From Eledone cirrhosa (Eukaryota): 64,000 nucleotides of DNA. Where the stretch lies: positions 53,134,001 through 53,198,000 of the forward strand of contig OZ024743.1 in the NCBI GenBank assembly GCA_964016885.1. The letters run 5' to 3'. Below are positions 1-64,000 of the stretch, one piece after another. A model generated the notes under the pieces. It was not told where the DNA came from. It saw only the letters and a list, made by a program, of their open reading frames with translations, and made no database searches. Position numbers and translations under genes: made by a program. Numbering within the stretch: the stretch's first letter is position 1; the number at the start of each line of letters is the position of its first letter.

Positions 1-223
1 GTTAAAAAATTCTTGCATTTATATTTCATTTCTTTAATCTTGTTTTCTTTTTAAATATTTTTTATTCCTGTCTTTTTCCAGTCGTCAGAAAACTTAACCA
101 AAACCCGAAGAACAACATGAGAAGTGACCACCAAAGGCCCTAGTGTTACTAATGATATTCTCTGTCCTTTTCCAATCAGCTTTGAGTTGATTTTAGTAAC
201 ACCAGAAGAATAATGATGTAAAA

Positions 224-965
224 ATGGATGAAAACTGCAACAAGGAATCAGCCAATTCTGCCTCATCCTGTGAAAACCAATCTCTAACGGAACATAAGGA
301 TGTCGATATTTATGACACTGTACCTATGAAGTACCAAGAAAGTGGGTCACATTGTGATGCCATTCTTTCTGATTCTTGTGATTTTATTTCACCACATTTG
401 GGACAATCTGACAATGGCAGTATTGGTTCACTGCCTCTCATAGATTCCAACAAAGTCTATGTTAATCCACTGCATCTGGTAGACTCTCATAATGATAATA
501 TTGCTTCTCTGCCTCAGGTAGACTCTTACAATGGTAATGTTAGTTCACTGTCTTTAATAGACTTATCATCTACCTATGGCAATACTCAATCTGAAACAGT
601 CAACCAGACTGAAGAAAACATCTATTCCCTCCCATGTAATGATCAACAACAACCTTATCTGATCCACTCTCTAAAACACAGCCACAGTGAAAGTGCTTGC
701 TCTGACATTTCGACGATACAAAAAACAAATTCAGATTACTATTACAAGAGTAGGGACTACCATACTTCCAAAGACTCATTGAGTTTGGAACCTCTGCTGG
801 ATAATGATTTTACCAGCATTCAGTCAGAGAATTTGTATGATACTGTGAATGCGCAAAGCAAGGAAACTTCTGGTAGACCCACGGAGAAAATCAATGTAAA
901 TTCAAGGAAAAGAATTTTCCACAAAAAGAAATTAAGTAAGAAATGGAATTTGTTCAGAAAATCCG
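224..965 (+). CDS. Host gene coding exon A (disordered Ser/Asp/Asn-rich N-terminus; probable ARHGEF10-like RhoGEF)
   Basis: Non-repetitive ORF from ATG 224 (in-frame TAA at 197-199 upstream). Donor G|GTAAGT at 965/966, phase 1, joins in frame to exon 33403. Candidate acceptor TTTTTCCAG at 73-81. Confidence 0.65.
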
Positions 966-1298
966 GTAAGTGGTTTATGTTTTTTTTTCTTTCATAATGG
1001 TAATAATAGGTACTCAGTAAAATGGTTGACAACTTATGATGACTTATCTAATCCTGGTGTCATGATAAATTGCACCCGGCACACTCTGTAAAGTGGTAGC
1101 GCTCATGTCACAATAAAATGCACTCAATACACTAAGTGGTAGTGTTAGTGCTATGATAAAATGTATCCAGTACATGGTTGTATATTAGAAAGGGTACTCA
1201 GCTGTAGAAACCATGCTCAATATGGAACGTATGTGTAAGATAGGCTTCTCCAACCAGTCTCACTGCAGTCCATGACAACCTGTCCAACTGTGTCTATG

Positions 1299-2110
1299 TG
1301 AGAGAGAGAGAGGGGGTGAGAGAGGGGGGAGTGTGAGAGAGAGAGGGGGGAGAGTGTGAGAGAGAAGGGGAGGGAGAGAGAGTGTGTATGAGAGGTGGAG
1401 GGAGAGAGAGTGTGTGAGAGAGAGAGGGGAGGGAGAGAGAGAGAGAGTGTGTGAGAGAGAGGGGGGAGTGTGTGAGAGAGAGTGAGAGGGAGGGAGGGGG
1501 AGGGAGAGAGAGTGTGAGAGAGAGTGTGTGAGAGAGAGAGAGAGTGTGTGTGAGACAGTGTGTGTGGGTGAGTGTGTGAGTGTGTGTATGTATGTGTGTG
1601 TGACAGTGTGTGTGTGTATATATGTATGTGTGTGTGACAGTGTGTGTGTATATGTATGTGTGCGTGACAGTGTGTGTGTGTATATGTATGTGTGCGTGAC
1701 AGTGTGTGACTGTGTGTGTGTGTGTGTGTGTGAAAAACGTCTGTCTTAAAACAAAAAGCTTATCTTTTATTTTTTTCCTTTCTTACCTGAAATCTTGTGA
1801 AATGACAATTTCTTCTGAATTAACTAATTTATTTTTGGCAACTCCTGTTGTAAACTGGACTGATGTATGTATTGGTGTATTGTATCAGTAACAAGTGTTA
1901 AGTAACACATTCACATGACTGTGGTACCATCATCATCATCAACAGCACCACCACTACCACCACCACCCCTCTCCACCACCACTACCACCACCACCACAAC
2001 CACCACCACTACCACCACAACCTCCACCACCACCACCACCACCACCACAATCACCACAACTAGCACAACAACCACCACTACCACCACCACCACCACCACC
2101 ACCACCACCA
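1299..2110. repeat. (GA)n/(GT)n and (CAC)n microsatellite cluster
   Basis: Directly visible; similar low-complexity tracts at 11780-11890, 34970-36740, 57178-57395 and 62485-62860. Confidence 0.9.
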
Positions 2111-2373
2111 TTGGTGTATAAAAATCTGTTAGAAAACTTTAAACTTCCCTTAAAACTGTCAGTTGAAGAAGGAATGAAGCAATGGAATGTCTTATCAGCT
2201 CCCTTCATCTCTGCTACAATCTCTACATATGTTAAATGTCCAAAATCTTCCTTTTTGCTGAATCTAATTTTTGAATATGCCAAACTTTACAACTTTAACT
2301 CCCCACCCACCAAAAAAAGCTGAACGTCCTGTACTACACGAAAACACATTTGCAAGACTTCCTTAACCCTTTA

Positions 2374-4099
2374 ACATTTACATTACTCTATATATACTAT
2401 TGTATTTTCACAGTAAAGGCTTTATCTCACATAATATCTCACATAACATTTACATTACTCTATATATACTATTGTATTTTCACAGTAAAGGCTTTATCTC
2501 ACATAATATCTCACATAACATCTACATTACTCTATATATACTATTGTATTTTCACAGTAAAGGCTTTATCTCACATAATATCTCACATAACATTTACATT
2601 ACTCTATATATACTATTGTATTTTCACAGTAAAGGCTTTACCTCGCATAATATCTCACATAACATTTACATTACTCTATATATACTATTGTATTTTCACA
2701 GTAAAGGCTTTACCTCGCATAATATCTCACATAACATTTACATTACTCTATATATACTATTGTATTTTCACAGTAAAGGCTTTACCTCGCATAATATCTC
2801 ACATAACATTTACATTACTCTATATATACTATTGTATTTTCACAGTAAAGGCTTTATCTCACATAATATCTCACATAACATTTACATTACTCTATATATA
2901 CTATTGTATTTTCACAGTAAAGGCTTTAACTCACATAATATCTCACATAACATTTACATTACTCTATATATACATGGAGGCACATGGCTTAGTGGTTAGA
3001 GCATTGGCCTTGCAATCGAAAGGTTGTGAGTTCAATTTTCAGACCGAGTGATGTGTTGTTTCCTTGAGCAAGACACTTTATTTCACATTGCTCCAGTTTA
3101 CTCAGCTGTAGAAATGAGATGATAGGGACTGGAGTCCTTATCATTCCACTGCAAAGTGGTCGTGGAGGTGCCACGACAAAAAAAGCACCCAGCACTCACT
3201 GTAAATGAGGTTGGTGTTAGGAAGGGCATCCAGCTGTAGAAATCAAGCCAGAATCAGTTCCCGTCCCACCCTTGCAAGCAGGGAAAAGCGGACGTAAAAT
3301 GATGATGATGATGATGATGATGATACTATTGTATTTTCACAGTAAAAGCTTTATCTCACATAATATCTCACATAACATTTACATTACTCTATATATACTA
3401 TTGTATTTTCACAGTAAAGGCTTTACCTCACATAATATCTCACATAACATTTATATTACTCTATATATACTATTGTATTTTCACAGTAAAGGCTTTACCT
3501 CACATAATATCTCACATAACATTTACATTACTCTATATATACTATTGTATTTTCACAGTAAAGGCTTTATCTCACATAATATCTCACATAACATTTACAT
3601 TACTCTATATATACTATTGTATTTTCACAGGAAAGGCTTTACCTCACATAATATCTCACATAACATTTACATTACTCTATATATACTATTGTATTTTCAC
3701 AGGAAAGGCTTTATCTCACATAATATCTCACATAACATTTACATTACTCTATATATACTATTGTATTTTCACACTAAAGGCTTTATCTCACATAATATCT
3801 CACATAACATTTACATTACTCTATATATACTATTGTATTTTCACAGTAAAGGCTTTATCTCACATAATATCTCACATAACATTTACATTACTCTATATAT
3901 ACTATTGTATTTTCACAGTAAAGGCTTTATCTCACATAATATCTCACATAACATTTACATTACTCTATATATACTATTGTATTTTCACAGTAAAGGCTTT
4001 ACCTCACATAATATCTCACATAACATTTACATTACTCTATATATATACTATTGTATTTTCACAGTAAAGGCTTTACCTCACATAATATCTCACATAACA
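2374..4099 (+). repeat. 72-bp tandem array (~19 units, interrupted by a SINE at 2972-3323)
   Basis: Unit ACATTTACATTACTCTATATATACTATTGTATTTTCACAGTAAAGGCTTTA(T/C)CTCACATAATATCTCACATA; 24-aa periodicity in the ORF track. Confidence 0.95.
2972..3323 (+). mobile_element. tRNA-derived SINE family A (CORE-like centre, RTE-derived 3' tail)
   Basis: A box TGGCTTAGTGG, B box GAGTTCAAT, CCTTGAGCAAGACACTT core and (ATG)n tail. Confidence 0.85.
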
Positions 4100-4311
4100 T
4101 CTCGTATACGAGAGACGTGTGTTGACGTGTGTGAACAAGCTCGGCTACCGAGTCGGATTTACTTACTCAAAAAGTGAGTTTTGATTAATTTTTTTATACT
4201 GTAATATACGTTAACCCCTTGCCTTGGTCGTCAAACTTTGAGTTTATTTATTTTCGCCCCTTTTTGGGGCGAATTTTCCAGTTAAAAATTTATTACGGCA
4301 AACTAATAGAA

Positions 4312-6054
4312 ATGGACGGAATTTTCACATCTCATCCTAACGTGAAAGCCACGCCCCCTAAGAAAGGTGATACAGAGAAGCTAGAAGCACAAGGCTCTAA
4401 GTCTTCCCTCCTGACTTCTGCAAAAGAAACATGGAACACGGAATTAAAAGAAAAATTTGAAAAAATGGGTGAAAACCCAGAAAGTCACATAAACGCAGAC
4501 AAAAACAACAACGACAATAACAGCAATAGTCACAACACCAACCAAGGAAAAAATAACGATAACACCAAACAAAGCGAACCCACTACTGGTACCTCCTTTG
4601 CACAGGCGGTCCGGAAAACACAAACCTGCAAGCAACTGGACATTACAACTCTGAGAGAAAAGATGAAGGAAGCGAAACAGTATGTAACTTTCAAAGAAGG
4701 AGGAGACTTCACAATCACCTCCCCACAAGAAATCAAAAGAGACACGACGCTAAGAACGATATCTTTCAGAACAATTTCCAACATAACAAGGAAACCAACT
4801 CAATTATCCCAAAAAGAGATTGAGCTGGTCCTAAAAAATGTGTGGAGTGATATATCGTTCATACAAAAAGGGCCACTCTATGGGAATATAACGGTCCTAA
4901 TGAAGGATCAATTGACGGCCAGGAAATACTCTGTGGCACCAATTGTTTCCAAGCTACATACATTTTTCCCCACATATTTAGGGAAAAGAACGCAGAAGAT
5001 AAGGGTCTCCGGAATCCGGCCAAATGCATGCATTTCCTGGGTACTAACAGGGTTTTTAGAAGACGAGGACGGAATCCTCTCAGTAGGAGAAGTCACCACA
5101 GACGTTTTCGGCGGTTTGAGCGTGGAGGTTCTGGTCCAAATGAGACCAGAACGAATCGCTAGAATACCACAGAGGGTGTCCCTCGATGGAGAAACATTTA
5201 TATATATTTCAGCCGAGGGTAGGAGGCCCATATGTTACTACTGTTCAAGCAGGGGTCATCTAAGGGCTGCTTGTCCTCAATTGACAAAAAAAAAGGCTCT
5301 TTTGCCTACACCCCACACACCACCACCGCCACCACCACCACCACCACCACCTCCACCACCACCACCACAACAACAACAAAAACAACAGGGAAAAATAACA
5401 CAAGACACGGCCCCACCCAAAACAACTCCCAAAACACACACAAATACAACAAAACCCCAAAATACACCACTACCCGACAGCACGGACGAGGACCCAGCGG
5501 AAACGGCACCTAGTGACGAAGAGGGGGAACCCTTCCAACCTGTAAAAAGGAAAAAAAGAAAGCACCACTCGAACATAAACGAAACAAACACACAACCACC
5601 AACAAAAACAAAACAAACAGAACAAACAAAATCCGCCCCACCCCAAAACATAACACATACAACAAAACGTAAGCACACACAAGAACAACAAACAAACACA
5701 ACACAAATAAAACAGTATACATACATTAACACAAATAACAAAGAACTAGTAAAAACAATACACAAAGACCCTTTGGTGGAAACTGAAGGGCAATTCTTTG
5801 CAAGCGCGGCCAACAAACCGCATTTAAAAATGATAAGACTCCCAATGGACACCTATGCAAAACTAAGAGAGAACTTTCCTGAGGACGTGGGGAAAACATG
5901 TACTCGACCCTATAACCGCGTCCTCTTGAAACGTTTCCCCACCCACACCTCACCAAACACCCCCACTCCACCACAGAACAACACCCCACCAAACAACCCC
6001 TCCAATACGCCCATGGATATTGTGCAACCTGCTCCTCAGGAGCCGAACAGGTAG
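4312..6054 (+). CDS. Tx1 ORF1p (gag-like, CCHC zinc knuckle)
   Basis: First ATG at 4312; CYYCSSRGHLRAAC (CX2CX4HX4C); Pro/Thr/Gln-rich C-terminal half with basic patch KRKKRK. Confidence 0.88.
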   Translation: MDGIFTSHPNVKATPPKKGDTEKLEAQGSKSSLLTSAKETWNTELKEKFEKMGENPESHINADKNNNDNNSNSHNTNQGKNNDNTKQSEPTTGTSFAQAVRKTQTCKQLDITTLREKMKEAKQYVTFKEGGDFTITSPQEIKRDTTLRTISFRTISNITRKPTQLSQKEIELVLKNVWSDISFIQKGPLYGNITVLMKDQLTARKYSVAPIVSKLHTFFPTYLGKRTQKIRVSGIRPNACISWVLTGFLEDEDGILSVGEVTTDVFGGLSVEVLVQMRPERIARIPQRVSLDGETFIYISAEGRRPICYYCSSRGHLRAACPQLTKKKALLPTPHTPPPPPPPPPPPPPPPPQQQQKQQGKITQDTAPPKTTPKTHTNTTKPQNTPLPDSTDEDPAETAPSDEEGEPFQPVKRKKRKHHSNINETNTQPPTKTKQTEQTKSAPPQNITHTTKRKHTQEQQTNTTQIKQYTYINTNNKELVKTIHKDPLVETEGQFFASAANKPHLKMIRLPMDTYAKLRENFPEDVGKTCTRPYNRVLLKRFPTHTSPNTPTPPQNNTPPNNPSNTPMDIVQPAPQEPNR

Positions 6055-6075
6055 GTCCTTCCTCTTTTAACCAAC

Positions 6076-9000
6076 ATGGCTGATATAAGAGTTGGGTGTC
6101 TGAATGTACGTGGCCTGGGACTGTCTTGGAAACAAGGCAAACTTTTAAACGATCTCAGGTCGCATAGAATGGATGTAATGGCTATTTGCGAGTCCAGGAT
6201 CAGCAGCGAGCACCAACTGGCGCCCCTCTTCGACGACTTTGAGATCTTCGCATCTCTCTGTCAACCGGGGGGTGGGGGTGGAGTTGTCGTTCTGCTGCGA
6301 AAACACCTGGGCCTCGCCATACAGAAGGTGCACCTGGACCCGGAGGGTCGACTGGTGGTTTTAGACGTCGGCAGTAGTGAAAGTGGAGCCCTTAGACTAA
6401 TAGCTGTGTATGCCCCTTTTTGGGCAGCGCGGCCGGAATACTTCCAACGTCTGGAAACTTTTCTGGGAACGTCCCGCTCCTTGCTTTTAGTGGGGGACTG
6501 GAATGGTATCCTGGATGCACGTTGGGACTATGTAGGGGCATGTGCCAATAGAGGGGGGTGTAAAAGCCTCAAAAGGTTAATCGGCCGATTTGACCTGGCC
6601 GATAGATATCGACTAGATTTTCCGACTGTACCACTATGGACGTGGACCAATCGCAGTGGAACATCTAGGTCGTACCTAGATAGGGTCCTAGTTAGAGAGA
6701 ACGATAGGGACACATTTAGCTGTCCAAAAATGTTCATGGTTGACTATTCGGATCACAAGTTAGTGACCTGCATAGCCAACCTTGATAGAACCCATAGACA
6801 GGGACCCGGTTACTGGAAGCTGAACTTGTCCTTACCGAGAAGCAAAGCTTACAGTAAACGGATTAGCACGTTAGTTAAGCAGAGTTTGACAGGGGCAATT
6901 GTCAACAACAGGTGGTGGAGCTCTCTTAAGAGAGCAATTAGAATAGAATCGATAGGTTTTAGTCAGGAATTAGCAAGGGATAGGAACAAGACGGAAAGGG
7001 AATTAGTAGATAGAATAGAAGAGGCGATTAGGAGTGGCAATGTAGCCGGCGTGCTGGCATCAAGAATGGCCTTAGACCAGTTCTTTGAGGTGAAGCATGA
7101 AGGCTGCGTTGTCAGGAGTAAAATACGTGCTCTGGGTAATGAGGGAGCCAAAGCTGTGAGCTGGGCCCGAGTGACAGAGGCAAAAAGTGGGAACAAGTCC
7201 ACGATTCGGTCTTTGAAGGACCAGGATGGGCGTGTGATCCTTGAACCTGGGCAGATGTGTGCGGCCTTTCAGCGGCACTTTGCACGACTGTTCGAGAGGG
7301 GCGGCGCGCCGGGTGAGACTATGGATTTCAATCCATACCTCGACGGTCTGCCGCGCCTCTCGGACGCGGAGGCGAAGTCCTGCGAAAGGACGATTTCAGC
7401 TGCTGAGATAGGGGCGGCGCTGAGCCAATGCGGCAAACGCAAATCCCCGGGTCTCGATGGTCTACCATACGAGATATATGTAGCGATGCCGGACTTGTTC
7501 TCCGATATCCTCGAAGCGGTCTACTGCAACTGGCAGCAGAACGGGAGAATTCCCAGTTCTGTGACCAAGGGCGTAGTTACGCTGGTGAGGAAGGATGAGA
7601 ACAAGGGGGATGACATAAGTAACTTCAGGCCCATAACTCTGCTAAATACAGAGTTAAAGATTTTGGCCAAGGTGTTAGCGAAGAGGTTGGCGCTTGTCGT
7701 TGGAAACCTGGTGGGAGAAGCGCAGACATGCGCAATCCCGTCCAGGTCCATTCACGACAATCTCCACCTTATGCGATACATCATAGAGAGGGTAGGGAAT
7801 GAACCCGGCTTTGGTGGGGCCCTGATCAACTTGGATCAATCTAAAGCTTTCGATAGGGTTGACCATCGTTACCTGGATGCGGTGCTCGCGGCGGCAGGCT
7901 TCGGACCCGTTTTCAGGGGTTGGATTGCTGCGATGCACAGCAGCAACGTCTGCTCAAGGGTCAAGGTGAACGGCCACCTCTCGGAGCCGTTCCAAATCAT
8001 GCGATCCATCCGACAGGGATGCCCTCTCTCCTCCCTACTGTATGTGCTGGCTCTTGAGCCACTACTGCGGAAGTTGGAGCGGTTGCAGGGCATCCCTTTG
8101 GAACCGGGATTGCAGAAAGCGGCGTCGGCCTACGCCGATGACGTGACAGTAATGGTGTCGAAAACCTCGCAAATCGGTGAGATCGGCACCTTACTGGAGG
8201 AATATGAAAGGTTTACAGGAGCCAAGCTGAACCGGGACAAGTCCGTCGGTTTGCAACTCGGAACATGGAGAGGCAAACCGATGCCCTCCAACGACGTCGT
8301 CGGACGCTGGACGGAGGGCCCGGTGAAGCTGCTTGGGGTCTGGTTCGGACCAGACCTCCAGGTGGAGAAAAACTGGAACGAGGTAACGGCCAGGGTGTTT
8401 GCACTCACCCAGAAGTGGGCCCAGTGCAAACTATCCCTGAAAGGTCGAGCGGAGGTGGCGAATACTTATATAGCATCCGTCATCTACTACCGCTTGACCG
8501 TCGTGCCTTGCCCAGTGAAAAGACTCGCCAAAATGGAGTGCGCGCTGTTCCAATTTCTTTGGAACAAGCGGACCCCTTTGGTGAGGAGATCCATCTGCTG
8601 TCAACACCCTTCGAAAGGAGGGCTGGGGATGCCGTGGCTACAGATGCGTAAACACGCATTAAGGCTACGGCACCTCCAGGTATTCCTCACCGGTCGACCG
8701 GTGTGGGCCCCGTTTGTGAGGCGAGCCTTTCCCAGACTCGTCTCGCTCACCGAGCTGCAATCCTGGGTCAAGCAAAGACCGAGAAAAGTGGGCGACTGGC
8801 ACATTGAATGTGCCCAGGCGCTCACGGCCCTCTGGAAAGCGGACCCGGCAATCAGTGGAGACTCCACCTCGACATTCTATAGAGGGTTGGTACGCAGCAG
8901 GTGCGACGATGCTCTCGGAGAAGCTCTAGGCATGGAGGAAGATGAACTGGCCAGTCTGTTCGGTAGGACGTTTGGCCCTGGACCGATGGACAACTTCCAA

Positions 9001-9513
9001 AAGTCCCTGGCTTGGCAGTGCTACCGAGGGGCTCTACCCGTTCGAGACAAGCTCCACAGGCATGGGAGCCTGGGTAGAGATCCTTTGAATAAGATCTGTC
9101 CGAGATGCGTGCATGATGACGAAACCGTTGCGCACGCATTCGTACACTGCCCAGGCATTGCTGACCTGTGGGGCTATGTGGAACGACTACTGTCGAGGGT
9201 GGGACCAATCCGGTTGACCACCGAGTCCATTGTCACGATCAAACCGCCTCCCCCTTTCAAAAACGAAGGAGAGGCGGTTTTTCTCTGTGTGGTAGCCATG
9301 GCTAAAGAAGTTGTATGGTGGACGAGGCTGAAAGGGCTGAGGTCAGACACCTTTCTCTCCGGCCAACAACTGGTCCCTTTTTTCAAATACCATTTTAAAA
9401 GAAGGATCAGAATGGAGAGAGAGGTGCTCTACCCCAGCAAGTTTTATGAAAGGTGGGTGAAAGTAGGGAGAATGGCCAGAGTGAATGGGTCTTCTCTCTA
9501 TATCAGCCTGTAG
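6076..9513 (+). CDS. Tx1 ORF2p: APE endonuclease + reverse transcriptase + C-terminal Cys/His zinc-binding motif
   Basis: LNVRGL, GDWN, SYLDRV and SDH (APE); KSPGLDG, FRPITLLN, LDQSKAFDRV, IRQGCPLS and YADD (RT); CPRC...HAFVHC. 1145 aa, uninterrupted. Confidence 0.95.
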   Translation: MADIRVGCLNVRGLGLSWKQGKLLNDLRSHRMDVMAICESRISSEHQLAPLFDDFEIFASLCQPGGGGGVVVLLRKHLGLAIQKVHLDPEGRLVVLDVGSSESGALRLIAVYAPFWAARPEYFQRLETFLGTSRSLLLVGDWNGILDARWDYVGACANRGGCKSLKRLIGRFDLADRYRLDFPTVPLWTWTNRSGTSRSYLDRVLVRENDRDTFSCPKMFMVDYSDHKLVTCIANLDRTHRQGPGYWKLNLSLPRSKAYSKRISTLVKQSLTGAIVNNRWWSSLKRAIRIESIGFSQELARDRNKTERELVDRIEEAIRSGNVAGVLASRMALDQFFEVKHEGCVVRSKIRALGNEGAKAVSWARVTEAKSGNKSTIRSLKDQDGRVILEPGQMCAAFQRHFARLFERGGAPGETMDFNPYLDGLPRLSDAEAKSCERTISAAEIGAALSQCGKRKSPGLDGLPYEIYVAMPDLFSDILEAVYCNWQQNGRIPSSVTKGVVTLVRKDENKGDDISNFRPITLLNTELKILAKVLAKRLALVVGNLVGEAQTCAIPSRSIHDNLHLMRYIIERVGNEPGFGGALINLDQSKAFDRVDHRYLDAVLAAAGFGPVFRGWIAAMHSSNVCSRVKVNGHLSEPFQIMRSIRQGCPLSSLLYVLALEPLLRKLERLQGIPLEPGLQKAASAYADDVTVMVSKTSQIGEIGTLLEEYERFTGAKLNRDKSVGLQLGTWRGKPMPSNDVVGRWTEGPVKLLGVWFGPDLQVEKNWNEVTARVFALTQKWAQCKLSLKGRAEVANTYIASVIYYRLTVVPCPVKRLAKMECALFQFLWNKRTPLVRRSICCQHPSKGGLGMPWLQMRKHALRLRHLQVFLTGRPVWAPFVRRAFPRLVSLTELQSWVKQRPRKVGDWHIECAQALTALWKADPAISGDSTSTFYRGLVRSRCDDALGEALGMEEDELASLFGRTFGPGPMDNFQKSLAWQCYRGALPVRDKLHRHGSLGRDPLNKICPRCVHDDETVAHAFVHCPGIADLWGYVERLLSRVGPIRLTTESIVTIKPPPPFKNEGEAVFLCVVAMAKEVVWWTRLKGLRSDTFLSGQQLVPFFKYHFKRRIRMEREVLYPSKFYERWVKVGRMARVNGSSLYISL

Positions 9514-9750
9514 GTGAAAGAAGAGGAAAAAGCGGAGACGAGGGAAGCACCTACTCTTTGTGCTCCTGAGGAGAAGGGTTACACATTTTTTCCGGGGTGT
9601 GTGCGACCCATGTTAATGCCCCCTCCCTATTGAGGACTTCGTTTGTTGTTGTTATTTCATTGTTATATTTTTGTACTCGTTAATTATATGTAAACTTCCC
9701 CCCTTGTATCTGTCCCTACCTTTTGTGCCCTAGTGGCAAATAAAGAAACC

Positions 9751-10100
9751 ACTCTATATATACTATTGTATTTTCACAGTAAAGGCTTTATCTCACATAA
9801 TATCTCACATAACATTTACATTACTCTATATATACTATTGTATTTTCACAGTAAAGGCTTTACCTCACATAATATCTCACATAACATTTACATTACTCTA
9901 TATATACTATTGTATTTTCACAGTAAAGGCTTTATCTCACATAATATCTTACATAACATTTACATTACTCTATATATACTATTGTATTTTCACAGTAAAG
10001 GCTTTATCTCACATAATATCTCACATAACATTTACATTACTCTATATATACTATTGTATTTTCACAGTAAAGGCTTTATCTTACATAATTATCTCACATA
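9751..10100 (+). repeat. 72-bp tandem array, ~5 units, 3' of the Tx1 element
   Basis: Same unit; the last unit reverts to the monomer form CATAATTATCTCACATAATATCGAATC. Confidence 0.95.
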
Positions 10101-11843
10101 ATATCGAATCTATAAGATTTTCATATTAGTTATTTTGAGAACAATACCTTACCATCAGTATGAGCAGCCAGTTACAGCTGGTTTGAAAAGAAAGAGGTGA
10201 GAGAATTCTGGCCGCATATGGCCGGTTTAAATGCTAAAGGGTTAAAAAGAACAAAATAACATTAATTATTACTTCACATAAAAAAGTATAGTCCTTACTA
10301 TAGTACTACAAACTTTCACATTTATCAATCTACTAATTAATACAGTGTGTCCACCAAAAATATACACACTTTTTAAATGACAATAAATGCATTGTTTATT
10401 GAAACAAAACTAATGGTTAAATATGAGTACATCTTTTTGGGACACCCTGTTTACATTTGAATCAAGAAACCACAGCTTAAAACAGCACAATGATCAAATC
10501 CCATTATATATAGTTTTTACTATAATATATAATGGTCGGTGGGTTGGCAATACTGGTAGAGGGTCAGACGCCATACTTTGCAGCAAAGAGTTACGGCCCT
10601 TTATAGTCTGAGTTCAAATCCTGCTGAGGTTAACTTTGCCTTTCATCCTTACAGGTCGATAAAATAAAGTACCAGTAATGCACTGGGATAATTGCTGGCC
10701 TTGTGCTAAAAGTAGAAACAATTATATATTATAGTCTTTACTCTAATACAGCAAATTTTCACAACAATCTCTCCACTAGTACAAATACTAAAAACATTTG
10801 AATTAACAAACTATTTTCTTCTAAATCTTTCTAGGATGTTAACTAAATGATACAACTAGAGTCTAGTCTAGCAGGTTGCTGAAAATACTTGTGCTCTACC
10901 ATAATTATGCCTGATTAATAAAGGTGCTGAACAATCAATGTTATAGCAGTGCCAGTCATATACTGGGGTCTGTTTAATTGACTACATACCCCCTTCCTCA
11001 AATTTATGATTTCATCTAGATGTTATGTTGAATAACGAAACATTTATGGAACCATTCTCATTTCTTCCCAGCCTTCTCTGTTGCTCCACATTCTCCACCC
11101 ATGTCTTGCTCCCATAAATAATGGCACTTCTCACATATTTAGCTTCTATCTTTCCCTTCCATTCTTTCCATCCTTCTCTGCTGCTCCATGTTCACCATAT
11201 ATTGCTCTCATAAATCATGGTACTTCATCATACACCTTTCCCTTCAGTTTCAGCAATACTCACCTCCTCATAAGCACTGGATCAGAGAAGAGAAACTGAG
11301 GGATGGAGTGGGTGGAGGTAACAGTTTTGAGGGGGTGGATATTAGGGTATTAGAAAAGAAGTATCTATCTGTTAAATCTATAGTTAAAACACTTTGTACA
11401 ATACTTAAGAGCTAAACAACCATTTATAATACTAATCAATAGCACCAGTCACAACAACAACAACAACAATAACATAACATTCCTCCTCACCAAAAAATTA
11501 GATAAAGAAAATCTGACAACTGTAAGAATACATTTTAAAATCAAAAAAAAAATCAAAGCTGTTTATACTAAACAACAACACCCCTGCCTCGACAAAAACA
11601 ACTATAACAGAACAAAACAAGTTTTAAAAATATTTTGAACAGAAAAGTAATTTGAATAAAGGCAGAAAATAGTAAAAATGTTATTTCCTGAACTAGTTTA
11701 GTGATATTATCTCGGTTAATGATTTCCCTGGGGGTATCAAGTGGAACATATTAATATTCTAAAAATGAAATGTAGCAGTCATCATCATCATTGTCTTCAT
11801 CACCATCATCATTATCATCATCATCATCATCATCAACATCATC

Positions 11844-11890
<47 letters not shown>

Positions 11891-13312
11891 TGTCATATTT
11901 ACAGCCAAGCCATCCCCCATGCTCACTTGGGTCAGATGAGTCTTCTCAAGTACAACTTTCCACTTAGGTTCAATGTCCTAACATCCACTTTCACTACTTC
12001 TGCCTTGGTCTTGGTCTTCCTTCATCTTCCTCTTTCAATGCTCTCTTCTAATTCCTTCTCACAAATTAAACAAGTCCTCTCCGGTATCTCTCTACTTGTT
12101 TCTTTCCTTTCTAAGGTTCAGTTTCTTGAGCTCAGTTTTCACAACATATGTCCTGGTCTTTCTTCATCTTCAGTGTTTTGTTTTCTTTTATAGAGTTATA
12201 AGCTACTGTTATCACTTATACACTGATTTTTCCCCCATGCTTTTTGAGAGGCCTCAAAGTAAACTAAGCTTGCCTAAAATTTTGGTTATTAGAGAAGAAA
12301 AACATACTTTAGCTTCCTCTAGAAAGTTGTCATAATTGATATGCCAAAATTAATTGGTAAGAATTCTATGCAGTTTACTCTTTGTAAACTATGGATACAC
12401 AAGAGGTGTACTAAAATTCCAGCAAGGTTGATATAGAATGTAGTTTCTATGTAACTAGGGCTGTTATATTCATAAAGTTGACTAGAGCCATTTTTTTCTG
12501 TGGCATTGTTCAAGGGGGCTTAAAATATTTGAAAGCCAAGGGCCCTGGTCATGTATTAATATGGCCAAGTATGTAACAGATACACATGTATAGTTAGCAG
12601 TAAGATTCTCAGCGAAATACATTCCTTCAAGTACACAAATGATTCTTTAGAAACACTTGATAGCTTCTATTACTGAGGTGATAATTAGCACTAGAGCAGG
12701 TGTAGCAGTGGTCCATAGTAAGAACAAAGTGGAAAAAATTCAGGGTTTCACTCTCAAAGCAAAGGGCAAACTGTATGATGCTAGCTAGAATGTGTGTGAC
12801 AATTCACACCTATGCAGGTTTAGCTGGCCTCCTCCAAGGTATATCTTGTTGGAGGTGTCTTGGGTAATTTAATGATAGGGACCCCAGTCCTATCATCTCA
12901 TTTCTACAGCTGAGTAAACTGGAGCAACGTGAAATAAAGTGTCTTGCTCAAGGAAACAACACATCACCTAGTCGGAGAATTGAACTCACAACCTTTCGAT
13001 TGCAAACCTAATGCTCTAACCACTAAGCCATGCACTAGCTAGCTAGAATATAAAGTAAAATATTAATTTCTAATTTAGGCACAAGGTCAGTAAATTTGCA
13101 GGGAGAGTAAAGTTGATAAAATTAACCACAGAACTTGATTGGTGCTTTATTTATCACTGCTTGAAGGTGGAAAAGCAGAGTGAGCTTCAGCAGGATTTAA
13201 AATGAGAATGTAAATAACCTGAACAAATAACATAATTGTCACTTGCTGGATTATGCAAGCTTTAACCATATGCAAAGCATAATATTTGTGATATCTGTAA
13301 TGTCGAATACTT

Positions 13313-14325
13313 GGATGGTTCGATCGGCGGTGGATGTAATGCAGGTTGTCATTTATATTATTATTAAACGACAACCTGCATTACATCCACCGCCGATCGA
13401 ACCATCCTAGAAATATCACCAATAACCTGATTAAAAACATCTCCCTCTGCATATCTCGTTTGTCCGCTAATGAGCAGATATTCGACGAACATGCGCCTTA
13501 TTACAACTTGAGGGCCTGGTTGTAATAAGGCGCATGTTCGTCGAATATCTGCTTCCATTAGCGGAACCAGCAGGCGACACCGCCGCTCATGCAATGTAAC
13601 GTGATTCAATCCTCCCCACAATGCCGAGGTGACAACACCTATCGGGAAAATCTTCTTTAGGCTCCTCGAAAAACACTTCCCACTACTACACCGCTACCAC
13701 AACATAATCAACAAAAACACCATCAAACTCTCCTACAGCACCACACCTAACTTTGCACAAAACATTGTCTCCTCTAACAACAAAAAACTCAACCCCTATG
13801 GAAGAAATAACCTAGACACCAGTGGAGAGCTGACCAGGAGGTGTAACTGTCTTGATAGATCTATGTGCCCCCTCAACAACATATGCCGAGATCGTAATGT
13901 GATCTATCACCTCCAACAAAGCTTATATAGGATTAACCGCTTGTGACTTCAAGACCCGGCTCTACCAACACCGACATACTTTCCGAAACCCGGCCCGGTG
14001 ACATGCCACTACACTTTCGAGCCACATCTGGGACCTCAAAGATAATAATATAACCTACAATCTCACTTGGAGCTTACTGTCCAGAGCTAACTCTTACACG
14101 GGAGGACGCCATCCGTGTAACTTATGCTCGGAGGAAACATTACAAAGGACCAGCTCCTAAACAAGAAAGACAAACTGGTAACCGCATGCAAACACAGATT
14201 GCGTAGGACTTACCTTGCCCTCAAACCCCATAATGACCCAGGGGGGTAGACAAGGGTTGATACCCCACTTGCCGATTTTGTAAGGGGTAACCCCTGCTTA
14301 CAAAGGTAGATGTAACTTAATTACC
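13313..14325 (+). pseudogene. Penelope-like element remnant 1 (RT thumb/linker + GIY-YIG; Naiad-like)
   Basis: YIHRRSNHP, FNPP, IGKIFFRLLEKHFP, NKNTIKLSYS, CNC...CPL...C...VIY, YIG...FKTRLYQH and CNLCSEE, with stops and frameshifts. Confidence 0.75.
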
Positions 14326-14326
14326 C

Positions 14327-15922
14327 ATGGGATCCAGCTATCGGGCCTGCTGGCCATCACCTATATGAACCAGCTAGAATACTGAGCCCTCAACACCTGC
14401 CATTCCCATACCTTCTTCACCCGATATGTAGATGACATACTCATCCTTACATCATCACGTGAGGAGGTAGATAAAATATACACAACATTCTCCAGCATGG
14501 ACGCCAGTATAAAGTTCAGCATGGAACACCTCGATGACCGCGGATCCCTATCCCTACTGGACTTCCAACTCAGGGTAACGGAGGAAGGCAACATCCACAC
14601 CTGCTTCTATAAAAAAGCCGCCAGCAGGGACCTGTTCGTACATTTCAGATCGGCCCTCCCAGCCGACGCTAAGTTTGGATACATAAGGAACGAACTAACA
14701 CGTATCTGGAACAAATGCACTGATGCTAGAGACCGAGACACATACACCACACATTTCCTGGAAGTACTCAAACTGAACGGATACACGACATCCACCATAA
14801 ACCATGCCAGAAAGAACAGAGGACACCAGACCCGAGACACTAACACTTGCTTCCTGAAGCTCCCACACTTCAGTGACGAAACAACAACAGCCATCCGCAG
14901 AGCTATCAGACGAGAGGGACTAGATATCCAACTGGCCCACTCAGGTCCTTCTCTACGCGGACAGCTAACCAAAAGACACTCCACCAGACATGACAACTGC
15001 TGCAGGCTAGCCAACTGCCCCATCAACGACACAGACCTATGCCACCAGGCCTACATCGTATACAGACTAAAGTGTGACAAATGCAGCAACTTCTACGTAG
15101 GTAGCACCACCAGACCACTCCACATAAGAATAAAAGAACACCTCAATACTAACGCTTAATCATTTAATAAACACCTAGTTAAATGCAAAAACACCGACAA
15201 AACCATAACAGTTAGGATAGAAACTAAGGAAAGAAACCTCGGCAATCTTAGAATTAAGGAAGCACTAATTATAGACAAAACACAACCACCAATCAATAAT
15301 AGACTAGAACTGAACACCCAATTTATAACTTGATAGAGCATCTAGCCCCATATTTACCCCCCCCCCACACACACACGCACGCACACACACACACACACAC
15401 ACGCTTACACCTCCACTTATTCTCTCTCACACACACACATACACACACAAAGACCAGTTCTAACACGAGATAACATCTATCCCCCACATTTACGTATAGA
15501 CATATCTTCTCACACTCACACACACACACTCACATACTTACATCTTCATGCATTCTCCCACACAATTAAACAGGCATGTACAAAAAATAAACCCCTTTTA
15601 AAGGGAGACTACTCTTTATCCACCTAACCTAACTCTTTGACATTAGAGATAGAACAGATACTCTATACCATTTCCTGTCAGCGTGACTTGGCAAGCTATT
15701 TAGAACACTGGTTTAACCGCTTTACTTCCCTCCGAAGAAGAGATATTATCTCGAAAATTAAGCACATTTAAATAAATCTAAGGTAAAAGACTAATTGTCA
15801 ACAATATCTTTTGCATTTACATTCTTTATTCTATGTCCATACCTGCATTGTTTTGGCTTTATTATACATATACAAACGTTTATACCTCATTACACAATGC
15901 TTCAAGGGAACTATAACTTCCT

Positions 15923-15925
<3 letters not shown>
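14327..15925 (+). pseudogene. Penelope-like element remnant 2 (RT YVDD + Cys linker + GIY-YIG, followed by a pLTR-like 3' region)
   Basis: FTRYVDDIL, LSLLD, FYKK and YIVYRLKCDKCSNFYVGSTTRPLHIRIKEH; decayed hammerhead core CCGAAGA-AGAGATATTATCTC-GAAA at 15732-15756. Confidence 0.82.
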
Positions 15926-15978
<53 letters not shown>

Positions 15979-15979
15979 A

Positions 15980-16012
<33 letters not shown>

Positions 16013-16194
16013 CAAATATACATATATATATAGATATATATATACAAATATATATATGGGCATCCAGCTGTAGAAATCAAACCAGAATCAGTTCCCGTCC
16101 CACCCTTGCAAGCAGGGAAAAGCGGACGTAAAATGAAATGAAAATGAAATGAAATATACAAATATATATATATATATATATATATACAAATATA

Positions 16195-16674
16195 TAACTT
16201 TGAATAACTTTGAAATGTTTTGGCCAGTATTGGGCCAGGCCATGTCTAACTTAATAGCACCACCTGGCGAAGTCTTTCAATTCAGGATTTGGGCACCATG
16301 GCCCATTCGAGAAGGGAATTACTGTTTGCGGAGGCATATCCGGGTGTGGGTGGTTTGTCCGGGATTACTTGGAGGAATTTGTCCAAAGACTTCTTGAATT
16401 TTGTGTGGTCAGTTTCTGTTTTGACGTGTCCTGGTGTGATGTTGAAGAGAGCAGGGCCAATTGAGGTGAAATAATTGAGCCGTATTGTTGTTGAGTTGCG
16501 ATTTAGATTTTTGTTTGGGATGGATAGCACGGGGCCCAAGCCTTGGGTGTATTTTGAAGGTGATGCCAACATCATTTGGGCAGTGCTGATGAAACATTTT
16601 CCACATCATGCAGATAATATAACGCTCACGGCGACGTTGGAGTGAGTAAAGTTTCAGCTTTTCTAGTCGACCCA
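16195..16674 (-). mobile_element. CR1 3' fragment, nearly identical to 20809-21290
   Basis: Reverse strand encodes [16 protein letters not shown]...IGPALFN with the same tail. Confidence 0.9.
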
Positions 16675-16701
16675 AATATATATATATATATATATATATA
16701 T

Positions 16702-16736
<35 letters not shown>

Positions 16737-16787
16737 AATATACATATATATATATACAAATATACATATATATATATATATATATAT

Positions 16788-16836
<49 letters not shown>

Positions 16837-16838
16837 CA

Positions 16839-17168
16839 CATGGAGGCACATGGCTTAGTAGTTAGAGCATTGGCCTTGCAATCGAAAGGTTGTGAGTTCA
16901 ATTCTCAAACCAGGTGATGTGTTGTTTCCTTGAGCAAGACACTTTATTTCACATTGCTCCAGTTTACTCAGCTGTAGAAATGAGATGATAGGGACTGGGT
17001 TCCCTATCATTCCACTGCAAAGTGGCCGTGGCGGTGCCACGGCAAAAAAACACCCAGCACTCACTGTAAATGAGGTTGGTGTTAGGAAGGGCATCCAGCT
17101 GTAGAAATTAACCCAGAATCAGTTCCAAGCAAGGAAAAAGCGGACATAAAATGAAATGATGAAATGAT
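16839..17168 (+). mobile_element. SINE family A copy
   Basis: Same head, core and tail as 2972. Other copies: 12876-13035(-), 24920-25200(+, partial), 46057-46345(+), 47490-47803(-). Confidence 0.85.
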
Positions 17169-17604
17169 GATATATATATATGTATATATATATATATGTA
17201 TATATATATGTATATATGTATATATATATATGTATGTATGTATATATATATATACACCCCCGCCCCACCACCCCCACCCCATCACACCGCCCCTTTCAAT
17301 GTAAAGTTATGTTGGTGCCACAACATCCAGGCCGAAACAAATGAGATCGTGTAGGTGTCACGACAAAAAAACACAGTCCACGCTGTGATGTGGCCGTGTA
17401 GGCAACACGGTAAAAACCTCCCAGACCCACACTGTAAATGTGCTTGGTGTTAGGAAGGGCATCCAGCTGTAGAAAACCCGCCAGACAGTCCTATGCGAGC
17501 AAGACAACCAATCTTGCCTGAAGTGGGAAAATTCCCGTCCAAACCCATGCAAGCGTGGAACATGGACCTTAAACGATGATGATGATGATGATGATGTATA
17601 TATG

Positions 17605-17646
<42 letters not shown>

Positions 17647-17698
17647 TGTATATATATGTATATATATATATGTATATATATATATGTATATATATATT

Positions 17699-17741
<43 letters not shown>

Positions 17742-18021
17742 ATATATATATATATATATTTGTATATGTATATATATATGTATATATATATATTTGTATA
17801 TATATATATATATATATATTTCTATGTTGTTCACTTGTCCCCCTTGCTTTACGCGATTTACTGGTCCCAATAACTTTTTTTAGTTATTGCTCGCACCAAC
17901 CTGAGGTATCTGATTTTTAATGCGATGAAATACCAATGATGGTTGGAAATCACTGACGAAGGACTATTTTTATCATATGTAACCCATGTGCAACCACGCA
18001 GTATTCTTCTTTCTTCTCATG

Positions 18022-18086
<65 letters not shown>

Positions 18087-18137
18087 TTGTATATATATAT
18101 ATGTATATATTTGTATATATATATATATGTATATATT

Positions 18138-18184
<47 letters not shown>

Positions 18185-18259
18185 TTGTATATATATATAT
18201 ATATGTATATATTTGTATATGTATATATATATATATGTATATATATATATGTATATATT

Positions 18260-18296
<37 letters not shown>

Positions 18297-18321
18297 ATAT
18301 GTATATATATGTATATATTTG

Positions 18322-21290
18322 TCAAAAATGGAAGATCAAACTCCTGGAGGACTGGGTTGATGTCCACCCAAACCACATCCCTTTCTTCGTCCTCACTGAA
18401 ACCCATCTCAGTAATTTCCACTTGGAAGCCGAGGTGAAAGTGAAAAATTTCAAAGCCATCCGTGCTGATCGCGCTGGCAGAAGAAAGGGTGAGACTGCCA
18501 TTTATGTCCATAATTCTTTCTCAACAGAGGCTATGAACATATTTTCTAATGGATACTGTGAAGCAGTCACTGTATTCAGTCAAACCAACAACCTAATAAT
18601 AGTTGGGCCCTATAGGCCACCCCAAACGCGTCTACCATGCTTCAAGGAATGCCTCAACAGCATAAAGTGTTTTATCCAAGAGTGTCACCCTGACAACATC
18701 TTAATGATGGGGGACTTTAACCTCCCCGGAGTTGACTGGTCCACAAACAGCCTGCCACCAGGTTCTTCTGCCTCAACCTCTGACAGGGAAGCAGTGGAAT
18801 CGCTTCTTGACTTCATGGATGATTTCTTCCTGTCCCAACTGGTGCTCGAACCAACGAGGTGCCACAAAAACGTCCTAGACTTAATTTTTAGCAATCACAC
18901 TGACACTATCCACTATATTGCAGTGGAGAAAACTCTACTCTCTGATCATGACATGGTTCTCTGTGATCTGAGATTCCACCGTCCAATATACAAACCCAAT
19001 GTCATCTCCGTTTGATGCTATGGATTTCCACAATGCAAACTGGGAAGCGATCAGTCATGATCTTGCACATGTCGACTGGTCCTTCACGCACACTCACACA
19101 CCCACTAACATCAAAAATTCCTGGCAGACATATGTGGACACTGTTACAAACATATGTGCAAAACACACCCCATTAAGAACTATAAACAAATCTAAGAGCA
19201 GAACCCCTAGAAATAGAAAAACGCTCATCAGGAAAATTAAGAGAACTAACAAAAAATCAACAAGCTGAAATACTGTCAGCAGCAACACACCAACTTGACT
19301 GCCATTTCATCACTAGAGATTAAAAAACATAACCTCCAAAACAATATGATGTCTATCATCAACAATCAGAGAAGAGCTGAAGAGGCCTGGGCCATTAAGA
19401 AGATCAAACTCAATCCCAAAATGTTCTTTTCATTTGCAAAAAAACACAAAATCACTGGCTCTACTGTTGGCCCTCTAATTGATGAAAATGGCACTCTTCA
19501 AGACAATGCTAAAACCATAGGTGAGATACTGCAGAAACAATACTGCTCTGTTTTCAGCAATCCTGATATGGCCAATCTAGGCTGTATCGGCAATGTTACT
19601 CCCCATTACACTTTATCGGACATAACGTTTGGTGCCCCTGATGTCTTAGCGGCAATAAAGGAAATCAAGCATAATTCAGCAGTAGGTCCCGATAGGTTCC
19701 TTGCTTGTGTCTTGAAGGCGTGTCAACACCAACTTGCATCTCCTCTTGCCAATCTGTGGCGGAACTCACTGGATGCTGGATATGTGCCAGAAAACCTTCT
19801 ATCCCAGTTTGTTGTCCCAGTTTTCAAAAAAGGAAACAAATCCCTTGCCGTGAATTACCGTCCAATCTCACTCACCTCTCATATCATTAAGGTATTTGAG
19901 AGAGTGGTGAGATCGCAAATGACTCACTTCCTTGAGAGTAACAATATGCTGAACTCCAACCAGCATGGATTCCATAATGGAAGGAATTGCCTGACGCAGC
20001 TACTGCATCACTTTGATGACATTTTGAGAGCTTTGGGAGAGGGTTCCAACACTGATTTCAGCAAGGCCTTTGACAGGGTTGATCACAACATTCTACTGAG
20101 AAAGCTGTCCAATATTGGTGTCACTGGAAAGCTGCTGCAGTGGATCAAGTGCTTCCTGTCAAACAGAACCCAACATGTTGTAGTCGAAGGAGTCAAATCC
20201 AGCCCAGCCAAAGTCAGTAGTAGGGTCCCACAAGGCACTGTGTTGAGCCCACTTCTCTTCATCATCTATATTAATGACATCACTAACATCATCAAACACA
20301 GCAACATTAGAATTTTCGCTGATGATTCCAAGCTCTAGAAGGTCATCAATGGCGTGGATGACCGGATAAGCCTTCAGTCAGACCTACTGGTTGTTACCCA
20401 ATGGACGGAAAAGAACAACATGTTACTGAACGAAGACAAATTCGAACTGATCCACTTTGGAAAAGAGGATGCTCTGAAACTCCCGTACTCCCTTCCCTCC
20501 GGTGAAACTCTCGTGGCATCTAACAACATCAGAGACTTGGGGGTAACTGTGGACAACAACATAAGCTGGGCCACGCATATAAGCAGCAAAATTGACATGG
20601 CCCGCAGAATGTGTTCCTGGATCCTCAGAACCTTCCAGTCGAGAGATTCCCACACCATTATTCTTCTCTTCTCCACTTTTGCCCGACCACACCTTGAATA
20701 CTGTTGTCCACTGTGGTCTCCCCACACGAAACAAAGTATCATGAAACTTGAAGCTCCCCAAAGGGCAATCACGAAAAAGATAGATGGCATGTCAGACCTT
20801 GACTACTGGGGTCGACTAGAAAAGCTGAAACTTTACTCACTCCAACGTCGCCGTGAACATTATATTATCTGCATGATGTGGAAAATGTTTCATCAGCACT
20901 GCCCAAATGATGTTGGCATCACCTTCAAAATACACCCAAGGCTTGGGCCCCGTGCTATCCGTCCCAAACAAAAATCTAAATCGCAACTCATAACAACAAT
21001 ACGGCTCAATTATTTCACCTCAATTGGCCCTGCTCTCTTCAACATCACACCAGGACACGTCAAAACATAAACTGACCACACAAAATTCAAGAAGTCTTTG
21101 GACAAATTCCTCCAAGTAATCCCGGACAAACCACCCACACCCGGATATGTCTCCGCAAACAGTAATTCCCTTCTCGAATGGGCCATGGTGCCCAAATCCT
21201 GAATTGAAAGACTTCGCCAGGTGGTGCTATTAAGTTAGACATGGCCTGGGCCAATACTGGCCAAAACATTTCAAAGTTATTCAAAGTTAT
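18322..21290 (+). pseudogene. CR1-clade LINE ORF2 (APE + RT), 5'-truncated, few disablements
   Basis: LTETHL, MGDFN, LDLIF, SDH; NYRPISLTS, QHGF, DFSKAFD, VPQGTVLSP, FADD; [16 protein letters not shown]; tail TTCAAAGTTA x2. Confidence 0.88.
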
Positions 21291-21744
21291 AAATATTTGT
21301 ATATATTTGTGTATATATTTGTGTATATATTTGTGTATATATTGTGTATATATTTGTGTATATATATATATATATATACGACAGCTGAGCTCTTGCTATT
21401 TCAACAGCTAGTTCCAGACTCTGGAACTAGCTGTTGAAATGGCAAGAGCTCAGCTGTCGGGTCCCAATTTTTTACAATATAACCATACTCTACTACCCCA
21501 AGTATTGAGTACTCTGTTGAGTAATGGTCTGATCAGTTTCAAACTGAATCCATCTTTATACATATATATATATATATATATATATGTTCTCACAACTGAC
21601 CAATGGGATGCGAGCATGTCCTATGACGCCGAAATTCGTTTGTTCTAACTCATATGATTCCAGTTCCTCGAAATATATATAGCAGTATATTTATAATTTA
21701 TAATAAAAGAAGCCAAATTTTACATATTTGACTTAATTATTTTA

Positions 21745-22697
21745 TCTATATATATTTAAATCCAAGTAAAAAGTGTTGGTTGATCAAGCAATCAATCGAC
21801 TGTAGTGTAATCAGGTGTAAGTACTCTACGACATGGGTATCTTAAGATATTACCGAAGTGGTATATTTCATTATAACCAAAGGGTACTCCGGGGGCTCAA
21901 ACCCCCGCTGAAAATGTTTTCCCTTTGATTTATATGAAATTTAAACCATAGGTAAATGACAAGATATGATGCCTATTCACAAAATTTCAGCAAATTTCAA
22001 TATTAAGACACCCTAATGGGGGTTAAACCCCCTATAGTAAAAATTTTGGCCAATAAATGGAACAAGATTTCACGAACTTCTCCTATGGTTTTGGAGATAG
22101 ACCCCCATAACCATATATATTCTGAAACTACATTGCCAAGGGTTCTTGGATAAGTATATTTCATTTTAATCAAAGGGTTCCCTGGGGGTATAAAACCCCC
22201 GGTGAAAATTTTTTCCCTTTGATTTATATGAAATTTAAACCATAGGTAAATGACAAGATATGCCTATTCACAAAAGTTTTGATTTTGAAAAAATTATTTA
22301 CAAGAAACAAAATAAGAATAAGATTTAATAATGTAATTTTGATTTGATATATTACAAAAAATAATTGTTTCTACTTTAGGCACAAGGCCAGCAATTACCC
22401 TTTATTTTATCGACCCCGTAAGGATGAAAGGCAAAGTCAACCTCGGCGGGATTTGAACTCAGATCGTAAAGGGACGTAACTATGCTGGAAAGCATGGCGT
22501 CCGACCCTCTACTGATACTGCCAATCCACCGCCCTTATATTACAAAAAATAATGTTTTCCAATTTTTCATGCATTACATTGAGTAATATTGAAATGCAGA
22601 ATTTTTCTCCATAAATTATATCACTGATGTAAAATCAATCATCATTTTCTTACAAAAATATATTTGAAATGCAGCAAGGCGCGGGTAATCAGGCTAG
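21745..22697 (+). mobile_element. Non-autonomous Helitron with internal direct repeats and a nested SINE
   Basis: A|TCTATATATA 5' end; GC-rich GCAAGGCGCGGG...CTAG|T 3' end; duplicated internal block at ~21860-21985 and ~22155-22275. Confidence 0.6.
22366..22535 (-). mobile_element. tRNA-derived SINE family B (Nin/Deu-like domain) with 18-bp TSD
   Basis: GAGTTCAAATCCCGCCGAGGTTGACTTTGCCTTTCATCC...GGTCGATAAAATAAAG. TSD TATATTACAAAAAATAAT at 22348-22365 and 22536-22553. Other copies: 10533-10725(+), 25240-25432(-), 49648-49860(+), 63686-63905(+). Confidence 0.85.
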
Positions 22698-22888
22698 TAT
22701 ATAATATTATTACGGTTAAGTCAGTGTCATGTTATGGTGCAGTTACATCCATGTGTTCACAGGGTCATCAAACATGGATGAGCCTGTGAACACAGTCGAA
22801 ACACCAAAGTATTAGGATATTGACATGCCTTAATAGAATTATTTTCTCTCTACTATGGTATTTTAAAACCAGCAATATTAAATGTGTA

Positions 22889-22954
<66 letters not shown>

Positions 22955-23148
22955 TGTATGTATATGTATGTATGTGTGTGTGTGTTTTGAGCAGAGGTCA
23001 TAAAAGCAGATCTCAATATTCTGTACCTCACCAAGGAAACGTGATTGGGAGGAAACAAGTAGAAGGAAACTATGAGAGGACTTGTTTAACTCAAGCAGAG
23101 AGAAAACGGATGTAAAAATCACAATGATAATTTATATGTATGTGTGTG

Positions 23149-23185
<37 letters not shown>

Positions 23186-23194
23186 ATGTCTGTG

Positions 23195-23264
<70 letters not shown>

Positions 23265-23284
23265 CACAGGCACACACACACACA

Positions 23285-23336
<52 letters not shown>

Positions 23337-23737
23337 TAAACCTTAAGAGAATTAACAAAGAAATGTCAAGACAATGAACGGAAACAAAATAAAATAAAAA
23401 ACATTTTAAGAAGAAACCTTGAATTATTTTTTAAAAATAAATATACAAACGAAGGACACAGAACTCCATGGCCATTGGCCATTGTGATGTACTTGGGCAG
23501 TTTTGACCCCTACCAACAGTACTGCTGGTCTATCTGGGGTCACAGCATCTGACATGAGCTAAACACTGTCCAAAGAAGTAAGAGACGAAAGACAAACAGT
23601 AATTTATAGCTGTTAAGCTACAAAACATACAATTTTGTGTGATGTTAGGAAAAATGCCTGGTGCATCATATAGCACGGAGAACATGAGTGAAACAAATAA
23701 AATAAAGAAATATATATATATAGAGAGAGAGAGAGAG

Positions 23738-23908
23738 ACCACGAAAAACGTGGGTGGAGGTGGTGAAAGCAGACCTCAGATCGCTGAAGCTCACGGAGGA
23801 GATGATGAAGGACCGTGACAAGTTGAGAGATGCTGTGCTGAATAGGACCCGTCCCACCCTTGCAAGCAGGGAAAAGCGGACGTAAAATTATGATGATGAT
23901 GATGATAT
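23738..23908 (+). mobile_element. RTE LINE 3' end (RPRKTWVEVVKADL...[12 protein letters not shown])
   Basis: RTE-type GRPRKTW C-terminus with (ATG)n tail; copies at 45165-45322 and, degenerate, at 57560-57972. Confidence 0.75.
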
Positions 23909-24061
23909 AGGTTATTATGTAACTTGTTGTTACTAGTGGTGATGTTAGTCAAAGCACTCGATGTTGTTACGGGGGTCCGTCTATCAGGTTTAAGGTGGCT
24001 CTAGTTTAGAGGGTGTATATATAGAGTGACAATAAGAGTTGCAGCTTTTTATGAAACTTTA

Positions 24062-24153
24062 TTTCATATTACGATTGTTTCTATATCGATCAGCTCAGGT
24101 TTAATCATGTGATCAGATCCTGACTCTTAATCGACACTTCTTTAGATATGAAA
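24062..24153 (-). ncRNA. Hammerhead fold with decayed core (CTAAAGA)
   Basis: Reverse strand: perfect 8-bp stem I TTTCATAT/ATATGAAA, long stem II TGTCGATTA/TGATCGATA, GAAAC-AATC-GTA. Confidence 0.6.
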
Positions 24154-24678
24154 GTTTACATGGGTGGTCCCATACAAACTGTTGACATATGTTATTGGCT
24201 GGGAGATCCGAGCAATTTTGCTATATATACTTTCATCTAAAAATATCTTATACCAATCTCACTGACCAGCTTTACAATTCTTTAAAATTCATCACTTCTG
24301 TAATATTGGAATTTACTATTCTCCATCTACCCACTCCCATATGTATCATCATCATCATAACCGTTTTACATCCATTTTTCCACGTTAGCATGGGTCAGAC
24401 GAGGATGTATATATATATATATATATCACGATAAATTAACGGAGCCATAGACTCTCGTTATTCCCTGACAATAATGTGCTCAAAGGAAAAGGAATCCTGA
24501 GCTCTTTAAAATACAATATGTTGAAAAGGTAACACACTAGAGAGAGATAGTGTGCCATCAATAAAACAGGGAAAACCACCAGTGTATGGAGTCTATAATC
24601 TATGGAAGGCAGGGTAGACACACAATAATTAAAAATATAAATTAAAATGTATATACGCACCTCTATAACTATATAACA

Positions 24679-24759
24679 CACGCGTACAAATCCAAAGATA
24701 TCTGTTTTGCCAGGAAATTGTTGACTGAAATGGAATAGCCTATGGGTCATTAGCGCGTG
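24679..24759 (-). ncRNA. Hammerhead fold with decayed core (CTAATGA, CAAAAC)
   Basis: Reverse strand: stem I CACGCG/CGCGTG, stem II CCA/TGG, stem III ACAGAT/ATTTGT, GUA. Confidence 0.6.
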
Positions 24760-25196
24760 CAAGACTATACATTCCAGACGATTCTAAGAGAATCTTTACA
24801 CCTCTCAAAGACGATGGCACATGACTGTGACCTCTGGCGTCACGCAGTAATACAGAAGACCCGACTCCCCACGGGTACAAGCCGAAGCTGAAGCATATAG
24901 ACAATTTGGCCCACACCCTTCCACTGCAAAGTGGTCGTGGAGGTGCCACAGTAAAAAAGCACCCAGTCCACACTGTAAAGTGGACGTGTAGGCGCCACGG
25001 AAAAAAAGCACCCACCACTCACTGTAAATGAGGTTGGTGTTAGGAAGGGCATCCAGCTGTAGAAATCAAGCCAGAATCAGCTCTTATATGAGCAGGACAA
25101 GGTCAGCCAACTGGACACTGCCCACAACAGGACAACCCGTCTAACCCATGCTAGCATAGAAGAACGGACGTAAAACGGCAATGATGATGATGAAGA

Positions 25197-25242
<46 letters not shown>

Positions 25243-25825
25243 ATAATTGTTTCTACTTTAGGCACAAGGCCAGCAATTACCCAGTGCATTACTGGTACTT
25301 TATTTTATCGACCCCGTAAGGATGAAAGGCAAAGTCAACCTCGGCGGGATTTGAACTCAGATCGTAAAGGGACGTAACTATGCTGGAAAGCATGGCGTCC
25401 GACCCTCTACCGATACTGCCAATCCACCGCCTTTTAGATAGTAATAATAATAAATGTGAAGACTAAATTCCAAAGAGGGCTTGATAAGGCTAAATATATA
25501 TCAAATATATAAGAACACTGGAGCTAATATAAATTAAATATACACAAGTTGTTTATAGACACACATATGCTTATTGCCTTGATTTGTTATGCATCAGTTT
25601 GTTTATATTGTATTATACATAAAACCCCACATAAACACATGTATATGTATTTATTTGTATATATGTGGAGTGTCATACTTACTGTTTTCATACACTGAGA
25701 CATTGATACATATATACATATATGTGTGTGTATACATATACTCATTTGACACACTGACATACATATATATACACACACATTTATAAAAGTATATATAGTT
25801 TCATACACTTTTGAATTTATATATA

Positions 25826-26270
25826 TCATCATCATCATCATCATCATCATCGTTTAACGTCCATCTTCCACGCTTGCATGGGTTTGGACGGGAGTTTTCC
25901 CACTTGAGGCAAGAGTGGTTGTCTTGCTCGCATAGGACTGTCTGGCGGGTTTTCTACAGTTGGATGCCCTTCCTAACACCAACCACATTTACAGTGTGGG
26001 ACTGGGAGGTTTTTACCGTGTTGCCTACACGGCCACATTACAGCGTGGACTGTCTGGCGGGTTTTCTACAGCTGGATGCCCTTCCTAACACCAACCACAT
26101 TTACAGTGTGGGACTGGGAGGTTTTTACCATGTTGCCTACACGGCCACATTACAGCGTGGACTGTGTGTTTTTTTGTCGTGACACCTACATGACCTCATT
26201 TGTTTTGGGCTGGATGTTGTGGTACCAACATAACTTTACATTGAAAGGGGTGGTGTGGATGGGGTGGGGG
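25826..26270 (-). mobile_element. SINE-like family C (shares the GTTAGGAAGGGCATCC module), with an internal ~114-bp tandem duplication
   Basis: Matches 17290-17595(+) and 32436-32770(-); 25936-26049 is repeated at 26050-26163. Confidence 0.7.
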
Positions 26271-26473
26271 TAGTGGGACGGGGGTTGTATTTTGTTAGAG
26301 GTGCCTACTGACTGTAGTAGGTTTCACTTTGTACTTAGGTAAGACGGGTCTTCTGTATATATATATAAGTATTGAAGTTTCCGTTGAAAATTGAAAAAGT
26401 CATAGGAGTGAAGAGTGCTCTATGTAAGTTACAGAGCTAAATTTAATGTATAATAAACAATACAATATAATTA

Positions 26474-26541
26474 CCTCATTACCAGAGGTTTCCCGAATAA
26501 GATGAATACAAGAAATGTCCTCATTCATTCGTTAGACAAGG
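26474..26541 (-). ncRNA. Hammerhead fold with decayed core (CTAACGA)
   Basis: Reverse strand: CCTTGT/ATGAGG stem I and GAAACC-TCT-GGTA; same family as 47912 and 48787-48851. Confidence 0.55.
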
Positions 26542-26652
26542 CAAGGAATTGTAATGGTAATGAGGTAATTATATTGTATTGTTTATTATACATTATATAT
26601 ATATATATATATATATATCATATACATAATATATATATATATACATATATGT

Positions 26653-26684
<32 letters not shown>

Positions 26685-28511
26685 TTATTTAAATAACATG
26701 TGATATATATGTATATGTGCAAACATATAATTATATGATTGGATGAATTGTCTCCTCACGTGCAGATACTTAAACAATAGAAATATTATACTCCTTCAAG
26801 TTTCCTGACACTCTTAAGTTGACTCAGATCACAATTTTTATTGCTTTCCTGGAAATACCGCTACATTTTTTACTAGATATTTTTATATAATATACTGTCG
26901 TGGATAGTAGCAGAATTAATCGTTGCATGGTAGACTTAATTTTGTGTGGAAGAATTAATACTTGGATGGTAGACTTAATCTTGAGCAGTAGACTTAATTT
27001 CTCCCCTAGTTGCCATATTTTTAATGAAAGTCACTGCCGTAATTTTCAGATCATTTAAAAAATATTCAAGGAGGGATTTAATAATATTACTAAAGGAACG
27101 ATCGACTTTCATCCGATCGGACCGAGCAACGTCAAATAAAGTGTCTTGCTCAAAATATTACTAAATATTACTAAGTTTCTCATTATTAAGTTGGTTTTTA
27201 GAACACAACAAAAGTTCTTACATAAATTATTATGGAAGTTTTTAGATAAATATAAACACTTTAACTCTTTCTTAATCATATTTTTAATGAAATACTGTTT
27301 CAAGTCATTTTGAAAATAATCAAGATTTTAGAAGGATTTTATAATATAACTAAATTGTTCTTTATACTTGTAATTGAAGCATAACTTCACAAAGGTTCTT
27401 ACAGAAAATTATAATGGAATGCTTTCAGATAAATATTAACAATTTAAATTAAACAGATTAGTATCATAAAACCAAAAGCAGTTTCAGGCATTTTGATATC
27501 AAAGGGATTAATCTTTGGTAGTAGACTTATTCTTGGATTGATAGAGTTAGTATTGGGTGGTAGATTTAATTCTGGATGGTTGAAGTAACTTGAGTTGTAG
27601 ATTTAATCTGTCACCCAGTTTAACACTGCCACATGACTCTTGGATGTCTTTGGCAGAGTTTGCTGTCACAAGTATTTGGATCCAGTTTCCTGTGTGAGGA
27701 TACCTTCCTTCAACCCTCACATCAATCTCTGTGGCCTTATACAGGGCTATGGACAATACCCTTTTCCTTCTGACTAAGCAGTAAAAAGACATCCAAAATC
27801 ACTGTATTTGAAACCAACCTAAAATGACCTTCAAGAAATTTTCTTTGAATTTTCTTTGGAGTATACATTCCAAATTTGGTAAAAATAATAATGTCAGGAA
27901 TAACTTTATTGGTAAGTATATATACATATATATATACATACATTGAATATTGATTATTAACCATATATCATCTGAATTGTGTGAATTTCTTTTAAAAATA
28001 TATATAACAAATGTAGTTGCTGAAAAGAGCTTTGACAATTAAAAACTAAACAACCATCTGGTTATTAAACTAACCGACAGTAAATTATAATTTTTATAGG
28101 CAACATGACTCTCCAAAAGTATATATTTAATTCATTTTCCCTTATTTTCCATATGGCTTTTATTTCTTCCCTTTCCAAAACAATCCTCTCTTCTTTCTGT
28201 TTTTTTCCTTTTATAATAAAGGACTAGCATCTGAAACATTAAGACTCCTTTATTACTTCTGTTTAGCATTAAACTAATTTACAGCTATAGTAATGAATTG
28301 TTCTCTGTACTCATATATGTTATAGTTTGTTGGAATTATGAATTATAACTATACCTACTCTATAACCATATATACTTCTAGTACTACCCTAATTTGAGAT
28401 CTTCCTGGTCTTCAAATCATCAACACTATATATGAGAGCAAGAGATTCTGTTATGCAAAGTGCATTTGTAAGTCAACAACTGAAATACATAAAATAGATA
28501 TAGGAATGTTT

Positions 28512-28543
<32 letters not shown>

Positions 28544-29419
28544 ATACACACACACACACCATTCACCTCCATTCGCAACAAACCATTACATAACCACACA
28601 CATGGTTTTATTAGTTTGTCACACCCACATCAGCCGCTATTCTTTCTTTCTTTATTTATCTATTTCCAGGGTGTGGTGAACTAAGGTGAACTGGGTTGAG
28701 AAAGTGGGGTGGGTGGGGGAGTCAACCAGGATACTTTCTACTGACAGACATTTGGCAAGAATTATGCCATTGCTAAAAATTGTCACTTATTTTCTGAATG
28801 GTTTTAAATGTCAACAAGATTTATTTTATGCCATCATGTGACTATGGTAATGCCTTAACTCTTTTGGAATCAGTTTTCAGTGGAAATGTAATATTGTTTT
28901 GGTGTATGGTCTGTGTTTTCTCCTCCTCCTGTTTACCATTCTAAGAGTCACATGAATCTATAGTAGTGCCAGTGTTTATTCCTGTGCTGGCCTCTATTGT
29001 GTTACGTGGATGTGAAATCAATCTCCTCTAGGACTGAACTCTCAGCTATGTCACATATAGGTGAGTTAATATTAACCCTTTTGACAGTAACCCACCTGAG
29101 TCCATCCCTAGGTCTATAACAGAAACCTGTCCATTTTAAAGTGTTTTATTTCAATTTAAACCTGTACTCACAAGGCTTTGTTTTACTAAATTTCACTCAC
29201 AAAACTTTTAATTGACCTGATATTATGGTTTAAGATACATTAAGATTGACTTTAAAGCCCCATAGTTGCAAAGTAAACTTTTTAACTACACAGCCATGTT
29301 TCTATCCAAGTTAGGTGGAGGAAATATCTTGTCTACTGAGATAATGCAAGATATAATATATTCCAGGTTAGCAGACGTATTAGCAAAGCATCTCAGCCAC
29401 GACCATAACATATTTTACA

Positions 29420-31060
29420 TTTCCCATGATTCCTTTCTTTAAAAAAATGTAGAATAAAGAATATAATCTGTTGACCACCTGGTTATTGTTTATGATTTGT
29501 TATCTACACTTAGGTACTTTACATGAGTAAAAGTATGATAGGCGAATAGATAAGATGTTAAAGTTTATCCAAGCTAAGAATTAATTCTTTAGATATCTTT
29601 TGCAGTTATTCATGATCACCTTGTCAACAGCAAGATGGTCTTTGGTTTCATGAGAATTTTTCCTACACCCCTTCTGATTGACAGGTAGCATCTCATTCTA
29701 AATCAAGTGATCATACACTTTTGTAACAAAGATGCCAGTCAACAGCTTCCAAAGCAAATTCCAGCAAGCCAACAGCCTGTAATTTCCAACTAATCAACGT
29801 TTTCTTTTATCCATCATTATCAAAGTTGTCTTTCCTTCAACCATCCAACTTGGAACTTCTTCTACTACTTTATTATTAAGGTGCTTCCCTAGCTTTGAAT
29901 GAATACTTCAATTTCTTTCAACCAGAATCAATCCCATTTGGTCCAGGAGATTTCCAGTATGGCATTTTTCCTAACTTGCTCTTGAATATTTTCATTTGAA
30001 ATTCTTTTCCAGCTCTGTTTTGGTTTATCAGACTAACTTATGTTCAACTTCATTTATCCATCTCACATCTTTGTTGTGAAATAATGTTATGAAATTCCTC
30101 ACAGATTTGACCAAAATTGTGCAGATTCTTCTGCAACTTTTGTCCCATTTTTCTCTAACAGTGATCTAAAGAATATTTTCTGATTTTCAGAGAACAATCT
30201 GTTCTGTTTGTATTGTTTTTGTTTATTTGTATAGCACCTAACTGTTTAGATGTTGCCTTAATTCATTGCTTCATTTTTTTCATCACTACATTCAAAGCTT
30301 TCAACTTTAAGTTAAGGTCATGCATTGTTTCTCTCCTACTTTGGCCCTTTTACAGTTTCCTCTATGCCATTCATCCATTTTACCTAGATCTTTTCTGGGC
30401 TGAGTTATATCACCCTCCAATCCACCAGGGTTCCTTACATTACTTCCTTTCAGTTTCCTTAAATGCTAATTGCTCACCCAACAGAAACCCTACAGTATTA
30501 ATTAACTTACTCTGGTGATAGCATTAGTTTCTATATACATCATTGCATCGTTTACTTTGGCTGTTTCAGTTGCTAAATGACTTTTCTCCATATTCCAAAG
30601 ATTCAGCAACATCTTATTGAATCCAGGGTCATTAACCCTTTAGCTTTTAAACTGGCCATATCCGGCCAGAATTTTCTCATCTATTTCTGTTTAAACTGGC
30701 CATAACCAGCCACTCATACCAATGTTATGGTATTATTCTCAAAATAAATAACATCAAAATCTCATAGATTTGATATTATGTGAGGTAAAGTGTTTACAGT
30801 GAAAATATAATAGTAAATATAGAGTAATGTATATGCTAAAGGGTTAAATAGATCTCTCAATCTTTTGATAATAAATTTTCTTTCTTTCTCTTCTATATTT
30901 TCATTCACATTTTCAATGTTCACAATATCAGACACTTGATTTTCACTCTCTCCACATTTAGTAGTTCATCATTTTTTCCCCCTTCTTAGTATTTTGGTAG
31001 GCTAATTCGTCCTTAGTTGATTCATTTTTATTGTTGTTGTTGTTGTGTGACAGTCTTTAT
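29420..31060 (-). pseudogene. Highly decayed R4/Dong-like non-LTR retrotransposon RT region
   Basis: Reverse-strand remnants LGKMPYWKSPGP (~29940-29975) and YKQNRLFSENQK (~30178-30212); many stops. Confidence 0.5.
30632..30847 (-). mobile_element. Monomeric TTAA MITE (LINE-free)
   Basis: TTAA-CCCTTTAGC...GCTAAAGGG-TTAA; reverse complement of the 34006 copy; inserted in the R4-like remnant. Confidence 0.85.
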
Positions 31061-31269
31061 CTGTTTTATGTAACTGTCAGAACCAATTAATTTAAAACCA
31101 CAATCAGCCTTCCTGTAATTATATACACCTGTTGTCATTGTATACACTTTGTTATATACTTGAAACAAATACTTGTACTTTTATATACTCATGTTTGTCT
31201 GTTGTCATCCTAGTACACCCATACACACCCTCTTGTTGTTTGGGTGATAGGGTGAGGGGAGATGGATAT

Positions 31270-31301
<32 letters not shown>

Positions 31302-31351
31302 AGAGAGAGAGATGGCTCTTAGGCAAAATATCATTCACAGTTTGTGAACAG

Positions 31352-31594
31352 TTAACCCTTTTGATAGCAAACTCACCTGAAACCAGACCTGATTCTCTGG
31401 TAAAGATCTGTTTCTTTTAAAAGCCTATTATAATTTTATGTAAGAACATTTGATAAGTTTTATCCCAAACACCAGCTCAGTAATGAGAAAGTTAGTTATA
31501 TTACTAAATCCCTCCAAATTCTTGATTATTTTCTAAATTATTTGAAAATTGTAGGCAGTGTCTTTCACTAGAAATATGGTAATGAAAGGGTTAA
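31352..31594 (+). mobile_element. Second TTAA/CCCTTT MITE family (partial relatives at ~29072-29220 and ~49568-50010)
   Basis: TTAA-CCCTTTTGATAGC ... GGTAATGAAAGGG-TTAA with a different interior from the first family. Confidence 0.7.
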
Positions 31595-32769
31595 AGAACT
31601 GGCAAACTGAGAATCTTCTCATATTTCTTTTCTTGACTTGTAAGAAATAGCAGCCAAATTTCACTCAAATCATACTCTATCCTCTTAAATGGCAAAGGAA
31701 ACATTGGATAATGTGGTCCTTGGTGTTCTATGTCTTAATAAATGATAACATGGTCATGGTTGGAAGGCCTTTGATCCTAAATCTACCCAAGAACCGTGTG
31801 GAAGGTTGTGCTGGTGAAGACCCATCTAACCCAAGCAACACAGGAAAATGAATGTAAAAATGGTCATGATGATGAGAAGGATGATATATATATATATATA
31901 TACCATGATAATAGGAGGGTTACCCGGCCTTTGTTGCGTTATCACCCACTTTCACCTGTATAGTAAATATTCGATAGCATACCAAAAATATTTGGTAAAA
32001 GTTTGTTACTGTTTTATTATTCCCATTTAGCCACCTTTTTTTTTATACAGGTTCTTTGCATTTCTCCTTTGAATATTTTTTTCTAGTAACATATGTTGAA
32101 ATACCTTCTTAATATTCAAAATCATATCAAAATTTCAAATTGCCCAACATTTTCTGTACAATTGCTCATTGGTCACTCAGCAGTTGACCATCTAATGGTG
32201 GGCGATGTCACCCAGGTTGGAAACCTCTGATATATAGCTACACTTGCCTCTTACATACAACATTTGCAGTACACCATATATTTTGAACTGAGGTTTTGCA
32301 GGTCAAGTAGATAAGTTACATGCTGGTTTTACATGTATTTTTGGTTAGAGATGTGCAACGTACATATAGCTATATATATATATATATATATATATACGTA
32401 AAATGATGATGATGATGATGATGATATATATATATCATCATCAACATCATCACCGTTAAACGTCTATCTTCCATGCTAGCATGGGTTAGACGGGAGTTGT
32501 CCCACTTGAGGCAAGTTTGGTCGGGTGACCATGTCTCGCTCATATAGGATTATCTGGCAGGTTTTCTACGGCTGGATGGCCTTCCTAACACTAAACACAT
32601 TTACAGTGTGGACTGGGAACCTTTTACCGTGTTACCTACACAGCTACATTACAGCGTGGACTGTGTGTTTTTTTGTCGTGACACCTACATGATCTCGATC
32701 TCGATCTCATTATCTCATTAGGTTGGACTGGATGTTGTGGTACCAACATAACTCTACAGAGAAAGGGTA

Positions 32770-32809
<40 letters not shown>

Positions 32810-33281
32810 GCGATTCTTTGCTTAAACTTTAATCTTTTATTTTAATAAATATATATATGTATATATATATATCAGTGGCGAAGGGTAACCTGGAAAGCAG
32901 GGCATGCAGTCCAATCGCCATGGCGGAAAGTGGGGTTGAGCAGCTTTGCCCCCCCCCCCTATTCCCTCTAAATGACCCTCCCGGTCAAAGCCGCATGTAG
33001 TGTTATCTAGTGTGTGTGTGTTATCTTTTTATGTGTCTACGATTTAGCAAGCAGCCAAAATTCTGCTTGCTTCAACTGATGCAATTGATCAACTCAAGAT
33101 TCTATAACGCATGCACTGCATGCGTTGCATGCATGGACCCTTTGCCCCTGATATACATATCTCTACCCTTCATCATCATCATCACCGTTTTATGTCCATT
33201 CTTCCATGCTAGTATGGGTTAGATGAGTTGTCCTGTTGTGGGCAATGCTAGGACAGGTGACCATCTCTTGTTCGTACAGAA

Positions 33282-33320
<39 letters not shown>

Positions 33321-33402
33321 TAATTATTTTCTTTTTCATTTCTATTCAGATATAATGGTCCATCTTGGAAATTTAATGTCTTTTTCTTTTTGTCTTCTGC
33401 AG

Positions 33403-33501
33403 ATCCTCTCAGTTTTTCAACACCTATGTCTGAAGAAGTAGAGGACAAGAAGCACAATGTGAAATTTCAGATACAGAAATCTACTCCATCTCCTAATCCA
33501 G
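33403..33501 (+). CDS. Host gene exon B (DPLSFSTPMSEEVEDKKHNVKFQIQKSTPSPNP)
   Basis: Strong polypyrimidine tract plus TGCAG acceptor, 99 nt open, CAG|GTATTC donor; phase 1-1, compatible with the flanking exons. Confidence 0.7.
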
Positions 33502-34005
33502 GTATTCATTGGTTTATTGATTGATTATTTTATTGATTTTGAGTGATTTTATATGGGCAGCATGGTTGTGAGGTTAAGAAATTCACTTTACATCCATGTG
33601 GATTTCAATTCTATTCCAAGATCACATGGCTGCATGGCACCTTGGACAAGTGTCTTCTACTAAAGCACTGGGCTGACCAGTGCTTGTGAGTAAATTATGG
33701 TAGATAAAACCTGTAAACAGGGGCAGTGGAACTTGTGTGGGGGCCATGCCCACTCCAATAATTATATTTTTCTCCCCGAACTACCAAACCACACAACTAT
33801 TTGTATATACACTACAATTTATGTACATGTTATGTTTATCACATATCAAAGTTTTTTTATATCTTGGTTGATATTTGATAATAACAGCTAAACTAATCAC
33901 TACAACTAAATTGACCAAATTTGCCCCCCTCCTCATTCAGAAATGCTTCCACCACCCCTGTAAAGAAGTCCATTAAATGCATACATATATCATCATCATC
34001 ATTGT

Positions 34006-34241
34006 TTAACCCTTTAGCATTTACATTACTCTATATTTGCTATAAAGAAATTATATTTTCTCGGTAAACACTTTACCTCACATAATTATCTCGCATATTA
34101 TTGAATCTATGAGATTTTGATATTATTTATTTTGAGAACAATACCTTAATATCAGTATGAGTGGTCAGTTACGACCAGTTTGACAGAAAGAGGTGAGAGA
34201 ATTCTGGCTGGATATGGCCAGTTTAAATGCTAAAGGGTTAA
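34006..34241 (+). mobile_element. Monomeric TTAA MITE (LINE-free)
   Basis: 14-bp TIR CCCTTTAGCATTTA / TAAATGCTAAAGGG with TTAA on both sides. Confidence 0.9.
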
Positions 34242-34448
34242 TGTCCATTTTCCATGCTGTCATAGATTGGATAGGCCAAGTAAGTGCTCAATCAGAACTA
34301 CTGTCCTCACAAATGGGCTGGATGCCCTTCCTATCAACCCCAACTACAGACTGTATTGGGAACTGGCTCAGCAGTTAAACATGTGAATATTCATACCTTA
34401 CAAGTGAGGGTTGGCATTAATAAGGACATTCAGCTATAGAAATCCACT

Positions 34449-34842
34449 TTAACCCTTTATCATTTACATTACTCTATATATACTATTATATTTTCTTGGT
34501 AAAGGTTTTACCTCACATAATTATCTCACATAATATCGAATCTATGAGATTTTCATATCATTTATTTTGAGAACAATACCTTAACATAAGTATGAGTGAC
34601 CAGTTACAGCAGGTTTGAACAGAAAGAGGTGAGAGAATTCTGGCCAGATATGGCCGGTTTAAATGCTAAATCTCTCACCTCTTTCTGTTCAAATTGGCCA
34701 TAACTGGCTACTCATACTTATGTTAAGGTATTTTTCTCAAAATAAATATCAAAATCTCGTAGATTTGATATTATTTGAAATAAAGTGTTTACTATGAAAA
34801 TACAATAGTAAATATAGAGTAATATCAATGGTAAAGGGTTAA
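34449..34842. mobile_element. Tail-to-tail fused MITE dimer
   Basis: + copy 34449-34670 joined directly to a - copy 34671-34842; both outer ends are left-type TIRs with TTAA. Confidence 0.8.
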
Positions 34843-35007
34843 AATGTTCTCTCCAACCCTTGTCACCATGGAGAAAAATCAATACAAAACTGATGAGGAT
34901 AACATATTGATGGTGGAGTTGATGAACTTCAGTGTCTTGGGGCAAGGGGTTTCTAAAGGATCAACCACTACATACACACATACACATACATATACGTACA
35001 TACACAC

Positions 35008-35038
<31 letters not shown>

Positions 35039-35401
35039 TACATACACATACATATACATACATACACATACATACACACATATACACCCACATACACATA
35101 CACACACATGCATATATACATGCACACATATAATATATACATACACACACATGCACATGCACACACACACACACACACATGCACATCCACATACATATAT
35201 ACATGCACACACACACACATGCACATATACACATGCACATACACACATACAGATACATTACCCATACACATACAAACACATGCATATATACATGCACACA
35301 CACATATATATACATACACACTCACATATATACACATATACATGCACACACATACACACACACGCGTGACATACACACACACACACAGACATATTCACCC
35401 A

Positions 35402-35560
35402 TACAGGTAAAATTCCATTATAATTAAATACCATTTTAACGAATTTTTCAGTATAACGAAACCTTTTCCAATCTCAGCCACACTTGATGTGTTTAGGTCT
35501 CGTTACAACGAATTTTTTTCGTTACAACGAATTTTTTTCGTTATAATGGAGTTTCACTAT
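35402..35560. mobile_element. Tc1/mariner (pogo/Tigger-like) MITE
   Basis: TA-CAGGTAAAATTCCATTATAA ... TTATAATGGAGTTTCACTA-TA imperfect TIRs. A similar mariner MITE lies at 10341-10450 (CAGTGTGTCC/GGACACCCTG). Confidence 0.6.
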
Positions 35561-36139
35561 ATATACATGCACACACACATATACATATATACACACAGAA
35601 ACAAATACATATATACACACACACAAACATACACTGCCTCACACAAACATATGGTTATCATTGAAAACTTACCCCCACCCCCACCCCCACCCCCGCCTAC
35701 TACTGCCATATAACTACTACCACAAACAACAACATACACAGCACCACCACATCCACCACCACCACCACCACCATCACCAGACCACCACCACATCCACCAC
35801 CACCACAACAAACACCACCACCACCACCATCACCACACCACCACATCCACCACCACCACAACAAACACCACCACCACCACCACCACCACCACCACCATCA
35901 CCACCACACCCACCACTACTACTGTCACCACATCCACCATCATCATAACCGCCATCACCACCACCACAACCACCACCACCACCACCACCACCACAACAAC
36001 AACAAACACCACCACCACTACCATAACAACAACAACAACAACAACCACAGATCTTTCTTTGTGTTGCTTTGAGAATCTGACTCATGTCTTCAGACCCAGC
36101 AGAGTTCTGGTTCTGTTAGATTAGAGGGGGCGGGTGACT

Positions 36140-36500
36140 GGGGTAGGGTGGTTAGGCCAGGGTTCTGGGGTGGGTGCCTGGTGGTTAGGTCAGGGTTCTG
36201 GGGTGGGTGCCTGGTGGTTAGGCCAGGGTTCTGGGCTGGGTGCCTGGTGGTTAGGTTATGGTAGAGGTGTCTGGTACTGATAGTGGTTGAGGTGGTGGCT
36301 GTGATTCTGGTCCTAGTTTTGGTGGTATTTGTGGGGGTGTTGGTTGGGTTGATGTGTTGGTGGTATTTGTGGGGGTGATGGTGGGGTTGATGTGTTGGTG
36401 GTATTTGTGGGGGTGATGGTGGGGTTGATGTGTTGGTGGTATTTGTGGGGGTGATGGTGGGGTTGATGTGTTGGTGGTATTTGTGGGGGTGTTGGTGGTG
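36140..36500. repeat. G-rich minisatellites (33-bp x ~3.5 and 39-bp x ~4)
   Basis: GGTTAGGCCAGGGTTCTGGGGTGGGTGCCTGGT and GGTATTTGTGGGGGTGATGGTGGGGTTGATGTGTTGGT-like units. Confidence 0.8.
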
Positions 36501-37130
36501 TTGGTGGTGGTATTTGTGGGGGTGATGGTGGTGTTGGTGGTGTTGATGGTGTTTGTGGTGGTGGTAGTGTTGGTGGTGGTGGTGGTATATGTGGTGGTGG
36601 TGGTGTTTTTGGTGGTGGTAGTGATGTGTGGTGGTGGTGTGTGGTGGTGGTGGTGGTGGTGGTGGTTGTGGTGGTGGTGGTGGTGGTTGTGGTGGTGGTG
36701 GTTGTGTGGTGGTGGTGGTGGTGGTGGTGATGACATTTACCATGGTAATGACATGCACATACTTATACTCACATACAGACACTCACATACACACACTCAC
36801 ATACAAACACTCACATACAAACACTAACATACACACACTCACATACTTACACATACTTATATACACACATACACACATATATACAGTAGACACTCAGATA
36901 CAGAGCATCCCTATATAGACTGAGATATTTGGGACACTCAAGTGTTCTATTTAACTCCACATACATAGCCTGCTAAGACACCACCACACACACACATACA
37001 TACACATATATATATAACACCCACTATATGTTCACTGAGACACCACCACACACAGACATATATATATATAACACACACACACATATATATATATATAACA
37101 CCCACTATATGTTCACTAAGACACGACCAG

Positions 37131-37171
<41 letters not shown>

Positions 37172-37293
37172 ACACCCACTATATGTTCACTGAGCATCCA
37201 ACAGTCAAGAAGGAGAAGGGATGCTGTTGTTATGTCACTCCAAGTCAGGTAACATATGATCTATATATATACACCTTTTATGTATACACACAC

Positions 37294-37404
<111 letters not shown>

Positions 37405-50782: not shown

Positions 50783-53700
50783 TTAACTCTTTAGCATTCA
50801 CATTACTCTATATTTACTATTGAATTTTTATAGTAAAGGCTTTACCTCACATAATATCTCACATAACATTTACATTACTCTATATATACTATTGTATTTT
50901 CACAGTAAAGGCTTTACCTCACATAATATCTCACATAACATTTACATTACTCTATATATACTTTTGTATTTTCATGGTAAAGTCTTTACCTCACATAATA
51001 TCTCACATAACATCTCATATACGAGAGACTGTGTTGACGTGTGTGAACAAGCTCGGCTACCGAGTTGGATTTACTTACTCAAAAGTGAGTTTTGATTAAT
51101 TTTTTTATACTGTAATATACGTTAACCCCTTGCCTGGGTCGTCAAACTTTGAGTTTATTTATTTTCGCCCCTTTTTGGGGCGAATTTTCCTTTTAAAAAT
51201 TTATTATGGCAAACTGATAGAAATGGACGGAATTTTCACATCTCATCCTAACGAGAAAGTCACGCCCCCTAAGAAAGGTGATACAGAGAAGCTAGAGGTA
51301 CAAGGCTCTAAGTCTTCCCTCCTCACTTCTGCAAAAGAAACATGGAACACGGAATTAAAAGAAAAATTTGTAAAAATGGGTGAAGACCCAGAAAGTCACA
51401 TAAACGCAAACAAAAACAACAATGACAATAACAGCATGATCAACAACAGCAATAGTCACAACACCAACCAAGGAAAAAATAACGATAACACCAAACAAAG
51501 CGAACCCACTACTGGTGCCTCCTTTGCATAGGCGGTCCGGAAAACACAGACCTGCAAGCAACTGGACATTACAACTCTGAGAGAAAAGATGAAGGAAGCA
51601 AAACAGTATGTAACTTTCAAAGAAGGAGGAGACTTCACAATCACCTCCCCACAAGAAATCAAAAGAGACACGACACTAAGAACGATATCTTTCAGAACAA
51701 TTTCCAACATAACAAGGAAACCAGCTCAATTATCCCAAAAAGAAATTGAGCTGGTCCTAAAAAATGTGTGGAGTGATATATCGTTCATACAAAAAGGGCC
51801 ACTCTATGGGAATATAACGGTGCTAATGAAGGATCAATTGACGGCCAGCAAATACTCAGTGGCGGCAATTGTTTCCAAGCTACACACATTTTTCTAAACA
51901 TATTTGGGGAAAAGAACACAGAAAATAAGAGTCTCCGGAATCCGGCCAAATGCATGCATTTCCTGGGTACTAACAGGATTTTTAGAAGACGAGGACGGAA
52001 TCCTTTCAGTAGGAGAAGTCACCACAGACGTTTTCGGCGGTTTGAGCATGGAGGTTCTGGTCCAAATGAGACCAGAACGAATAGCTAGAATACCACAGAG
52101 GGTGTCCCTCGATGGAGAAACATTTATATACATTTCAGCTGAGGGTAGGAGGCCCATATGTTACTACTGTTCAAGCAGGGGTCATCTAAGGGCTGCCTGT
52201 CCTCAATTGACAAAAAAAAGGCTCTTTTGCCTACACCCCACACACCACCACCGCCACCACCACCACCACCAACACCACTACCACCACCACCAACACCACT
52301 ACCACCACCACCACTACCACCACCACAACAACAACAAAAACAACAACAAAAACAACAAAAACAACACGGAAAAATAACACAAGACAAGGTCCCACCCAAA
52401 ACAACTCCAAAAACACATATAAACACAACAAAACCCCAAAATACACCACTACCCGACAGCACGGACGAGGACCCAGCTGAAACGGCACCTAGTGACGAAG
52501 AGGGGGAACCCTTCCAACCTGTAAAAAGAAAAAAAAGAAAACACCACACGAACATAAACGAAACAAACACACAACCACCAACAAAAACAAAACAAGTAGA
52601 ACAAACAAAATCCACCCCCACCCCAAAACATAACACATACAACAAAACGCAAGCACACACAAGAACAACAAACAAACACAACACAAATAAAACAGTATAC
52701 ATACATTAACACAAATAACAAAGAACTAGTAAAAACAATACACAAAGACCCTTCGGTGGAAACTGAAGGGCAATTCTTTGCAAGCTGCTGAGATAGGGGC
52801 GGCGCTGAGCCAATGCGGCAAACGCAAATCCGGACTTGTTCTCCGATATCCTCGAAGCGGTCTACTGCAACTGGCAGAAGAACGGGAGAATTCCCAGTTC
52901 TGTGACCAAGGGCGTAGTTATGCTGGTGAGGAAGGATGAGAACAAGGGGGATGACATAAGTAACTTCAGGCCCATAACTCTGCTAAATACAGAGTTAAAG
53001 ATTTTGGCCAAGGTGTTAGCGAAGAGGTTGGCGCTTGTTGTCGGAAACCTGGTGGGAGAAGCGCAGACATGCGCAATCCCGTCCAGGTCCATTCACGACA
53101 ATCTCCACCTTATGCAATACATCATAGAGAGGGTAGGGAATGAACCCGGCTTTGGTGGGGCCCTGATCAACTTGGATTAATCTAAAGCTTTCGATAGGGT
53201 TGACCATCGTTACCTGGATGCGGTGCTCGCGGCGGCAGGCTTCGGACCCGTTTTCAGGGGTTGGATTGCTGCGATGCACAGCAGCAACGTCTGCTCAAGG
53301 GTCAAGGTGAACGGCCACCTCTCGGAGCCATTCCAAATCATGCGATCCATCCGACAGGGATGCCCTCTCTCCTCCCTTCTGTATGTGCTGGCTCTTGAGC
53401 CACTACTGCGGAAGTTGGAGCGGTTGCAGGGCATCCCTTCGGAACCGGGATTGCAGAAAGCGGCGTCGGCCTACGCCGATGACGTGACAGTAATGGTGTC
53501 GAAAACCTCGCAAATCAGTGAGATCGGCACCTTACTGGAGGAATATGAAAGGTTTACAGGAGCCAAGCTGAACCGGGACAAGTCCGTCGGTTTGCAACTC
53601 GGAACATGGAGAGGCAAACCGATGCCCTCCAACGACGTGGTCGGACGCTGGACAGAGGGCCCAGTGAAGCTGCTTGGGGTCTGGTTCGGACCAGACCTCC

Positions 53701-55191
53701 AGGTGGAGAAAAACTGGAACGAGGTAATGGCCAGGGTGTTTGCACTCACCCAGAAGTGGGCCCAGTGCAAACTATCCCTGAAAGGTCAAGAGGAGGTGGC
53801 GAACACTTATATAGCATCCGTCATCTACTACCGCTTGACCGTCGTGCCTTGCCCAGTGAAAAGACTCACCAAAATGGAGTGCGCGCTGTTCCAATTTCTT
53901 TGGAACAAGCGGACCCCGTTGGTGAGGAGATCCATCTGCTGTCAACACCCTTCGAAAGGAGGGCTGGGGATGCCGTGGCTACAGATGCGTAAACACGCAT
54001 TAAGGCTACGGCACCTCCAGGTATTCCTCACCGGTCAACCGGTGTGGGCCCCGTTTGTGAGGCAAGCCTTTCCCAGACTCGTCTCGCTCACCAAGTTGCA
54101 ATCCTGGGTCAAGCAAAGACTGAGAAAAGTGGGCGACTGGCACATTGAATGTGCCCAGGCGCTCACGGCCCTCGACATTCTATAGAGGGTTGGTACGCAG
54201 CAGGTGCGACGATGCTCTCGGAGAAACTCTAGGCATGGAGGAAGGTGAACTGGCCAGTCTGTTCGGTAGGACGTTTGGCCCTGGACCGATGGACAACTTC
54301 CAAAAGTCCCTGGCTTGGCAGTGCTACCGAGGGGCTCTACCTGTTCGAGACAAGCTCCACAGGCATGGGAGCCTGGGTAGGGATCCTTTGAATAAGATCT
54401 GTCCGAGATGCGTGCATGACGACGAAACCGTTGCGCACGCATTCGTACACTGCCCAGGCATTGCCATTGTCACGATCAAACCGCCTCCCCTTTTCAAAAA
54501 CGAAGGAGAGGCGGTTTTTCTCTGTGTGATAGCCATGGCTAAAGAAGTTGTATGGTGGACGAGGCTGAAAGGGCTGAGGTCAGACACCTTTCTCTCCGGC
54601 CAACAACTGGTCCCCTTTTTCAAATATCATTTTAAAAGAAGGATCAGAATGGAGAGAGAGGTGCTCTACCCCAGCAAGTTTTATGAAAGGTGGGTGAAAG
54701 TAGGGAGAATGGCCAGAGTGAATGGGTCTTCTCTCTATATCAGCCTGTAGGTGAAAGAAGAGGAAAAAGAGGAGACGAGGGAAGCACCTACTCTTTGTGC
54801 TCCTGAGGAGAAGGGTTGCACATTTTTTCCGGGGTGTGTGCGACCCATGTTAATGCCCCCTCCCTATTGAGGACTTCGTTTGTTGTTATTTCCTTGTTAT
54901 ATTTTTGTACTCATTAATTATATGTAAACTTCCCCCCTTGTATCTGTCCCTACCTTTTGTGCCCTGGTGGCAAATAAAGAAATTACTCTATATATACTAT
55001 TGTATTTTCACGGTGAAGGCTTTACCTTACATAATTATTCACATCGAATCTATGAGATTTTGATGATATTATTATTTACTTTGAAAACAAGACCTTAACA
55101 TCAGTATGAGTGGCTAGTTACGGCCAGTTTGAACAGTGAGAGGTGAGAGAATTCTGGCTGGATATGGCCGGTTTAAATGCTAAAGGGTTAA
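50783..55191 (+). mobile_element. Second composite MITE containing three 72-bp units and Tx1 copy 2
   Basis: TTAA-CTCTTTAGCATTCA at 50783 and TAAATGCTAAAGGG-TTAA ending at 55191. Confidence 0.85.
51013..54981 (+). pseudogene. Tx1 copy 2, 5'-complete but inactivated (stops, frameshifts, APE domain deleted)
   Basis: Highly similar to 4100-9750. TAG at 51529, TAA at 53178; lacks copy-1 5806-7400, 7447-7490, 8833-8870 and 9162-9227. Confidence 0.92.
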
Positions 55192-55641
55192 ACTAATATA
55201 TTTCTTCATTGTACTGTGTCATTTGTTTTGTTACTTTTCTTTATTTATTGCATATATAGATATGAAAACACATGTGAATTAGGATACAGTAGCGATTGAA
55301 AAATTTGAAAATAGAATTAGAAGCTCTCACTGTAAATTTACTACAGAAAGTAGTCTAATATTAGGGCATATGAGCCCCCAAAATAATTTTTAAAATGTCC
55401 TTTTTTTTCTTATGGGGGTTTATATGCCACTATTTTCTGTAGACAATCTACATTGGAAGCTTCCAATTCTATTTTCAATATATATACTTAAGTCATGTCT
55501 AAGTGTAATTATATATCCCTAACTTTTTTATCAACCTGTTCTTCAAATTAAAGGTGCCTCTTCTAATAAAAAATATAAAAGATAACTGCTATATGTTTTA
55601 TTCTACCATTTTCAACCAACTAAAATTATTCTATTTTTCAG

Positions 55642-55850
55642 CAACCATTGGTTCTAGTGATCTGCCTTGTGACGGCACATACAGTCTTGCTAACTCACAA
55701 TTCTCACAAGAATCTGATGTCAGTTGGCCTTCCGATGAATTCGACTGCTCTGATGATCTAAATTCTGACTCTGATGATGATGAATACCCAAACAAACCTC
55801 TTCCACCAATTCCTAAGAAACAACCATATCGATTCGCAGACTCTGAAGTG
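55642..55850 (+). CDS. ARHGEF10: Host gene exon C (ATIGSSDLPCDGTYSL...SWPSDEFDCSDD...NKPLPPIPKK...DSEV)
   Basis: TTTTTCAG acceptor, GTG|GTAAAT donor, phase 1-0. SWPSDEFD resembles the WSSSEFE acidic motif I recall in ARHGEF10/10L N-termini. Symbol is tentative. Confidence 0.6.
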
Positions 55851-56336
55851 GTAAATATCTCATGAAAGTTTGAGTGTGTATGTGTGGAGGAGCAGCTTCT
55901 TTTTGTTTTACTTTGAATTCTTTCCCATTTGCAGTGTTTAGTGTTAGGAAGGGCATCCATTAGTTGAAATTGTGCTGATATGGAATGTATGAACACACAG
56001 CTGTCTGAGCGTGTTTTGTCTCAGGCTGTGACAAACTCTGCAACCCATGTCAACATGGAAAGTGGTCATAGAATGATGATGATAAGCAGAACCACATCCT
56101 AAACAACAATGTCCTCAAACTAACTGGAATCCCAACACCACTAATTTTGATAACAATAACAGGTTGATATTATAGGGACCCACTAATTTTGATAACAATA
56201 ACAGGCTGATATTATAGGGACCCACTAATTTTAATAACAATAACAGGCTGATAACAACTAGTTGACTACTTTATGTAAATACAAATTTTGGTAGTCACTC
56301 ATTTTCATAACTAATAACAATAACCAGCTAATAACA

Positions 56337-56564
56337 TTAACTCTTTAGCATTTACATTATTTTATATTTACTATTATGTTTTCATAATAAACATTTTATT
56401 TCACATAATTATCTCACATATATCGAATCTATGAGATTTTGATATTATTTATTTTGAGAACAATACCTTAACATCAGTATGAGCGGCCAGTTTCAGCCAG
56501 TTTGAACAGAAAGAGGTGAGAGAATTCTGGCCGGATATGGCCGGTTTAAATGCTAAAGGGTTAA
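56337..56564 (+). mobile_element. Monomeric TTAA MITE (LINE-free)
   Basis: TTAA-CTCTTTAGCATTTA ... TAAATGCTAAAGGG-TTAA. Confidence 0.88.
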
Positions 56565-56683
56565 GAAAACAAATGGGTTGAGACTCAGTAATTTTGATAG
56601 CAGTAACCAGCAACAATAACAGGCTGATAACATTAAGCAAATGAAGGGTTTCCAATTCAGTAATTTAACGAGGTACTTGTCAA

Positions 56684-56902
56684 TAGTATTTAAACAGGCC
56701 ATATCCGGCCAGAATTCTATCACCCCTTTCTCTTCAAACCGGTCGTAACTTGCTACTCATACATATATTGAGGTATTGTTCTCAAAATAAATAACATCAG
56801 AATCTCATAGATTCGATATTATGTGAGATATTATGTGGAATAAAGCCTTTATCATAAAAATACAACAGTATTTATAGAGTAATTTGAATGCTAAAAGGTT
56901 AA
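56684..56902 (-). mobile_element. Monomeric TTAA MITE (LINE-free, one end eroded)
   Basis: Reverse-complement match to the family; ends TGCTAAAAGG-TTAA. Confidence 0.8.
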
Positions 56903-56950
56903 TAATCAATTTCTAAATTTTTAAAGATATTTTTGTTTTTGCTTGTTTAG

Positions 56951-57103
56951 GCATTGGCATTATTCAACAAAATTCGCAGCACGGGCACCAAAAACTTTAG
57001 TGATAATGAAGAAGAATGCATATGTTTTCCGGTGACCTTGAAGACAGATAAATTTGAACCTCCACATTTGCCACCCCCACCAGAAGGCCTAACATGTAAA
57101 CAG
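56951..57103 (+). CDS. ARHGEF10: Host gene exon D ending PPHLPPPPEGLTCKQ, expected just before a DH domain (ARHGEF10/10L-like)
   Basis: TTGTTTAG acceptor, CAG|GTAACT donor, 51 codons, phase 0-0. PPxLxPxPEGL(S/T)xxQ matches, from memory, the segment preceding the DH domain of ARHGEF10/10L. The DH exons are not seen in this window. Confidence 0.6.
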
Positions 57104-57989
57104 GTAACTTTCATACTAATTACAACTGTTTATGTAGTCATAGATGAATGGTTAAAAATTTCACTTTGTAATCATGAGGTGGTAGTGGTGGTGGTGGTGG
57201 TAGTAGTGGTGGTGGTAGTGGTAGTGGTGGTGGTGGTGGTAGTGGTAGTGGTGGTGGTGGTAGAGGTGTTTGGTAGTGGTGGTCGTGGTTGTAGTGGTGT
57301 TGGTGGTGGTGGTTGTGGTGTTGGTAGCGGTGGTGGTAGTGGGGGGGGGGGTAGTAGTGGTGGGGGGTGGCGGTGGTGGTAGTGGTGGTGGTAGTATTGG
57401 ATGGTATATGGGGAAAAATAAGTCGGAAACCAGTGACAGCAGCAGCAATATATACATGTGTGTGTGTCGAATAAGAACAGAGTAAAAACACTTGAGAAAG
57501 TTACTACCTATGTTGGCAGTGATGGGGTTCTCTCTTCAGTACATGTGTGAGGAATGCAATGCTCTATGTACATGAAACATGAGCAGCAAAGGCTGAGGAT
57601 ATGGAGAGGCTGGATAGAAATGAAGTTAGCATATTCCAGTGGATATGTAATGTTAGTTAAGTATGAACAATGAAGCATGGATAAGCTGAGAGAGAAAAAA
57701 GCTGGGTATAAGAGGAATCAGATGTTGTGTGAAAGAGTGAAGACTGCATGACCATAGGATTTGAAAAGAGGGTGATCGTTTGGTGAAGAAGTGCCAGGAG
57801 ATGGCAGTTGAAAGAAGCTGCATTAGAGGAAGACTGAGGAAGGCTTGAGTAAAAGTGGTGAGAGCTGATCTCAAAATGTTGAGCTTCACATAGGAGATGA
57901 TGCAGAAATGCTGGAAAGACTTGTTCTGCCCATCCAACATGGTATAACGAATGTAAAATGATGATGATGATGATTTTATATAATACATA

Positions 57990-60900
57990 TGACATGGCAA
58001 AAAGTGCCCTGTCCACACTGTAAAGTGGTTGTGTAGGTGTCACGACAAAAAGCACCCAGTCCACATTGTGAAGTGGTCATGTAGGTGTCACAACAAAAAG
58101 CACCCAGTCCACATTGTGAAGTGGTCATGTAGGTGTCACAACAAAAATCACCCAGTCCACATTGTAAAGTGGTCATGTAGGTGTCACAACAAAAAGCACC
58201 CAGTCCATATTGTAAAGTGGTCATGTAGGTGTCACGACAAAAAGCACCCAGTCCACACTGTAAAGTGGTTGTGTAGGTGTCACGACAAAAAGCACCCAGT
58301 CCACATTGTGAAGTGGTCATGTAGGTGTCACAACAAAAAGCACCCAGTCCCCATTGTGAAGTGGTCTTGTAGGTGTCACAACAAAAAGCACCCAGTCCAC
58401 ATTGTAAAGTGGTCATGTAGGTGTCACAACAAAAAGCACCCAGTCCATATTGTAAAGTGGTCATGTAGGTGTCACGACAAAAAGCACCCAGTCCACACTG
58501 TAAAGTGGTTGTGTAGGTGTCACGACAAAAAGCACCCAGTCCACACTGTAAAGTGGTCATGTAGGTGTCACGACAAAAAGCACCCAGTCCACACTGTAAA
58601 GTGGTTGTGTAGGTGTCACGACAAAAAGCACCCAGTCCACATTGTAAAGTGGTCATGTAGGTGTCACGATAAAAAGCACCCAGTCCACATTGTAAAGTGG
58701 TTGTGTATGTGTCATGACAAAAAACACCCAGTCCACACTGTAAAGTGGTCATGTAGGTGTCACGACAAAAAGCACCCAGTCCACATTGTAAACTGGTCGT
58801 GTAGGTGTCATGACAAAAAGCTCCGAGCCCACATTGTAAAGTGGTCATGTAGGTGTCACGACAAAAAGCACCCAGTCCACATTGTAAAGTGGTTGAGTAT
58901 GTGTCATGACAAAAAGCACACAGTCCACACTGTAAAGTGGTCATGTAGGTGTCACGACAAAAAGCACCCAGTCCACACTGCAAAGTGGTTGTGTAGGTGG
59001 TGTCACGACAAAAAGCACCCAGTCCACATTGTAAAGTGGTCATGTAGGTGTCACGACAAAAAGCACCCAGTCCACATTGTAAAGTGGTCATGTAGGTGTC
59101 ACGACAAAAAGCACCCAGTCCACATTGTAAAGTGGTCGTGTAGGTGTCATGACAAAAAGCACCCAGTCCACATTGTAAAGTGGTCATGTAAGTGTCACGA
59201 CAAAAAGCGCCCAGTCCACACTGTAAAGTGGTCATGTAGGTGTCACGACAAAAAGCACCCAGTCCACATTGTAAAGTGGTCATGTAGGTGTCACGACAAA
59301 AAGCACCCAGTCCACATTGTAAAGTGGTCGTGTAGGTGTCATGACAAAAAGCACCCAGTCCACACTGCAAAGTGGTTGTGTAGGTGTCACGACAAAAAGC
59401 ACCCAGTCCACATTGTAAAGTGGTCGTGTAGGTGTCATGACAAAAAGCACCCAGTCCACATTGTAAAATGGTCATGTAGGTGTCACGACAAAAAGCACCC
59501 AGTCCACATTGTAAAGTGGTTGTGTATGTGTCATGACAAAAAGCACCCAGTCCACACTGTAAAGTGGTCATGTAGGTGTCACGACAAAAAGCACCCAGTC
59601 CACACTGTAAAGTGGTTGTGTAGGTGTCACGACAAAAAGCACCCAGTCCACATTGTAAAGTGGTCATGTAGGTGTCACGACAAAAAGCACCCAGTCTACA
59701 TTGTAAAGTGGTCGTGTAGGTGTCATGACAAAAAGCACCCAGTCCACACTGCAAAGTGGTTGTGTAGGTGTCACGACAAAAAGCACCCAGCCCACACTGT
59801 AAAGTGGTAGTGTTGGTGTCACGACAAAAAGCACCCAGTCCACATTGTAAAGTGGTCGTGTAGGTGTCATGACAAAAAGCACCCAGTCCACATTGTAAAA
59901 TGGTCATGTAGGTGTCACGACAAAAAGCACCCAGTCCACATTGTAAAGTGGTCATGTAGGTGTCACGACAAAAAGCACCCAGTCCACATTGTAAAGTGGT
60001 TGTGTATGTGTCATGACAAAAAACACCCAGTCCACACTGTAAAGTGGTCATGTAGGTGTCACGACAAAAAGCACCCAGTCCACATTGTAAACTGGTCGTG
60101 TAGGTGTCATGACAAAAAGCTCCGAGCCCACATTGTAAAGTGGTCATGTAGGTGTCACGACAAAAAGCACCCAGTCCACATTGTAAAGTGGTTGAGTATG
60201 TGTCATGACAAAAAGCACACAGTCCACACTGTAAAGTGGTCATGTAGGTGTCACGACAAAAAGCACCCAGTCCACACTGCAAAGTGGTTGTGTAGGTGGT
60301 GTCACGACAAAAAGCACCCAGTCCACATTGTAAAGTGGTCATGTAGGTGTCACGACAAAAAGCACCCAGTCTACATTGTAAAGTGGTCGTGTAGGTGTCA
60401 TGACAAAAAGCACCCAGTCCACACTGCAAAGTGGTTGTGTAGCTGTCACGACAAAAAGCACCCAGCCCACACTGTAAAGTGGTAGTGTTGGTGTCACGAC
60501 AAAAAGCACCCAGTCCACACTGTAAAGTGGTCGTTTAGGTGTCACGACAAAAAGCACCCAGTCCACACTGTAAAGTGGTTGTGTACGTGTCACGACAAAA
60601 AGCACCCAGTCCACATTGTAAAGTGGTCATGTAGGTGTCACGACAAAAAGCACCCAGTCCACATTGTAAAGTGGTCATGTAGGTGTCATGACAAAAAGCA
60701 CCCAGTCCACACTGTAAAGTGGTCATGTAGGTGTCACGACAAAAAGCACCCAGTCCACATTGTAAAGTGGTCGTGTAGGTGTCACAACTAAAAGCACCCA
60801 GTCCACATTGTAAAGTGGTCATGTAGGTGTCACGACAAAAAGCACCCAGTCCACATTGTAAAGTGGTCATGTAGGTGTCACGAAAAAAAGCACCCAGTCC

Positions 60901-62030
60901 ACACTGTAAAGTGGTTGTGTAGGTGTCACGCAAAAAGAACCCAGTCCACACTGTAAAGTGGTCATGTAGGTGTCACGACAAAAAGCACCCAGTCCACATT
61001 GTAAAGTGGTCGTGTAGGTGTCATGACAAAAAGCACCCAGTCCACATTGTAAAATGGTCATGTAGGTGTCAGGACAAAAAGCACCCAGTACACATTGTAA
61101 AGTGGTCATGTAAGTGTCACGACAAAAAGCACCCAGTCCACACTGTAAAGTGGTTGTGTAGGTGTCACGACAAAAAGCACCCAGTCCACATTGTAAAGTG
61201 GTCATGTAGGTGTCATGACAAAAAGCACCCAGTCCACATTGTAAAGTGGTCGTGTAGGTGTCACGAAAAAAAGCACCCAGTCCACACTGTAAAGTGGTTG
61301 TGTAGGTGTCACGCAAAAAGCACCCAGTCCACACTGTAAAGTGGTCATGTAGGTGTCACGACAAAAAGCACCCAGTCCACATTGTAAAGTGGTCATGTAG
61401 GTGTCATGACAAAAAGCACCCAGTCCACATTGTAAAATGGTCATGTAGGTGTCACGACAAAAAGCACCCAGTCCACATTGTAAAGTAGTTGTGTAGGTGT
61501 CATGACAAAAAGCACCCAGTCCACACTGTAAAGTGGTTATGTAGGTGTCACGACAAAAAGCACCCAGTCCACACTGTAAAGTGGTCGTGTAGGTGTCATG
61601 ACAAAAAGCACCCAGTCCACACTGTAAAGTGGTCATGTAGGTGTCACGACAAAAAGCAGCCAGTCCACATTGTAAAGTGGTCGTGTAGGTGTCATGACAA
61701 AAAGCACCCAGTCCACATTGTAAAATGGTCATGTAGGTGTCACGACAAAAAGCACCCAGTCCACATCGTAAAGTGGCCATGTAGGTGTCACGACAAAAAG
61801 CACCCAGTCCACATTGTAAAGTGGTCGTGTAGGTGTCATGACAAAAAGCACCCAGTCCACATTGTAAAATGGTCATGTAGGTGTCACGACAAAAAGCACC
61901 CAGTCCACATTGTAAAGTGGTCATGAAGGTGTCACGACAAAAAGCACCCTGTCCACACTGTAATGTGGTCATGTAGGTGTCACAACAAAAAGCACCCAGT
62001 CCACATTGTAAAGTGGTTATGTATGTCGCA
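57990..62030 (+). repeat. 48-bp minisatellite (~84 units) derived from a SINE interior
   Basis: Unit CAAAAAGCACCCAGTCCACATTGTAAAGTGGTCATGTAGGTGTCACGA; runs into an ordinary SINE 3' half at 62030-62226. Confidence 0.95.
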
Positions 62031-63039
62031 GTAAAAAGTACCCAGCACTCACTGTAAATGAGGTTGGAGTTAGGAAGGGCATCCAAACCAGAATCAGTTC
62101 CAAACCAAACCAGAATCAGTTCTGTATAAGCAAGACAAGGTCACCTGACATTGCCCACAACAGGACAACTTGTCTAACCCATGGTAGTGTAGAAGAATGG
62201 ATGTAAAACGGGGATGATGATGATGATATGTTATATCCGTTTCTGCTGATCCTCTTAAGTGACAAATCCCCTCCACAATGTATAATTATTGATGCCACAG
62301 TTGTTGCTGTGGCTGCAAATGTCATGGCAACAATTACTGAATTCTTCTCTCCTCCCCATCTCCTCCTCCCTCCTCCATTCTCCACTTATTCCTCTATCTT
62401 TCTATCTCCCTCACCTTCTTTCACTCTTTGTCCTCGTCTCTGTCTGTCTGTCTTTCTGCCAGTCCCTCTCTCCCACTCTTTATCTGTGTGTGTATGTGTA
62501 TGTATGTGTGTATGTGTATGTATGTGTGTATATTTATGCGTGTGTGTGTGTGTGTGTGTGTGTCTGTGTGTCTTCCTGTAATTAAGAAAGTGACATTGTT
62601 GTTTTAAGCCAGGCTGTACTCTCTCTCTGTCTGCATATGTGTCTGTGTCTGTAAGTGTGTGTAGGTGTGTGTATGTGTGTCTGTAAGTGTGTGTGTGTGT
62701 GTCTGTAAGTGTGTGTACGTGTACATGAGCATGTAGGTGTGTGTGTACGTGGGTCTGTAAGTGTGTGTGTGTGTACATGTGTGTTTAGGTTTGTCTGTAA
62801 GTGTGTGTGTACATGAGTGTGTAGGTGTGTGTGTGTGTATGTATGCATGTCTGTCTGTGTGTCTGATATATTTTATTCAGTAATGACAATCTGTTGTTGA
62901 TGTGGATGTTGTTGTTACTGCTGCTTTCATTGGAGCTTCTGTTGTTGTTGTTGTTGTAAGACAGCCTTGCAGTATTTGTTCTACTTCTCCATGATCTGAG
63001 TTCAAAGCCTTTGAGGACAACTTTATCTTTCCTTCTTTT

Positions 63040-63665
63040 GTGCACCCGAGTGTCTCAGTATTGCTGACCTGTTTATGTCAAGCTCTTTCTGTCCCGTGTA
63101 GAACAGATCTATCAACTGAGTCCATTGTGAAGATCACTCCGCCATCTTCCTTTAGAGGGGAACGACAGGCAGTCTTTATCTGCCTGGTGACCATGGCGAA
63201 AGAGGTCGTGTGTGGTCACATTTGAAAGAGTTGAAGACAAGCATTTTCCCCTTCAGTGAAGCCTTGATTAACTTTTTCAGGTTTCACTTGAAGAGGGAAA
63301 TCGGGGTGGAGAGGGAAGTGCAGCCTTCCAACCAGTTTGGTGAAAGTGGATGAGAGAGGCGAGCATGGTCCGTGTGAATGGGCCTGCCTTGAGCATACGT
63401 CTGTAGATTGGAGTGGAATAACTGGGAGAGGGCACTATGCCCTAGCAGACAGAGTGACCATGGCTTTTGTGGGATCTCTACATGAGTGACCCTTGGAGTC
63501 TCCACACCTTTGGGGAAGTTGTTATGTTTGTTTTAAATGTTTATTTTCTTAGTCACTTTTATAAATTATATTTTACACAAAGACAAACCGACACTGTATC
63601 ATCCTGTACCGTCTTTAATGTTTCCTTAATGTGAGCCCTGTGTGGCTAATAAAGACATCATCACC
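63040..63665 (+). mobile_element. 5'-truncated 3' end of a divergent sister Tx1 family
   Basis: STESIVKITPPSSFRGERQAVFICLVTMAKEVV aligns with ORF2 TTESIVTIKPPPPFKNEGEAVFLCVVAMAKEVV. Ends GCCCTGTGTGGCTAATAAAGA then a CAT/TAT tail. Confidence 0.8.
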
Positions 63666-64000
63666 ATCATTATTATTATTATTATAGGGCGCTGGTTTGG
63701 CAGTATTGGTAGAGCGTCAGACACCATGCTTTGCAGCATAGAGTTATGGCCCTTTACATGTTGAGTTCGAATCCCGCCGAGGTTAACTTTACCTTTCATC
63801 CTTATGGGGTCAATAAAATAAAGTACCACTAATGCACTGGAGTCGATATAATTGAATTTCCCCTCCCCAAAATTGCTGGCCTTGTGCCTATAGCAGAAAT
63901 CATTATTGTCACAACTTTGAGGGTCCTGAGTTGTGACACATTGTTTTCTTCAATATGTGGTTCTATTTTATTCCTTATGGTTTATTTTCCTTCTTATCTT

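Follow-up and report, generated by a model that had tools for sequence, protein, structure and literature searches.

The window, by which we mean the whole 64,000-nucleotide stretch of Eledone cirrhosa DNA that was analyzed, contains two copies of a LINE of the L1/Tx1 type. The first copy (5.65 kb, positions 4100–9750) is located inside a TTAA-bounded element at 2363–10245. The second copy (51013–54984, within 50783–55191) lies on the same strand and in the same register, and is disrupted by stops and internal deletions. Both copies share the 5′ junction at which CTCACATAACA is joined to TCTCG/A. These positions and 5′ junctions agree with an earlier note on this DNA, which had reported two LINE copies of common orientation and register in a TTAA-bounded MITE. 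That note had taken the flanks for plain MITE sequence and overlooked that they consist of tandem 72-bp units of the MITE left part. Copy 1 is flanked by 8.4 and 10.8 units on the left, with a SINE between them, and by 4.9 units on the right, and copy 2 by three units on the left and about one on the right; the empty MITEs within the window (n = 6) possess one unit each. The features are as follows.

2363–2384, + strand: TTAA target duplication and terminal inverted repeat of the piggyBac-type host MITE, the reverse complement of which aligns to the ends of a PF13843-bearing piggyBac
2372–2973, + strand: 72-bp minisatellite of 8.4 units, the MITE left part in tandem (98% matches)
2974–3322, + strand: tRNA-derived SINE inside one unit, with further copies in the window; a weak tRNA match at 2985–3042 is below the gathering score
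3323–4099, + strand: 72-bp minisatellite, 10.8 units; the distal part of the last 64 bp (4036–4099) probably derives from the LINE RNA leader
4100–4311, + strand: LINE 5′ UTR, beginning with a 14-bp palindrome (fold z −2.6 for 4036–4320)
4312–6054, + strand: ORF1, 580 aa, with a CCHC zinc knuckle visible in the translation (PF00098, E 0.007, under the cut-off)
6076–9513, + strand: ORF2, 1145 aa, open frame with APE endonuclease, reverse transcriptase (YADD) and C-terminal zinc finger
9514–9750, + strand: LINE 3′ UTR, ending AATAAAG-AAACC, without poly(A)
9751–10101, + strand: 72-bp minisatellite, 4.9 units, restarting at ACTCTATATATAC (target site)
10102–10245, + strand: MITE right part, terminal inverted repeat and TTAA
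30632–30847, 34006–34241, 34668–34842, 56337–56564 and 56684–56903: further empty single-unit MITEs
34449–34670, + strand: empty single-unit MITE
50783–55191, + strand: second MITE, with three units, the deleted LINE (51013–54984, junction AAATT) and one unit
63013–63660, + strand: 3′-terminal piece of a sister-family LINE, with (ATC/ATT)n at its end

A Pfam profile search identified PF03372, PF00078 and PF13966 in ORF2, and sequence comparison revealed that the catalytic residues of the endonuclease are conserved. Among solved structures, human L1 ORF2p was the best match to ORF2 (E 3.5e-53), and R2 was matched at 2e-23. Judged by its APE endonuclease, reverse transcriptase and C-terminal zinc finger, the LINE belongs to the L1 group of non-LTR retrotransposons. 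The knuckle of ORF1 reads CX2CX4HX4C, and the Pfam profile search of ORF1 gave no RRM or Transposase_22 match. A type I ORF1 with a CCHC knuckle rather than Transposase_22 is a feature of the Tx1 clade (PMC5203782), the clade features of which are also covered in PMC3747384. The LINE is referred to here as L1/Tx1-type, its place within the Tx1 clade being putative; in its mode of action it is like Tx1L, Tx1-Mar and Kibi/Koshi. The nearest proteins in our searches were one at 71% identity and others at 38–45%, with no named Tx1 reference among them. An Atlas search returned only generic names for relatives of the LINE proteins, and a metagenome scan yielded 80 related loci at 24–42% identity. 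Both frames are open in 5 of 55 copies; six of the sampled copies, window copy 1 among them, have two open frames.

At least 332 copies of the LINE were recovered as exact genome matches to a 29-mer at its 3′ end, and a 29-mer near its 5′ end gave 275 exact matches. The reversed control patterns had 0 matches, as against 332 and 275, and chance is thereby excluded. The flanks were tabulated in a sample of best and exact matches that lie mostly on C1–C25 and under-represent older, more scattered copies; within it, all 119 3′ ends and all 110 5′ ends were located at one site of the 72-bp unit. The strict 3′ junction, AATAAAG-AAA(CC/TC/TT/CT)-ACTCTATATATAC, was present in 117 of the 119 distinct contexts, and the other two (L130 and L175) are at this site as well, with small deletions. 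On the 5′ side, 105 of 110 contexts showed the strict junction and the remaining five still join CACATAACA to TCTCG. The insertion point is CATT^ACTCTATATATAC in the 72-bp unit of the piggyBac-derived MITE. Target-specific Tx1 families have been delimited by the occurrence of one sequence type in more than 20% of flanks (PMC4494074), and here every sampled end on either side is at the site. In their shared register, the 3′ junctions of the two window copies differ by two letters (AAAG-AAACC-ACTCT versus AAAG-AAATT-ACTCT), a difference in which the earlier note saw support for independent insertion. When the 3′ letters were placed on the LINE tree, ATT was basal, ATC intermediate and ACC confined to the youngest clade. 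Since the letters follow the tree, they are part of the element and are inherited with it, and ACC and ATT were rejected as independent junctions.

The host MITE is of the piggyBac non-autonomous type, with a TTAA duplication, CCC...GGG termini and no coding capacity. In reverse complement, it can be aligned along about 200 nt with the left end of L372, an element with a PF13843 transposase, and its terminus matches the right end; the local score over these ~200 nt was 77, as compared to at most 41 in 200 shuffles. On the strength of this alignment, the host MITE is piggyBac-derived. The MITEs are old (about 9% from their consensus) and mostly single-unit. Genome-wide, 9,249 exact MITE left ends and 32,602 exact unit–unit junctions were counted.

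The observation of the earlier note that the hosts are more diverged than the LINEs was borne out in the window, where the two LINE copies differ by 2.7% and the MITE right ends by 12.8%. At 30 loci with both the LINE and the MITE right end, LINE pairs are 2.0% apart and host right ends 17.4%; an L015/L016 pair on C20, identical including its flanks, had been collapsed to one. A comparison of LINE and host descent, as advised in that note, gave no correlation between their distances (Mantel r −0.12, p 0.79, 30 loci). Six LINE pairs under 0.5% apart reside in hosts at least 11% apart, and the closest pair among 54 LINE-bearing MITE right ends is separated by 6.4%. LINE-bearing right ends (n = 54) and single-unit MITEs (n = 55) have consensus and polymorphism in common, with one of 141 columns at p 0.008. 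LINEs 2% apart in hosts 17% apart, without correlation, indicate that the insertions were independent. Site-specific, independent insertion into a piggyBac-type MITE, as first proposed, is thus strongly supported by the junction census and the divergence test.

A single ancestral insertion that was spread by DNA transposition of the MITE–LINE composite would account for the uniform junctions, the mostly full-length copies and the retention of both terminal inverted repeats and TTAA, and the genome does contain young piggyBac copies, 98% alike, whose termini are similar. The earlier note had suggested that the 7.9-kb composite might move in this manner. Such a history is very improbable, given that no right-end pair among the 54 loci falls below the 6.4% minimum, that LINEs 2% apart sit in host ends 17% apart and that independent truncations occurred at one site. 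Composite transposition was rejected, as no near-identical MITE ends carrying the LINE in different flanks were found in the sample. More improbable still is unspecific insertion followed by purging of copies elsewhere through selection. This reading would be in keeping with the restriction of the LINE, among the exact matches listed, to the distal parts of C1–C3; selection cannot, however, account for 119 of 119 ends that share a single nucleotide position and a single orientation, and sister LINEs persist across chromosome interiors.

The 5′ end was retained in 56 of 60 copies chosen via their 3′ end, and the genome-wide exact matches (275 for the 5′ end, 332 for the 3′ end) likewise indicate a bias towards full length. 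Among truncated copies, L140 is a 43-bp piece of LINE within a MITE of one unit, with 2 bp repeated on both sides, L181 (selected for its absent 5′ match) has 50 bp of LINE with 6 bp repeated, and L112 and L139 have 9 and 13 bp, respectively, repeated on both sides, the latter with an inverted piece. Truncated copies with short duplications at the common 3′ site confirm retrotransposition. L135 is an ambiguous case beside these copies.

Precise joining at the 5′ side was accompanied by donor-type target sequence upstream of the uniform junction. The last 22 nt were perfect in the unit just 5′ of the LINE at 48 of 56 loci. The corresponding figures were 18 of 43 in the unit one step further upstream and 23 of 47 in the first unit 3′ of the LINE. 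Host-specific variants were present in 27 of 78 loci examined, and 15 of the 27 have one at unit position 40 or beyond; in none of these 15 loci was it carried by the 5′ unit. Host variants at earlier positions were present in the 5′ unit at some loci and absent at others, and a separate count by position gave 8/12, 4/9 and 0/10, the last from two loci. The 3′ unit is host-type from positions 8–9 onwards (L131, L114, L029 and L095). The unit 5′ of the LINE is a chimera of host and donor sequence, pointing to a target-derived RNA leader like that of R2, and the one-sided pattern of a donor-type 5′ unit end and a host-type 3′ unit fits the R2 leader model.

An endonuclease that nicks the unit could also have initiated homing-like gene conversion, in which DNA repair, and not reverse transcription, would have copied most LINEs with their flank from another array. 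The near absence of truncation, the variable length of donor tracts on the 5′ side and the differences of as few as 4–10 positions between neighbors in multi-copy arrays are compatible with this scenario. The tracts are one-sided, however, with the 3′ unit host-type from positions 8–9, and the duplications and inversion in the truncated copies are marks of retrotransposition; we regard gene conversion as improbable for most copies.

The length of the leader would vary. L109 and L098 are exceptions to the pattern described above, in that their 5′ unit is of a short 60-bp type and only about 11 nt match there. The end of C20 is occupied by a foreign 43-bp array (98 units of 39–44 bp), in which standard units, two in succession (72 and 64 bp), are present only directly 5′ of its two LINEs. 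Here the leader would have reached 136 bp, with units added once or twice, although this delivery of units is drawn from a single C20 locus with two related copies (23 differences, of which 7 are shared against the window copy). Variants of the flanking units showed no relationship with the LINE tree on either side (Mantel r ~0.01). Long leaders inherited along the LINE tree were rejected for lack of this correlation, and long leaders are hence not the rule.

Taken together, the sampled copies of this young L1/Tx1-type LINE all occupy one site (CATT^ACTCTATATATAC) of the 72-bp unit within old piggyBac-derived MITEs, for the most part where that unit forms tandem arrays. We consider it probable that insertion proceeds by target-primed reverse transcription following a specific nick, with R2-like completion of the 5′ end via a target-derived leader. 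In the proposed mechanism, the endonuclease would nick the unit sequence-specifically, and target-primed reverse transcription would then start at the nick. Transcription of the element would begin in upstream units, such that the RNA carries a leader that ranges from about 11 nt up to two units. Annealing of this leader at variable points would overwrite or add units and favor full-length cDNA. Unequal crossing-over would locally duplicate some copies within arrays. The LINE itself would descend from microsatellite-targeting sisters, the (ATCT)n target of which resembles the unit start.

Two sister families bear on this descent. Copies of sister 1, 83% identical to the LINE (range about 80–86%), end in ATCT/TA repeats at 20 of 20 loci, and those of sister 2 (72–77% identical) end in ATT/ATC repeats at 14 of 16 loci, the other two being unread at the junction. 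Among the copies of sister 1, 16 of 20 are truncated within 1.8 kb; the copies are 96–97% alike in sister 1 and about 90% alike in sister 2, and the greater age of the sisters may inflate truncation. On the simplest reading of these ends, the LINE would have switched from a microsatellite to the ACTCTATATATAC start of the unit, which is similar in sequence, together with precise 5′ joining. Kibi and Koshi are Tx1 families on (TC)n and (TTC)n (PMC4494074), and the two sisters resemble them in ending in (ATCT)n and (ATT)n; in contrast, the target of the Eledone LINE is no longer a microsatellite but a transposon-derived unit of 72 bp. Diverged LINEs near arrays (L097, L141 and L170) were rejected as targeters of the unit, as they lie outside it and end in microsatellites.

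The distribution of the LINE along C1 did not follow that of the MITEs. On C1, the 25 exact matches listed for the LINE 3′ end all fall within 0–31 or 431–434 Mb, whereas MITEs, as well as sister LINEs, are also present in the chromosome interior. In samples of 30 and 25 MITEs on C1, from which the ratio of single units to arrays was estimated, single-unit MITEs made up 22 of 30 at 0–32 Mb and 24 of 25 at 36–58 Mb. The LINE thus tracks the 72-bp arrays and not the MITEs. The earlier note had envisaged an abundant MITE as a self-renewing landing pad, a view that is not supported, given that the MITE is old, consists mostly of single-unit copies and is also plentiful in regions that lack the LINE.

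Between loci, array-consensus units are 3.9% apart at 37 LINE loci and 8.1% apart in seven LINE-free arrays, some of which were found through the junction pattern, as compared to 18.0% for 52 single units. MITE right ends, on the other hand, are 14–17% apart in all three classes. One CpG-decay haplotype is found at 32 of 37 LINE loci, in 5 of 7 LINE-free arrays and in 5 of 52 single units. Array units about 4% apart in frames 17% apart indicate that a young unit has spread among old, unrelated frames. Two explanations were weighed. The arrays and the uniform unit may have arisen without the LINE, from an old two-unit MITE subfamily with slippage and ectopic conversion in distal regions, the LINE merely exploiting them without contributing to their spread; we give this a little less than an even chance. 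In its favor, 10 of the 13 arrays that come first along C1 have no LINE, several LINE-free arrays (L160, L185, L196 and L205) are made of locus-specific old units with the same unit–unit junction, and flank variants, as noted above, do not follow the LINE tree. It also follows from sequence logic that LINE excision between two units cannot alone make a unit–unit junction. Against it are the lack of a right-end subfamily split (55 single, 11 array and 54 LINE loci), the similarity and shared haplotype of units at LINE loci relative to single units, and the occurrence of standard units on C20 only beside LINEs.

More tentatively, the LINE may itself build its landing pads. Following its switch from a microsatellite target, its RNA leader would bring standard 72-bp units into MITEs that are foreign or are old and single-unit, recombination between flanking units would later remove the LINE, and the arrays would expand, so that a genome-wide minisatellite with >32,000 junctions was driven through an old DNA transposon family. 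An origin of the arrays without the LINE touches only this spreading of pads and is compatible with specific insertion and leader-guided 5′ completion. If the LINE does seed arrays, it would offer a way, open to testing, for a retrotransposon to create and homogenize a dispersed satellite. Within arrays, six LINE copies at 4.22–4.26 Mb of C1 differ at 4–10 positions between neighbors and at 21–30 positions otherwise; this mixture of near-identical and distant copies implies that local duplication and repeated insertion both act.

The Eledone LINE resembles Xenopus Tx1L in being an APE-type LINE at one site of a non-autonomous piggyBac family. Tx1L is also found in internal tandem repeats of Tx1D. 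The analogy with Tx1L drawn in the earlier note is apt, since Tx1D is a non-autonomous piggyBac with the Xenopus laevis Tx1L inside (PMC4494074; the insertion is also described in PMC6719617), and the Tx1L endonuclease nicks its target almost exclusively (PMC1950540). Unlike Tx1L, the Eledone LINE has an invertebrate host, it targets a minisatellite unit that occurs in varying numbers within old MITE frames, and its 5′ junction is uniform, with 4 bp lost relative to the array register rather than a duplication of constant size. The hairpin loop of its endonuclease, in gapless alignment to human L1, lacks the RDGH tip reported for Tx1L (PMC1950540). In crocodilians, Tx1-Mar and SINEU-3 occupy Mariner-N4_AMi, and Tx1-9_AMi a Harbinger (PMC4494074). 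Like the Eledone LINE, these Tx1 families insert independently into a DNA transposon that is old and abundant, and tandem insertions occur (PMC4494074), whereas the crocodilian families show a preference of 13–90% and 16-bp duplications, as against 119 of 119 ends for a young element with open frames.

For R2, uniform junctions, a small target deletion and occasional duplication have been explained by target sequence on the RNA (PMC3774820), and the Eledone LINE resembles R2 in these junction features and in the proposed model of a target-derived leader. R2 differs in possessing a restriction-like nuclease and an HDV-like ribozyme; the Eledone LINE encodes an APE endonuclease, and positions 2300–4400 gave no match to an Rfam ribozyme family, a search that divergent ribozymes would escape. 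Its leader, moreover, could reach two units (136 bp). The mollusc MITEs of the DTC84 type contain tandem repeats (PMC3879986) and are likewise frames around a variable array; no site-specific LINE is described there, and the Eledone units are far younger than their frames.

LINEs that target DNA transposons are already known from frogs and crocodiles, and a minisatellite-unit target is a variant on this theme, here extended to an invertebrate. In a literature that was mostly open-access and did not include Repbase, we found no paper that deals with this LINE family or describes a leader-guided Tx1. An octopus repeat paper reports 13 recent L1-Tx1 families, and its main text does not contain "target" or "site-specific"; the repeat library of PMC13282606 or Repbase/Dfam could already list the family. 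A recent target switch appears to have been caught, in that the 83% sister in (ATCT)n is mostly truncated and the unit-targeting LINE almost always full-length. The pair constitutes a natural experiment on how APE specificity changes and precise 5′ joining arises, which is of relevance to RNA-based gene insertion, a field centered on R2.

Contigs of runs X1 and X6 extend from 4071 into the LINE and one contig of X7 extends to 9780; with 29–30 letters on the unit side, they were not counted as bridging. At L095 and L096, a shared upstream stretch of 550 bp resembles the end of an LTR-type element; a second site-specific element was accordingly rejected, and the stretch is better read as a transduced flank. 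L132 carries a 51-bp host-specific duplication, which is compatible with a host of two units as well as with a long target duplication.

Single MITEs can hold the LINE in tandem: one of them (L161-L165) carries six copies and another (L182-L183) at least three, and some of these copies are separated by exactly one 64-bp unit. Two LINE copies were also found in a second minisatellite, the 43-bp repeat of which is built from the MITE terminus and extends to the contig end.

Features, in window coordinates unless a locus or contig is named
2974-3322: tRNA-derived SINE in the unit
4100-4113: perfect 14-bp palindrome at the LINE start
57976-62140: 48-bp tandem repeat
63013-63660 and L235-L270: sister LINE families
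L095:1700-2235 and L096:1332-2045 (oriented coordinates): shared non-LINE segment upstream of the LINE
L381-L383 (G000 C20:1-16,000): 43-bp minisatellite with LINE copies
L372, L374, L376 and L379: young piggyBac family

At locus L132 the LINE is flanked by one unit on each side, and 51 bp, including four private variants, are identical between the two; this identity may represent an unusually long target duplication. Upstream of the LINE copies of L095 and L096, which lie 50 kb apart, is a shared segment of about 550 bp that does not belong to the LINE; it is 95% alike between the two and has an LTR-like end. On the upstream side of this segment, L096 has the LINE's initial 151 nt together with units, an arrangement that suggests 5' transduction combined with a template switch.

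The SINE lies within the TATAC part of the unit, as it does in L006, L059 and L091. Other elements have also hit this AT-rich stretch, presumably Helitron-like elements in L117 (twice), L124 and L210, and what we take to be a mariner-like element in L190.

The young piggyBac family (2.6 kb, with broken frames; 98% alike among three copies compared) has termini closely resembling those of the MITE. Long open frames run across the 48-bp repeat, reaching 852 aa on the minus strand; their DUF2007 match in Pfam, in which no stretch passed, is probably spurious.

The palindrome comprises the LINE's first 14 bp, and several hairpins were observed in its 5' UTR, among them 4265-4285 (fold score z -2.6 for 4036-4320). 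The sister families, which end in (ATT/ATC)n and (ATCT)n, are scattered across chromosome interiors.

Follow-up and report, generated by a model that had tools for sequence, protein, structure and literature searches.

The window analysed here, a stretch of 64,000 nucleotides from Eledone cirrhosa (contig OZ024743.1, positions 53,134,001 to 53,198,000 of the forward strand), contains eight MITEs, two of which hold an array of 72-bp units and a LINE. Locus 1 (2363..10245, plus strand) is a non-autonomous piggyBac-type MITE that encloses a SINE and a LINE as well as an internal array of 72-bp units, with TTAA on both sides and CCCTTTA[A/G]CATTTA inverted repeats. Its upstream array (2385..4100, plus strand) comprises 19 unit heads, the unit reading ACTCTATATA...ACATTTACATT; one head is split by the SINE (2974..3322, plus strand), which has a weak tRNA-like head and an (ATG)n tail and sits in the TATATA of that unit. 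The body of the LINE (4101..9750, plus strand) is full-length, Tx1-like and terminates in ...GGCAAATAAAGAAA-CC. The 29 nt in front of it (4072..4100, plus strand) correspond to unit positions 37–65 and probably belong to the element, the true 5' end of which would lie at their start. The downstream array (9751..10100, plus strand) contains four full units and a final unit continuing into the MITE body, for a count of 24 (19 heads before the LINE and 5 after it).

Locus 2 (50783..55191, plus strand) is a MITE with three units upstream of an internally deleted LINE of the older TT subfamily (leader 50985–51013, body 51014–54984) and one final unit downstream. Both LINEs are preceded by ...CTCACATAACAT and end immediately before ACTCTAT. 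The remaining MITEs have a single unit and no LINE: 30632..30846 (minus strand), 34007..34241 (plus strand), a tail-to-tail fusion of two copies starting at 34450 and 34668 (34450..34841, unstranded), 56338..56564 (plus strand) and 56684..56901 (minus strand). The first-pass annotation had described one unit in the LINE-free copies and about 24 and 4 in the occupied ones, and the counts agree with it (six single-unit copies; 24 and 4 units). Two arrays coinciding with two LINEs among eight MITEs (P = 0.036) is by itself weak evidence of a connection. The same annotation placed the unit boundary at the LINE insertion point, to which it is close but not identical: the array breakpoint CACATAA|CATTTACATT lies 3 nt upstream of the apparent 5' junction of the LINE and 10 nt upstream of the 3' junction. 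Its statement that the later units of locus 2 match the locus-1 consensus holds for the middle unit alone, which equals the common unit; the LINE-adjacent unit differs at four head positions. The T10 'monomer-like' first unit seen in locus 2 is present also in the LINE-free arrays L097 and L098.

As expected of a non-autonomous piggyBac element, the MITE has TTAA at each end and inverted repeats of the form CCC...GGG, and piggyBac copies with a 561-aa open frame have ends matching those of the locus 1 MITE. In ten of the 12 PF13843 loci fetched (L232–L240 and L242) the ends agree with the MITE left end at 20 of 22 nt; in eight of these ten, the other end aligns with about 145 nt of the right part of the MITE at 66–67% identity. 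By these terminal matches, the host element is a non-autonomous piggyBac (MITE).

The LINE and its insertion site

The LINE of locus 1 has two open reading frames, ORF1 (4312..6054, plus strand, 580 aa) and ORF2 (6076..9513, plus strand, 1145 aa). A search of ORF1 against Pfam gave no match, and a CX2CX4HX4C knuckle was read from its 580-aa translation; such a CCHC knuckle in ORF1 is typical of the Tx1/L1 group. ORF2 matches the Pfam families of APE-type endonucleases (PF03372), reverse transcriptases (PF00078) and zf-RVT (PF13966), and its nearest solved structure in a PDB search is human L1 ORF2p (E 3.5e-53, residues 4–857). An APE domain, a reverse transcriptase and a C-terminal zinc motif in ORF2, with a separate ORF1 bearing the CCHC knuckle, are the features of the Tx1/L1 group, and we call the element Tx1-like; its architecture, its resemblance to L1 and the way it targets are the grounds for this label. 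A protein homologue search returned 78 sequences, none of them named. Among 59 family copies picked by their 3' ends, 55 retain the 5' end, and many are internally deleted; the family is young, and nearly every copy has a complete 5' end. No Rfam ribozyme family was found over 2300–4500 at E ≤ 1. The 29 nt in front of the body are predicted to pair with two GTGTGT repeats at the 5' end of the LINE (z −2.7), and an HDV topology is not obvious by eye in this predicted fold. Contigs from four sequencing runs were compared with 4036–5250: the LINE and the junction are found in three runs of unrecorded kind, and the presumed RNA run yielded only short pieces of 85–95% identity and is uninformative on expression.

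Across the genome, 327 of 336 LINE 3' ends (97%) lie at one nucleotide of the 72-bp unit, followed by AAAG-N3-7-ACTCTAT, and 309 of 322 5' ends come directly after CTCACATAACAT. The LINE is a sequence-specific non-LTR retrotransposon with one target position. The 3' ends at this position are almost always within arrays; only two of 60 LINE loci (L154 and the truncated stub L163) are in single-unit MITEs, and 18 of 21 MITEs picked by their left end are single-unit. Sister families that have the 3' 16-mer in common with this LINE (4,683 matches to the 16-mer) lie mostly in (TCTA)n/(TC)n-type tracts, and these locations suggest that the LINE was retargeted onto a pre-existing TCTAT motif. In the only sister-family 5' end compared (L136), no similarity to the first ~110 nt of this LINE was found. 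The direction of dependence is the reverse of that proposed in the first-pass annotation: the LINE depends on the arrays; it is chiefly a tenant of the repeats and is likely not what makes them.

The 29-nt target-homologous segment

Unit positions 37–65, the 29 nt that directly precede the LINE, likely travel with it as a 5' RNA leader. In the unit directly upstream of the LINE (unit −1) these positions are exact at 82 of 96 loci; in unit −2 they are exact at 39 of 85 (p 1.7e-8). Variants of unit −2 at positions 46–65 recur in unit −3 in 16 of 44 cases and in unit −1 in none of 44, and locally common variants at position 37 or beyond are kept in unit −1 in 0 of 24 cases, where 19.0 were expected. 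Fully fixed local variants are retained in unit −1 without exception up to position 36 (13/13) and never beyond it (0/7). In the 60-bp arrays L134 and L135, a tail of the long type is found on the unit preceding the LINE. The dinucleotide that follows AAAGAAA (TT, TC or CC) tracks the LINE subfamily, with 12 TT, 7 TC and 1 CC in the CCCTG subfamily and 70 CC, 12 TC and 1 CT in the CCCTA subfamily, and this dinucleotide is therefore also LINE-borne. At the DNA level, target-derived sequence thus appears to move with the element's 5' end in the manner of R2, and the suggestion that target copies are carried on the LINE RNA is supported at this level for these 29 nt and not for whole units. Routine carriage of at least two units was considered and rejected, unit −2 being ordinary and neighbour-like (16/50 versus 12/50, positions 46–65).

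The sharp 36/37 boundary could alternatively reflect a fixed second-strand cut acting on a longer read-through RNA. More of unit −1 could also be new than the leader model allows: head variants that are locally common but not fixed are kept in 19 of 36 cases against 29.8 expected (seven of these losses come from L106/L107), and positions 1–8 of unit −1 are exact in 95/96 versus 75/85 (p 0.003). Longer foreign pieces are seen at a few LINE loci (L106/L107 and L153). The variant C36T was discarded as a lineage marker of unit −1 (7/96), as it is found on several LINE haplotypes and in other units (0/85, 4/77, 5/93 and 3/81).

Array growth and LINE insertion

The exact array junction has 24,825 matches in the genome versus about 336 LINE 3' ends. 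Two samples of arrays, lying mostly on C1–C10 and skewed toward long arrays, were classified. The first comprised all 15 exact-junction arrays on C1:0–11.03 Mb, of which nine are LINE-free; the second comprised all 31 variant-junction arrays from C1 to C10:41.98 Mb, 17 of them LINE-free from sequence and 14 LINE-adjacent by LINE-end lists or annotation. With one array common to both samples, 26 of 45 are LINE-free (Wilson 43–71%), so that the restriction of the satellite to LINE-occupied MITEs is true of the window and does not extend to the genome. Some LINE-free arrays reach 36–61 units with private variants throughout, and unit variants track each locus, giving local types of 43, 60, 70, 73 and 82 bp. 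Common LINE-free arrays with locally tracking variants had been named in advance as evidence against the LINE as a generator of satellite DNA, and this is largely what is found; that role is mostly unsupported. No end remnants of the LINE family were found in 28 LINE-free array loci, and leader-type tails are absent from all 65 units of four LINE-free arrays in which private tail variants are fixed (a fifth such array, L093, was mis-parsed and left out of this count). Arrays likely arise and grow without the LINE.

The junctions within LINE-free arrays read ACATAACAT in 320 units, the next commonest form accounting for 37, and this sequence is identical to that of the leader, whereas most MITE left ends listed read TAGCAT. 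A single founding duplication would explain the standard junction, as would a duplication seeded by the leader. Loss of a LINE by recombination between its flanking units can be traceless, and some LINE-free arrays may once have been occupied.

We consider it probable that a young, specific Tx1-like LINE inserts at one position of the 72-bp unit in a piggyBac MITE, likely with the 37–65 leader, into arrays that are likely independent of it. The MITE left-end segment would be duplicated, probably by slippage across TA[A/G][C/T]AT microhomology, and each array, marked by its private variants, would then be enlarged and homogenised locally by slippage or unequal exchange. At the observed junction ACATT^ACTCTAT the endonuclease would nick the DNA at or within a few bases of this point, and the cDNA end, complementary to 37–65, would anneal to the upstream unit. 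The tail of that unit is replaced by the LINE version and the spacer TTACATT is lost, and the usual net change in unit number on insertion would be zero. We propose that an upstream homologous unit is needed; this requirement would account for the avoidance of single-unit MITEs by the LINE, abundant as they are, and for the almost universal retention of the 5' end in its copies. From time to time, pairing of the cDNA end with a unit downstream, or with a foreign one, may bring in extra units, as a few loci suggest. In this way the LINE may add units now and then, at no more than the background rate, and it is not needed for the existence or growth of arrays.

It is unlikely that the LINE seeds or enlarges arrays to a meaningful extent, its leader pairing with a nicked, downstream or distant unit and so adding units, and later loss of the LINE leaving the standard junction. 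Four loci are of the kind expected. In L128 the stretch of 324 bases that runs from the MITE left end to the leader is identical to the 324 bases directly following the LINE, with private variants in order; L154 has one unit per side, with five private variants in common and 36 bp identical, but is equally compatible with insertion into a fresh dimer; L106/L107, which represent one event, have two 72-bp units before the LINE within an array of 43-bp units; and in L153 unit −1 lacks three variants common to all three downstream units. The standard array junction is the leader end, and R2 makes 13–28 nt tandem target duplications in some copies, according to PMC3774820. However, duplication-like patterns occur at eight of 80 LINE junctions and, as a background, at 204 of 1168 pseudo-junctions taken within arrays, and multi-unit duplication at LINE junctions, being not above background, was rejected. 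Perfect duplications from the first unit are found at 2/80 versus 1/447 (p 0.06), the 65 diagnostic units hold no scar, and there are arrays of 36–61 units that have no LINE.

A broader version, in which LINE and satellite feed each other and the retrotransposon builds and renews its own habitat, we regard as quite unlikely. The upstream unit would supply a homology handle and a putative TATA box (unit positions 5–12, 32–34 nt before the leader start), mis-pairing of the leader would add one to five units or import foreign ones on insertion (L128, L154, L106/L107 and L153), the leader would have fixed the standard array junction, and recombination between units would both multiply and erase LINEs.

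Copying of one composite MITE and LINE by piggyBac transposase or segmental duplication, in place of repeated targeted retrotransposition, is very improbable as the source of the uniform junctions. There are piggyBac copies that combine an open frame with matching ends, and the neighbours L022/L023 and L109/L110 are identical over 1150 nt with identical flanks, but LINEs are found at differing unit positions in arrays with differing private variants, neighbours in the same array often differ at 20–48 of 1150 nt, and duplicate upstream flanks occur in just three of 83 paired loci. Such copying is largely refuted and explains only a minority of tandem copies.

Scarcely credible is the scar model of the first-pass annotation, in which each unit is the trace of an abortive round of TPRT with a target-site duplication of about 65 bp. 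Formally, a 65-bp duplication is one way to read the flanks, and L154 and L091 have head variants common to both sides of the LINE, but units −1 and +1 have identical heads at only 5 of the 71 informative junctions, which does not exceed the figures for ordinary neighbours (8/55, 5/50 and 8/60). Variants of unit +1 at 37–45 are found in unit −1 in none of 17 cases. Among truncated copies, L132 meets host sequence 9–10 nt into the unit and L163 2 nt into it, and the inter-unit spacer bases TTACA are on neither end of the LINE. These head-identity and variant comparisons contradict a general duplication of either 65 or 36 bp, and the 28 loci without LINE remnants speak likewise against scars.

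Comparison with known systems

In Xenopus laevis, Tx1L is inserted, with a 23-bp duplication, in one of the internal tandem repeats of Tx1D. Passages of PMC4494074 and PMC1950540 describe Tx1L as a Tx1-type LINE with a sequence-specific endonuclease, the target of which is the non-autonomous piggyBac element Tx1D. The Eledone LINE resembles it as a Tx1-like LINE targeting a non-autonomous piggyBac element, and differs in its 72-bp target unit, in the absence of a regular duplication, in the fixed loss of spacer bases and the probable 29-nt leader, and in the youth of its copies, almost all of which have a complete 5' end.

R2 has a restriction-like endonuclease, an rDNA target and an HDV-like ribozyme, whereas the Eledone LINE has an APE endonuclease and a transposon-derived minisatellite as its target and gives no Rfam ribozyme match. 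According to PMC3774820, R2 RNA with 9–36 nt of upstream 28S target gives 5' junctions that are uniform, among them the fixed 7-bp deletion of a springtail. The likeness extends to a target-derived 5' leader, probable for the Eledone LINE, a uniform 5' junction, an inherited small junction deletion and occasional tandem duplication of the target, which a few Eledone loci suggest.

Arrays of variable length inside a MITE cassette are also known from DTC84 of Donax trunculus, a MITE with internal tandem repeats for which the abstract of PMC3879986 invokes no retrotransposon, and from Tetris of Drosophila virilis (PMC4079207), likewise a MITE with internal tandem repeats. Unlike these, the repeat described here derives from a subterminal segment at the left end of a TTAA piggyBac MITE and is now the target of a LINE. 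The main text of a paper on Octopus vulgaris repeats (2026, PMC13282606) lists recent L1-Tx1 families and does not contain the word 'target'. Our literature search, which excluded most subscription papers and Repbase, found no description of this LINE family or of a Tx1 element with a target-derived leader.

With more than 300 young copies of an APE-type LINE, nucleotide-exact targeting and, probably, R2-style homology-guided 5' joining, nature offers a case of uncommon clarity here. The private variants of each array mark the border between host and element DNA at unit position 36/37, a record with a bearing on second-strand synthesis in LINE integration, a step of which little is understood. 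Other Tx1 families that target DNA transposons or microsatellites include crocodilian Tx1-Mar and Tx1-9_AMi and teleost Kibi and Koshi, which PMC4494074 treats as preferences, a family counting as specific if more than 20% of its flanks agree; the Eledone family is nucleotide-exact at 97%. Its sister families lie mostly in (TCTA)n/(TC)n-type tracts, and their presence in microsatellites makes a switch of target traceable.

Occurrence of the arrays and targeting by the LINE

The window (C4:53134001-53198000 of the 3.0 Gb genome G000) contains eight MITE copies of roughly 230 bp each, bounded by TTAA at both ends and carrying the inverted repeats CCCTTTA[A/G]CATTTA. Twelve piggyBac transposase loci were fetched, and the ends of 10 agree in 20 of 22 nt with the left end of the MITE, which is thus a non-autonomous derivative of piggyBac. 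A near-identical piggyBac family (L232-L240 and L242), in which several loci have an open transposase frame of 561 aa, is a candidate for its mobiliser. At window positions 34450-34841, two MITE monomers joined tail to tail form an imperfect palindrome.

Array and LINE occur together in two of the eight copies, a coincidence with P = 0.036 if taken alone. Locus 1 (2363-10245) has 19 + 5 unit heads, the first 36 bases of the 72-bp unit, and a full-length LINE, and locus 2 (50783-55191) has 3 + 1 heads and an internally deleted LINE. These are the unit counts of the first-pass annotation, which are correct for the window; its wider statement, that arrays are confined to LINE-bearing MITEs, does not hold in the genome, where the 30-base array junction occurs 24,825 times without mismatch. 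The first sample took every array listed for C1:0-11.03 Mb, 15 in number, and nine of them lack the LINE within the 8-10 kb fetched for each. The second sample was chosen by a rare junction variant and has 31 arrays inside the range spanned by the LINE lists; the 17 without an adjoining listed LINE end were all fetched and the LINE was found in none, and for the remaining 14 the assignment used coordinates and, in part, annotation. Pooled, with one array common to both samples, 26 of 45 arrays (43-71%) are LINE-free, as are three further hand-picked arrays on C12 and C13 outside this count. Arrays of as many as 36, 38, 49 and 61 units lack a LINE, and in many LINE-free arrays most or all units have private variants, giving local types of 60, 70 and 82 bp. 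Frequent LINE-free arrays with unit variants private to each locus are the pattern that the annotation had itself named as refuting its proposal. Some of these arrays may be former hosts from which the LINE was cleanly lost through recombination; end remnants of the family were sought in 28 LINE-free loci and none was found, and leader-type tails were present in 0 of 65 units from four LINE-free arrays with fixed private tail variants (L093 excluded).

The true dependence is that of the LINE on the array. The genome holds about 336 LINE 3' ends and 322 5' ends; ACTCTAT follows 327 of the former at a fixed spacing, and CTCACATAACAT lies before 309 of the latter. Most MITEs have a single unit (18 of a sample of 21 from 9,300 exact left ends), yet among 60 loci chosen by the LINE 3' end just L154 and L163, the latter a 45-base stub, have the LINE in such a MITE. 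This scarcity arises partly because arrays offer more target sites, and chromosome location may account for another part. The stretch C1-C10:42 Mb holds 43 of 425 variant-junction matches versus 100 of 336 LINE ends, indicating that arrays are richer on small contigs.

On C1-C3, LINE copies concentrate in the terminal ~30 Mb and the interiors are nearly devoid of them. The TATATATAC segment of the unit head is a second insertion hotspot within the 72-bp repeat, repeatedly hit by SINEs and other elements (window 2974-3322 and loci L038, L094/L111, L115, L138, L145 and L103). The tandem array at window 57998-62023 (about 84 copies) has a 48-bp unit that matches an internal segment, at about positions 170-240, of the SINE family inserted at 2974-3322, and is a minisatellite derived from that SINE.

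A probable 29-nt leader

Comparison of unit sequences indicates that the LINE brings along 29 nt of its own target as a leader (window 4072..4100 at locus 1). Unit positions 37-65 are exact at 82 of 96 loci in the LINE-adjoining unit (unit -1) versus 39 of 85 one unit farther out. Where 60% or more of the other local units share a variant at positions 39-62, unit -1 has lost it in 24 of 24 cases, whereas fully fixed local variants at positions 17-36 are retained in 13 of 13, which places the boundary between position 36 and positions 39-41 (window ~4072). In the 60-bp arrays of L134 and L135, the unit preceding the LINE has changed to the long type. At the LINE 3' end, the two bases before ACTCT shift from TT to TC to CC along with the LINE subfamily and are therefore the element's own. 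The first eight bases of unit -1 are unusually exact (95 of 96), which may mean that more of this unit is new than the 29 nt. The leader start is preceded in the same unit, at a distance of 32-34 nt, by TATATATA, whose action as a promoter is a guess.

In the mechanism that we propose, only cDNAs with the leader at their end would finish insertion, in which case retention of the 5' end would be expected; it is retained in 55 of 59 family copies chosen by their 3' end, many of them internally deleted. Structure prediction pairs the leader with two GTGTGT repeats that lie just within the LINE (z -2.7, equalled by 3 of 200 shuffles), and a search for a ribozyme with Rfam returned none.

Possible gain of units, and gain of LINEs, within arrays

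LINE insertion possibly adds units on some occasions. That the LINE builds its own satellite target, as first proposed, we consider improbable, despite several suggestive loci. At L128 the 324 bases preceding the leader recur as the first 324 after the LINE, with variants in order and a start at the MITE left end; the single units on either side of the LINE at L154 have five private variants in common; two 72-bp units lie ahead of the LINE within the 43-bp array of L106/L107; and one unit at L153 looks foreign. One junction dominates the arrays and is identical to the leader end. However, higher-order duplications abound in arrays, such patterns occurring at 8 of 80 LINE junctions versus 204 of 1168 pseudo-junctions, and perfect duplications from the first unit occur at 2 of 80 versus 1 of 447 (p 0.06). 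The 80 insertions compared with both flanks are those left from 83 after removal of three duplicate flanks. A general 65-bp target site duplication was rejected, since units -1 and +1 agree throughout their first 36 bases at 5 of 71 informative junctions, no more than in ordinary neighbours (8/55, 5/50 and 8/60), and truncated LINE copies meet the host 9-10 bases (L132) and 2 bases (L163) into the unit. What stands of the earlier interpretation is that the LINE carries target sequence, supported at the DNA level for a stretch of 29 nt in place of whole units; the duplication and the need of arrays for a LINE do not.

Arrays multiply LINEs as well. Some neighbouring LINEs are identical together with their flanks; others, with 20-48 differences in 1150 bases, are independent insertions. 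Runs of at least six head-to-tail LINEs in a single array, with 1-13 units between copies, are found at C1:4.22-4.26 Mb and C10:40.72-40.75 Mb and are a mix of independent insertions and tandem duplications. The contig-end array of L106 and L107 (C20:1-20000), whose 43-bp units stem from another left-end duplication of the MITE, contains two LINEs. Two loci 40 kb apart (L112:1061-2310 and L113:1461-2240, C1 10.98-11.03 Mb) share a block, 97% identical, of ~590 bp of LTR-element-like sequence, one unit and the LINE; in L113 it comes after a LINE 5' stub of 150 bp that has a leader junction itself, and the block may be a 5' transduction finished by template switch or a local rearrangement.

The LINE family and known systems

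The LINE has two reading frames: ORF1 of 580 aa, and ORF2 of 1145 aa, which encodes APE endonuclease, RT and zf-RVT domains and has L1 ORF2p as its closest solved structure. The label Tx1-like is based on ORF architecture and target behaviour, all 78 homologs returned being unnamed. The best 40 matches to each LINE end are 100% identical across 300 bases, so that the family is young. The 3' 16-mer has 4,683 genome matches, and 20 loci fetched from those outside the family list comprise one family copy in an array and, for the most part, sister elements that have a (TCTA)n or (TC)n-type tract after their 3' end. The family has likely switched its target from microsatellites to the TCTAT motif of the unit head, which would mean that the target existed before the LINE. 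A fragment of the ORF2 3' region of a related LINE, 66% identical, lies at window 63115-63385.

The combination of target, leader and array was not found in the literature searched, which took in few subscription papers and not Repbase; MITEs with internal arrays are already described from one mollusc (PMC3879986). A direct precedent for where the present LINE inserts is Xenopus Tx1L, which sits in Tx1D, a non-autonomous piggyBac (PMC4494074, PMC1950540). In some R2 elements the RNA includes 9-36 nt of target sequence from upstream of the insertion; with a 7-bp deletion that is uniform and tandem duplications of the target on occasion, these elements offer a precedent for the 5' mechanism proposed for the present LINE from its DNA (PMC3774820).
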